Shown here: in pieces, positions 1-64,000 of the stretch
How positions within the stretch are numbered: position 1 is the first letter of the stretch
How the letters are laid out: each line of letters opens with the position of its first letter
DNA from: Podospora anserina
Lineage: Eukaryota
Assembly (NCBI GenBank): GCA_017654855.1
Contig: CM030334.1
Coordinates: 3,038,001 to 3,102,000 of the forward strand
Length of the DNA: 64,000 nucleotides
Reading direction: 5' to 3'
Program-made: the position numbers and the translations under genes
Notes under the pieces: model-generated
What the model was told of the DNA's origin: nothing
Databases searched by the model: none
The model's input: the letters and a program-made list of their open reading frames with translations, nothing else

Positions 1-3000
1 ACTGCGTGTTGTGTGTGTGCTATGCCTCTCTTGAAGGAGCTGACAATACTACCCAGGCACCACACCTAACCCTCGACGACATCTGGCTGCCAAATTTCAC
101 CTGCAGCCATGCCACACGACCACGCAACCACAAGGGCGATGAAACCCCCAACCAGCGGCCTACATAGGTACGGGGGGGGGGGTTACCCGGAACAGTCGGG
201 TCCTAGGTGGAGAGACGAACCCAATGGAGCTATCAGTTGAGCTTCTGCTGTGCCTTCTGGCCGAAATGCAATGCATCGCGATACCATGTGCAGAATGTAG
301 TGTAGTTTAGACCGTTCTACCCCGCGACCGGAATCTGTGGACTGGCTGCAAGGTAACGATTTGACACGGGCGGTCCATGCCCAGCTATTCCCTTATTCCC
401 TCGGGGAATGACGGCCGTGCTGCCTCCCAGCTCTGTATATCGTCTGTGTCGCTGTGGCTCTCTAGTGTTGGCCGCTCTTAGACCTTCCACGCTCGTGTGT
501 GGCCTATCTAGCGGACCGCCGCGTACCTGACATGGTCGTGTATGCTGTCCCACCCGAAGCTTTAAAGTGCGTGCAGGTCCTTCCAGGAACACAGAGGCGA
601 ACAGACGAACCAATGCGTGAGCTAGCTCCCGTTGGTTCACCGTCCTGCTGGAAGCCCCCCCGCGGGGCGACTCGTGCTGCTTGCTGAGACACCACGAGCA
701 CGAGAAAAAAGGGCTTGGGTTCGGCGTTGGTTGTTGCGTAACGATGCCACATTCAACATCCAAAACCAGTGGCTTTTTGTCCCCATTGCTTATTATCCGG
801 CTGGGGTGGCCGGCATCCTCCGTTGTCTTGAAATTTGATGTCCAAGTCGGGATGATCAGATAGAGTAGCTATCAGTGCTTTGTAAGAAGAATGATACACA
901 CCTACATCCAATTAATTTCCCTTTACATGACTACTGCAGTCTGATCAACTCGGAGGTTTTTGATAGCTGCAAGGAGCTGCTCGTCGATGATAGGTAATCA
1001 TAGTGGCCGTTTTAAACTTTTTGGCTTAACAAGAAAGAATCGAGATTGATATTCAAAAGTGTCCAGGCGGGAAGGGAAGAGAGAGCTTTGACCACCTCCC
1101 CACTTCATCGCGGGGCAGCAGATGGGTTCCACTTAGTTCCAGGTCTTTGCCACAAGGGTCTCTCTTCGACTTGATGCTCCCAGATATCAATCATATTGAG
1201 TATTGAATTGGCACACGGATGGGAATTAGACACCCAGCTGCGACTCACAGGCCTTGTCGTGACATTGCGTATCGCAATTTTACTCGAATGCACGAAATGG
1301 CAAATCCCATCGCGGCATGGCCACTACGACAACCGCAACCACACAACGTCGTGATCGGTTGGTGTCCAGGCTTTGTCATCATGGCTCCCGGACTCGAAAC
1401 TCTCGAGTTGCTCAACGTGAGTTATGCCTCCCGTCATTGGCTTTTGCATCTGTCTCTTGACTGCCAGATCTCGCAGCATAATTGTGCATTGCCCTACACA
1501 CCGACAGGTGTATGGGCTACAGATGCCCATGCCCCCCTCACCTCGATCCCGATCCAACAGGAGTTGTCGTTGACCCCTGCCTCGACAATGGGATTGTGAC
1601 GAGCTCTCATCACGAGTTCGTTTCGATATTAGCAGCCACCACCCACCACGTCTCTGATCAAAATGTTTGCCCGTTTTGATTCAGGCACAGCAGACCAGTT
1701 CAAGCTGGCTTCACCGCTCGTCTGTCTCACCTTTCTGGCCCTCTGAGTAGATGCGTAATGGGTGCAGCTCCCCGCGAAACAGTCCCGACGGCGTGAGACA
1801 ACTCTCGCTCTGGCCTTCGTCTCCGAGACCTGCTTGCTGCTGGTCGCCGCCGACAACGCCGCCGAAACGCCTCCAGCTGCCGGCCTTCGAGAAACCCTAG
1901 CGAAAAGCAGTTTGTGGCATACAACGTCTTTTTCATTGGCCGCGTCCTTGCCACACCATGCCGGAGCATCACACCCTCCTTTCTCACTGGCAAAAGCTTC
2001 TTAGCCTGCCAAGTCTGGTGACAAGAAGGTCGTCACACTGGCGCGCTTGATCACGGGCTTGCCGCGATTCTCGCTTTTTTTGGGATATCAGCATCTGGAA
2101 GGATTTCTCACTAGCCGGGAATAGTTACGACTTTGGTCTCAGGGAACAGTTTCTTACAGCTCATATTTTTCCCTTATGTCGCCGGCCCCGAGACATTGTC
2201 CCACAGCAAATGTCTCTTGCTCTTCCATATTTCCTTCTATCAGCGATCGTCGATCGTAGTGTAGAGATTCCATTTGCTTTCAAGAGGCCGTCGACGTCGA
2301 TACAAGCGTGTCCCTACCAAAAAGCCAAGGATCATGGATCGGGTAAGACATCTCCTAAAATGCTTGTCAACAAGGGCAAGCGAGCGGCGCCGGGTGCTTT
2401 TTGCGGGCGGACGGACGGGATGCTCGAGGGCCCTTGCCCGATGATGATCTCCCCCGCCGTCGTCCGCTCTCCCGCCTGTGCCGCCGATGAGATGTAATCC
2501 CTGTTCATATAACTCTTTTCAGGCCTGCTAGCCTCGAGAGCTGAACGAAAAGGCAGGACTGGAGGACACCAAGGGATTGCTCTCAAGTAAGGCCAACTTT
2601 GTCGCCAAACTTTATCATCACGCCCCAAAAACTGGCTTGCCGATCACCAACTTTTTTTGCCTTGTTTGGCGTGCTGACCTGAGCCGTGACTTGACCAACA
2701 AGCGGGCCGTCACCTTTTTTTTGTTTCCGAACCCTGGACTATCAATCACGCGCTAGGGGGGGGTTGGCGAAGGGTTGAGGTCTCGGATCACATGGGACAT
2801 CACATTTGCTATTTGCAATTCACACATGGGGGGACGGGGATGAAAGTTCCTTGTTTTAAAATCTTACATTTGGCGTTGGTGAGGTGACGAACAGCCTTGT
2901 TATTGGGGTTGATTTTTGAGCCTTGTCGTCAGTTTGAGAAGCGTGGCTTATATGGACGCTGGCTGTGGTTGATAGATAGCCTCGCCAGATAGCCTTACAT

Positions 3001-3787
3001 GTTTTCTTTGTCGAGGCGATGGACTTTTAGGCGAGTATTGATGTTGACTACTCGAATCAGCTGCTTCCTACCCTTACATTAATCGCCAATACTTTAGGTG
3101 CCTATGGCCGCCGTTCGTGATAGATATGAGATTGAGCAGGGAGCATATAGACGTCAGTTATATATATGCCTTCCAAGCTAACAGGCAATGCGCTATAACA
3201 CAGCCTTGATCAATCTCTGAAGAGTAAGCTTTCAAGTAAAATCTTCGAGCAATTCCCACTTGTCGTTGACATTCCACAGATGGGGTATATGATGTCCCTA
3301 CTTAAACAAACGAATAGATGTGCAGCTCTCAAACTTTGACTCGCATATGCCATCCTGATAAGAAGCTCCAGCCTCAGTTGAGTTTGGTATAAACAGAACG
3401 GTGCTATTATTTTCTCTTGTTCCTGCCGCGGTAAGGTAGGGAGGTTACCTTGGTCTTGGGCGTCAGAGAGGGACTTAAAACCCCGGTTGCCTATTTTCTT
3501 CACATATTTGAACCGAGTATATAGCTTCAGGAATGCCATTCGCTGGCTGCTCCAAAACAGGTGTTTTCTTCATAATTTTGAAGCGCCCACTTTTGAGTCA
3601 CCTGGTAATTAGCGTGAGGATGCAGAGAAGTAGAGAGAGAAAACGAGCTATGTTGGGATTACTTGAGAGCCAGTTACCCACCAACTTATGTCTCCGTAGC
3701 TTGGAGAGAACTGATACACTGTAACTTGGTCCCTTGTGTCTTCACTCCTCAGCAGACAACTCCCGTTCAGAAAAACACACCACCCAA

Positions 3788-6314
3788 TCAATAAAGACAA
3801 ATCTCCCTCTCCTCCGCCACCGTCTCAAACAGCTCCGCCAAAAGCTTGTTAGATCCCACAACATTTGCCGTGAACACACCCACACGATAGAAACCCGAGG
3901 AGCCACCACCGCCCGGCACAGGATGCAACACCAAACCGGTCGGCTTATGCAAGACAGGTTCATCGCCCTCACCAACAGGGCGACGACCGTCAACCTCGGT
4001 ACCACCAACATCATAGTACCCCAGCAACCCCAAACAACACGACGACCGCAGCAGCATCTCAAGAACACTCTCTTCATACTCCCGCATGACACCAAACCGG
4101 TCTCCCACCTCAGGATCAAAAATCGGAGACGCAAAATCGACATTAACCAGACAAACCGCCTGTCTGTCCCCACGTACTAGCAACTGAAAACTCGAGCGCA
4201 GGCTGCGATCTAACCTCACAGAACATATCGTCAGCGAAGCCGCCAAAACTGCCACTTCTACGACCCGGGTTCTGAGCAACAGATGCGGATGCCGTTGAAT
4301 ATAACCAAACGGGCTTTCCCCCAAAGGTTTCGTTCTCGCGTTCAGTATACTCGCTGCTGGCTGAAGGTTCCAGTAGTCTGGAGGGCTGGAGCAAAAGATA
4401 TTCCAAGTTTTCCCTCGCGTCAGCTGGCTCCACGAGGGTATACGCTGCTGCTGTGACAAGCCGCGTAGTCTCTTGAGAAGGCTCTGTAACCGAGCCCGAG
4501 GGTGTGCCATAGCAGCACTGTCGATTGTCACACCATGGGAACAACTCCTGATTTGCCAGAGCAGGCTTCGAGTGAGGTCTTGCTGCCAGTAACCAGCAAT
4601 GTACTCTGGGTTCAACCTGATGGATGATGCTTGACTCGACGAGCTTTTTGCAAGATACCGATGATACACTGCTGCTAAACCCGAAATGGCGGGAAGAACG
4701 TCGTGCGGGTTAGTGAAGGAGTCGGTCGACATCTCCCCATACTTCTGTATCAGGTACAGCCACAAGTTAAGTAATTCAACTCGACTGCTTTGGCCATTCG
4801 GCCTCTCTACGTGGAACGACGCTTCCCTTGCGAGTTGCTGTTGCATAAATGGACCTCCAACGGTATCTAGTGACAGCCTGTCCCCAGATATAGTGCAATA
4901 ACCCTGCGGCACATCGGTCGAAGGGGGACAAGCAAACTGCAAATGATCCCTCCAAAAAAGAAGTTTGCGCTGAGACGAAACTCTTTCTTGGAATACCCAA
5001 CCTCGATTTGGCCAAACATGGCCAAACCAACGAAAATATCCGAAGCCATGCAAGGGGTTCACATGTTTCTCGATCATACTTTCCGTCCCTGCTATGTCAA
5101 GCCGTAGGCTGAAGTAGCCAGCGACCTCATTATTTGTCGACCGAAAGGGTATGGAGGCTTGGTACTGATGGGACTCCATCAGCCCATCAACACAGCTCTT
5201 TGAGGATGCAGCACATAATGTTATGTGTGCATTCCCGTAGACTTTGTGCATATCACCACATTGTTGTTCCCAGTCAGCTGTATCATCCTGCAGTATACAA
5301 AGCGCGTCCACCCAGAGATAGGGCAAGGCAAGCGCCCTGGTGACACGAACTGCATCTCTCACCGTAAGAGGCAATTTCTCAAGCTCAACCTTTTGAAGCC
5401 TGTATGCCAAAGTATCTTGCGTCAGTGTATGCTGTTGGCTTGCAATCTCTGGGGGGCCCCAGCAATAACTAAGTGCCGCGTACTGTGGCACTTGGTCCGA
5501 GGATGCAAAGACTCTCTCTCTTGAGACCAGTCTTGCTGGCTCAGCTCGCACATCAAGAAGTCGTTTGGGAACAAATCTCGGATCGACGAGTGTATGGTTG
5601 TCTTCCTTTGGGAGCATGTCCTTGATCCGGGACAGCGACTGAGGGTCTCCAAATCGCTCTGGCAAGCGAAGATAGGCGGCAACAGGCTGGTTGTCTATCA
5701 CTTTTTTAGCTGAGAATACTTAATACTCGTGGTCATACGCATAACGAACCTTTGGCTGCTTCTGCCACCCACGTCATAAAGAAAGGTTCCCTGAACAACC
5801 CTAGCTCGGAGTGCCCTAACTGCTTGAATATGGTAACCCTCAGCTGAACGGCAAGCCGAGTACAGTTCCCTCGAAACCACGAGTAATATGCTCGGATTAT
5901 GAGTAGTGAAGGGTCCAAACCATGGCGATCTTGGTCATTCTTTGAATCCGGACCTTCCCTGACACCTCGGAGCAAGTGGGCGTACTGAACCAAAAGCGCA
6001 TCCCTTAACTTTTTGCAAAAGTCACATTTGAAAGAAGAGTCCCTAAGAGTGGGTAGAGTCGGTAGAGTATCAGACAGGAAGTATGCCGTCGTGGCAAGCA
6101 CATCGAATTCACCCTTACTGATGTTTGGGCCAACCCTGCACCACCCCATCCGGCCTGGTCGCGATGCGAGTAGTTCATCAAGGTCCAACGCCAGCTTTGG
6201 GGAACGTTCCACGAACTCTTCTTTGAAGGTCAATAGGCTGCATCTCGAGCAAATGTGAGAGGGTTCGCGAGGTGGTGATTTGAGCGTTGGTGATCCAGGT
6301 CCGGAAGTCGTCAT
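3788..6314 (-). CDS. HET-domain (heterokaryon incompatibility, PF06985-type) protein, 2 exons
   Basis: The ORF has HET hallmarks PKRLLDV, YAALSYCWG, LP.TVRDAV.VTRAL...YLWVDALCILQDD..DW, M.KVYGNA.ITLCA and RGWVFQER. Exon 1 (ATG 6314 to 5750, with CSRC/CDFC pairs) joins exon 2 in frame through a GTTCGT...AG intron at 5749-5701; an alternative in-frame acceptor lies at 5710. Confidence 0.9.
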
Positions 6315-7164
6315 GGTGCATGTGCGCTCTTGAGTTTGCACAGTTGGTTGATGAACAGACTGGTAGATAGAGACAGAGCGATGATTGAATATGGGCAACT
6401 TTGTAATATAACCGTGGGCGGGATTTCGAGAAGACTTTTAGGAGAATGTGGTTGAAAGAGAGGGCATCAGATTCCCAACGAGAAGCCAAGCCAATAGCGG
6501 CTGAGCCTGCAGCCTCGCTCTGAGGGCAGGCGCTGTCTGCTCAGGTGGTTGCTCCTACCTAGTTTATTGACGTTCCGCCCGCAACTGCCATTAACTTCTG
6601 TAAATTCTCTATGAGGCAAGCACGGTAGAAGACCTTAAGCAGGAGCTACTCTCACTTCATCGATGTTACCTTCCAAGTTCGAAAGATACTTACAGGTAGG
6701 AGACGTGAATGCAATATCACCAGTCATGCCTAACACCATCGCCAGAGTGCCTTTCAATAGAAGCACTTCAAGTACAAATCGTTCTCCTCGGCCGATCTCA
6801 TTTGCTGCTGTGGAGGATGGACTCCCTCATAGCACATACTGGTATCTCAATCCGGAGGGAGATAACTCAGATTCACGCATCTCCATCACTCGGATCCGCC
6901 CTGGTAGATAACCATTGTTAGCATAATCCGTGCCCCCTTCTCTCTCTCCCCCTCACAAACACAGCATCTCAAAACACACGTAAACTCAAACTCCCATGGT
7001 ACACGCCTTCCTTCCCCATGCAGCTGGCACCCAGCGACCTGCCTCAAGAACGACTGGCGGTTGACAGTCAACAGACTATCCATGATCTACTACATGATGC
7101 CGAATATCTTCAAGACTCTATCCAACTGCAAAAAAAGAAAAAAAAGGTATAGTCCTGATCAAAA

Positions 7165-7283
7165 ACATACAACACCGGGGATTCCCCAGTGGTCACCCAC
7201 CTGAGTACTAGTCCAGCTGTGCGCAGCTTATCTAGGGGAGAGCGGACGGGATCCCGAGCTTTCTGCGCCATATGGTCGTATGT
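7165..7283 (-). rRNA. 5S rRNA gene (dispersed copy 1)
   Basis: The minus strand reads ACATACGACCATA...CCCGTCCGCTC...AGTACTCAGGTGGGTGACCACTGGGGAATCCCCGGTGTTGTATGT (119 nt), followed by a T-run Pol III terminator. The 5' and 3' ends pair. Confidence 0.95.
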
Positions 7284-7390
7284 GATTGTTTGGGCAAGTA
7301 CTTGACATCAAGTACCATAGTCCAACAGGCTGGCCACAAGTAAAAGCCCAGTGCTATATCTTCCCACAATATCCCCTCCCCTACCAACCC

Positions 7391-8157
7391 TCACCCCCGC
7401 CTCTCCATCAAACCCCCAACCCTCTCCCTCCCACCCAACTCCCAATCATCCCAACACAACCCCAAAACAACCGTATCCCTCCCTTTCTCCCCCTCCTCCG
7501 CCCCCCTCGGCACCCCCCTCCCATTCCCAACCTTTGTCTCCCCCCTCAAAACCATATGCCACCTCATCACCCCCTCCCTCCTAAACCCCAACCTCTCAGC
7601 CGTCCTAACACTAGCTTCATTCATTGCGCTAGCCCTCCACTGCACCCTCCTCAACCCTATGCCCCCCTCTTCAGGCCCGTCAAGTGCGTAACGCAGCATC
7701 AACCCGACAGCATTAGTGGTAACATGTGTCCTCTGATACTGAGGTAAAATAACGATACATCCAATCTCAGTAGATAAATGCACAGGCGAGGTGTCCATGA
7801 AGGACATCATACCCGCTAGTTCGCCTTCTTCATCTTCCGGGGAGGGGGGCCGGGTTTTATCGATGACGGCAAAAGTGAAGTACCCTTGTTGAGGGAAGGA
7901 GGTTGTCTCGAGGAATTGGGTGATGAACTCGGACGTGGAGGTGTAGGGACCCAAGGGCATGTGGGCGTAGAGGGAGGGGTGCGTGATGATGTGGGATGTG
8001 AAGGTTGGGGCGTGGGTTGAGGCCTGGGATGGGGTCAGTGTAGGTTTGGTGAGCGGGAGTAAAAGAAAAGGGAGAGACCAACAGAGAAAGGGACCAGTTT
8101 CACCCTGTCGTTGGAGAGGGTGCGGATGGGGAAGCAGAAGTTGTGGGGTTGAGACAT
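7391..8157 (-). CDS. GNAT acetyltransferase, RimJ/RimL (Acetyltransf_3) family, 2 exons
   Basis: Motifs EIGCIVILPQYQRTHV, GLRRVQW, N.AS.R.AERLGF..EG..RW and RDT. Exon 1 is 8157-8083 (MSQPHNFCFP...), and the intron at 8082-8024 (GTTGGT...CTGAC...CAG) is phase 0. Confidence 0.9.
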
Positions 8158-9704
8158 GGCAATGGGGGGAATCGCTGTTGCTGTGGTGTGTTGAAGGTAT
8201 GGCTATGTAGAGAGGAGATAGTTGTAGAGTTCTGCGTGGCTGATCGTCAGATCATAAGGATGCAGCACCGAGGTGCCAACCCCTAGACAATTCCGGTGAG
8301 TGACTCACGGCTTATCTAGGAAGGCGTCATCAGCTCTCCCCAAGACAATCCGGGGGATGGCTATGGGAGAGCGATGCGCAAGGCTGAAAGGAAAAGTCCA
8401 ACCCTGTAAGCAGAATCAAGGCATTGTTCAGTAATCACGGTGCAAAGTGAAACTCAAAAGTGTAAAGAATGACCAACCAACTTCCGTTGCGTTGTCGTTG
8501 TTAAGTGCTAACTACTGAAGCTATCTACTTGAAGAGTAATATGCACCACGAAGGGTGAGAAGCCCAAAAAAAAAAACATGAAAAAAAACTAACTAATTGG
8601 GGGGTATCATCATATGCGCCTGCCTTATTCCTTCAAAACCAGCAAAGATAAAAACCAAAAACAGACTGATGGGGTATCTCAAAAACCATAAACCTACAAA
8701 CATACCAGAGACCAATAACAAATGTCTCAGATAATACAAGATCCCCATCTCAAGGTAATAAAAAAAAAACTCCAAGTGATGCTAGATGCCGATGATGATG
8801 ATGATGCAAGGCGCTGATGATGTCGTGTACTGCGAAGCTCTGTGTAAAAATGCCCCCGACAATAAAAAAAAACAAATCCCAAACTTTTTTGTGTTCCCGA
8901 AAATGCCCAAAGTAAATGCTCGCTCGCTTGGTGAACAAAAGAAAAAAGTATTATGTTTCGGATGGAAGCATAGGAGCTGATCCAAATCGAAACGCGGAAG
9001 AGAATGATGATAGCGAAAACGGGTAGTGGCCGATCGCTAATTAGAAGGATATTGGTTATGAAGAAGAAAAATTGTTGTGTGCCGGAATGCGGATGTCCAA
9101 AGTCCCCTCGGCGGGAACCCGTCCGCGCGATGCGATGGTGGTAGACAGAACCACAGGATGTTGTGTGTGTTTTGTGCGACGGGACCAAAGAGGGTTGGTG
9201 ATTGGTCGGCGGGAAGGAAATGTGTAAGTCCGGGTACACCTCGGGTGTTGGGTGTAGAGGGAAGGACGGGCCTCGGAAGAGACGGGTGGATTTCCCGACT
9301 CTGCCACACAAAAAAACCAAGAGCCCAAGACGGGCCGTTTTGTTTTGCCCTCCGACGAAATCCTACTCGGATGGAGTCTGACCGCCGAGGGCCCGCGAAA
9401 CGAGGGAAAAATCCTGCTGTTGCTGCCTCGGCAGAAGAGTCAAGCTCTTTGACCACGTTGCGTCACAAAATGATGGCGGTGACGATGAGATGTGAGTCAA
9501 AATCAGGAAGGGCTGTTATCCAAGGTTAGCGGGCTGTTCCGGCTTGTGTCGGGTAGCGCACTTTGATAAGGGAAAAAAAAAAAAGACTTACCGGTTAAAG
9601 GAGGTTGCAATGGGACCGTCGACACCCAATACCCCATATCCACCACCCACGCCTCGGCACTGGGTTGGTAAGGCAAAATGCCTTGCAGTGAAAGCGACCT
9701 CTCT

Positions 9705-10196
9705 TCACTCGGAGATGGGAGTCATGGCAGTGAGCTTGCTGGACTTGCTCTTCTTGGTGGCGCTAGCCCTGCGCTTGGCCTGCTGCTTCCTCTTCTCCTT
9801 CTCGGCGAGGACGAGGCGCATCACCTCGCGCTGGTAGGCCGCCCTCTCACGTTGCATCTCGAGGAGCTCGGTCTCGGTGGGGTACTGAGTGGGTGGTGAC
9901 TGGATGGGAGAAGCACTGCCGTTGCTGGAAGAGTCGTCCTCGTACATGTCGCTGGCGCCAAGGAGGTCGTCGTCCGAGATGTATGACGAAACCCGTCCCT
10001 CATAAGAATCCTGCTCGCAGAAAGACTCCCGGCGCGGCCATGATGGGAAGGCGCAGGTCGCGTCGAGTCCTCTGGTGGAAAATGGGCTGGCAGCGATATC
10101 CATGGGAGAGGCCATGGTGTGGTAGCTGCCATAGGGGCTGTAGGAGTGCGAGTAGGAGCTGCTCGTCGAGCTCGTTGATCCGTATGAACCGTACAT
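9705..10196 (-). CDS. Ser/Tyr-rich hypothetical protein with C-terminal coiled coil and basic tail
   Basis: ATG at 10196 (MYGSYGS...) with coding-like codon usage. Contains CAFPSWPRR and SSYISDDDL motifs and a Lys/Arg-rich C-terminus. No family recognised. Confidence 0.7.
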   Translation of the reverse strand: MYGSYGSTSSTSSSYSHSYSPYGSYHTMASPMDIAASPFSTRGLDATCAFPSWPRRESFCEQDSYEGRVSSYISDDDLLGASDMYEDDSSSNGSASPIQSPPTQYPTETELLEMQRERAAYQREVMRLVLAEKEKRKQQAKRRASATKKSKSSKLTAMTPISE

Positions 10197-12243
10197 TGTG
10201 AGACTGTTTGATGTATGTGTCGTCGATGGTGACGTAGTAATAGTAGCTAGGCTGGAGTATATCAAGGTGGAGATGATCTTCGACTGATGTTTCTGTTTGT
10301 TGTTGGATAGTGAAGTTATCGTTGGAGCAGATCAGGATCCAGAGGGCCGGAGTGTGAGAATGGGGGGATCATGAGTCTTATATCTACCTCTCGTGGATGA
10401 ACCAGGCATGGGAGGGCGGAAGCAAGGGTGGGTGTCCCAGGAAACAGGATACGTGGGGCAGATTGGGGACTGAGATTCCGTTTGGAGCGAAACAGGCATC
10501 TCGGGCAATGCTTGGATAGGAAAGACAAGTGACAAGTGACAAGGCAAGGGGGTGGTGGCAGGGGGAGGCGGGTTGCGGCGCGCGAAGGTATCTCGGTACG
10601 TACCCAAGTACCCTCCGTTTTTGGGCTCCAAAGACGGAGCTTGAGTGGGATGCTGCCGTCGGGATCGTCCCCGTGTGTGGGCACCCCATGATGAACACTA
10701 AATTAGCCTGCCTGGGGACCCTCGGTCGGGACAGCCACGGCCTCGAGATCCTGCCCAACCGCGGGCCTCCCCCACGCGCATGGACAAACGCTACACACCC
10801 GCGCTGCCGCTACACCTGCACGCAAACTTGCGGTGTCGATTGCATCTTGACCGCTTTGGCTTTTTTGCTCTTCGGCTCCCACCTCCCCTCCGTTTTGTAT
10901 CTGTCATCATGGTGAATGAATCATCGCCGCCGGCTTACACAGCCCTTTTGTTTGTTTCCAGCTCCGAGTCGAACCCTCTATGACTTACGAGATACCACCT
11001 CGGCCGGTTGTATTTGTAAGATCGTGATACTCAGTTTCTCATTACGGGGGGCTCAGCCGACCGGAGCCCAAAAGAAACAAAATCCATCTGTCATCAAACG
11101 AGCCGGTTCCAAAATCCAAAGGGCCGGTTATTCGCAAGGGCCTCACCCTGTCCGGACGAGCTCCCCGGGACAGAGCTGCCAGGGTTAGAGAAGTTTTTTC
11201 ACCTTCTGGCGTCGCGCTCGCGCCTCGGTCCCAGCGGCTTCTCATCTCCTTGCTCCTCGGCTCCGTTCAGGCGGACGGACGGGGGTGGACATTCTTGTCA
11301 ACGTCAACCACCATTCCGGCCCCATTCGCCGCCTTGGCCACTTCTTGTTACGCCGTAATTTTGGTTGTTGTGTGTGGTCTGGGTTTGAGAGACCACCTAG
11401 ACCTTTTTTTCCCCCGCAGACCCCCCTGTTGGGCCTCTGTCTCACCGTCAGCGCCCAAGGCTGCCAGATTTCGCACCTCCCACACCTCCTGCATGAAGTG
11501 AGGTGCCGGCGATGCACCTCGTGGAAGCCTCACCGCTCCCTGAATCCCCTCTTCCGTTTTCATGTAGCAAACGGCGGCTGCGGCGAGCGGTGCGGGCGGC
11601 AGTTGGGCATTTCTCTCAAGATACCCGTCGCTATCCAGAGTATCAGTTGGGAGACGAGAGAAAGCCCTGATATCAAGAAAACACAAACTGCAAGAACAGT
11701 TGGCAATGCTGCTGCATGCGCAAACAACGCATTTATTTTTTCTTTGCCAGTGTGGGCTTTTGTTTTCTGTCATTTTTTGCATCGGGCAGTTTGCTTTTCC
11801 ATCCCTTTTTCATTTCTGTCTCTCCCTTGCAAATGTTTTTGTTTGTGATAGAGGGTTGTCCAGACCACAGTGCAAGTGGCCTATCACGAAACCCCTCATG
11901 GCTATCAACCAACCACCATCAACTACTGAAATTTCAGTCAACAAAAACAAAACTATATTTTTCATGCCTAGCTGATTCACCGATCTGATGGGTCAAGGGC
12001 AAACTCCACATATCTAGCTGTCTATCAAACACGGGCCAAAAACCTTGATTTTCCATATCTCTCAAAAGCCTCTTAGCTACAAAGCGGACTCTCTCCGTTT
12101 CCCCATCTTATCAGTTATCACTTACACGGACGACGACGGGCCTCTCCGTCTGGGGTAAGAGATCGGTCGTGAAAGGGCGGACCCGAAACCCCTCCCCCAC
12201 ACACCACACACACTACACTTTTTGCGATGGAAATGGAAATACC

Positions 12244-12246
<3 letters not shown>

Positions 12247-12274
<28 letters not shown>
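12247..12274. repeat. (AC)n microsatellite, about 14 units
   Basis: Direct reading of the acacac run. Confidence 0.95.
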
Positions 12275-15200
12275 CATCTCGAACCCAACGAAATGGAAAA
12301 TGGCAATCATGGTACAACCCGAGGAGAACAGCCTGCAGTGTGAAAAGGGGGAATGATGATGAAGAACCAACAAGCTGTAGCACGGCATTTCTTGGGAGAC
12401 AAAAGAACACCCATCACCACCCCCGGCCGCCAACGCGCATTTTCGCAAACTGATAATTCCAGAGCATATATCCGTAAGGTATGGTAGGGCAGAAGCTGAC
12501 GTTGGCCTTCTCTAGATTACGATTTACACACAACACAAGCAACCCACCGTCGTCGGTGTTGCTATCTGTCAGCAGCAGCGGCACTTTGTCCAAAATAGCT
12601 GCTGCCTCGTTTAACCACCATGCGATGCTTCGCTGTTCCTGACCATCAATTATTTTGCCTGACCGTTGGTTGACCTGCCTTACCGCCCCGGTTCTTGCTT
12701 GCGCACAAGTTGGCAACGTCATGCGCTTCACACTTCTTCGCCTTGTTGGTCTTGTTTTAGCTCCCGACGGTTGTTGGGCTTCCGTTGCTATCGGTCGGAT
12801 AACAAACACCACCTAGACTACACCGAATGAATGACGAACAAAACACGGAATCAAACGCACTCGCCCTGTTTTTTGTCCGTTGCAAGAAAACTCACCGATC
12901 AAGTCGCCGACCACCGGCCCGTTTACGTCGTTCGGACTTGCTCCCAAATCCAGTTTTCCAAATCCCCTAGGTAATATTGTTGGTGACGACGGTTGGTGAC
13001 ACCCCAAAACTTGTGTAGCAATGCATTTCCCAAGTTTACGGTGTTGACTGCGCCTCCCTTCTCCTGCAAAGTACAAAGATGAATGCGTATAGCTATAGGG
13101 CTGCCTACGAGGGAGAGAGAGAGGGTTTGTTACACCAAGTTGGATGGCCACCATGGAATTTCGCGGGCGGGCGGTTACGGATAATGTGCATCACTCCCCC
13201 GCGCCCCCGCCTGCGCCGCTGACCTTCTCCATACGCCGTATTTGGGGGTTGCTCTCTGTCGAGTCAGAGTCGTGATTCTGTATACATGACCTATAGGGCA
13301 GGGAGGTGTGATTGCGGCGGTGAGGTTCTTTTAGAAATACCGATTGTCCGAATGCTTCACACCATTACCGTCGCTCGGGAGGTTGTGCGAGGACCGAAAG
13401 GGCTGGATGGGGATTACCTATGGCCGAGAAAGGAGAGTATTGCTTACTCTTGGTCCGGGGGATGAGAGGCGCGGGGGACTGTGATAGTGGATGACGACTT
13501 CTTTGTTGGAGTGTTTGTGTTACGCATGTAGGGGGTGGTCGGTATTTGCGATTTGGCGGCGATGAGATGGCAGACAACATGCGAAGTAATAAATATGCCG
13601 CGATACCGACACCGCAACTTGTCGTGAGAATCGGTGGTGATGGTGTTGTTGTTGTTGTTGCTTGCTGCTTGGTGCTTTCCGATACCAGGCCGATGAACGG
13701 TGCTTCGCTGTCCGTTTGGGAGGGGTCGGAACGGAATCGAGGGGTTGAGATGTGTGTGGTATCGATGATAGGATACGATTAGATAGGTAGGTTGACGCGG
13801 ATGGCTGTCCTCCCGGCCGGTACACTCGGATCGCGTACTTTCAACTACACTTGTATGCGTGCTGTATGCGCTGTTGACGCTTGACTTTGACATGCAGCAG
13901 CCTTTCACCGTCAGTTTGGTTTTTGCTGGTTCGAAATTCTGACGTATGTATGTATGACAAGATGAACTCCGGCCCGGTTGAGCTTGCCCTGTTCCATCAA
14001 CAGCCAGCGAAAACCGGATTGTTTCAAAGGGTCCAAGAAACGTTACCTTGCTTGTTGGTGGTGAAAGTGTCATGCAGACCGCTTTTCGCTTTGGCTTTCC
14101 CCAGATTCTGGCGGCCGTTGCTGATTTGCTCAGGATCTTCATGTCAACTCCCGGACCGCTCCAGCCTGCGGATCAGAGGCCCACATGCTCTCCGGAAGGC
14201 GGGTCCCACCTGCAAAATGTGGAGAAACAAGGCTGCTCAGCGCTGCTTGGTTCTTTCCAAACCTTCTGCTGGACCTCTCTCCAACAAGAGTATCACCAAA
14301 AAGAAGGGTTGTGGTTGTCTGAGTAATTCCCATCATGATAAGCATACACATAACACACGTGTAAGTAAGCAAGTAAGTAAGTAAAGCAAGCAGATACCCT
14401 AGATTCCTCTATCGTCCCAGCCAGTAAAGAAGACTGCTTCGGCGCGTTTTCGGCTTCATCTCATCAAAGATACCGTCGAACGTTCCATCACGATCCGGTA
14501 GAGCTAGGAAATGCGACACGAAATTGGAAAAAAAAAAGAAAAAAAAAAGGGGAGATCAGAGCGCGAGGCCAGGGCGAGCAATGCTCGGACCCAGAAACCA
14601 CTCCCGCGTGTTTCGTGGTCGACGCGGTTCACGTCTTCCGTTTTCCCCAGTTTTTCATCTTGAAGCCACGAGTTGACGCCATGAGCTAAGCGAGAGCGAA
14701 AGCTGCGATAGACGATAAAAACCAAACTGGTGGTAAATTGGTGGCGCTGGAGGCCAAGAAAGCCCGAAAAAGAAACAGCAGAGCAGCTATCTCAATTTAC
14801 CATTTGCTCACATTGCCAGAATATTTTCGTATTCATCTCAATTGATTTTCTTCTTTTTTGCTGCCACTCATGCGTACCACCTCACCGCAAATTGTGAGGG
14901 CCTAGACAGCGCATAGCGGGAGATACCCTAATCTAGGATCCTTCGTGTCTGCACAGAGTTGCATACCCGTCAACCGCGTACCGGACCGGCTTCGTCATCC
15001 GGGCTCTCCCTATATGATGGAAAAAAGTTTGTTGGTGATGTTATCACTTCTCAGATACGCTAGCCGGTTGCTCACATTCCGGTTTTTGCTTCCGTTGGCC
15101 GGGAGGACTTCCCGTTGGCCGCCAGCAATCAGCCAGGTCTGGGATCACCAACACTACCGCGCGCCGGCAGGGCATCCGGGAATCAAGGCGGTCAAAGCGC

Positions 15201-18200
15201 GTTCAGCTCCTTCACCTCCGTGCCATGTTCGTCCAGTCTCCTCTCCCACCACCGTATCCGCCCTTCCGACCGACCGTTCAGCCAGGAACTCAGCCGTCCC
15301 AGCAATCACCCCACCCCCTATCCTATCCCTTGCCCTTGACCCTGACCCTGACCTGGTCCAACCAGAGAAACGGAATCCATGGTCAAGAAAACGGTGAACG
15401 GTCTCGGTGGACAAGGTGAACCGTGCAATGCCCACCCCATGTCCGACCATGCGGCCGGAAGCTGTCCCGGAAGCTTGCTCCGCTTGTCGGGTCTCTCAGT
15501 TGCCCTGTTTGGGACCTGTCAGGGCCTAACGGAGAATGGGATCAACACAAGATTGCAGGCAATTCATCCCGACCGACACCGAGACCGGCATTACCGGTAG
15601 CTTTTTTTTCTTGCTTTTGGGCATTGATGTCGTCGACATGTCACGCGGACACCGGCGACGACAACTCGCAATTTGAGTGTCGAGAAAGAGATAATTACTG
15701 CGAGGGGGTCATCACCACCACGAAGCGTGGGGAGGTCCCCTGAGAATTGCTTCTTGTCGCACGCATTCTCGAGGCACAGAGAAAACGGAATCCTATCCCT
15801 TGCTCCCCTCCCTATCGCCGCGGTGTGTCCAGCTTATCGGAAGGGGAAGCGCCCAGCCCGCACACACCGAGGATCTGGGAGAGTGGACCTTGTCCGGGGA
15901 ATTGAGGGTCGCTCGCGCGGGGGATTCGGGAACGCATGGGATTACAATTCCCTCATCCCTCCCATCCTCCAAATTTTCTCGCATCCCACTCCTTCCTTCC
16001 TTCTTTCTCACCTCGGTCGGGGAAGGTCGCCATTTCGCGCGACGTCGCGGGCAGGGGGGGCGGCGGCCTTCGGCGTGGGGGTGGGGGGTAGCTAGAGTTG
16101 ATAATCGGCTGGCCCAAGGGAACGGGAAAGAGAAGCAGGAAAAGGAAAGCGAAATGTTCCAAAACACCATCCCAGTCCACCAGTCCTGATAATCGATAAC
16201 CCCCACATGCATCATTCTGCGTGCTTTCGCATCTGCCTCAGGATGCCCAAAACGATGCTGCTGCCCGCTCCCACGCCTCTTGGCTTGTGAAAAGGGCCAG
16301 GAGCACCAAAACCACCGCGACCTTCCCGGTCCGGAAGCTCGGTAAGCATCGCAGCGTCGTCGCATGGGAGCGACTACTCTGGGTACGGAAAGTGTCAAAA
16401 AACTTCTCGAAGGCTGCATGGAAGGGTGGAGGTAATATCGGCCACCCGGGGACGGCTGTTTACACTCTTTCGGATGAATTTGGGCCCTAGGAGTTCTCCA
16501 CGATGCCTTGCACCTTGCAAAATCTACAACCGACGGTAAAAGGGCGCATCACATGCTTACTCCGGCGCCTCCGTCATCCTCAGACCTCAGTCAACAAGTA
16601 CCACCACCACGAGGATCAAAACGGCCGTCTCGCGTCGAGACACCCACTTCCCCAGAGTTTCACAGAACGGAGCCTAGGCTACTGGCAAAGGGACCTTTGG
16701 CCTATCCTCTCTAATCTGAGGCTGTGCGAGCATGTGTAAGACGGGACGGGGCGGTAATGTCGGTCGTGTGTCTTGCGGCTTGGATGCGGAGGTAGGTTGA
16801 AGAATGACTCAACCAACGTTCATATGTCAGCCAGGCGAATTCCTCATCACCAGACCCGGGAGCCTATACGACCTCGGGATCTGGACAGGAGCATCTGATA
16901 CGATGATGCCAACCACCAGTGTTTTCTCTTCGACATGGTGAAAGTCAAACAAAAACAGGGAAACCCGCCCATGACGCAGCTTTTGCCATTTGTTCTCCCC
17001 TTTCCCAAATGTTAAACCGAGCTTGTGTGGTCCAAGAAGTGTTGGCCCCGACGAGTTGTCAACCACACAGAACACAGATGCTCAATCTGGAAGTTTTGAC
17101 TGGATGAGGCGAAATGCCCAACTCAGCGCTCCTCGCTCCTGTCCCACCGTTGAACTGGCCCGCGATACCTATGGGGTCACAGCCTAAAATGGCTGTTGCT
17201 CCATTTCAGGCCCGACAAACCCACCCAGCCTAGATTCCCAAAAAGACACATTTTCCTCCAATGGATGGTGTAAGTGCAATTCTGGGCCCTCTCATTGGTG
17301 GTGGTGCGAGCGAGTTGGTACGGATTAGAAATGCAACGTTTCCCACCTACCCAAATCTGCAGGTTGCATCTTTTGCATTGCATATACAGCAAAAGCGAGG
17401 TACCTGCTGACCGTTGAATCGGGGCCTTTTCTCTTCGCCGGTGTCGATCCGCAGATCCGGCGATCGGTCGGTGGTGTTGGGGTTGTTAACCCCGACGGTT
17501 GATAGTCGGGCTGGTGCGGAGAGTTGTGGGGCAGTTATCGGTGCGGGGCCGACATGCGGGGCCGATGTGGACTCCGGTTTATTACACAAAGGACACATGG
17601 CGCTGGGATACGGCTGGGTCAGTTGACTCCGGGCTTGTCGGGGATGGTATTCCGAGTTGGTTCCGAGTGAGGTTGGAGTGTATCGGCGATATGTCCCACG
17701 AGGCAAACTGGCAACTGCGATTCAACTGGCAGCATTCCTCTCATCCAGGAGCAACATCGACTTTATCCCATACGTGGAACCATCTCAGCACTTCCAGAAG
17801 TAAAGCATACAGTCACTACCGGAACCATACAACATTGCTCCAGGAAACATCCCAAGTTTCATCTCACATCACCAACCCTCCTCAATCCCCTCCAAACCAC
17901 GTCCATTCAAGCAGACCAACTCCACATCTCCCTCTCTTGTACCCTCTACTTCTCCCCCCTCACATCGGAGAGATAACTAACCTTAGCTACAGCAGTCTAG
18001 CCAAAAATTCCAAGGGCGCCAATGCAAGAGATCAGATCAAACCGCGATCTCCATATGCCTGAACTCTCCTCACCTCCAATACCACCCTATCAACCCCAAT
18101 AAGAGCCCAGATCCGGGGATAAGCAAAGCTGTCACGTACAGCATCTCATACACTACCACCGTGATTCTCCTGCCTTGAGGAGGGGTAGATGTAGAACAAC

Positions 18201-20702
18201 TGCTATCTCACATTCAGGGGAGAACGTTGCTTTGGTGGTCGTTGCACATTGTGATATGATACACTTATCATCCTGGGACAAGCATTCTCCCTAAACCAAA
18301 CAAATCAGATATATCACACCTCCCAAGCTATATAACTTCCCGCGATGCCAAATTGTGATGGCGGCTATACGAGACACATAACTAAAGTGGGGCCAGGGAG
18401 GGTGGGCTTGCATGAGCGTTCAGTCATGTTATTTCATTCCTTTCCTATCATCCCTTATCCTCCAGTGTTCGCTTATTATAGTAAGTTGACTCACATTTTG
18501 TGACAAGCAAACATTATTTTCGCCGCCCGCTGGAAAATAAACAAGTAGGCATAACACGAGCTTTTTAACATTTGAGGGGGGGGAAGAAAGTGTGAGTTGT
18601 GACGGCGACAGCTTACAGGCCACAAGACAGCCAATCAGAGCTGGGGATCACTTACACGTTTTTGCTTGGCGGTGATTCGTTCGTTTTTTTGCAGGCTGCC
18701 CTTTCTTGCGATGACCCCCGCGCACACACGAAAACCTTTTGCAAATGAAAAATAGTTTACATGAGAGATATGTTTATGCCTTACCGAGCACCCCCCTTCT
18801 GGATCATGTGGAAATTCCCTCTTGTTCAGGAGCTTCTAGGCATCGGGATGTGTCGGTTTAAATGTACCGTTCCAAAGTGAGGGGTCAAAGGAGGGGGTGG
18901 GGGGGTGATAGAGAGAGAGGGAAGAAATCCCGCCGAGCACAACCCAACAACAACTGAGGGAGCAAAAGTTACACCCGCGCCACCCTCACACAAAATACCG
19001 CCGACTCGAAAAGCCAGCAAGGTAAGGCGAAGGGCCGAAGTGCGGAGGGGGGTTGTCTCTCAGGGTGTCTGGACCTAAAGAGGGGAAAACGAAACATCAA
19101 AATCTAGATTTTTGTCGTGCTTAGATCTAGGCGCGGCGGTTACGGGCGCGCGCGGGGTAGGGTAGGTTAGTGTAAAAGCACAAGCGGTGTGTTGTAAGTT
19201 CAACAATGGATGGGGATAGGTCCCCCCCCACCTCGCCTCATCTTTCCGATGCCTAGAATATCGTCAATGTCGATGTGGAAATGGGTAGGTACCAACGTTT
19301 CCAAGAAGATGGGGAACTACACAAAACGGTGAAGGGGGGGATTATTGGCAAATTAGGTTACCTGCCTTAAGAAGTCTCATCTTTAGTCTTTGATCGATCT
19401 ACCATTCCGATTCAGATTTTTCTCATCGGAAAGCGGGTAGGTACATTTGGCTTCTGGTGTGTACACAAGCCAATTTACAATTTCGTGGGGTTGGTCGGGG
19501 GTTGGGTGTACCGTGTGTTGTTGTGTGGTGCGACTTACACACACCTCTCACACTCTCCCTACCTACCCGCTGGCCCTATCCTATTCCTTGATGCCTTCCA
19601 GGTTCTTGCTGGCCTGTACCCCGCGTTTAGGTCTCGACACGCCGGCAGCAAAAGCACAGAATTGTCACACTCAACCTTCGCTCATTGGAATTTCCACAAA
19701 CGAGAGAAAGCTGGGGCAAGGTTTGCTCTTGGAAGGAGGGGCAGAAAGAGAGAAACGCACAACTGTGCCCAACTGATTGAAAGTGGAAAGCTTGATGAGC
19801 TGGCCCGGCATGGAAAAGCCCACACACACCAGAAACTTACCAAAAGGTCAGGTTTAAGGTAGGTCTCAAGGAGGTTGGGCGCTTTTTTTTTGAAGCTTCA
19901 TCAAGGCATGTCAATGAGGGAGAAATGTAATTCATCAATTAGACATTGCCAGCGAAGCTTTCTGAGGGGCAAGCATGGGGGGTAGCTTCCATCTTTGAGC
20001 AGAGCTGGAGATTACCAACCGATTTGATATTGGTCGTCGTCGTAGAAACCAGGCGTGGTGTGGGTTTGAGGGAGAAAGAAAACGGTGCTGCAATGTCATG
20101 TTGCCCCTCCATTTTGGGAATGCACGACTGCCCTATCTACCTATGCTGCGGGCCGGTGGACTTTGCTGCTGGAGTTTGAGAAAAAGGTGAGGATTGAGGC
20201 TGAGCAGGTATCGTGGTATTCGCTGTCGAAGGGTCTGGTGATACTCTCGCCATCTTGGCCGCTCGAGATATGTGCCCAAGCAAGGCAACCCACGGGCGCC
20301 TCGCCGAGCCACGCCACCGCGTGGTTTTTAGCATCTAGGCAGCATCTGACTGTGATAGTCTCAGTGGTATAGTAGTTCAATTTGCCTGAACAAATCAGAC
20401 TATATTTGGGAGGGATATCTGCTACAGAGCCCAAGGTGAATGACGAGTGATGTCATTGGGGACCTTGATGAAAACTAAACAATGGATAGTATCCAAATCT
20501 CCACCTCGAACATCTCCACCGCAACCACCACCAAACAGCATAAGACAAAGACTCACAGTCAGTAAATTATAAGCATCAGACTGAGGAAATAATAAGATAT
20601 GCCTCATTCAGGCATCAGGCAAATTGCAAGCTTCTTGTGGCCTGGTTTGGCGTGATACTCGAAGGTAAGAGGGGGCCGAAAGGTCATGGCAAAAACATCA
20701 AA

Positions 20703-20757
20703 ACATACAACACCGGGGATTCCCCAGTGGTCACCCACCTGCGTACTGATCCGGCGG
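20703..20757 (-). pseudogene. 5'-truncated 5S rRNA copy (3' ~55 nt only)
   Basis: Near-identical to the 3' halves of the 5S genes at 7165 and 27413 (plus strand acatacaacaccggggattccccagtggtcacccacctgcgtactgatccggcgg), with T-runs downstream. The 5' half (gagagcggacgggatcccg...tatggtcgtatgt) is absent. Confidence 0.9.
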
Positions 20758-21436
20758 CTATGTAACATGACTGCGAGGATGGGCAACTCCAAACAAGGTA
20801 TATTGTTTACTTCAAAATGTGGAAGAAAGCGTGCCGCTAAACGGTTTGTTAGTGGACAGGCTGGCCGTCGCAACCGTTACAGAGAATACAGACACACTCC
20901 CACCACAGTGTTAAAGCGGGTGGAGATGTGTTCAGATGGAAATGTGCGTTCAAATCGCGCCAGCAGCTCTCGCCCGGTTTATGATTGCATGCGGCCCGAC
21001 GCAATCCCGCAAAATCCCTTACTCAGCTTGCCGTGACTTGCCAGCCAGCATCAGTCACCTCTCTGTGCCTCCATCCATAATTTTATGTAGCACAACGGGT
21101 CGATCGGAGCCCGCAATTTAATTGTTTGAAGGCGTGATCGGAAAAGAGGAGAAGCAACTTCGGAGCCTTATGGCCACCCTATAGGAGCCTGAAATGCCAC
21201 TATGCCTCAGGCTGATATAGCGCCTTGGGACGAACCCTATCCAGAACCTCGTGAAAGAGATACATAGTTGAAGGTAACTTCTATATGCACCTCTTAAAAG
21301 CAGAAGATATGTCGGGGGTTATAGAACAACTGAGGGTTGCAGGTGGAGGTGGTGCATCTCGTGGAAAGTGGTGCACTAGCTTATCAGGCACGTGAAATAC
21401 TTCACAAACTACCTAAAATAAACCGAAAGAATGTTA

Positions 21437-22575
21437 CTTGATTAGTGCCGTCGATCCACAACTGTCCTGAGCCTTAATATCCGCTCCGTTGTCGATGAGG
21501 AGCCGCGCGATAGCCTCGTGGCCATACCGTAAGGCTAAAATCAGTGCCGTTGATCCATAATCATCCTGAGCCTCGATATCCGCTCAGTTATCGATGAGGA
21601 GCCGCGCGATAGCCTCGTGGCCATTCTCTGAAGCCAAAATCAGTGCCGTCGATCCAGAACTATCCTGAGCCTCAATATCCGCCCCGTTGTCGATGAGGAG
21701 CCGCGCGATAGCCTCGTGGCCATACCGTGAGGCCAAAATCAGTGCCGTTGATCCAGAATTGTTACGAGCCTTAATATCCGCTTCGTTATCGATGAGGAGC
21801 CGCGCGATAGCCTCGTGACCATACCGTAAGGCCAAAATCAGTGCCGTCGATCTAGAACTATCCTGAGCCTTAATATCCGCTCCGTTGTCGATGAGGAGCC
21901 GCGTGATAGCCTCGTGACCAAACTGTGAGGCCAAAATTAGTGCCGTCGATCCAGAACTATCCTGAGCCTCAATATCCGCCCCGTTGTCGATGAGGAGCCG
22001 CGCGATAGCCTCGTAGCCATACCGTAAGGCTAAAATCAGTGCCGTCGATCCAGAACTATCCTGAGCCTTAATATCCGCCCCGTTATCGATGAGGAGCCGC
22101 GCGATAGCCTCGTGGCTATACCGTAAGGCTAAAATCAGTGCCGTTGATCCAGAATTGTTACGAGCCTTAATATTCGCTTCGTTATCGATGAGGAGCCGCG
22201 CGATAGCCTCGTGGCCATACTGTGAGGCTAAAATTAGTGCCGTCGATCCAGAACTATCCTCAGCCTTAATATCCGCCCCGTTGTCGATGAGGAGCCGCGC
22301 GATAGCCTCGTGGCCATACCGTGAGGCCAAAATCAGTGCCGTTGATCCATAATAATCCTGAGCCTCGATATCCGCTCCGTTATCGATGAAAAGCCGCGCG
22401 ATACCCTCGCGGCCATTCTCTAGAGCCCAGTGAAGTGGCCTACATCCTCTCCCATCGACTTTGTCAGGGTCTGCCCCGTTGTCGATGAGAAGGCGCGCGA
22501 TAGCCTCGCGGCCATTCTCTAGAGCCCGGTGAAGTGGCCTATATCCTCTCCCATCGACTTTGTCAGGGTCTGCCC
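21437..22575 (-). repeat. Tandem array of highly conserved 99-bp ankyrin-coding repeats
   Basis: The unit tcgatgaggagccgcgcgatagcctcgtggcc...aaaatcagtgccgtcgatccag recurs every 99 bp. The array continues past the ORF stop at 21584-21586. Confidence 0.95.
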
Positions 22576-25518
22576 CTCCTTGAATTAATAATTTCACAAT
22601 GCTTAGCCTACCCTCCTGGGCAGCCCACGATAATGGCGTCCGGCCTTGGTAATCCCTCAAATCCTTTTTGTAGTTTAAACCTTCAGTAATATCGACGCCA
22701 TCGCAGACAATCGATGACAAGCCCAAAAGTGCGGCTATGGCATTTTTATGGCCGTTTGCTAACGCAGCGAAAAGCGGATGCTGGTACCTTTCCCCAGGAA
22801 CAGCGGTAGCCACTTCTCTTTTCATCTGTGTACGAATAAGGTTTCCCAAGCCTTTGTCTGCTAGAACATAAAGCGGAGTTGCATCCGAGCCATACCGCCG
22901 AGCTTTGAACTTCTCGAGGTGGTTGATCACCCTGATTCCATCCGGATTAAAGAATTGGGTCAAAAAACCGTCTTGCGGAACCACAGACGCCGCAGCATTG
23001 GCGTGGTAGAGGACCTGCTGACCGGCATACTCCAGGAACGAGCATTTCTCGGCCATGGCGTTCCGCTTGTCATCTGCGCCCTCTGGCGTGACGATGATCG
23101 CGCGTACTGTTGGATGATGCAGGTATGTAATGCAACAATGCTTGAGGATTTCGTGGCTAGGACCCTCCAAGTCGAATCCAAGTTCAGGCCACAAATCCTG
23201 AATGCCCTTTTCTTTCACCAAAAAGTCCCGCACTGATTCATGAATAAACTGCACGGTCTGTTGCTTAGATTTGGTGATCTCAGCAAGCCCCTTCGAGGAG
23301 CTCGTGACTAGTTTGACGGCATCCATGTGTGTGTCATCTGGCAACTCGGGATCGACAAGACGCCGCTCCAACAAGCCCGCCCATAATGCATGGCGGAACT
23401 CTGCTGGAGTCAAAGGCCGCTTTGCAAATAGAATCCAGAGAATGCAGAGCTGTAGCGATTCAGTTCTATTTTGATCGCGCGCCAGCATGCTCCTGAAGAG
23501 TTTGCTTAATTCGGCCGGGATTTCCAGAAGCTTCTTTCTGAGAGCGAGGGCGCCGTGACTACTCTCATTGTTTAGGATTTCCACTACCAACACGACCCAC
23601 ATGAAAACCCCAGCAGCTTTGTCCAGTATTTGGGATTGTAATTCTTCAAGAAGCGGGCGGTGCTCGATCCTTAGACGACTTTTGACGTATTGTGCCAAGT
23701 CTTCTTGGTGTCCTGATTCCTTCTCAAGGGTGAGCAAGATTCCCCGGCAAATATCAATGTACGGATATGGCCGACTCGAGAAACAGATTTGAAACCGAAT
23801 GCCTTCATCAGTGGCATTCTCTGCTAATTCTTCGAAGAACTGGACCATGTCCCGGACTTCCTGCTCGTCACACTCATCGAGGGCGTCGATGAAGCAGGTA
23901 AAGCAGCGCTGGCCAAGGGCCATGACAGCGTTGCTGAGAAGATCCTTCAGAGCGTTCAGGTCAGGGCAGTCTTGTTGGTTCCGTGGAACAATGTCCGTGT
24001 TGTCTAGGACGGATTGAAGGTCCGAAAACTCGTGCAGGAGCTGCGACAACAGAGATCGGTACATCCCGGAGATGGACCTTTCCAAATAGTCGCCTCGTGC
24101 ATTGAAGAAGAAGGATACCACGGCCACACTGGGTTTCTTGGGGCCTTTCTTCATTTCCAGGTACACGAACTTCATCATGGTTGACTTTCCGGCGCCTGCC
24201 TTGCCTCGCATCCATAAGAAGCCATGATGCTGTGATTGCTTCCTAGGGTCAAGCCAATCCTGATATTTTGAGTGCTGTAGAAGCCAACGGCAGGTTTTTG
24301 CATTTGCAGCCCGAATAGTGGTTCTGCGGGCATCGATTTGCGGAAATTCAAGGCATTTCAGCAAGCGTTGCCGCCGTTCCAAAGCAGAGTCGACTACTCA
24401 CATCCCCAGTCAGCATGATACTAGAGGAGAAGAGACGGGCCAGGGCAAGGGTCTGTATTACCGGCGGTATCGAGCTGGCTCACATCGATTATGGGAGTCC
24501 GATCAAGTGTCCTGGACGAAGGCGGAAGCCCTTCTAGCAGTTCCCTCGCGTATGCAGCTGCAGTTGCAGCAGAATAGTCTTGCCACTCCTTGTTCTTGTG
24601 GGAATCCGAATAGTCACAAATTCCACGAATCGGCAAGCACTGGAGGTTATCCATCATGCCGGCTGACTCCATTTCGAAGCACAGCGCCGAAAGTCGCTGA
24701 GCAATGTCATCCCGTACTTTCCCGTCCTTCATGACCCTGTTTCCCGAAGCGATGACTCCGTAGTGGATCCTGGGTTCGTCAGAGAGGCGTGCGCCTCGTG
24801 GTTGCAGCTTTGCTGGGTCGCAGTCAATACATGTTGGAGCCTCGAGAAGGTGGTTATAGGACGCTTGGAAGAGGCGATCGGGGTGGTTCGGGCGCAAGAT
24901 ATTCGGGAGTCGGCTTCGCAGGATCCTTGCCATCCGACTGCTGGAATGGTGCGGCCCATGCTTCGATCGTAGAGCGGACACAGCTGAGTTCAGTAGCCAC
25001 GAAGGTGTCTTCGCATCAGCCGTTTCTTGGAACGAGCCGCCTGCAATCACTTTGCCCATGTCATACTGCATGACCCTCGTGCCGACGACAACATCACCTA
25101 GGTAAAAGTCGGCCTGGCTAGGGGATCCGCCGCCAATGCCGACCATTAAGGTAGCGCGGATGCTTGGAAAACTCCGCTTCAGGTTTGTCGCGACGATTGC
25201 GGCGTTGTTCGTTCCATACTGTCCCGGCAAACATGTCATGACAACGTTGTGCTGGTCGATGCGTCCGAGCACGTAGATGTTGTCGTCGCCGGCTTGGTTG
25301 GGTGGCAGTGGGTGTTCCTCGTCCAGCATGGCACGCGATACCGCCAGTTCTAAGGGAAGTGCACAGATCCAGGCGATTGTGTAGTCTCCATGCACAAGTG
25401 GAGAGTACGCATCGTGGTTTGGGTAAATGCTGCCATTGGAGGATGTGTCGAAGATTCTTGGCCGTTTCGGAAGGCTCGCAGACGGTTCTTCATCTTGGTA
25501 CGTTCGTTTCGGAGTCAT
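21584..25518 (-). CDS. Fungal NLR-like protein: PNP_UDP_1 effector, NACHT NTPase and ankyrin repeats, 2 exons
   Basis: Exon 1 (25518-24462) has YTIAWICALPLELA, LMVGIGGG, IHYGVIASGN, LCFEMESAG and IRGICDYSDSHKNKEWQ (PNP_UDP_1). The intron at 24461-24394 (GTAATA...GCTGAC...TAG) joins in frame (TAVDSALERR). Exon 2 has Walker A GKAGAGKST, Walker B FIDALDEC, GVFMWVVLVV and FIHESVRDFL, then about 11 tandem ANK repeats. Confidence 0.95.
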
Positions 25519-27412
25519 GGCAGGGCGTTTGCATTACCGACAATCGTGGAAATCGGTCGAAACTATTCGTGGGTGGCAGATGCTGGAGCGAACGTCAGAC
25601 CTGCCAGCTTGGAGCAAAGTGTGAGGTGTTCACGATGGCGCAGGCGTGCAACTGAACATTTCGAAGGAGGCAGCCGAGCAGGTGAGTGGTGCCACGTGCG
25701 GCATCAGGCTCTGCAGGTACGCTTCCTTTCTAGACGTCGAATCACCTTTTTGGTGCCTCTTAGTTTCCCGCTACGCTACACACTAGGTTTCTGACGTTCT
25801 AGAAACCTACAACTTTATCTGTCTTACACTTGGGATTCCGAGATGTTGTGTTAATCTCCGAGGTACCGGCTACACAGGCCTACCTTGGTTCGCAGCCAGG
25901 TCAAGTCCGGTTTTCCCAATTTCCTCAAGGCTGCGTCTGTGCAACGCCCAATGAGCCATCCGCTCTCTGTCCAAGGGCCCTCCAGTTCGGTTGTGGTGGC
26001 ATCGTAGACTGAAATTGTCATGATTGGAGATGCCTACGAAGTGGAACAGCCTGAACTCAATCTTACCAACATGACTTCTCACAGCTCAGACGGCTGTGTG
26101 AATTTACTCAGGACTGCGTCACGCAAGTACTGTTGCATTCTCCCACCTTCAAATCTGCGAGCTGCAAATAGATTATCATGACGCTCAATGACACAAACAA
26201 CTAGACACCATGGCGCGAAGGCGGCGCTACTTCAGCCTCGCCTCCAGCCGCTAGCTACCAAGGCAGTGGGTTGACGGCACCACAAGCTAAAACCCAGCTC
26301 GAGGCAAAAGAAATACTATGAATATTAGGACGAGAAACAGCAGACGCTCAAGTTAACTGGGCCCTTTTATCGGCAGATTTTTATATCGACTCTTACCGCC
26401 GTTAGCAGTAAACGTGGTGTATCGTCCTATTAAGCTAATTAAATCACATAGTAACTTAAAGATATCCCAACGATAATAGATTATCTCTGCGAACCCCGTC
26501 GTTACTAGATTCTTTAATTCCCCATTAGGTTTCCTAATCCTTCTAAAATCTTAAACTATCATGTCTGCCCCTCCTCGGCGCTCTTACCGAGGGGCCGGTG
26601 GCTGGGTCTATGGACGGGGCTAACCTCTCTCGAGGAAGCCCGGGGTCAGGGGGAGCTTCCGGGGCCCATGATGCTTGCCCCCGGCTCGCCCGGTTTGCCT
26701 AATCCTTCCATAGCAATCGATCAACAGGTACGTGTGGTTCACGACACAAACAAACGTTCATTTCACCTCACCTCGTTCCACTCATCTTGTCAACGAGCGT
26801 TCCCTCGTCTCAAAGCTCAACGCCAAACGCAGAGTGTGATGTGCCTTAGGTTTGGACGGCGCCATGGAAACATCAAACAGGACATGGTTTAAAGCACACT
26901 CCACACTACGGTCCAGCCGACAACGGCAGAGTAACTCTGTAAAACCGTTGGGTTAGCCCCACAAATTCGACATGTTCTAAAAGCGACCGAGGAATTCATG
27001 CGAGCGGGGTTTTTGTTTTGATCCTAGGTTTCCCGTGCTCTATCTGGGACAGCTCAAGATGGGAACATGGCAACCATTTGTTATGCGTCACGCACTCCCG
27101 TCTGACATCTGGTTGGCAGGCTTGCGTCTGTCACAAAGAAGAAAGAAGACAAATGCTATTGCTGATACTTGATAGCAGCTTAGCTTCAGATATCACTTCG
27201 ACAAGGTAAACGCCCTATTAGTTCCCGACTTTCACAGCTGGTCTTGGGTGGCTGCCAGTTGGGTTCCCAGCTGCCGCTACTAAAAAATGAATATCAAAAC
27301 GCTTGCTAAGGCTTTTGGCGATGCATTCCATAGTAGACGAAAACTTCACCGCCACAACCCACAAAAACGGCCACCAAAATCAACCAAAAACAATGCGGTT
27401 TTGCGGATAAAA

Positions 27413-27531
27413 ACATACAACACCAGGGATTCCCCAGTGGTCACCCACCTGAGTACTGGTCTGGCGGTCAGCTGTTTGACTAGGGGAGAGCGGACGGGAT
27501 CCCGTATTTTCAGCTGCCTATGGTCGTATGT
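27413..27531 (-). rRNA. 5S rRNA gene (dispersed copy 2, different variant)
   Basis: 119-nt 5S sequence ACATACGACCATAGGCAGCTG...GAATCCCTGGTGTTGTATGT followed by a T-run terminator. Confidence 0.95.
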
Positions 27532-27995
27532 GAAAGAATGGAGTGGATAATGGGGTTGTATGTGCTGTTGGGAAGAAGAGATGGCGAGAGTTTCCCATGC
27601 CATTGCATGGGAAACAGAGAACGTTGACGAAGAGACGGAATGACGGCGAAGAACGGGCTGCATACTCTACAAGAAACGATCTACAAGACACAGCTGTCGA
27701 CATCAATGTGGCCTTTGAATCAGAGCCATCGCTGGTCCAGAATGTGGGTATCATCTTCTGGAAGAAGAGATGACGATATCTATGGCTTGATATGAGGTTG
27801 TGTCGGGCTGTAATCACAGAAGGTGCAATCGTGCAGTTCTTGCCATGTTGTTCGGAGTCAGTTGGCACCGGCTGTTGAGTGGTGCCAAACTCACTCCTCT
27901 TAGCTCTCATCCCACTTCTCACTCTCATCTCACCTCCCACTCAAGCGGCCTCGCCGAACAGCTCCTCGCTCACAAATCCTCACAACAAGCAAACC

Positions 27996-28780
27996 ATGTC
28001 CCATCAATACCGCAAACACTTCACCCCCCTCGAATCCCAACCCCTCCCTCTTCACCTCCCTAGCCCACACCCTCGGCCTCTCACCCGCCCTAGAGTTTCA
28101 CGATGTCCTCTCCCTCCACGACGCCGACCTCCTCTCTCTAACCCCACGTCCAGCCCACGCCCTCATCATAGTCTTCCCCACCTCCCCCAACTACGAAGCC
28201 GAACTCACCACCAAGGACAAGGATATCACCCAGTACACAAGCAGCGGTGACAACGAGCCAATAATCTGGTACAAACAAACCATCAACAACGCCTGCGGCC
28301 TCTACGCCATCCTCCACGCCGTCAGCAATGGCCACGCTCGAGACTTCATCAGTAAAAACCCCTTATCCCATCCCATCCCATGCTTACGACATGGCAGTTA
28401 ACCTAGAACCAGTTCCCAACTCACACCTCTATCAGCTCCTGACAACTTGCACACCCCTCAACCCACGAGACCGCGCCACTTTCTTAGGAAACGACACGAA
28501 CCTGGAAGCAGCGTACAAAACTGTCGCTCTACAGGGTGACTCGGCCGTCCCTGAGAATCCAGAGGATGAGGTCGACTTTCATTACGTGTGTTTTGTTAGG
28601 TCGCCCAAGAACGGGCATCTATACGAGCTGGACGGAGACAGGAAGGGGCCAATTAATCTAGGAGAGTTTGAAGAAGACGATCTCCTTTCTGAACGGGGAT
28701 TAAGAGTGCTAAAGGAGTTTATCGAGAAAACAGAGTGCGAAGGTGGAGTTAGCCTACTTGCGTTGGCTCCGGCGGAATAG
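27996..28780 (+). pseudogene. Ubiquitin C-terminal hydrolase (peptidase C12, UCH-L3/Yuh1 family) with a +1 frameshift
   Basis: ATG at 27996 gives MSHQYRKHFTPLES. An extra C in tccc (28036-28038) breaks the conserved PLESNP. The shifted frame gives LGLS.ALEFHDVLSL, PRPA.ALI.VFP and KQTINNACG (catalytic Cys). After an intron starting near 28352 come FHYVCFV (His) and LYELDG (Asp). Could be a sequencing error. Confidence 0.85.
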
Positions 28781-29028
28781 GTAGGCCAGATGGTGGCTAT
28801 GCATGATCAAAACTTCAGCCGCCATTGCTTGCACACTGAGCAGGTATAAAACAGACAACTGCATGCGTGTCATGACAAAATAAACCCATTTATAAAGGCG
28901 TAAATATCCCTCGGCATTCGGATAATACATGCCTCTTTTTGTATCTAAAAAGACCCCAGTTCCATAAAAGGGGCATATCCCTCCCATATATATCCATAAA
29001 ACCCCCATAAACGGTCACAATGATCCAA

Positions 29029-30915
29029 TTAAAACGTCTTCGACTTCCTCTTCCCCTCCCTCTCATAAGCGATAACCCCATTCGGCACATCCTCCAACGC
29101 CCTCGGCTTCTTCCACATAACCGACTTCATAGCTCCATACCACCCCAGCTCCTGCCTCTTCCACGCCTTAGGCTTCTCATGCCCATCCTCTGACCTCTGC
29201 AAAATAATTCGCGGTCTATTCCTGTTTCTCCCAGCAGCAGCAGGCAACACCTCCAACATAGCATCATCAATGTCCTCGTCCCAATCAGGCTCCATCGCCG
29301 CCGTCGCCAGAGCAGCACTCTCCGGCGGCAAGCCAATAGCTCTCTCCTCCATGTCATGATTCAAAACAAACACCACGCTCGGATCATGCGGCACTTGTGG
29401 TCTCTGCTGTTGCAAGCCCTGTCCGCCGCTGCTGCTACCACGTCCCTCCCCAGGATGATGTCTCCGCCAAGTAACAGTCCTATGCTCCTGAACTTCGACA
29501 TCCACAGTCCCATCACTCATGCCGCCTTCGCTGTCAGTGCTGAGTCGTCCAGGAACTCGTCCCGGAACAACCAGGTCGGGCGCAACCTCCACCCAGACTT
29601 CGGCCTTGCGGATAGTATCCGCATATATGATCAAGACCGACATGATGGAAAGAGGAACAGCAGCGGCCCAAAATATCCAAAACCTAGAACCAGAGGGGCC
29701 AAAAATTTCACCCATGGACAGAATTCCAGAGACGATGGGTAGGGGAATGAGAATACCACCCATATAGCTGATCCGGTCCAACGCTCGTCGATTCTCCTCC
29801 GCCGAAGGCCGATATGCAAGCGCCCTTCTCAACCGCGCAGCTCTCACCGCGGTGCTGGGTATGCCAAAGCGAGTAACCGCCTTCTCGCGCACCTCGTTCT
29901 TTGGCTGCTGAAGCACAGGCGGGGTTGTCAATAACGTAGCTGGTGTCGAAGCTGCCGATCTAGGTGACCCAGGTGATCTTCGGGAAGAGGGTGAGCCAGG
30001 TGAGCTAGGCAACATGGGAGCCGAAGCCGACTTGAGCGGAACAGGTCTCTTGATGGTGGGTAGAGACAAAAGCGAGATTCGCCGCTGTGCTCGGTCGAGA
30101 AGTCTTCTCCAGCATGGACTGTTGCCCTCCTCTTCGTTGAGCTCCAGAGATTGCAAGACCTGCCACCAAAACGCCATGGTATCGTCCGTGACGGGATGAG
30201 AAGGCGACTCCAAAAACTCAAACAGCTCCAACCATCTGTCGTATGCCAAATCAAGCAACAGCTCCCTCAGAGATTTGTGATGCGTTTCGCCACTCAGTGT
30301 GCTCAGAAGAGAAGCTTCAAAGCTCCCAGCCTCGTTGGTCTCACTGTAAGGGGAGGGACTAGGTGGATCGCGAAAAGAAGCGACAGGCGTCCTCCATGGT
30401 GCCTTGCGAACCTGCCAAGAGCGTCTCCAGACTGGATTGTCCAAGAGGAGCAGGTGTCTCTGATCAGAGATGCGTAGGGCCATGCGGCAGAAAACGGCAG
30501 AGGTCTTTCCGCTGCTCGATGGGAGAGTTCTGACAGGTGGAGGGTGCACTGTGTCGGTCTCGTCCCTGTCGAGGCGGAGAGGCCTGAGTCCCTGCATCAG
30601 CTCTGGATACTCGAGAATGCTCCATCGTCTTTCGCTGCTGGAGGCCTGCTGGTTGACGAGTCCGCTTCTAGCAAAGGGTCTGTACTCGCGTCTCGAGGCA
30701 AAGGATGCGAGAAAAGCAGAGTCGCTGCCGTTTAAAAGGAGGAGCACATCGGCGTACTTGGGGGACACGCCATGGAGGACAACTATGTCATGCCAATCCC
30801 CAGCCTCAAGCTCAGTGCTCTTTTGGAGGTGTTCGGCGAGGGACTTTGGCGTGGGTAGGGGGACGAGTTGACCTCGCCTAACGACGTAGGCTGGGTGGGA
30901 GTCGAAGTCGGCCAT
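29029..30915 (-). CDS. CorA-like membrane protein (fungal type, two C-terminal TM helices)
   Basis: 628-aa ORF. LDRISYMGGILIPLPIVSGILSMG..FGP.GSRFWIFWAAAVPL matches the CorA-like TM hairpin seen in many fungal proteins, but the canonical GMN motif is altered. Confidence 0.7.
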   Translation of the reverse strand: MADFDSHPAYVVRRGQLVPLPTPKSLAEHLQKSTELEAGDWHDIVVLHGVSPKYADVLLLLNGSDSAFLASFASRREYRPFARSGLVNQQASSSERRWSILEYPELMQGLRPLRLDRDETDTVHPPPVRTLPSSSGKTSAVFCRMALRISDQRHLLLLDNPVWRRSWQVRKAPWRTPVASFRDPPSPSPYSETNEAGSFEASLLSTLSGETHHKSLRELLLDLAYDRWLELFEFLESPSHPVTDDTMAFWWQVLQSLELNEEEGNSPCWRRLLDRAQRRISLLSLPTIKRPVPLKSASAPMLPSSPGSPSSRRSPGSPRSAASTPATLLTTPPVLQQPKNEVREKAVTRFGIPSTAVRAARLRRALAYRPSAEENRRALDRISYMGGILIPLPIVSGILSMGEIFGPSGSRFWIFWAAAVPLSIMSVLIIYADTIRKAEVWVEVAPDLVVPGRVPGRLSTDSEGGMSDGTVDVEVQEHRTVTWRRHHPGEGRGSSSGGQGLQQQRPQVPHDPSVVFVLNHDMEERAIGLPPESAALATAAMEPDWDEDIDDAMLEVLPAAAGRNRNRPRIILQRSEDGHEKPKAWKRQELGWYGAMKSVMWKKPRALEDVPNGVIAYEREGKRKSKTF

Positions 30916-31890
30916 ACTGTGTCTGGTGGAAAAGTGAAGTCAATCGATTTCGCACGTGAAATTCTACAGGGCCAGTCTTCCATGCTTTCTCTGCTCCTTC
31001 CGGGGAAGTAGGTTTCCAGGGGAGGAGATTCCTAAATGGGGCTCGGGCTCGGGTTCGGGGATAGATACGGGACCTGAATTCCGCGAAATGTCAAGGCCTT
31101 CACTGTCAGGAACAACTCGGGCACAAACAATTACATCAGTTGCCAAATTGAGAACCTCAATGGCAAAGTCCAAACCCTGACGCAAAATATCCAGAACCTT
31201 ACACAAACTGTCCAGAACCTCGAGCAGCGCATCGATCGCTTCGAGTAGGATATGCAGCCTGTCTGCGCGTTTTTGACGTCTATAAACGAATATCCATCCA
31301 AAGGCGTCTCGCTCCCAAACGTTCCCAAGGTGACTTCGTCGACGGCTGCAAGCGCGGGCCCTTCGAACTTCACAAAATATCTTTGCATGAGCGGGGGCTC
31401 TGGTTTATCGTTATTTCGTTTGGCGGCGCCGACACAACGTGCATAAATCTCCTTTCCCCTTTTAATAAAGTTTACAAACTTGTGGTGGAAGTTATCCGTC
31501 TTTTTTTTTATTCTGTTCTAACTACCTAGGGGGGAAGAACGAATCCAAAAACGAGTGAAATAAGAAAAAAAGATTCACAAAAGCAGGGTCCGGATGTGCA
31601 GGTTGGGCGGCTTGGGTTGTGAAGTGTTAAGACGACAGTCCAAAACTCATGACTCGCATTACAGTACCGGACAGCACAGGGCCCAGTATTGAGATGTCAG
31701 GCACATCCTCTGTTGACCTGCAATTTCCTCCATATGGGGCGTTACATCAGCTTTTCTCAAGTGGAAGGAAGGCAGTGGTAGCCCAAAGAAACAGGGTGCT
31801 GCTCTCCCTCTCCAACAGCCCAGCTGACTTCCATGAGCTGGCGCACTATGGACAGAAGAATGACAATGCAAAAGTCCAAAAGAACAGAAA

Positions 31891-32130
31891 CAGGCCTACC
31901 GATTACCTCAAGAGGTCTCTACGATAGTTTAAATGGCCTTCTAATTACATTCAAATGCCTCCTAACTATCTTTAAAGGCCTAGAACATATATTTTAACAC
32001 CTATTAAGTATCTTAGAAGCCCTCCTGATTATCTCAAGATACATACATATTAACTATCTTTAATGGCCTGGAAGATCTATTTAAGGCCTATTAATTATCC
32101 TGAAAGGCCTCAATTGTACTACTTTAGGCG
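31891..32130. repeat. Degenerate AT-rich ~21-bp tandem repeat (RIP-like)
   Basis: Units such as aggcctaccgattacctcaag, atgcctcctaactatctttaa, agccctcctgattatctcaag and aggcctattaattatcctgaa, with high TpA content. Confidence 0.7.
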
Positions 32131-32569
32131 TCTAATATCAGTCGCGAGGTGTTCAACATGGTCACGAGCCTTTGAATGATAGCGGAGATGTATGTAGACT
32201 ATGTTTGATGATGAATGGAAGGTATCACGGTGGCACCCAGAAAGCTGTGTGCGAAGATGATGAATTGAGAGGAAGCTATTGGTGAGAAGAGCTAATCTAT
32301 ATATGTATGCCTGTGTCAGTGCCCTTGCCAAATTGCTTCAACCTTGGAGGCCCTTTGTAAGCATGTTACATATCATATCCCCTGTACAACCCCTGATGAC
32401 AGCCCGTGTACTCTGTAGATTCAAGAAATCTCTCATTTCTCACCCCTTCTCCGCTTGTATTCCTCTTCAGTTATCCCATACCAGATAAAATTACCATCAG
32501 GAGGCCGGTGGTAATTGCCCTCCTTTATCTGTCTCATCTTCCGACGCTCCCTCTCTTCATGGTTGCCCA

Positions 32570-33507
32570 TTATATTCCTATCATACTCTTCCCCAGCCCC
32601 ATCCCTGGATCAGGCCTCAACCCAACTGCCGCTACTTCCCTTGCCTCAAGGGCACTGAGAAAGTCAACTGCGGTTTTGAGAGTAACCTTAATCACATTAT
32701 CGTTGAGCTTGGTGCCAAAGGTCAGGATCTTGTCTTGTGGGATAGCCTGGAAATCAATGGGTGCGCTCAAGTCTCCCTCCATCCCCGTCCGGACCAGAAA
32801 GACTGGCAGGCTGCCAATCTCTGCTGATGGCTGGTACCGACAACGAACAGGAACAACGATCAAGAGAAGAGCCTTAAACAGATGTTGGAGAACATAGCGC
32901 TGGGTTGGATTTTCCCTGGCGATAAATTCTCTGCAGCCTCTTTCGTTGCTCGTCTCGTATTGCCTCCGGACAATGGGTTCTGTGAGATAAAGTTTCGGAT
33001 AAGCCTCGATGGCAGCACAGAGGGCCTTGTTGAGTGAGATGAACTCGTCGATAGAATCTTGCGTGGGGTCGAGGTGGTCGCTCTCTGCATAGTGTGTGTG
33101 GCATGCATCTTTGAGGTAGAGAAATTTGCAAAGGAAGCACCGCCCTTCAATCTCGGTTCGATACAGTTTGAACCATCGGCGATAGATGTGATTGTGAAGA
33201 AAAGTATAGACCGGCCCCATACTTGCGGGCGCCGGCACAAAGTAGAGAGGGAACGACTTATTGTATATGTCTTCATATTGGTAGGAAACCAAACCTTTCA
33301 GGTCTGGCTGGGCGAGTCCTTCGGCTGATACGCCGAAGAGGCAGCGTTGGTAAATGTAGTGGTGATGGTCACTTTCTGCAGAGCAACGAGTGTTCAATTC
33401 TTAAAGTCTGGATCCTTCTCCTCCTTGGCAATTCGCTCCCAATACGAAAGACGAGGCTCAGTCTTGGTCCTGGGTTCGACGACTGTGGTCTGTTCAGAAG
33501 TAACCAT
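32570..33507 (-). pseudogene. Hypothetical protein, probably frameshifted near its 5' end
   Basis: The 275-codon protein-like ORF (32570-33397) has no nearby ATG and a TAA just upstream. ATG 33507 reads MVTSEQ...EKDPDFK and would join it if one base were added near 33398-33400. Confidence 0.55.
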
Positions 33508-33882
33508 CTTGAGGTATGTCGAGAATAAATGGTGGAGGGTCTGTTGAGGGTAAGATGAGATGGGAGATGAAGAATGAGGTTGTGACTATGGGTAGGTCTG
33601 GAGGTAAAGTTCTGGTGTAGGTGAGAAAATAAAAGAAACGAATGCATGCTCTCTAAATATTTGATGGCTTGGGTGACTGACTGAGAGCATGAAAGAGGAG
33701 CAAACTTTGTCTTGCTCCAGTCAACCGCCACAGCAACCAGGCTTTGCTAGTGTACCAAGCGCCGCACTCAAAACGAAACCATAGTTATGTAAAAAAAGAT
33801 ATCGCTGCAGTGGCGTTCTTTGTGTGAAAGAAGCCAAAAGAAACCGCCATCGCTAAGATGAAAAAAAGTAAGCAAAAGAATA

Positions 33883-33989
33883 TGGGAACTGTGAGGCTCG
33901 AACTCACGACCTCAGGATAGCTCTGGTGTTGCACATCCAGATCATACATTCGTATGAGACCTGCGCTCTTCCAACTGAGCCAAGCTCCC
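33883..33989 (-). tRNA. tRNA-Met(CAT), elongator type, with 34-nt intron
   Basis: Acceptor stem GGGAGCT/AGTTCCC-A, D arm GCTC-AGTTGGAA-GAGC, anticodon arm CAGGT-CTCATA[intron 33952-33919]A-TCCTG, T arm GTGAG-TTCGAGC-CTCAC. Length is 73+34 nt. Confidence 0.95.
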
Positions 33990-34537
33990 TGTACAACTTG
34001 ACATATCCTGATTGGTGGAGATTAGCCTCATGAAGTGTTTTGGTCCAACCAAAAGTCAATGACGAGCAAAGATCACCTTTCCAAGATAACTAACTCCCTC
34101 ACAGCAGAACCGACCACCCAACATGTACAAGTCTCATCACACGCAGAATTGCAGCCAAGAACATTGAAAAGCAGAGGGGAATCATTTCATTCAGGTCCGG
34201 TTGCCGCAGTCAGGCAACCCCATCGTCATCATCGATCATCTAGGTGTAGTAAAGCAGATCTACTACTTTGTGCTATGGTACAGAGAGGTATATCGGAAAG
34301 AACCCAACGTGTGTCCTCGTCGGATCCGTCCAGAGGTGGTGTAGGGAGTTGTGGTTTGAAAAGGACGCAGTTGCTCATCATCAACGCCGCCCGAACCCTT
34401 GATCTAATGCAAGAAAAAACTCTAAGAGCAAAGAACTCCCCCTGGTGTCTCTTTCGCTCTCTATTAATACAACCCAGCCAAGGAAAATAGAAAAAAGCAG
34501 ACTTTTACGCCGAAAAGTAAGTCTCTAGATCTATTAC

Positions 34538-35395
34538 TTAAGCGGTAGACTCCTTGAGGAAACTAGAGGGAAACAGTGTTAGTGCCATTCTGGGCGCAAG
34601 GGTACCGTAACCGAAGAGCACATACGTGATGAGGTCATTTCTGTCCTTGTCCTTCTTGAGACCACCGAAAGCCATCTTGGTGCCGGGGATGTACTTCTTG
34701 GGGTTCTCGAGGTAGTCGAACTGAGCAAGTGTTAGTTGCGAGTCTGGATCTCGTTGTACAGTTCACGGAAAACATACGAGGGTCTGGTCATCCCAGACAA
34801 CACCCTTCTGCTTGTTGGCATCGGTGTAGGCGTAGCCCTCAACGGTACCAGACTTGCGTCCGAAAAGGCCGTGGAGCGCAGGACCGATCTTGTTGCCGCC
34901 GCCAGCCTCAAGGGTGTGGCACTGAGCGCAACGGGTCTTGAAGAGGTTGGCACCCTTCTTGGAATCACCTATCCGGGAGGAAAACCGCGAGTCAGTCATT
35001 TGCTGTTCAGATCATGGTGGTGGTGGTGTTTCCGGCGTCTGCGTGATTCTCGACGTGCTCGTTCTAGTGTGCGGCGGCTCTGACTACTACGGCCCTTCTC
35101 CCCAGTGCGCAGCTCAAGATGCGCCCAGGGAAAATACCGCATAAGCAGGAGCGGTGAGGACAGGACCGTAGGCAGTAGCAACATTCAGGTACTGGCAGTA
35201 TGTCGGCGAGGTCGGATGGAGGTCATATGTAGAATGTCTTCAGACGGCTGCTGGCCACGTCATGGGTGCCAATGGCTTGGTGACGAAGAGTTCAGGCGTC
35301 CCTCGCAAAGAACGAACCGAGCAGAATTCACGAGGCCGGAAACATGGCGGGCAGTGTGTAGCTGAGGGGCAGGACCTACCGGCTCCGACAGGCAT
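34538..35395 (-). CDS. CYC1: Cytochrome c, 4 exons
   Basis: [23 protein letters not shown] (CXXCH), [10 protein letters not shown] and [21 protein letters not shown]. Exons 35395-35380, 34968-34778, 34720-34626 and 34562-34538, with GT-AG introns of 411, 57 and 63 nt. Confidence 0.97.
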
Positions 35396-36081
35396 TTTGA
35401 TAGATTTATGGGGTTGATGTGAGGTAGGTAGGTGTGGTGGTTATTAGACAATTAAGTTGGTGAACAGGAGTCAAAGGCGCAAAAGGTAGACGAGGAAGAA
35501 AAGAGGGAGAAGAAAAACAGGATGAGCCGTTAGTAAAAAAAAAAAAAAAGTTGGCTCAACGCCTCTCTTTGCCGCTGCGTGCCGGAATTTTTTGAGCAAC
35601 CGGCCACGAACATGGCTCTTTTCGTCACTCAATGACCTCCGCCAAGCCTACATCATCAGTCAAAGGAGCCACACTGGGGCTGGAGAATGTGGGGCTGACG
35701 ACAGACCACAGCCAATCATGACCGCATCTTTAGTCATTCAGCGCGGGCAATGTCGGAAGTGCCCGGTATCGCAGCCTGTCGTCCGAGCTTCCTGTGGCTT
35801 CAACGCAGCCATCCTGGTCCTAGTGCGCACGATGCGCTAGCAGCCAAAAAACGGAAAAACGAACGAGCTTCCAAAACGCTAAGCCACATGGGGGAATTGG
35901 CCAACCAGAGCAGCTCCTCCAGGCAAGCACTGACGCAAGTTTTTTTGCTGCACCGTTTTCCCCTCGATGCATCGCCGATTGAGCCGCACCCAACGAGACC
36001 ACGCCATTGGACTGTTTTTTGGGCTTTAAGATAGCCTCACATACACTCAATACACACCAAGTCAAAAGACCACCAAGAAAC

Positions 36082-36964
36082 ATGGCCTCAACAGCATCAA
36101 TCCCCCGCTTTCTCCTCCCCCAACGAGGCCTAATCTGGAGACGCCTCTCCCCCGCGAACACCACCTCCCCCGTCGTCCTCGTCCGCTTCTCCTCCACATC
36201 CCAATCCAAAGACGGCAAACCCCTCGTCCTCGAAAAGCCCGAACGCTTCGTCCCCCCATCACATGGCTCCCGTCTCCCCGGCTCCCGCCGTTCAACCCTC
36301 GGCGACGGCCCCCGCCACTACGGCGGTGACCTCTCCGAGTCTGAACTAAAAGCACAAGCCAAAAAGGACTACCCCATGACCCCTCCCCCCGAGGGCACCT
36401 GGGCGCATTGGTTCTTTTCCCAAAAATGGGTTCACATCACCGTCACCCTTGTTTGTCGCCCTCCAAGATTCGCCACCCCTTGCCCCAGGTTGTATCTCTA
36501 ACAAATGTGAACAGGGCACCCTTACAGCCCTCAGCATATGGACCTTCACCCTAAACTACAAGCACAACACTCCCTTCGGCGACATGCTCCCTCCCATGTC
36601 CGACTTCTTCTGGCACCCCATCTCGTCCACCCGCGCCCTCGTCGAAGTCATCCGCCTCAACGAAGCTCACAACACTGCCCGCATCCAAGAAAAGAGAAGA
36701 AAACTCGTCGAGGACGTCGCCAAAAGGACAGCGTATAGGAGAGCGCACGGCTTGCCAGAGGAGTACGGCATGTTTGGACTCAAGAAGGCCACCATTGACC
36801 CAGACCAGGTGTTTGGCACAGAGGGTGGTGAGAAGAAGGAGCAGCAAGGGACAACGGTGGTGGACGATGCCTCGCCTATCGCTCCGGAACCAAAGCGATT
36901 GACGGACGAGCAGCAAAAGGAGATGGTGGGTGAGCTGAAGAAGAAGTGGCTGGGTATCTTTTGA
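36082..36964 (+). CDS. Hypothetical, probably mitochondrial single-pass membrane protein, 2 exons
   Basis: Arg/Ser-rich presequence-like N-terminus (MASTASIPRFLLP..RFSST), LEKPERF.PPSHGSR, and a TM segment spanning the intron at 36451-36514 (GTTTGT...CTAAC...CAG). Confidence 0.8.
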
Positions 36965-37119
36965 TATTCCTCCTTCTCATAGAGTCTGCCACATGAAATG
37001 TGAACGTAACATGTAAAATTATGTACAAACAACGTCCACAACGGCCGAAAGGCGTAAATAAATCTATACCCCTTTCTTTCTTGACCCTCAGAATCCTCCC
37101 TTGACAATTCCCCCCTGTC

Positions 37120-38327
37120 TCAAGAAGTGTCAACCCCCTCCAAAGCATCCAGCACCTCATCCGCCACCCCACCTCTAACCAGCACCTTTTGCACCAACGC
37201 CCCCATCACAACAGCCTTGGCACCACCCCTAGGCGGCTTCCAAACACCCTCCACAGCCTCGCTCTCCGTCTGCCTCGCCTCGGGCATCTTCTGGTTCGCA
37301 CCCGTACTCACAACCTGCGCATGCCCATAAGCGCTATTCGCCGCGTTGGCCACCCCCGGCGGCGTCAGTCTCGAAGGCGGGTCCACCGTCCTGATAGACA
37401 ATAGCTTCAGATTCCTGCCCGAGTTGTTGCTCCTCCCATCCACATCCATCCCACCCTCTCGCGACGAAGCGTCATCCCCAACCGAAACAGCCAGCACCAC
37501 ATCCGCCACTGCCAGCTCCTCCTTGCTCGGATCAAAAATGACATTCCCCCCCACCGCCATCACCAGCAACGTCACAGGCGGGCGTTCGGTAACTCTTTTC
37601 GTGGTCGGGTTTCGTGCGTACAGATACGGCGCCGCAGCCCAGTCGTCGTCAAAAAACGGGTCTTCATCCCCTTCTGACTTGAGTTTAGGGAGGCGGGTGG
37701 CCAGAAGGGCGAGGTGGGTTGTTAATGACAGCAATGGAAGCGGATACGAAAGCGGCGGGCTGATCAACAAAATCTACACCCCAAAGTTAGCACCACCACA
37801 CCATCACTCTCTCTCTCTCTCTCTCTCTCTCTCAAACAAACAAAACTCACATCAAGATAAAGCTTCCAATGAAACCGTCTATTAATCCTCAACCGCCTCA
37901 CAAACCCCCCATCAGCAAGCAGCGCCTCACAAAGCATCTGCCCCAAAAACACCGTCCCACTATCATCGTCCCTGTACCCCGGAATCTCAACCGTGAGCTC
38001 AACCCAATCACTACTCCCCTGCTCCTCCCCCTCATCTTGTTCTTCTCCTTCTTCCTGGTTTTGATTCTCCCCAAAGATAGTATCGTCATCCCACCTCCGC
38101 CTCGTCTTTTCCACTTCTGCCTTCACCCCCACGATCGCCTCTGTCCCGTCCGCGAAGCAGATCCGAGCCGAGCCGTTCGTCCCAGGCAGGATCCCCGTCT
38201 CGGCGGACAAAGGCCGGTACTGAGTCGGCGAGCGGCCGTCGGGGCGGATGGGGGGGTTGAGACTGAGGGAGGTGTGGAGGTAGGAGAGCTCGGCGGGGGA
38301 GAGGTGGACGTTTGTGGAGGAGGCCAT
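37120..38327 (-). CDS. RRP42: Exosome complex component, RNase PH-like, 2 exons
   Basis: LSPAELSYL, IRPDGR..QYRP, TNGSAR, VGVKAEV, WKLYLD|ILLISPPLSYP, L..TRLP and IFDPSKEE. The intron at 37850-37774 contains a (GA)n run. Confidence 0.9.
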
Positions 38328-38966
38328 CTTTTTCTTCTTCTTTTTCTTTTCCCTGGTGGTGGTAGGTGTCTAAATCAGGGCGCGCGATCAGGCCCCAGTT
38401 GGGATTGACTGTGGGAAAAAAAGTTACGGTAACCGCAAATCGCCCTGGGAGGAGTTGTCGTGTCGCGGCAAGGCTGTCGCAAATCAAAAGTTTCGGAGAG
38501 ACAGTTGCTAGGCGGGGCACTTTTTTCCCCCCTGCTTGCTGCTCCAAAAAAAAAGTCGCTGGATTGGCGAGGCTGTTGGTGTGGGGGGTGAGGCTGGAGA
38601 AAGCTCCAAAAGCTGAATCACCCAGATTGACAGGGGAGTAGCTCTGCCTCAGCTGTGGATCTCCATCACTAACCCCACACCATGGCGTCTAGCCCCTTTC
38701 TCGTCACTCTTAACAACCAGTTTTTTTGTTTACTTTCTCATTGATGAACCTCTCAGATGTACATGTGCAATCTTTTTTTTTGCCTATTGTTACCTCTCAA
38801 GAAAACTGTTCTGTTTATCCAGCTAAAATCTCGAGAAGCCTCCCAAAACACACTAATAATACTATTATCCGCTGAATTAATTCCGCTGAAGGGTGGGTTC
38901 GAACCCTGCTGCCAAAGGTGTCCTATACACCAGCTTTTACCCATATCCTTAAACACTCCCTTCCCC

Positions 38967-41900
38967 TCACTGAACACCATTCGCCGTCTCCAAGAAATCC
39001 TCGGGAATCTTCCAGTCGTGCGCGCCCGCAGCCCGTCTGTACGCCTCAATCGCCTCCCCAACAGCATAGTCTTGGTGCCGTTGCCCCTTGACAACAGGAG
39101 CCAAACGTGCCGGACGTGGATCCTCACTCAACAAGGCCATCCGAATCTGCATCAACACACTCTCCATGCTGCTCACAGGACTCCATCCCGTCGAAGTCAG
39201 TAGTTCCATGCACATCGCCCCGCCCACCGTCATATGACCACCGCCTCCCTGCTGAAAGCCTAGAAATCTCGGGCGAATGGCCCGTACAAACGGCGGGTCA
39301 AACGGGAACGACTTTGGAAAGCGAATCTCAAAGACGAGTGACTTGACATCGGCTTTCTTCATGTCCCTGGCAAGCGGCGTGGAGGGCTCGAAAGAGTGAA
39401 GCTCGACGATCCACTGGAAGAGATTCTCGATTCTGTCAAAGTCAATGTACCATCCCAATTCGTGCAATGGTGTCCTGGTCTGTAAAACTTGAAGGCTTTT
39501 GAGCTCACGACTCAGTGCCTTGATCGCAGACTCATTTCCACTCAACGGGGGCGGTAGATTAGGAAGTGCCGAGAAATCGAGTGTGCCGGGGACAAAGTCA
39601 GTCATCGCCATGTCATGGGCGGGTCTGTAATGTAAAGTTAGCAAGCCGTTACGTCCACAAGGGCGTGATATTTACTGACGGTGTAAGTCCAAGCTTCGCG
39701 CGATCCCCCTGCGCCGTGATCATTTTCTTACGGCGTTGAGCGACTGGTCCATTTGTCTCTGTGTCGCTAACCAAGAGAGCTACGTCTACGGCATCTTCGT
39801 CCTCGCTAAGTTCGGGGCTGTCACGCACTCGCTTGGCCAGCAAAGTTGAGGTGGTTGCATCCGTCCCCGCTACCTGAATTGTTCTCAAAGGGATGGCAGA
39901 CAGAGGGATCTTGAGGACGGCAGAATTTTCACCCTTTACCTCACGTCCCTTTTGCTGTGTGCGCATAGGCACCGCACCCTTGCCGTGGGTGCTGGGAGGT
40001 GTGGATGCTCCAACGTTGGGTTTGGTTGTAACGTTGGATTTGTTACGCGCCAGGGTATAGCTACCATGTGGAGTAACCGGAACCGGAGTTGAAGCCTGTG
40101 TTGAAATCTGAGTTGAAGCCTGAGTTGAAGCCTGAGTTGAAGCCTGAGTTGAAACCTGCGTTGAGCACAACTCAGGTCTCGGTTTCACAAACAGGTAGCG
40201 ACACTGTTGCCAGTCCAACTGACTCACAACATAGTGTGGGGCGGCCGAGACAAACTCCTCGGGCACATTGATGATCTCGTTCAGGCTCATGCACTGCGTG
40301 ATCTGGAGATCAGAGTTGGGCCATGTCATACCACTTTGTGCATAGTAGATACTCGTGTTGAAATCTGGACTGAAATAGACCCCGTTGCCATAGGCACGGC
40401 CGCACGCGACAACCTTGAAATCCAGGCCTGTTCGCAAGATGCTGTGCCAATTAGCAAGATTGCTCCCATGCCACGCCAGAATGGTAGGATGACCCTTGAA
40501 ATCTTTTCTGCTAGCAATTTGTTGGAGTGCCCGAGAGAACTGGCGTTCTTTCTCGGGCGAGCCTTGGGCAAACCGGAACTGAACCCATGAGTCCATTCCC
40601 AAGATGCGCTGGTGCTGTCGATCTCGTCCCTTTCCTGCTGGTTGTTCTGGATTTTCGGGTGATGCTCGATATCGGCGGCGATCAACTTGATAGATGCAAG
40701 ATCTGTTGGATGAGACGATCCACTGCAAAATGGAAGCTGCGGCAGGTGATATTCCGTCCATGTCCTTGAACAAACATCGCGGATGACTTGTCAACCATGC
40801 CTCCATCTGAAGAATGGAAGGGAGGTTCTCGAGAATTTGTCTCATGGCGTGGCCTTTATCGGCATCAGGCAGATCATCGAAGTCGGTGTCGTAGGGAAAC
40901 ACTCTCACGGGCGCGCCAGCAATGCCAACTGGCGCCTGGAGAAGCCCCCGTTGATCGACGGGAAGAGCAGTATATGAATGCCCCGGCCTAATCGAAAGTA
41001 CGGCGGTGCTGCTTGGAAGGTGAACCTCCTCTACTCGTCCGTGTTGAATCATATTGTCGGTGGTAACCCAAGCAATCCACTTGTACCCAGCCAGTTGTCG
41101 GATGTCGTCCATGTTCTCACAGAGAACCAGCCTATTACCATTCAGGAACCCCCTCCACTTGCAGCCTGTCACGTTTAGTAGATTTGGTACTTTAAATCGC
41201 AGGCCAACCGGGAGGTTGCGTATCGCCCCATAGCCGACGCTGGATGGTTGTGCTGCAGAGCCGACGCCGATTACCTGGGCTGTAGAGCCGACGCCGGTTA
41301 CCTGGGCTGCAGAGCTGATGCCGAACGGTTGTAGCGCATTCCGATGACCAGAAGGGTCTGAAACCGCGGCGTAGCAAAGGCTGACGAGGAGATCAACCAC
41401 ATACGGCTCGTTGAGGATCATGGGCTCGATGCTGGGGCCAAATCCCATTGACATGTACTGAAACAAGCAAAGAGGGTTATCGCAGACATATGGTTGGAGT
41501 GCCTCGAACTCAGCTTCGATTTTCTGATGACATCTCAGACAGTATTCGGTGCACCTGATGATGTAGCGCATAGCAAACTGCATCGCCACCAAAGGAAAGC
41601 TTCTCTCGCCTCCATGGGCATCTTTCAAGTGATCCCCCAGCAGTGGATGGCGTTCCGGCCTGGCATCAGACACGGATTCATCGGTCGGGACTGGATCGTC
41701 CGGTTGGGTTACGCAGTTCTGGTAGTGGCGATTTGCCTGGTCCCAGTCGTAGCCCGTTCTCTCTCTGGTCTTCACGATCGAAATAAAGCTCTCGTTCAAG
41801 AACTGATCCAACGAGTTGGAAATGAAAAACTTCTGAAGTGCTTCGGTGTCCGAAGCCTGAGCTGTTTGCCCTTCGTCGTCATCTTCTGGTCTCACGCCAG

Positions 41901-42741
41901 GATTCGTGACAGTAATAAATGCGTTCCTTGCTTCTTGCTCCGATGGCTTGTACTTTTTGCACTTGCGAATTCGAAAGCTGACCTGGATTGAGGATACTGC
42001 CTTCTCGATGACAGTCTCGAGCGGGCTGTAGCCATCAAAGCGCAGCAAAAGCACAATGTATTCGCTAGCCTCCAGGTTCCACGCCTCCAAAACCTCCTCC
42101 GACAGCCCCAGGCTCTCAACTCGCACCGAGATCGAAACGATGCCATAGATGGATGTCTGGGCGAAGCTAGAGACAAGCCCAATTTTGAAGCCGGCATTGT
42201 GTACTTGGCGCAAGTCGCGCTTCAGGCGTGAAAGCAACAGCTTATCCGTCGGGGATAGTGCAATCAGCTCCTTGGCCGTTGCATTTTTGGGTCGACCTGA
42301 CCCCTCTTTTAGCCCGAAGAGTTCGTCATCGTAATCGTCGTCGGCCTCGGATTGGAAGCCAAACTCATCGTCGCTCATGTCTCCCTCGTCTTGATCCTCC
42401 GACACACCTCCCGTCAAACTCATCTGCTTGGAGATCTCTGAAGCTACCTCGTAGACTGTTAGACCTATGAGATAGTCGGCAGTTCTCTTGATCAACTTTT
42501 CGATAGGAGCTGGCGGGTCATCCTCGGTATATATCATGAATGAGTTGTTGTCAGGGTAGTCGCCGGTATCCTGCGCCAACAAATGAAGCCGTACTTTTCG
42601 GCCAAGCTCGGGGTGTTGGAGTGACAAGACGATCTCGCCATCAGAAATGCCATCTTTGAGGTCTAGAACTCCAGCGAGGCCACCGCCAGTGATCTTCTGT
42701 CGGGCGGTGCCCACGTCGGCCTTGAACCGCTTCAGTGTCAT
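38967..42741 (-). CDS. PARP-like ADP-ribosyltransferase fused to a C-terminal UBE2Q-like ubiquitin-conjugating domain, 2 exons
   Basis: Cys cluster YCLRCH...PYVCDNPLC and PARP signature AWHGSNLANWHSILRTGL...YGNGVYFS..TSIYYA. The intron at 39679-39625 (GTCAGT...GCTAAC...CAG) joins in frame to FEIRFPKSFPFDPPFVRAIRP and GGGHMTVGGAMCMELLT..GWSP (active-site Cys). Confidence 0.9.
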
Positions 42742-43806
42742 GGTGTTTCTGTTTTCTGAGGTAATGATATCGCAAGTTTCGTCGTCTGGTAATTAGTGAG
42801 GACGGTGTGCGGGCCTGGCTAATGTTTTTGGAGTGTCACGCCAGCCAGCGGGAGATGATGAAATCGGACTGGTTGGGTTGGCGGGACGAAGTGTTGTCCT
42901 TTGCTGATTTGCTGGAGAAGTGGTGGGGGAAGAGATGGTACCAGACTACTTGCTGCCTCAAGAGGTGAAAGTGAACGATGATGATACCAGGGCCAGTGGG
43001 GAGTTGCTAGGAAGGATAAAATGGCGAGCCCGCAGTGTAACTCGTGAAACGATTAGATTCACTACATCGGACGAAGGAAGAAAGAAAATTCAATGCCGCA
43101 GAGGCTGCTCCCTGTGAAAGGTCAATTCACCTTTTCAGAGTTTGGCGAGGTGAGGGGAGAAGCGTCAAGACAGTTAAGTTGGTTTGAAGGAGAGCACCGC
43201 GCTGGCTGCACTCAAGGCAGCAACCGCGGGGCAGAGTTCCAACCTCCCAGCCACTGCGAGGCTTGACAAACAACACAGCAGCAACACTCTCAGCCTTGCT
43301 TGTAGTAGGGACCCAAACAGCTGTGAATCACAACAAAATGATTCTTTTATATATTCAGTTCCATCACGATCATGATTTCTCTCTCGTCTCTTCTTTTAGT
43401 TGTCACATTGTGTGGCGTCAGCCCCCAAGGCTCAAAAGTCCACCATTGACAAGATGAAGCTTTGAGGCCTGAGACACATGGTCAATGCTCCATTGAGGCG
43501 CTGATAGGCTTGCATCACAAAAGCCATCTGAATAACTCTATCAGAACCTGGAACACATGTTCACGTCCAAGGCCAAGCCTCAGGTATAAGTCGACTTCCT
43601 TTGTAGGAGGCACACTGTGGAGTTCGAGCCGCCACCCGCCGCACAGCTGTCAACCTGTCAAAGTCTTGGCAGCACAGTGACCACATCCAACCTCATGCAA
43701 GGGTATTACTGTCATCTCATCTCACTCATCTCACTCACATCTCACCTCCCAGAGCCTCACTCACCAACACCAATCTCACAAGCCCCCTCACCAAACCAAA
43801 GTCATC

Positions 43807-45030
43807 ATGGCCTGGGACTCCAAAACCACCACCCGCCGCCGCCAAAGCAGCGCAGCCTCCCGAACTCGTGACATCGCCATCCACGCCAGAAACCAATCCC
43901 GCCAACCCGCCCAACCCCTATCCGACCACGTCGCCGATCCTTTCCTGGCCGACTTCCTCTCCCCCACCTTCGACCCAGCGACCTACCTAAACAACACCCT
44001 CCCCCAACTCCAAACCTCCCGCTCTCCCCCCAACCAACCCCCCCCCAACTCCCTCCCCCTCTCCGACCTCTCCATCACCACCCAGTCCTCCCTCTCCCAA
44101 CTGTCCGCCCACACAACCCGCCTAACCACCATCCTAACCCAACTAACCGACGAAATAATCCGCTCCGGCTCCCGCCTAGCCTACGAGGTCGAAGTCCTCC
44201 GAGGCGAGACAATCTCCCTAACCGAAACCCTCACCGAAACCCTTGACTCGCCAATTTCAAAGTTCATCCCCGGAGGAGGCATAAAATCCATCCTCCACCC
44301 CTCATCTTCAGAATCCAACCCTGCCCCCACCACCACCACCAGCAGATCCCGCGCTTTATCCTCCCTCCCCCCTCCCCCTCCTCCTCCCTTGGAAACCCCC
44401 CCCATCCCGGACCCGGAATACATCTCCCAACTCCGCACCCTCTCCCTCGTCCGCTCCCGCCTGGCAGAAACGCAGGCAACCTTTGGCTCTGCCATGTCCT
44501 TTGTTTTTCCCCCGTCGGAAACCTCTGTTTCTTCCTCTTTTTTGTCGGTATCTGCCCCTGACACGGGCGCGCTTTCTACCGAGGAGAAGGGGCAGCAAGT
44601 CCTGAAGGAACTGAGGCAAGAGATTTTGGATTTGCTAGATAATAAGGAGGATCCTATCAAGGGGGTTGAGGACGCAGCGAAAAGGGTGGAGGAGCTGAAG
44701 GATCTGTGTCAGGTTTGGAAGGGGACCGCGGAGGAGAGGGGACGACAGAAATTTGTGGAGGGGTTGGCTAGGCTTGTGGGGGAGAGGCATGAACGGCTTG
44801 TGAGGGAGGTGACTGGGCAGGGGCATAGGAGGGGGGAGAGTAATGGGGGGAGTGGGAGTAATGGGAGGTTACAACAGCAACAGGAGGAGGGGGAGAATAA
44901 AGAGGGCGATAATAAGGGAGCAGCAGCGGCAGGGCAAGGAGGTGGTGGTAATGCTGCTGCTGCTGGGGGCGGAGGGTATGGTGGGTATGGGCTTATCAGT
45001 CAGTTGCAGAAGTTGAGGGGGGGGATATAA
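43807..45030 (+). CDS. Helical protein with a Vps51/COG-like N-terminal motif (possible COG7-like tethering subunit)
   Basis: Intact 407-aa ORF. FLSPTFDPATYLN followed by a coiled coil resembles CATCHR tether N-termini. The gene is well supported, but the family call is tentative. Confidence 0.55.
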   Translation: MAWDSKTTTRRRQSSAASRTRDIAIHARNQSRQPAQPLSDHVADPFLADFLSPTFDPATYLNNTLPQLQTSRSPPNQPPPNSLPLSDLSITTQSSLSQLSAHTTRLTTILTQLTDEIIRSGSRLAYEVEVLRGETISLTETLTETLDSPISKFIPGGGIKSILHPSSSESNPAPTTTTSRSRALSSLPPPPPPPLETPPIPDPEYISQLRTLSLVRSRLAETQATFGSAMSFVFPPSETSVSSSFLSVSAPDTGALSTEEKGQQVLKELRQEILDLLDNKEDPIKGVEDAAKRVEELKDLCQVWKGTAEERGRQKFVEGLARLVGERHERLVREVTGQGHRRGESNGGSGSNGRLQQQQEEGENKEGDNKGAAAAGQGGGGNAAAAGGGGYGGYGLISQLQKLRGGI

Positions 45031-45919
45031 GGAGGTCTTTGTTTTTGTTGGAAAGAGTTGTTATGATAGCTGTGCCAAGTTCTCCTTTAGCATGGCGGGC
45101 GGGTCATAAATGCTATGTTGGCAGTATCGGGCTAGGGTTGTGGTCAAGTGTATAAGAAGGCTGTCAAAAGTGGCAAATGATTCGGAACTCCATGATGAAT
45201 TTAATCAGAGAAACCAAGATATGAGTTGTGGAATGATAAATAACAAAAGAGTGTCCATCAACCCAGACACTGCAAAGTGTGGAATTAGCAAGGCGTTGAT
45301 ACCAGTGCTACATGTCAAGTCATCTTAGATCCCCCATCCCGCAGTGCTAGAGTTTTTAACCAACATGCAATTTCAACCTTCTCAAGCCGCCACGATCTTT
45401 CCAACCGCCTTCACTGCTCAGGGTGCATTTCGCTAGTATTGCCCACAACGCAATCGGGTACACTTCCCGCTCACTGAATATGTGTCGCGTGCTCACGCTC
45501 GAGTCTCGTGGAAAGATCTTCAAGTCTATATCTACCTGACTTTATGTATATGTAGACCCCCCTCCCCCCAAAGTCGACTTACAAGAGCGAGTGAAACCTC
45601 CTGTAACATATCCGCTGCCAATTTCATACAATCCCTATTCTCAACGCTATCATCCATCGCTACCAGAGAAAAAATCCAAAAAAATCCGCAGGCACCTGCG
45701 GGTTCTTCCTGAAACAGGGACTACTTCCCCGCATAAACCCCCCATCAGATTCTCCCTCCTCATCCTCATCAGGCCCTCCCCCTGGGTACCCATCATCCCA
45801 CAATTTTCTTTTCGCTTGGGCCTAGGTCTTGGAGGAGGCAGATATACAGGATTCAGCTAAATTGGCAGATCCCAAAGCACCCTCCATTTTTTCCACGCAG
45901 CATAAATCCAGCCAGGATT

Positions 45920-47911
45920 CTAGCTCAGTCTGTTAGCTTTCTTTCGGAAATCAATGCAAATTTCCCCCATGAGGTCCGGCCCAATCGCCGCCACCAGCTC
46001 TGCTATCCTTGACTTGAGCCTCCCGTGTTGGCTAATCTCCTCCGAGTCCCAGATGACCAGCTCGGATGCCTCGATGAACCGGTCATGTTGGTCGGACTTG
46101 AGTAGGAGACCACCCATGTCTACCTCTTCCATTTCGGCCAGTGATGGGATACCGGGCATATCGCTTGTGAGGAGGAAACCTTCCTCTTCGTCGTCTTCGT
46201 CCTCGGAGGGTTTGACGTTTAGGGCGTCGTTTTCCTGTTGGGTCCCCCCGTCCTCGTCGTTGTTGTTGGCCTCTTCGTCATCAAGAACACTGTCACCGTT
46301 CATTAACTGCTGCTGCCGCCTTCTCTCCCTCGACAAAGAAACATAATGGTGCTTGTCATACAGCGCCAACATCTCCTCGTCCAGTGGATCCCATTGCAGA
46401 GTCTCCGGATCAAGAACATATTGAGGTCGATAGTCAATCTTGTATCTCATTTTGGCGCAGGTGTGGACATAGTAGCCGGGATACCACCACCGATAGCCTG
46501 CTTCACGAGCTAAAGCAATCTCTCTCATCGCCCCGAGCTTTCCTGGGTTGAGAAAATGGATCGACTCATGGTACATGAAGTACACCGCACTGACGGCGTT
46601 AGGTAAGAGATCCAAAACACCCACGGCGACAAGCTCGCCGTCGATCCGATAGCATTGATGGTAACTGCCCAACTTGCGTTCAGTCCCGTCCGCCCCCACT
46701 ATGGTGCCACGGGTCAAAGGTGAGTCGCATAAGAACCTTCTAAATCCCACGCGAGATATCTTGAGTGGTGGTTCACGATGCACGATGCGCTGGTAGTTCT
46801 CGAATACCTTGTACTTTTCGTCGGTGAATGCATCGGGCTCTAGCGTGACCGAGAACTCGTGGGATGGCGCCGGTGGGGGTCCTTTGAGATACTTGGCTTC
46901 AGACTCATGAACCTTGCTGACTAGGTCAAAATCATTTTTTTCCTTCCTCGCTTGCTCGCGTGACCGTGGGTACAGCCGCGCCGCGTCTCTCGCATAGGTA
47001 TCTCCGAGGATGTGGCGGTTGAAGCGGTTGAGAGCCTGTCGTTGGTCCTTGGTAGGCTTATACTCGGCCGAGTCTAGGCGGAGGGTGTAATGCGGACAAC
47101 ATGAATTCTTCTGGTTTGGTCGGTAGAGCAACGTCCCCGACCGACGCCAAAACCTATCCACCAGCTTTTGATAAAAGGCGGGCTCTAAAGACCTTGAGAC
47201 CGCATAATATGACCATCCTACAGAGAGTACCACTGTTAGATGCTGCCAGCTAGGATCAAATGTCGAAAATCGAAAGCATACAGGGCAAAAAAGGGTCCAA
47301 TAGTAAAAGGGGTATTACGTTGTTTGTCTGGCTGACCATTTGAACTGGCACGACAATATCCACACTCGGAAGAGTTACTGTACCCTACAATATTCGGTGG
47401 TCAGCAACATCACTGGTACCTTCAAGGTATCAAAGCCTAAGAAAAGAACACCAAGAGGCAAAGGCAGGGAAGGTGTGCCAAGTATATGGGCTTGCCCTGA
47501 CCGAGGTCAATGTGGGAGAGCAACCACACAGTGATCTCGACGTAATCTCGCCACGAGTGCGCTTGTATCTCTGACACAAGGAAACGAAGGAGACCGTGTA
47601 TACTGCAGGCGGGTGTGTGGGATAACCCCAACAGAACAGAGAGGCTGACAAGTGACAAGAAACACAATGTTGAGACTGTTGATGGTTGAACATGACATAC
47701 GACCACCCGCCTTGTACAGAATGCGGGAGGAGATCGCGTGGGCAAGGCGAGATAGCCAACGGTAGTGCCCAGTTGATGCACATGGCCCAGATGGTTGGAT
47801 GAGGAGCATTGGAAGCTGAGGAAAAAGCAACTCACCGATTGGATAGATGTATGACAGTGGTGCTGCTGCAGCATCGTCAGGGGTCTGCAGGTATGGCCTG
47901 GTCCCTGCCAT
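45920..47911 (-). CDS. ATE1: Arginyl-tRNA--protein transferase, 3 exons
   Basis: SYIYPIG|YSNSSECGYC, WRRSGTLLYRP..SCCPHYTLRL, GSYHQCYRIDG.LVAVGVLDLLP..VSAVY and GYYVH.C.KMRYK. Exons 47911-47836, 47384-47319 and 47217-45920 (introns 451 and 101 nt). Confidence 0.93.
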
Positions 47912-50900
47912 TCTGTTGCCTTGCCCTGTTACCGCAGTTGACACGAACAGCTGGTCAAGACAGCGTGGGGCCGGGCCGTACTACCTACTACCCACACGCC
48001 GGAGTCGGGCAGGGGCCTAGGGTCGGGTGCCTGTGGAAGAAGGTTGTGTGGTGGACGGAACTTGACGGAACGAGATGTCTCGTCAGGAAAGGCGGCAAGG
48101 TGCCAGATCCGCCGTGGTATGTCCAGTTTCCGTCGATATCGAGGGGTGGTTGATCAAGCCGGATCCAATCAGGTCTGTGGTGACGGGGTGATGGCTTAGG
48201 GCCAAGAGGGGATTGGAAGCCTCGAGCGGACGGGTCTTGGTTGAAGGTGTTCGGCAGCGGTTGAGAGACACCAAAATACCCGAGCACTGTCTCCAGGAAA
48301 AGACCCAGCTAGGTGGACTGCCAGTGTGTCGTACGGCGGCGGTGCTGAGAACCCGAACGCAGAGGGGCCGTCAAGGAGGACCCCACAGTGTGACGGTCAA
48401 ATGTCGCGTTTGGGGATGGGTGGGAGCAGGAAATGATAATGGATGGAAAGGGGAGGTTGGCGGCCAAGAGTTGTCATGTGTACATCTGACTGTGATAGGC
48501 TGCCCACAACCCGGAAAGTTGTTTGGAGCTGCTGGTGAGGTGTTGTGAGGCTGGGAAAGAGAGAGGCAGAAGCAGAAGCCTGTTGGTGAACGACGGGACT
48601 GAGATGCGCGATGGTGTGACCCCCACTCCAACTGTGCGAACTGCTGCCCCGCACCAGTCAAATATGCAGTGCTCATTGCTGGCTGATCCAGGGGGTTTGA
48701 CACGGGATAGGAAAGTGGGTGTAATTCGAGAAGACTCCAGATGATCGGTAGATGGATATTGTTGCTCTCTATTTTGTTCAAGACCATCGTCCAGTACGAG
48801 CAATAGAGGCTCGTGACAGCTCACGACACCAGAAAGATGGAGATGTGGGGAGCGGGCTGATCGATCTGTCGTCACCACGGATAACACAAAAGCTTGTCTC
48901 CGATATGGTCCGTGCTGCTTGCTACCTTAGTAATCAGCTCAACATCCAGGGTAACAGTGATGACTTTCTTCAACAAAGGCTGAACTACACTCTTCAAACA
49001 TGTTTCACCGCCTGGAAACAATGAAATTTGCAGGATTTGACTCACCCGCTCGGCTCCCATCCACTAGTCTTCGACACTCGGCATCTCAGGTGACGTTGGC
49101 ATGGAGAGTACGAAGTATATGTGGACCACAGACGGTGTTCCGTCGGCGGTGGCAGTCAAGCCACGATGAACCAGACAGAACCAAGCCTGACTCGGTGAAT
49201 TCATGTCCCGGGTTTCGGTTTCTTGTATTGGAAGCGTTGCAACACAGATGGAAACCCCCACACAAGAGAGGTTCCATAGCCCGTCTTTGTTCCTCGTGAA
49301 GTACCCTCCAATTCTCTCTTCTTTCGGCACGGAAGTCTTGAGAAAAATATACCGGGGAACCAAACCCGAACACTGGGAAGCGGAACCGTGGCGTCAAACC
49401 CCCTGTCTGACCGCCCAGTGACAGCTAGGGAGTCCCGAACAGAGGTGCCATGCCAGTGTTGCCAGTCGCCAGATACCTGGAGGTAGAGTGAGGTGGTGGC
49501 ATCTGTAAGCGGGAGGTGGACAAGTACCTACTACCTCTACCCCACGCGACCGGGAGCTTTTTCATTGCTACATAGGTACTCAGCCAAAACTGGCAAAATC
49601 TTAGTTGCTCTTCTTGTTGGAGCTTCCTTTCTCCCTCATTGTGCTCTACCTCTTCCCCATGGCTTTTTCATCACGCCGAGCTCCGTGATGCCCCTCGCCG
49701 CCATGAGGTGTGGGGAACCCGGAACCCTGGGGAGGCAGAAGAGAGAGATGGAGGCTTGAATGCTATGTGAACTGCCCCCATGCCACGGCAGCACACACAC
49801 CACATGAGGGCCAAAGAAGTAGAGGTTGCAGAGGACCTCTCGATGGCTCGGCTTGTCCCAACCCAAAGAGACTTTTTCTGTTCTCCCCCATGGGGCCATA
49901 GCCATGTACCTGTACGAATGATGTACGCCGTAAAGCATAAAAGCCAACTCTATCCCGCTGCAAAAGCTTCCCCTCCTTCATTTTGATCTGGGGGGCACAA
50001 ACGGTGTGCCCACCAGCAAGAGTCCAGAGCTACCTCCCTGATTGAGAGCCTGAGACTGCTTGTGCTTTGGCTGGCAACATTACCCTGCAGGTGCTCGCTC
50101 ACCCACGTAGCAACAACCGTATTTTTATTTTATTTTCGTTCCCCTTTCGAGTGCCCTGACCTGCGGGTGTGGTCCAGGCCTATCGACCTGATTCCTTCAG
50201 CTGTCGTTGTTGTGTGGGCGACCGCCTTTCAAAGGGCCAGCTGGACTCCGTTGCCGGCCGCCGAGCGCGTTCGCGTAAAGTGCCAAAAGCCAAAAAGTTC
50301 TTCTCCGACGCCAACGTCGCGCAACTCCAACGCCCCCTTGTCGGCCACGAACCACAACCTCCGACTGCTCTCCCGAAGCTTTTCGCCTTCGTGGTAGAGC
50401 TTCACACTCTCTTCCGCCTCCCAGAGCGCCACCGAGCTTCTCTTGCTGCAGCAGAACACCTGTTCGTAACACAAGAGTAGCGGAGGGACCAGAACTGCCC
50501 GTGGACCAGGACCGAGAACTGCGCCGCACCTCTCTCGCTCATCAAACCTCCCACTCACTCATTCACTTGCCTTGCTCCTGCTCGCAAGGCGAGCTTTGAC
50601 AGGGGACCATATTCACTTGGTGCTTGCTCTCTCCAGACGTGAATTGAGCTTCACCAGCCCATTCATTCCAGGCCATTCACCACTCGCCCCACAGGCCTCT
50701 CAACGTTCACTGAGACGGACATATTTAAGCCATCACCGTCTGTCACAAACCTTGGCCAGAACACCACCATCTCTGACTTCTGCCCACACCCAAGCAACTA
50801 CTTCTTCTCCGACCATGCCTGCCAACAATCTTTAAGCAAGAGGCTGCACTCACTGCATCCCACAGCCCCATCACTGCGCTCGGAAAGACATCCACTCACC

Positions 50901-51012
50901 CCTATCACAACATACCCCGATCACCCACGTCATTTGCCGACTTGCGCTCGCATCGAGTACTTATCTGCACCCCTCAACAATCGAAACCCACGGTTTCACA
51001 GCAGTAGTCACA

Positions 51013-51631
51013 ATGGCCGCCAGCGGGAGCAATCGTCCCATGGAGTCGCGTACCGGGCGTGTTAAGCAGAGTAAGTCGCTTCGGCCAAGTCGTTGGGAAA
51101 TGCTTGTTTCAAGGTTCCCACTGCTTATGTGGGCTTGTGTTTTTGGGAGACCTCCAAACGGACGGGTCAAACTGACTTTCTTGCCTCACAGGGTACAACA
51201 GTAAAGGCGAGCGTCTGGTGGCTGGAGTGGTCCCTCTGTCGGCCGACAAGAGCTATGTGCTCATGATTCAGTCTACTCGGCGCAAGGGTTGGGTCCTCCC
51301 CAAGGGTGGCTGGGAGCTGGACGAGGAGTGCACAGAGGCGGCTGCCCGCGAGGCTTGGGAGGAGGCTGGGATCCTGGTGACGATCGACTATGATTTGGGC
51401 GACATCGAAGAGACCAGTCCCCGCAAGAAGAACAGCTCATCCGGCAAATCCAAGCAGAAGGAGGCGGCCCTTTACCGATTTTATGAGGCGACGGTCAACA
51501 GCGAGGAGATTGAGTGGCCCGAGAAGGAGAAGCGGGAGCGCAAGTGGTTCACGTTTGCCGAAGCCTTTGAGCAACTCAAGGACCGCCCCGAGCTGCAAAC
51601 CGCCTTGCAGCGTTCCACCATGAAGAGGTAG
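51013..51631 (+). CDS. DDP1: Nudix hydrolase, diphosphoinositol polyphosphate phosphohydrolase (Aps1/Ddp1), 2 exons
   Basis: ESRTGRVKQR|YNSKGERLVAGVVP and Nudix box WVLPKGGWE.DE...AAAREAWEEAG, plus WPE. Intron at 51071-51191. Confidence 0.92.
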
Positions 51632-52526
51632 TCGCGATGCTTGGCCATATCACAAGGACGACAAAATTGCCGACCCTTGACGTGCCCAGTCGCAAAGCAA
51701 AGCGCAAAGCGGGAACTTGGGAGATAAATGGACTGGGGCTATTTCTAGTTCAGGATCGATCAAGCCGGTGTTGCTTCTTCTGGAATCATCTGATATGGCA
51801 GATGTTTCGCCTTCTCTCTTTTGTCTTTTTCCATCTTGGTGTTCTTCCGTGTTCTTTTGTGAAAGGCTATTTGTTTCTTCTCTAGGTCTTATCATGCGAA
51901 CCTAGCTCCGGCTGGTTTTGCATATGGCTCTGGGGGGGTTATGCATCTCGGAGTGGTCCTGATAGATCTGCGTGCGCGATTTGTTTTGGGGGGCCTCGGA
52001 GTCTCGTATTTCCTCATGTCAGACGAAAATTGGTGTTTTGGGTGGCCGATGTTCTCTTTCATTTCATCTTGCGAGTTTTGCTTGGTAAAAATCATTTGGA
52101 CATATGGGATACAAAAACCAGGAACAATGGGTTGGCATTTTGATATTCTGGGGATGATGGTTGCATTTCTGACCCTTACATATTTTAGAGGAGACCGTGG
52201 GGAAGACGTGGTTTTACACAAAAATGACGAGACGGGGTAATACATGTATCCTCGTCTCTTTCTTTGGCGGGTATTGTCTATTTTGCATCTAGCATATCAC
52301 CTAGAAATCACCTCTGGACTGTCACCAGTGCCAGACAGCACTTGACCAGTGCTCCTTCCCAAAGAGAATTTGGTATGGACCTGACCTGACGTTCCTTCCT
52401 TGGCACACAGCAATCAAGTGCAAAAGGGAAAGTGCCAGTCTACCTAACTTGTGAACTAACGTACCACTCACTCCTCAATCTTTTCCAGAGAGATGCTGCT
52501 GCCTAACGCTTCCCACATGGCTTGCC

Positions 52527-54011
52527 ATGGACGATCTCCAGACAACCGAGTTTGACATTGGAAGCATTGAGGTTGCTACCATAAATTCCGATCTATCGAT
52601 TGTTCTCACCAGCTCCTGCGTGCTCTCCTTACCCGCAATCTGGGACCACGTTCCAGACGCCATCGAGCTATATAAAGCCTCCTCTGAAGCAATTATCTGG
52701 ATAGCCAAGGCAGGTGGTGATTGTCGGGTGGAATTCTCAACACTGTTGAACGGCGAACCCCTTGATGTTGCAGGCCTAGACCCTGACACTGAAGTCACAA
52801 TCTCCCACTTGGCCGCCGGGTGCGGAGTAAGACCACCTACATTCCTGTCCTGTCGTCTTGTATTGGTTGCTGACATGCCTTAGATCTGGCTGGAGCTCGG
52901 TCTTGATCTTCGACTGAAACACGCGACGCATCCTGAGCTTGAACATAGCAATCCCGAGGCTGTCTACTTTCTACACCACCCAGACCTGTCCTCCAGTCTG
53001 ATCGCACCGCCCGAACTACCATTTGCCAGCTTTCAAGAGTTGAAAGTAGATATCCATTACCACATCAATATGTCATACTCAACAGACGATCAAACCGAGG
53101 CCACAGAAACGACTGGGTTGCCCTTGGAGGACAGATTGGAGGAAGCCATGACACTGCTGGACATTGGGCTTCAGAAGCTGATCGGAGTCAAGAAAAGCAT
53201 ACCGGGGGTGAAGGTCACAAAATCCAACAATGATTTGCCTTCATTGATTGGCATTGCCCCAGCCGTATGGAACATTCCATACTTACAGGTGAGACTCTTA
53301 CATCGCAATCGGTATCCCAGTGACAGCGACTAACAGCTGGCGTAGTCGATGGCAGTACACGCGCAAATGATCCCTTCTCTGGCAAGAAGTATCGTCCGGC
53401 TGAAACACTCCCAGTCACCCAGTCTTCGGAGAAAGGTTGAGGGGTTGATGCCAGGCGATATTGACCCAGAGATATGGGATGTCGATGACGAAATCGAGGA
53501 CGAAATCCGCAAACGCCTTTGGCTTCGATGCCAGACGGGTATTCGGTCGGATCCGATCCAAAGAATCAGCACATCTCAGACAAACGCAGATGACAATAGG
53601 CAGGAGGAAGCTCCCCAGAGACTCCTTGGTGGACCAAAGTCTGCGGAGGAGAGATGTGGTCCTCCTGAATGCGGAGAGGCCATCATCAACCCTCTCCATT
53701 ACGCTTCCACAGCGAACCGACTCGCACACTATTGCGGCATTCCAGAAGGCATTTACGACGACGATAACGACTATGATGAGGGATACGATGCTGATGACAG
53801 CCCCTCAGAGACCGATTCATTTTCACCTTACTCTTCCTCCGACATTGGAGCCCTTCATTCAGACGACTGGCAAGGCAGTTCCGAAGCTGAGTACTTCTAC
53901 ACAGATGGACAAGGGAATGTGGTCACCCTCCAGCAGGATAGTGATTCTACAGAACCAGAGGCCGTAGGATGGGATCGCAGCTCGAGTATTGACACCATGG
54001 ACTTTGAATAA
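52527..54011 (+). CDS. Hypothetical protein with acidic C-terminus, at least 3 exons
   Basis: Three ORFs join in frame through two 57-nt GT-AG introns with branch sites (52827-52883 and 53289-53345). An upstream exon is possible (acceptor CAG at 52488). No family recognised. Confidence 0.7.
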
Positions 54012-54520
54012 TGCTCAGACGACGAACACACGACAAGGGACTGTGAAGAGGAAAGTTGAAGACGTGTTATATGCACCACGAATCATGATTCCAGGTCGGT
54101 CAAAATGACAGAACCCGGCTCTTCAAAGCCGCCACAACCTAGACACCGACCAGACCATCGCCATAGAGCTGTACCTGCCCATCAGCAGCTCACAACGACA
54201 TCCCAAACCAGGATGAGCCGACCAAGCCGCGACCGCACGTTCTTGTCCAAGCGCCCAAAACGATGATGCATCGAAATATCCCCTTTCCGGACCGGAATTC
54301 TTGCCCAACCCCTGGGGCCGAACGTACGGTTCCTGGGCCTTCCACCCATGTATCCACGCCTAGGCAGAATTCGCCCACTTTCCAGCCCTTCAGACCTTTC
54401 AGCCTCCACGACGTACTGGATGGATAGCCTGGTTTATAGCATCGATTGCCAAGTCAAAATCGTCTTCTCCCTCCCTTTTGATGGAATGCGGTTTCCCAAG
54501 CGTCACGGTGCGCCCCAAAT

Positions 54521-54754
54521 TTATTTCTTGGCGCCACCACCCTTCTCAGCCTGCTTCTTCTTTTTCTTGTCCTCCTTTGCCTTCTTCTGTTCGGGCTTCA
54601 TGGTGGCGTAGTGGATGTACCAGATGAGGACGCACTGGAGGATGATAGTGACGAGAACGATGAGAAGGATGGTGAAGAGGATGGGCTGGTCGTTGAGGAC
54701 GGCGACGGCTTCTGGCGTGGCGCCGATGCTGGAGAACCAATCGAATTGACCCAT
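54521..54754 (-). CDS. Small (77 aa) single-pass membrane protein with Lys-rich tail
   Basis: Start context caaaATGG, strong C-ending codon bias, one long hydrophobic helix and a basic C-terminus. Confidence 0.75.
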   Translation of the reverse strand: MGQFDWFSSIGATPEAVAVLNDQPILFTILLIVLVTIILQCVLIWYIHYATMKPEQKKAKEDKKKKKQAEKGGGAKK

Positions 54755-55880
54755 TTTGATTATGTGTGGTGGTTATATAAATGGTATGTGGTGGCGCGTA
54801 AATGGAATATGCTATCGGGGGATAGCGCAAAGATGACTTGATGTCTCGGACGGATGAAGAAGGTAGTGTGATTAAAGAGGCGCTGCCTGCTCGCCGGAAT
54901 AGAATAATTAAATGTACAGGGTAAAAATGAACGTGTTGAAGATTATGGGTTTGAAGGTGAGAATATCTCACGATGTTTTTGGAGGAGGAGAGGAGGCAAA
55001 AAGGAAAGGATGGGCGCGTGGAGTGGGTGAGTGGGCAAGGGGGAAGATTATAGGATAAAACCTCAGACGTCACAATCAAAAAGCGGTGCAATTGATTAAA
55101 AAGGGCGACGTTCTCGGCGGATGGCCACATGGTCTTCAGTAGGCGGCAAAAGGGGGGCTTGGGGGGTCGTTTCAGGTCTGCGACAGAGCGAAGAAAGTCG
55201 CACGATGGGGGGATGGGGGATTAGGTAAGCTTGGTTGGGGGGGTGGTGATTGGTTGGTGGGGGAGCATCGTGGATGGTGTTTTGGGTTGGGCCGTGCTGA
55301 TGGGTGGTGGATGGGCGCACTGTTGGGAATGTGAGGAACGGGAGATCTTCTTCTGCGGGTGTTTTATGAGATCGTTTTGGAGGTTGATGAATGGGAAGGG
55401 AAGATGAGTTGCAAAGGGGGATCACATGACCCGACACGTGATGACCCCAGATCTCGGATCTGCCAAGAATTTGGACATTGTTTAAGCCTGAAAAGTTGGG
55501 AATGAACAAAGCCCCCGGCTTGTCCCGCTCGTTGCAAAAGGTGGGATGTTCGAAAACGCCCGGACCAATTTCCAATTGGAAAGAAGCTTGGACCCAAAAA
55601 AATTGTTGGACGTTCGGTTGCTCGTTCGTCTGTTCGGAGAGGTGTGTGAGTGAGCGAGCGAGCGAGCGAGCTTCTTCCCGGCCGATAATTTCAAGACTTT
55701 TTCTAAACGGTCGGCAGTTGAACCTTTTCGGGTGTAATTCAAAAGGGGGAACCTACAGACGACGCCAGAGTTACAGTAGCGACCGCCGAAGCTCTCTCCC
55801 TCCGGGCACAGCGACATCCTTTCCCACCCCGCCGTAAACCCCCCCCCGCCGCGGGACATACACATATAACGACGGAAGCT

Positions 55881-57516
55881 ATGAGTGTGGCAGCTCGCCC
55901 AGCAGCCAGGAGGCTCGCCTCCTCGGTTGGCTTCCTCTCGACGACAGCCCCGACGACAACCACTTCCACAACCTCGTCCTCGTCCTCTCGAATACCACCA
56001 CAATCCCGCCCCTTCTCCTCCACCCCCGCCACCCAAGCCCGCAAGCACCGCTTCCGCAGCATCACCGCCCACGAAATGGGCCTCATCAAAAAGAACCCCG
56101 CCGCCGTCCCAGACGAGGAAATAGAAAAGCTCCGCGCCAAGTCCCGATTCCGCCCCCTCACCTCCCGCGACCTGGGCGTGCCCGAAAAACGCGACCCCCT
56201 GGCCTCCCAGGAGAGCCTCGACGAGTTCACGGCGGAAACCTTCACAAAGTACACCCCCGCCGAAAAAGCCGAGCTCGCCAGGATGTACACCCCCGAGCAA
56301 ATCGCCGCCCTCGAGGCCGGTGAAGCGACCATCAACCCGAGGGATCTCACCATTCAGGGGAGGCTGAGAACCGACATCTACCGCATGCCGTATATTGACG
56401 ACTTTGCCGAGCACCAGCCCATTATCGACAAGCGCCCCCCCGCCTCCCGCAGCAGGAAGATCTCCCCCCCCGACCCGAACGCGAGGTTCATGAACACGGA
56501 TGAGTTCGTTAGTGATTTGATCCAGTGGGCGGACAAGTTTCGTGTTGGGGAGCCGACGGGGACGTTGAAGAGACTGGAGGACTTTGTTCCGGAGGAGTGG
56601 AAAAAGGTCAAGGAGGGACAGTGGCCTGGGGAGGTGAGGGATGATGCTCACAAGGAGTTTAAAAAGTATCTGCAGGAGGAGATCAACAAGGCGGCCAAGC
56701 AGCAGGAGAATGGGGGGGTTGTGAGCGGCGGGCCGACGGATGCGGATGTGCTGAGTTATATCATTGAGCGGTCGGTCATGACGGACAAGAATATCCAGAC
56801 TCAAAGCTCGCTCGCGCTGGCGTTGCCGGATAAGGTGCCTGGTGTGGCGGGGTTGTACAAGGCGGCGGTTGACCCGGCGGATGAGGGGTTGGACGAGACG
56901 GGTATCTACCAGGATTTGAAGAGGAGGAGCGGGATGAGCGTGCAGGAGATTCTGGCGCTGCAGTGCAAGACGTTGGTGGTGAATTATGTGAGCAACCAGA
57001 CGAGGATGGGCAAGATTCAGAGCACGGTCACGATTGTGGTTGCGGGCAACGGGGACGGGTGGGTGGGGTTGGGGTATGCGAAGAGCCAGGAGCCGATGGT
57101 GGCGGCCACGAAGGCGAGGTTGGACGCCATCAGCAAGATGAGGCCGGTGAGGAGGTATGAGAATAGGACGATTTTTGGGAACGTGGAGGCCAAGGTTTCG
57201 GGGACGGTGGTGAAGTTGTTTGCTAGGCCGCCTGGTATGTTTTTTCCCTTTGATCCTCGGAGTTGCGGTGATGCTGACGAGAAGAAAAAAAACAGGGTTC
57301 GGTCTGAGAGTCCAGCACCGCATTTTCGAAATCTGCCGCGCGGCGGGTATTTATGATCTGTCGGCTCGCGTCCCCCGGTCTCGCAACCCGATGAACACGG
57401 TCAAGGCCACGTTTGAGGCGCTGTTTAACCAAAAGGACCCCGAGGAGATCGCCATGGGACGGGGGAGGAAGCTGGTGGATGTGAGAAAGGTGTATTATGG
57501 CGGTGCTACTCAGTAA
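55881..57516 (+). CDS. MRPS5: Mitochondrial small-subunit ribosomal protein S5 (uS5m), 2 exons
   Basis: Mitochondrial presequence, VSNQTRMGK...[31 protein letters not shown] and [10 protein letters not shown]. Intron at 57235-57295. Confidence 0.93.
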
Positions 57517-57750
57517 ATCTTGAAACAAAACTTCTCCAGTGCATATAAAAGAACTTTAGAGGGGGGGGGTGGTAGTGTGTAAGAAAAGGATGGTAGACAT
57601 TGTACAATTGTATAAAAACATGTTTGATTCAAGTAAAGAAAATGTAAATGGAAGGGTGGTGTGAAGCGGTTGTTGTATTGGGTATCATATCTTTTGCTTT
57701 CCTTGCTCACATCTTTCCTCCTGTGATTTGTTATGTCTATATGACTTTTC

Positions 57751-57793
57751 TCACTCATCATCATCATCATCATCAAAGTGATCCCCCTCCTGA

Positions 57794-57827
<34 letters not shown>

Positions 57828-58180
57828 GATCACCCCCACCACCCCAGCCCATCTCCTGCTGCAGAACAATGCTGTAGACACTTGCTTTTAGGAGGGTGAA
57901 AACCAACGAGGTCTTGCGCTCGAGCTCGCGGAGGCCATCGAGGATTTCGACTGTGGGGTTGGAGGCTAGGGTGTCGAGGAGGGAGGCGAGCTGTGGGGTG
58001 GAGAGGGGTGTTAGATTTTGACGATGATGATGGTGAAAGGGAAACGAAAGGAGGGAAGGGACAAACTTTTTTCATGTTATCTGCCAACCGCTCATATTCC
58101 TCGAGGACTTCTTGCTCTGTTGGGGTGAGTTCTGGGGGGGAGCCGGGGTGGAGGGCGGAGGTGGGGCGGGTGATGTCCAT
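57751..58180 (-). CDS. DAD3: DASH/Dam1 complex subunit Dad3, 2 exons, with polyQ/polyD tail
   Basis: LTPTEQEVLEEYERLADNMKK|LASLL...ILDGLRELERKTSLVFTLLKASVYSIVLQQ. Intron at 58066-57991. The tail is encoded by (CAA)n and (GAT)n runs. Confidence 0.92.
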
Positions 58181-58664
58181 TCTGCTTGCTTTGTAATTTC
58201 TGAGTTGGGTAGGTATGTGGTTGTGAAGGTGAAGGCAAGTGGTAAGTAGTGAGAATATTGTCGTGAGTTGATGAGATATGGCGGTCGTAATAATTGAGAA
58301 TGAGAGAAGTGACGCGCGTGGGGTCAAGCTTGAGAGGTGTGAGGTGAAGTTGGTGTAATTAAGTGGGGCGAGGGGTGTGTTCAATACGGTTATTTACAGC
58401 TTTACGTGGGATGGGGCGTATATTAAGTTGTTTCAGGGGGTTTGTTGACCATGTCTTTTCACGTTGACTTCCATCAAGATGGTGTTAAAGAGACCGGTTC
58501 AGAATCATTGAGCTGAGTTCATAAATACGAAACCGCCTCTGTCAAAGAAGAGCGATACACCCCCCCAGATCCGAGGGCGATGAAAATGCGACAAACAAAA
58601 CCCAAACACAAAAGAAAGCCTATCCACCATATAGTCTTCCAAATCCAAACTCCGTCGGACGATG

Positions 58665-58886
58665 TCATTTCTTCTTCATATCCTTCCCCTTACTCTTATC
58701 ACCGCCACCCTTCTTGTTCCCACCACCACCCTTCCCCTTGGTGCCATCCTTAAGCGGATCACTCCACGTCTCATCACTTCCCCAAGCTGTCATGCTGGCC
58801 CCTTGGCTAGAGTAATACGCCGCGTCCGCAGCCGTGAAGGCGTCGTCTTCTTCTCCTCCGCTGTCGGTGTTATCGCCGAATGACAT
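58665..58886 (-). CDS. Small hypothetical protein (73 aa), acidic N-half and Gly/Lys-rich C-half
   Basis: ATG in aaaagATG context with protein-like composition. No family recognised. Confidence 0.4.
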   Translation of the reverse strand: MSFGDNTDSGGEEDDAFTAADAAYYSSQGASMTAWGSDETWSDPLKDGTKGKGGGGNKKGGGDKSKGKDMKKK

Positions 58887-60224
58887 CTTTTGTACTTTTG
58901 CTTGCTGTCGGAGGCGGCGTTGTTGACGATTCGTCTTTCAAAACTAAACCGACTGTGAGCTGGTGATATAACAACATTGTAAATGGGTAAGTAAAAGTGT
59001 TTGCTTGCCTCTATCTTGCAACAAGATCATGGACAGAACAAAAACCGGGCTGCCAACCTTTTCTCTCCTTCTGATAAGAAGCCAAAATCCCACAGTGGCC
59101 TTCCCTCCTGCCAGAATATTTTGGTCAATTTGAAGCTACCTACGCCCAGCTAGCAAGACTCGCCATTCGCGCTATTAGGTCGAAAGAAAAAAAATAGTAG
59201 ACGAGCGCTGACTGCGAGCTTGTGAAGCCAGGCTAATAGATCCTCTAGCGTTGCAAATATCTCACCATTTCCCCCTCACTTGTATACCATTCAACCCCTC
59301 ATCAGCCACCACCAGCCGCTTGGTGATACCCTCAGTCCTCTACACAAACCGGTGATGACATACCCCCGTGGTTCTTTCCCATGGTGTCCCTCCCAGAACC
59401 CGGAGTACTCTCCGTCACCATCGCAGCCAGTCAAACAGAGTCCTTTCTTGTGTCACGAGCTTGTCCAAGGAGTGCTAACCCTCTAGATAAGCGTCGGTGA
59501 TGTGTGTGTCGGCCATGGGTTTCCTCCCCTGTACTCTGAAATTGCAACAGTTGATGGCTTGCAAGAAAAGCGACGGGAATGCTCCGGAGGCTAAGAGAAA
59601 AGTTGCTGTTGAAGAGAATAGACCGCGAGGTGAGAGGACGGACAGCCCGGCATAGTCGGGAGTCTCAGCTGAAAGGGCATGCACTTGTACAACTCTAGAT
59701 GGGACGCATGACCTGCCTCCCCAACGTCATTGATGTATCAGCATCACCTGACAGCCATATTACTGGCATGGCTCTTCGGGAACTAGCGATTAGTGATCCA
59801 TGCCATTTTCTTTCCCATGAATCTTCCGGGCGCATTGCAAACATCCTTGGTCGCAAAGCCGTTTACGGTATTCCCTGTCTAAGGAACTTGCAGCTAAGAC
59901 ACACCACTCGGGCTTCAAGAGACACCAGACCGATCAAAAAACATTAACCCAAAACAGGGCAAAACTTGCGTGTATATGCGTCAGTAGAAAAGTAGCTTCA
60001 ATTCGCCAAGAGAGCCTTGAACAGCCCTCGAAATACCTAACCAGATTGCTCTGCTGCCTATGAGATCGAACGGTGGGTCCAATGATTCGGCTAATGCTGA
60101 TGCTTGTTTATCCCAGGTAACCAGTTCGTAGCTTCACCCTTCCATACCGGACGTCAGCTATCCCTGTGGTCTATGTCTGACCCAAGACGCGTTGAAGTGT
60201 CGTTTCGTCGCCGGCTTCACAGAC

Positions 60225-61272
60225 TTAAGCAACCTCCTTGCCGTCGTCCGCCTTGGGGGCGTCCTTCTTGGCGGCCTCCTCCTCTTCACCCTCGAGAGGA
60301 GGCATGTCGTCGTCCGATTCCTCCTCGTCATCGCCCTCGGGCATACCAGCCCCAGCACCGAGCTTGGAGAAATCGATGCCACCGAAGTCGCCGCCAGCGC
60401 CACCTGCGAAACAATAAGTCAGCAAAATGATCATGGCCCAAGAAGTCAAAGAGCCAAGAATCCGATGGTAGAGTCGGATCAAGCCTGTCGTGTCCCGGAT
60501 CCGGTTTTCCATCCGACCGCGCAATGTATTCGGCCAAGTTACGTACCCATGCCAGGCATGCCACCTATCAGACACAATGTGTTTAGCATACGCTGCAACA
60601 AGGTGTTTTGTCAGGAGTTTAGGAAGTTACTCACCCATGCCACCAAATTGCGAGAAGTCCTCCTCCTCAGCCTCGTTCTGCTCGTCCTCATCAACCCACT
60701 TGTCGAAGTCGGTCTTGAGGAAGTGCATCTTTTTAGACTCCTTGAGCAGGCGAGGCCAGTACTCCTCGGTCAGCTCCTTCTTGCGTAGCTTCATCTCAAC
60801 GTCGCGAGCCGTGTGGTTGATCTTGCTCGCGGTAGGGTCGATCTCGGCGTAGAACTCGAGCTCGACATGGTAGGTCTTCTTGAGGGTGTCGGAGTGACCG
60901 GTGAATGTGAGACCGGTGGGCTTCACGTCCAGCTTGATATTGGACGCTGGCACATCGGGGACGTTGATGGTGAGGTAGATAAAGTTCTTCTCGGGGTCGG
61001 CGTTGGAGGAGCGCTGCGCCCAGAGGACTGCAGATGGCGAGACATGGTCAGCCTTGTCAATTTTTGAGAGTGTTTGGATTGCGGTGAACAGGAAGGGCAG
61101 CAGTTTGCCAAACCTCAGCTGTCGCGAACCACGACCCGGGGAGGCGGAGACCGGGGGGCGTCGTTGAGCTACCAGGCCAGTGTGTTCGGTCTACCCTTTT
61201 GAAGGATTCTGCCATGGTGAGAAACAAAACTCGGATCGGCTACTTACCCTCAGGTGTTACGGTGCTGGCCAT
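60225..61272 (-). CDS. SBA1: Hsp90 co-chaperone p23 (Sba1/Wos2), 4 exons
   Basis: TPE|VLWAQRS, IYLTI.VPD, YWPRLLK and FLKTDFDKWVDEDEQ. Exons 61272-61248, 61027-60635, 60564-60547 (18 nt) and 60403-60225. Confidence 0.95.
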
Positions 61273-61718
61273 TGTGATGTGTGCTGGAGGTAGAAAGGTG
61301 AGTAAACTGCCGATGGGTTGAAGTTCGTGGAGGAGGGGTAGCTTCTCAGGCGCTTAGCTAGAACTCACGTTAAGAAGAAAGTTCAAGGAACAAGGGAGAG
61401 AGATCGTTCGGGTGGAAAGTTTGATGGAGCGGTGGTATTGAGCAAAGATCGTGAATTCACTACGACTGCTGCAGAAAATTGTTTGGGAGGTGGACGTCGT
61501 TGGAGGGGAGACGCGGGTGTCTTGGTTTATTTGTGACGAGGCTGCACCTGCCTGCTACCGTTCCCAGCCAGCCAGGGTGTTGGTGGAATTCATGAGAAGC
61601 CCAAAGATTAAGCTGCACGGGCCATCGGCAGGGCTGAGGTCACCAATTGCGGGGGACTACGGCTACGGACACGAGCCTACGATACTACTACCAAGCGATC
61701 TAGGAAGGTTGGTGACCG

Positions 61719-61726
61719 TTCTAGAA
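61719..61726. promoter_or_regulatory. Heat-shock-element-like TTCTAGAA upstream of p23
   Basis: Two-unit TTCnnGAA core about 450 bp upstream of the SBA1 ATG. It fits a chaperone gene but is short enough to be chance. Confidence 0.35.
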
Positions 61727-62431
61727 GCTGTTTCGTCCTATGGTCTACACTATAAATATACTCTAGCCTGTACAGCCTTGTATCTTACCTATTCGATGTG
61801 AGTTCACAGCATCAAACCCAAAAAGGTCTTGTCAAGATAGTTACACCACAGTGGGTGTCGAGTGAGGGGTAGCAGTTGGGGGAGGTCTCTATTAATGCAG
61901 GCTTCATGTGCCCCTTTTACAACACATGCCGAGTGTTGCACAAGAAATCCGTAAATCTAACCAATAGGAAGGAAGATAAGCTGCTCTTACTGCATAGTTT
62001 CATCCATCGGTGAAGTGACCGAAGAGCAAAGAGATGAAAACGGCACAAGCTCCAGCTTCAGGAGAAGTCCACTGCGGGGCTCGCCTTGGCGGGCCGCTGC
62101 AGCGGGGTCGGGACAGTTCCACATCCAGGTCAGGGTTATAGCGGGGACTTTCGAGACACAGGGTTATGCACCAGTCCCTTGCAAAGTGAGGCTCCAAATC
62201 GCCAACCCGAGTCCCACCTTGGCTTCGTTCCCCAATCTGGAAACGACGTCAGCGCCCACCCGCCAACCGCGACACGTACGACGACGACGACAACGACTCA
62301 ACTATCACCACCCCTTTACCCCAACTTTAGCACATCCATCGCTCACCCATAACACCGGCGGGAGGGGGGCGACACTGTCCACTCAATCCACCACCAATCT
62401 CCTCCCAACCTCAGCGCAAACCACCACCAAA

Positions 62432-63222
62432 ATGGAAACCTTCCGCTCCCTCTTCACCAAACCCGACCCTCAAGCACAGGTATGTGTTTTACCCCTTTTA
62501 TTGCCCTCCTGTCCAACCGCCCTTCCCCCATTCCCCTTCCCAGTATCTAACTCCCCTCTCAGGTGCGCAAATGCAACGCCCTCCTCCGCCAAAACATCCG
62601 CCGCATCGACCGCGACATCCTCAACGCCCGCGCAATCGAAACCAAAACCAAAAACCTCATCCTCGCAGCCGACAAACGCGCCCAACGCCTCGGCCCAAAC
62701 CACCAGCAAACCAAGCAAGCCCAGCGCGAAATCCGCGACTTCGCCCGCGAGCTCGTCAAGCGCCGCAAGGAGACCAACCGTCTCCACACCTTCAAAGCCC
62801 AGCTCACCTCCGTCCAAATGCAAGTCAATGAAGCATTCGCCCTCCGCAAGATAGAAGGGAGCATCAAAGCCAGCGTCGGCATCATGAAGGACGTCAACAC
62901 CTTGATTCGCCTGCCCGAGCTGGCGGGGACGATGCAGGAGTTGAGTGTGGAGTTGATGAAGGCGGGGATTATAGAGGAGATGGTCGGGGATGCGCTGCCC
63001 GAGACGGAGGTGTATGAAGAAGAGGAGGAGGAGGCTGAGGAGGAGGTGGAGAAGGTGTTGGGTGAGATCTTGAAGGATAGGATGGACAAGACGGGTGCGC
63101 TGCCTAGTGCGCCGCTGCCGCAGAAGCAAAAGCAGCAGCAACAGGTGGAGGAGGATGAGGAGGAGGATACAGAGGCCATGATGGACCAGATGAGGAATCG
63201 GTTGGAGGCGTTGAGGAGTTGA
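62432..63222 (+). CDS. VPS24: ESCRT-III subunit Vps24/CHMP3 (Snf7 family), 2 exons
   Basis: KPDPQAQ|VRKCNALLR..IRRIDRDI, KAQL.SV.MQV, IMKDVN.LIRLPEL..TMQELS.ELMKAGIIEEM and C-terminal MRNRLEALRS. Intron at 62480-62562. Confidence 0.93.
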
Positions 63223-63836
63223 TCTGTGGTCACAGGGCCAAGGCGGTGGAGGAGAGGGTGACAAGGCATCAAAATGCATGGAATGTGTGCGGGTGGGGAG
63301 CTCTTGATTTATGTCTCAACATGGGAAATGGGTTAATGTCTGGCGTTGTAGGTGTTATGGTTCATTGGCAGAGATGGCTGCTTTGCGGTCTTGTCTACAT
63401 ACAGTTTGTTATCCGAGTACATTTCTGGATCTGCCTGTCTTTGTGAAGTAGAATAAGAGAAACGACACAGGAACCCAAGGTCGGCTGAATTACTCATATA
63501 GCCCCCAGGTTCTGTCACTCGGAGATTCATGTACCTTACGAGCGCACATTGAACATGATGAGAGCCAACCAATTCTAGTACTGTCGGAAACAACGGCCAA
63601 AGCAAGCATTTCACAACCCCTTGCATCGGAGTAAATTCGCTAATCATGATTATACAATTAAGCCAAACACTTAAAAAGGCGGCAGTATCAATCTGTGCCT
63701 GCATGTATGCACCGCAAGGAAATCTGAGCCCTACCCATCCACCCATGCCGAACCGCCCAAATAAATATCGTATCAAGTTTCCGCTAGCAAGACCCATTAA
63801 CAACCCCATGACTCCTAATCCCAAAGAATGTACTGT

Positions 63837-64000
63837 TTAAAGAACGTCCTCCTCCATCGCAGCATCACCACCGGCAGCTGGGGCCGCGGCAGCGTTGGCG
63901 GCGGCAGGCTCAGTGGCACCGCTGTCAAAGTAGTCAGCCATCTCAGAGTCAAGCTCCTCGGCAGTCTTCTTGGCTGGGCGGTTGTTGCGGCCCTTGCGAG
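63837..64000 (-). CDS. YRA1: 3' end of mRNA export adaptor Yra1/Mlo3 (ALYREF family), partial
   Basis: The minus strand reads ...GRNNRPAKKTAEELDSEMADYF...MEEDVL*, the REF C-terminal motif. The rest of the gene lies outside the window. Confidence 0.8.
   Translation of the reverse strand, partial: RKGRNNRPAKKTAEELDSEMADYFDSGATEPAAANAAAAPAAGGDAAMEEDVL

Follow-up and report, generated by a model that had tools for sequence, protein, structure and literature searches.

A fixed NLR gene between a truncated and an intact 5S rRNA gene in Podospora anserina: a possible scar of an ancient 5S-directed insertion

We analysed a 64,000-nt stretch of the Podospora anserina genome (hereafter the window), in which an intact, fixed NOD-like receptor (NLR) gene of the fungal PNP_UDP-NACHT-ANK type lies between a truncated and an intact 5S rRNA copy. 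The best explanation for this island, to which we hold tentatively and at somewhat less than even probability, is that the locus is the scar of an ancient 5S-directed insertion, the vehicle of which would be gone, with the locus no longer mobile. The anatomy of the locus, its fixation, the lack of a recombinase in the frames scanned and the non-vertical similarity pattern of the NLR are shown; that DNA was inserted here, that this was linked to the 5S repeats and what carried it are what we infer from the evidence described below. The turnover of fungal NLR repertoires, in genomes that defend themselves against duplicates, calls for explanation. If the explanation is true, an acquired NLR at a 5S landing pad would connect the gain of NLRs with 5S-directed integration; should the link to 5S not hold, the locus would be an ordinary fixed NLR adjoining a common kind of 5S pseudogene, and the very high similarity of the NLR across families would need an explanation even then. 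The features on which the argument draws are as follows.

3791-5719 (-), HET-domain gene directly downstream of 5S copy A and on the same strand (HET, E 1.9e-29)
7164..7283 (-), third 5S rRNA gene, copy A, intact and co-oriented (RF00001, 91.4 bits)
7394..8251 (-), GNAT acetyltransferase, left-hand synteny marker (Pfam)
20697..20757 (-), 5S fragment, copy B: 5S positions 65-120 (20702-20757) plus the terminator T-run
20758..21440 (no strand), spacer separating fragment B from the NLR, without domain matches (Pfam; strain contigs)
21437..21583 (-), 49 more in-frame ankyrin codons past the NLR stop (Ank_4, E 4e-12)
21441..22631 (-), ankyrin array of ~12 units of 99 bp (33 aa) with high internal conservation (self-comparison)
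21584..25518 (-), NLR CDS, intact, the product of which would be 1288 aa (Pfam and sequence)
25518-24462 (-), NLR exon 1, PNP_UDP_1 (splice model)
24461-24394 (-), NLR intron of 68 nt, GT..AG, with a CTGAC branch-like site (splice model)
24393-21584 (-), NLR exon 2 including the stop, NACHT and ANK (splice model)
26300..26560 (no strand), RIP-like AT-rich patch of 261 nt in the 1.9-kb spacer from copy C to the NLR start
27412..27531 (-), intact 5S rRNA gene, copy C (RF00001, 90.8 bits, full model 1-120)
27904..28777 (+), ubiquitin C-terminal hydrolase, Peptidase_C12, in two open frames (Pfam)

Copy C lies upstream of the NLR and shares its strand, and 372 nt separate it from the open frame of the ubiquitin C-terminal hydrolase, a core gene that is read in the opposite direction and forms the right-hand bound for any island. 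Over the whole RF00001 model, copies A and C pass the gathering threshold while fragment B fails it, the region 20702-20770(-) being a sub-threshold Rfam match with 25 bits versus a gathering score of 38 and with an E-value of 0.012 in a 901-nt search or 0.82 in the whole window. By BLAST within the window, 20697-20757 is 91.8% identical to 27407-27467 over 61 nt (E 1.5e-17), and fragment B is 92.9% identical to copy A (7162-7217) over 56 nt. Fragment B and the 3' half of copy C form a direct repeat of 56-61 nt with 92% identity and a repeat-to-repeat spacing of 6710 nt. Across the 62 nt in which fragment B would have its 5' half, 10-22 of 62 positions match in any register, which is the chance level, and therefore this half is truly absent; an apparent register match there in a MAFFT alignment was rejected for being at chance level. 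The initial annotation had described a 5S homology ending near 20757 with no 5' half, a full 5S in the same orientation some 6.7 kb further on and one PNP_UDP_1-NACHT-ANK gene in the island, and our analysis bears this out: only positions 65-120 and the T-run are present, copy C is intact at the spacing given above, and there is one such gene, on the 5S strand and with its domains found by Pfam. Fragment B retains the compensatory G70/C107 pair of copy A, carries two private changes and, as a truncated 5S copy, is unable to fold into 5S RNA. Past the terminator T-runs, neither alignment nor BLAST within the window reveals any relation between the flanks of the 5S copies. A tandem-duplication model was rejected, since the DNA behind copy C is unlike that behind fragment B.

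Three 5S loci are observed within 20.4 kb versus 0.05 expected by arithmetic from the density of 87 loci in the 36-Mb P. anserina genome (PMC2441463), which counts for an insertion. The clustering alone is weak evidence because the window was chosen for precisely such a layout, and this favours a rival reading, namely that, in a region which happens to contain several 5S genes, an unrelated deletion or another insertion since lost left fragment B as an ordinary truncated pseudogene, and that the NLR reached or kept this site independently of the 5S copies. Moreover, 15 of the 87 P. anserina 5S loci are not full length (PMC2441463), and thus a single half copy of 5S is common, which counts against an insertion; in filamentous fungi 18-83% 5S pseudogenes are given by Rooney and Ward 2005, as cited in PMC5555474. 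Such a coincidence is a serious possibility that we consider somewhat doubtful, because it requires three coincidences (a geometry that fits, 5S-like DNA ahead of one NLR relative and a second fragment B junction, all described below) and leaves the acquired look of the NLR unexplained. Fragment B is truncated just as the ordinary 5S pseudogenes of filamentous ascomycetes are, but, unlike them, it is one of two direct repeats that enclose one gene with an acquired look, and the genome seems to contain a second copy of its junction.

The splice model of the NLR yields ...SQLDTA-V-D..., which agrees with the annotated relatives (...SQLDTAVDHALERRQ...). With Pfam, the product has an N-terminal PNP_UDP_1 domain (E 7.8e-14, 52.1 bits versus a cut-off of 25.1), an NTPase matched by NPHP3_N (E 4.8e-33) and by NACHT (E 4e-4, below the Pfam cut-off) and an Ank_2 match (E 2.7e-130). 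In the ankyrin array, which is shortened by a single in-frame TGA stop (21584-21586), a 300-nt reference stretch repeats every 99 nt and the in-array copies are 82-92% identical; this conservation is DNA identity, whereas PMC13449251 uses T-REKS Psim instead. The gene has the NACHT-type NTPase, the PNP_UDP_1 effector and the near-identical C-terminal repeats by which fungal NLRs of high internal conservation are defined. As predicted from the domain families, the near-identical ankyrin repeats are likely to be a variable sensor, the NACHT NTPase is likely to serve as switch and in oligomerisation, and the N-terminal phosphorylase-like domain is likely to be a cell-death effector. The relatives of the NLR in the sibling species bear the tag 308560, matching Pa_3_8560 (PMC13449251, in part), and the NLR is probably the Pa_3_8560 orthologue, as judged from these locus tags and not from the Pa_3_8560 sequence. 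Pa_3_8560-type NLRs of the P. anserina complex have PNP-UDP, NACHT and conserved ANK repeats, as here; the available part of PMC13449251 reports a Tajima's D peak without introgression for Pa_3_8560 and mentions neither a 5S beside it nor very close relatives from other families.

The similarity of the NLR to its relatives does not follow vertical descent. Relative to the window protein, with the NLR measured by its NACHT and PNP domains, the identities are, respectively, 91.4% and 94.0% in Triangularia verruculosa, 90.9% and 89.5% in Lasiosphaeria hispida, 89.8% and 93.2% in Dichotomopilus funicola, 89.3% and 88.1% in Chaetomidium leptoderma and 83.1% and 85.2% in Gaeumannomyces hyphopodioides (Magnaporthales), so that the NLR is ~88-94% identical to proteins from three other Sordariales families. 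The flanking ATE1 is 84.1% identical in T. verruculosa, 69.3% in C. leptoderma and 57.6% in G. hyphopodioides, and the flanking GNAT gene 70.2% in T. verruculosa and 63.0% in L. hispida; in Cl. samala, the closest outgroup by ATE1 (89.8%), the NLR is merely 78.3% identical. A single NLR cluster at 90% identity spans proteins from three families. In the NLR tree, the complex is nested in a group with short branches that comprises Triangularia, Lasiosphaeria and Chaetomiaceae, apart from other Podosporaceae, and when Podosporaceae are taken as a single clade the AU test returns p 0.036, for a group defined post hoc from the tree. With its similarity so much higher than that of the two flanking genes, the NLR appears to have been inherited unlike its neighbours and behaves like acquired DNA, as far as sequence comparison tells; constrained old paralogues could mimic part of this pattern.

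Contig sizes give the same direction outside the species complex, where the NLR relatives lie on contigs other than those of the flank markers, which counts for an insertion. In T. verruculosa, GNAT and ATE1 are on a contig of 351,111 nt and the NLR relative on one of 11,642 nt; in Cercophora samala and Cladorrhinum samala, treated as one species, GNAT and ATE1 are on a contig of 1,199,529 nt and the NLR on one of 126,226 nt. The sizes of the NLR and ATE1 contigs differ in all seven outgroup species with both proteins listed, and they are equal (4,159,175) in P. pseudopauciseta. Note that sameness of contig is deduced here from sizes, an indirect form of synteny that we count against an insertion.

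The geometry of the island is that expected of an integration: copy C is read towards the cargo, and at the far side a co-oriented 56-nt repeat reaches exactly the 5S 3' end. Of the eight ways in which a whole and a half copy can be arranged, two are compatible with such an integration. Based on the insertion explanation, the 3' half of the target 5S would have been displaced to become fragment B, and copy C would be the 5' half of the target fused to a 5S 3' half brought by the incoming DNA. Two origins of the latter may be envisaged. The first is a copy resembling an attachment site, as in the islands of bacterial tRNA genes. The other is a 5S that lay inside a larger element, with 5S-5S recombination later deleting most of that element.

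Integrase islands in bacterial and archaeal tRNA genes bring with them a copy of the 3' part of the gene, restoring the target gene. Our island resembles them in having an intact target at one end, at the other a direct repeat of the target's 3' part that extends as far as the gene end, and cargo between the repeats that is read in the direction of the target. It differs from them in its eukaryote host, in its 5S target and in that Pfam finds no integrase gene inside the island or beside the intact gene.

If NLRs of this family entered at 5S genes, 5S sequence could stand beside other members, as the initial annotation suggested looking for, and the metagenome relatives give a divided answer: 5S-derived sequence occurs upstream of the NLR in one of the two with upstream context. 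In that relative (L003; 88.7% DNA identity to the window over 1721 nt), a co-oriented 5S-like sequence lies ~0.6-0.7 kb upstream of the NLR, which counts for an insertion; its 5' half is well preserved, with compensatory helix changes, and is followed by a ~12-nt insertion near position 60 and then by a 3' half merely ~70% alike. From 87 loci in 36 Mb (PMC2441463), we estimate the chance of such a placement at roughly 0.2-1% per locus. On the opposite side, the other relative (L002) has no 5S within 3.4 kb upstream of the NLR, which also favours a coincidence, and in L003 the 6 kb downstream of the NLR lack a 5S 3' half. The DNA common to the relatives is the gene only, starting ~200 nt before the ATG and reaching as far as the repeats, and the spacers adjoining the 5S copies have no DNA similarity to the relatives. 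These observations count against an insertion, as does the lack of a 5S fragment within 3.8 kb downstream of the HET gene of copy A. Three further relatives (L005, L006 and L008) are NLR fragments only, with no 5S at E up to 0.1, and L001, L004 and L007 are too short for genomic context. No recombinase is found by Pfam among the 41 ORFs scanned, out of the 166 that reach 110 aa in L002, L003, L005 and L006.

The island is fixed in the material sampled. It is present in 20 of the 20 sequencing runs listed, from six studies, with word shares of 0.73-0.95, where ~0.47 would be expected for an empty site or a deletion allele; this counts against an insertion and is in line with a coincidence. Contigs joining across the island occur in none of the four strains examined by assembly contigs. 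The empty site that the initial annotation proposed to look for is thus seen in 0 of the 20 runs and 0 of the four strains. NLR orthologues occur in at least five species of the P. anserina complex, the 308560-tagged ones coming from three sibling species, in addition to a 95% identical P. comata protein. Fixation in related species irrespective of the 5S copies had been named beforehand as evidence against an insertion; through the tagged orthologues the fixation part holds, and this is only part of that clause. The same data bear on the suggestion that the NLR is a cassette gained or lost today by homologous recombination between the 5S direct repeats. Such repeats do exist, with the length and identity given above, but with no run at the share of a deletion allele, no strain with a contig across the island and orthologues throughout those species, this suggestion is largely refuted at the sampled depth, and we regard it as very improbable.

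The strains also suggest a second copy of the fragment B junction. A 147-nt contig over the fragment B junction has ~2x single-copy depth in two strains, depth being taken as copy number for this contig only, and in four of the four strains examined an extra contig links 20846 directly to 20954. Because of the doubled depth and these extra contigs, the junction is probably present twice in those genomes, a tentative reading of depth that counts for an insertion. The spacer 20758..21440 has 15-19 differences from the window per ~655-695 nt in all four strains.

Among the closest known systems are the Starships, to which the initial annotation referred: 5S genes account for 23% of the curated Starship sites, with at least five internal positions used (PMC11162782, in part), and NLRs belong to the conserved Starship genes (PMC9156397). 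Examples at 5S are Voyager in Macrophomina (PMC9156397), Osiris and the chromosome-3 hotspot of Aspergillus fumigatus (PMC12153272, in part) and those surveyed in PMC11162782 (in part). They share with our island a local enrichment of 5S, one 5S broken internally, NLR DNA alongside and an NLR family with signs of horizontal movement, and the A. fumigatus hotspot, 5S-enriched and with fragmented 5S copies (PMC12153272, in part), counts for an insertion. A giant element driven by a DUF3435 recombinase could be supposed to have entered the 5S at 64/65, its captain and almost all of its cargo being lost thereafter. PNP_UDP_1 genes lie inside Starships of Fusarium oxysporum and Ilyonectria (PMC11162782 table S7, in part), and captain-type recombinases number two in P. 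anserina and four in P. comata (PMC11162782 table S8, in part).

Several observations make this Starship origin unlikely. No tyrosine recombinase, transposase or reverse transcriptase domain is found by Pfam in 304 open frames of the 64-kb window (137 with 112 aa or more, 109 from the surroundings of the island with 40 aa or more, and 58 from 8.3-18 kb with lengths of 58-111 aa), nor is DUF3435, which is likewise absent from a separate scan of 29 ORFs; no captain or relic of one is seen there, in agreement with the earlier remark that no recombinase ORF is visible. Terminal inverted repeats and short target duplications are also lacking, the sole inverted pair spanning the island being of 16 nt. 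This want of mobile-element features in the window also counts for a coincidence. The island is merely 6.7 kb with one gene, versus published sizes of at least 27 kb. Published Starship insertions split the 5S with repeats of 6-16 bp (PMC11162782, in part), whereas the only flanking repeat here is the 56-61-nt 5S 3' half, and a whole 5S stands at the other end, where the 5' half alone would be expected, so that an extra 5S-5S deletion would be required. Of the traits that define a Starship (PMC9156397), namely DUF3435, short flanking repeats and insertion polymorphism, the island has none, and it is not a Starship by definition. The rule for a 'degraded Starship' asks for at least three of DUF3723, ferric reductase, patatin-like phospholipase and NLR, without DUF3435 (PMC9156397); DUF3723, Ferric_reduct and Patatin have no Pfam match in the window, and the island fails this rule because the NLR is one of four classes. 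The earlier proposal that the NLR arrived by a 5S-anchored insertion therefore stands in part: the layout, the acquired-like NLR, the outgroup contigs, the 5S-like sequence of L003 and the printed 5S hotspots speak for it, while the lack of a recombinase relic and of an empty site, a repeat geometry unlike that of Starships and the orthologues in the siblings speak against it.

By analogy with the tRNA-gene islands, a further extension of the insertion explanation may be conceived, which we think improbable: a captain-less NLR cassette would use 5S 3' halves as its attachment site, rebuild the 5S on entry and move between Sordariales families and into Magnaporthales. The second fragment B junction and the mosaic 5S before the L003 relative would then be further landing scars. 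Within a limited literature search, we know of no described fungal island that restores its target in the manner of the tRNA-gene type.

Finally, we note that the TpA-rich degenerate DNA of the initial annotation is real and small. It is confined to the 261-nt patch 26300-26560 (GC 0.375, TpA/ApT 1.24, (CpA+TpG)/(ApC+GpT) 0.60), which is probably a small decayed repeat; the remaining island has no RIP signature, and RIP as a shaper of the island was rejected for this limitation. The contigs of four strains end at ~26259-26284 and 26572-26590, around this patch.

The locus comprises the following features (window positions), where copies A, B and C denote the 5S loci at 7.2 kb, 20.7 kb and 27.4 kb and the island denotes the 6.7 kb between B and C.

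7164-7283, minus strand: complete 5S gene, copy A (Rfam, 91.4 bits)
20702-20770, minus strand: 5S fragment, copy B (targeted scan, sub-threshold: 25 bits versus a gathering score of 38, E 0.012)
27412-27531, minus strand: complete 5S gene, copy C (Rfam, 90.8 bits)
24421-25533, minus strand: PNP_UDP_1 open frame (Pfam)
24461-24394, minus strand: intron joining the two NLR frames (68 nt, GT..AG)
21584-24397, minus strand: open frame with NPHP3_N/NACHT and about ten ankyrin matches (Pfam)

It is noted that the layout described in the initial annotation, with a broken 5S near 20757 lacking its 5' half, an intact co-oriented 5S at the other island end and one PNP_UDP_1-NACHT-ANK (NLR) gene between them, is borne out. 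Based on BLAST of the window against itself, copy B consists only of 5S positions 65-120 plus the T-run, with 91.8% identity to copy C over 61 nt and 92.9% to copy A over 56 nt, while the 62 nt at the place expected for its 5' half match at 10-22 of 62, which in every register is chance. Past the T-run, copies A, B and C have unrelated flanks, and the window holds no further 5S pieces. Copy B retains copy A's compensatory G70/C107 pair and has two private changes; this indicates that copy B, as judged from its sequence, is a derivative of a functional-type 5S and of no very great age.

The spliced reading of the NLR gene, ...SQLDTA-V-D..., matches annotated relatives, and its CDS (25518-21584) is intact, with a predicted product of 1288 aa, compared with 1238-1365 aa in the relatives. 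The ankyrin region is an array of 99-bp units, within which a 300-nt reference stretch recurs at 82-92% similarity, and an in-frame TGA (21584-21586) ends the gene inside the array, with 49 further in-frame ankyrin codons beyond. The closest NLR proteins are all from the P. anserina species complex: that of P. comata has 95% identity to the window gene, QC763_308560 (P. pseudopauciseta) and QC761_308560 (P. bellae-mahoneyi) are members of the P. comata 90% cluster, and the P. pseudoanserina relative is QC764_308560. Since the tag number 308560 is common to the sibling-species relatives, we infer, from this number and not from the sequence of Pa_3_8560, that the window gene is Pa_3_8560 or its orthologue; PMC13449251 describes Pa_3_8560 as a PNP-UDP NLR having ANK repeats with high internal conservation. 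The window NLR is probably already catalogued, and all parts of the locus belong to known kinds.

The divergence of the NLR gene follows neither the species tree nor the divergence of its neighbour genes, the flank markers GNAT (an acetyltransferase gene on the left side) and ATE1.

Identity (%) to the window; a dash marks a species with no homologue among those retrieved
Species; NACHT part; PNP exon; ATE1; GNAT
T. verruculosa; 91.4; 94.0; 84.1; 70.2
L. hispida; 90.9; 89.5; -; 63.0
D. funicola; 89.8; 93.2; -; -
C. leptoderma; 89.3; 88.1; 69.3; -
G. hyphopodioides; 83.1; 85.2; 57.6; -
Cl. samala; 78.3; 74.9; 89.8; 75.1

Inside the complex the NLR gene is the more diverged, with 91.5-95.7% identity in the NACHT part versus 97.1% for ATE1. 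Compared with a housekeeping gene, the NLR has thus diverged more quickly over short distances but much more slowly over long ones, a pattern not predicted by vertical inheritance with a constant ratio of rates. In the trees the complex (support 100) is grouped through very short branches with T. verruculosa, L. hispida and Chaetomiaceae, with the other Podosporaceae apart. A tree constrained to a single Podosporaceae clade is 30 log-likelihood units worse, and the AU test of this clade, a group chosen after the tree was seen, gives p 0.036. Old paralogues under strong constraint are an alternative explanation of the similarity pattern. The presence of very close relatives of the window NLR in other families and another order may be new.

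The placement of these genes on contigs, told apart by the size given in protein tables, bears on the same point. T. verruculosa has its homologues of GNAT and ATE1 on a 351,111-nt contig and its NLR relative on one of 11,642 nt; in Cercophora samala, also named Cladorrhinum samala in the sources and treated here as one species, both markers lie on a 1,199,529-nt contig and the NLR relative on one of 126,226 nt. The NLR and ATE1 are on contigs of differing size in all seven outgroup species with both listed, while in P. pseudopauciseta both are on a 4,159,175-nt contig. Indirectly, these contig sizes suggest that the flanks have long been linked to each other and that, in the complex, the NLR joined them at this site later.

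As to how it arrived, no recombinase frame had been noticed, and Pfam agrees: among open frames of 112 aa or more outside 18-29.1 kb (137 frames), of 40 aa or more within 18.0-21.6 and 25.5-29.1 kb (109 frames), and of 58-111 aa within 8.3-18 kb (58 frames), there is no DUF3435 (the captain recombinase of Starship elements), transposase, integrase or reverse transcriptase, nor any DUF3723, ferric reductase or patatin. Terminal inverted repeats did not turn up in the repeat search. PMC9156397 defines Starship, Starship-like and degraded Starship, and the island falls outside all three; with no captain in the scanned frames, a decayed Starship in the strict sense is unlikely. Moreover, in published 5S insertions the gene is split, with 6-16 bp repeats (PMC11162782), a layout differing from that of the window.

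The proposal that the NLR could be gained or lost by recombination between the 5S direct repeats did not hold up. With a query made up of 47% left flank and 52% island, an empty site would give a word share of about 0.47; the 20 runs listed with the stretch (six studies, one species label) have shares of 0.73-0.95, none near that value. For four runs from four studies, contigs were compared with window 14001-34000: the listed pieces cover the two flanks and the greater part of the island, a contig of 147 nt spans the B junction without any difference in two runs, and no contig joins across the island in any. Such gain and loss at present is therefore very improbable.

In two runs the depth of the 147-nt contig (20700-20846) is about double that of the neighbouring contigs (238 versus 141-143 and 114 versus 54-62), and in all four runs one contig joins 20846 to 20954, leaving out 107 nt (20847-20953), whereas a second contig contains them. 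The simplest reading is that a second copy of the 5S 3' half and adjoining DNA probably exists elsewhere in those genomes. Over 20817-21513 all four strains have in common 15-19 differences from the window, along with 2 gaps, in about 655-695 nt, versus only 1-12 differences in flank contigs of 6.4-6.7 kb; the window strain has a divergent haplotype at the NLR 3' side.

We tentatively favour, at somewhat less than even confidence, an old 5S-directed insertion behind the NLR layout. Two routes, both proposals only, could lead to a whole 5S, cargo and then a 3' half. By the first, an element with a 5S 3' half at its end would integrate inside that half of a target 5S, restoring the gene; in tRNA-gene islands the target gene is likewise restored on integration. 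By the second, a classical Starship would split a 5S, and the captain side would be lost later, when the DNA from the 5' half of the target to a co-oriented 5S carried by the element was deleted. The literature searched describes no 5S-restoring cargo insertion for fungi. The nearest published picture (PMC12153272) is a Starship hotspot of A. fumigatus that contains 6-8 intact 5S copies and in which 5S copies get fragmented. In the window, three 5S loci in 20.4 kb is about 60 times expectation (arithmetic from the PMC2441463 count). That copy B is a chance 5S pseudogene is almost as likely: this reading needs no unknown mechanism, and half copies are common in P. anserina, as only 72 of 87 5S loci are full length (PMC2441463), but several chance events would be required. 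The old insertion would tie the window NLR to 5S landing sites, a tie that is itself only possible and may be new; the available part of PMC13449251 leaves 5S genes unmentioned in its account of Pa_3_8560.

The idea that close NLR relatives lie next to 5S genes found partial support among nine metagenome loci with the NLR, where only contigs L002 and L003 have the whole N-terminal part and upstream DNA. Across 1721 nt of the NLR gene, L003 has 88.7% DNA identity to the window; about 0.6-0.7 kb upstream on the same strand it has a 5S-derived sequence (3152-3280; 29.1 bits) with an exact 35-nt match to copy C. The 5' half of this sequence is well preserved, the helices having compensatory changes, while about 12 nt are inserted around position 60 and similarity in the 3' half is just about 70%. 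L002 lacks a 5S over the 3.4 kb upstream of its NLR, and L003 lacks a 5S half over the 6 kb that follow its NLR; the spacers next to the window's 5S copies share no DNA with either contig. The chance of such a neighbour is estimated at below 1% per locus (87 5S loci per 36 Mb), for one of two cases and post hoc.

The L003 relative (5725-7634 region) is a mosaic, 88.7% identical to the window in PNP and early NACHT and 75.6% in the repeats; 1.9 kb between the two matching parts stands for 0.5 kb in the window, and the frame is in five pieces. Isolated NLR fragments of 81-87% DNA identity amid unrelated genes of other metagenome contigs (L005 10000-10416, L006 3345-3885, L008 117-207) look as if copies had decayed in place.

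The TpA-rich degenerate DNA reported for the island is confined to 261 nt (26300-26560) of RIP-like composition within the 1.9 kb that separate copy C from the NLR start; the remaining island and window lack it. This patch, probably a decayed short repeat, has 14-nt direct repeats at 26530 and 26695, and contigs from all four strains end near its edges. Window GC is about 0.52; the published P. anserina genome has 35.5-36 Mb and 52.02% GC (PMC2441463). The approximately 10 kb at 10400-20700 is unusually empty for P. anserina, with no Pfam match in any frame, open frames of non-coding appearance, normal GC (0.52) and no RIP signature.

Two further genes lie outside the island.

33883-33989, minus strand: tRNA gene with a 36-nt intron (Rfam)
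3791-5719, minus strand: HET domain gene, possible N-terminal exon at 5736-6437

The tRNA gene and the three 5S loci make four RNA polymerase III genes of one orientation in 27 kb. Copy A likewise lies just upstream of a same-strand cell-death-type gene, that with the HET domain, behind which the remaining 3.8 kb of the window holds no 5S fragment. At 38970-42792 (minus strand), a frame with a ubiquitin-conjugating-enzyme-like domain is directly followed by one of 1047 aa that has a PARP catalytic domain, and the two may be one gene.
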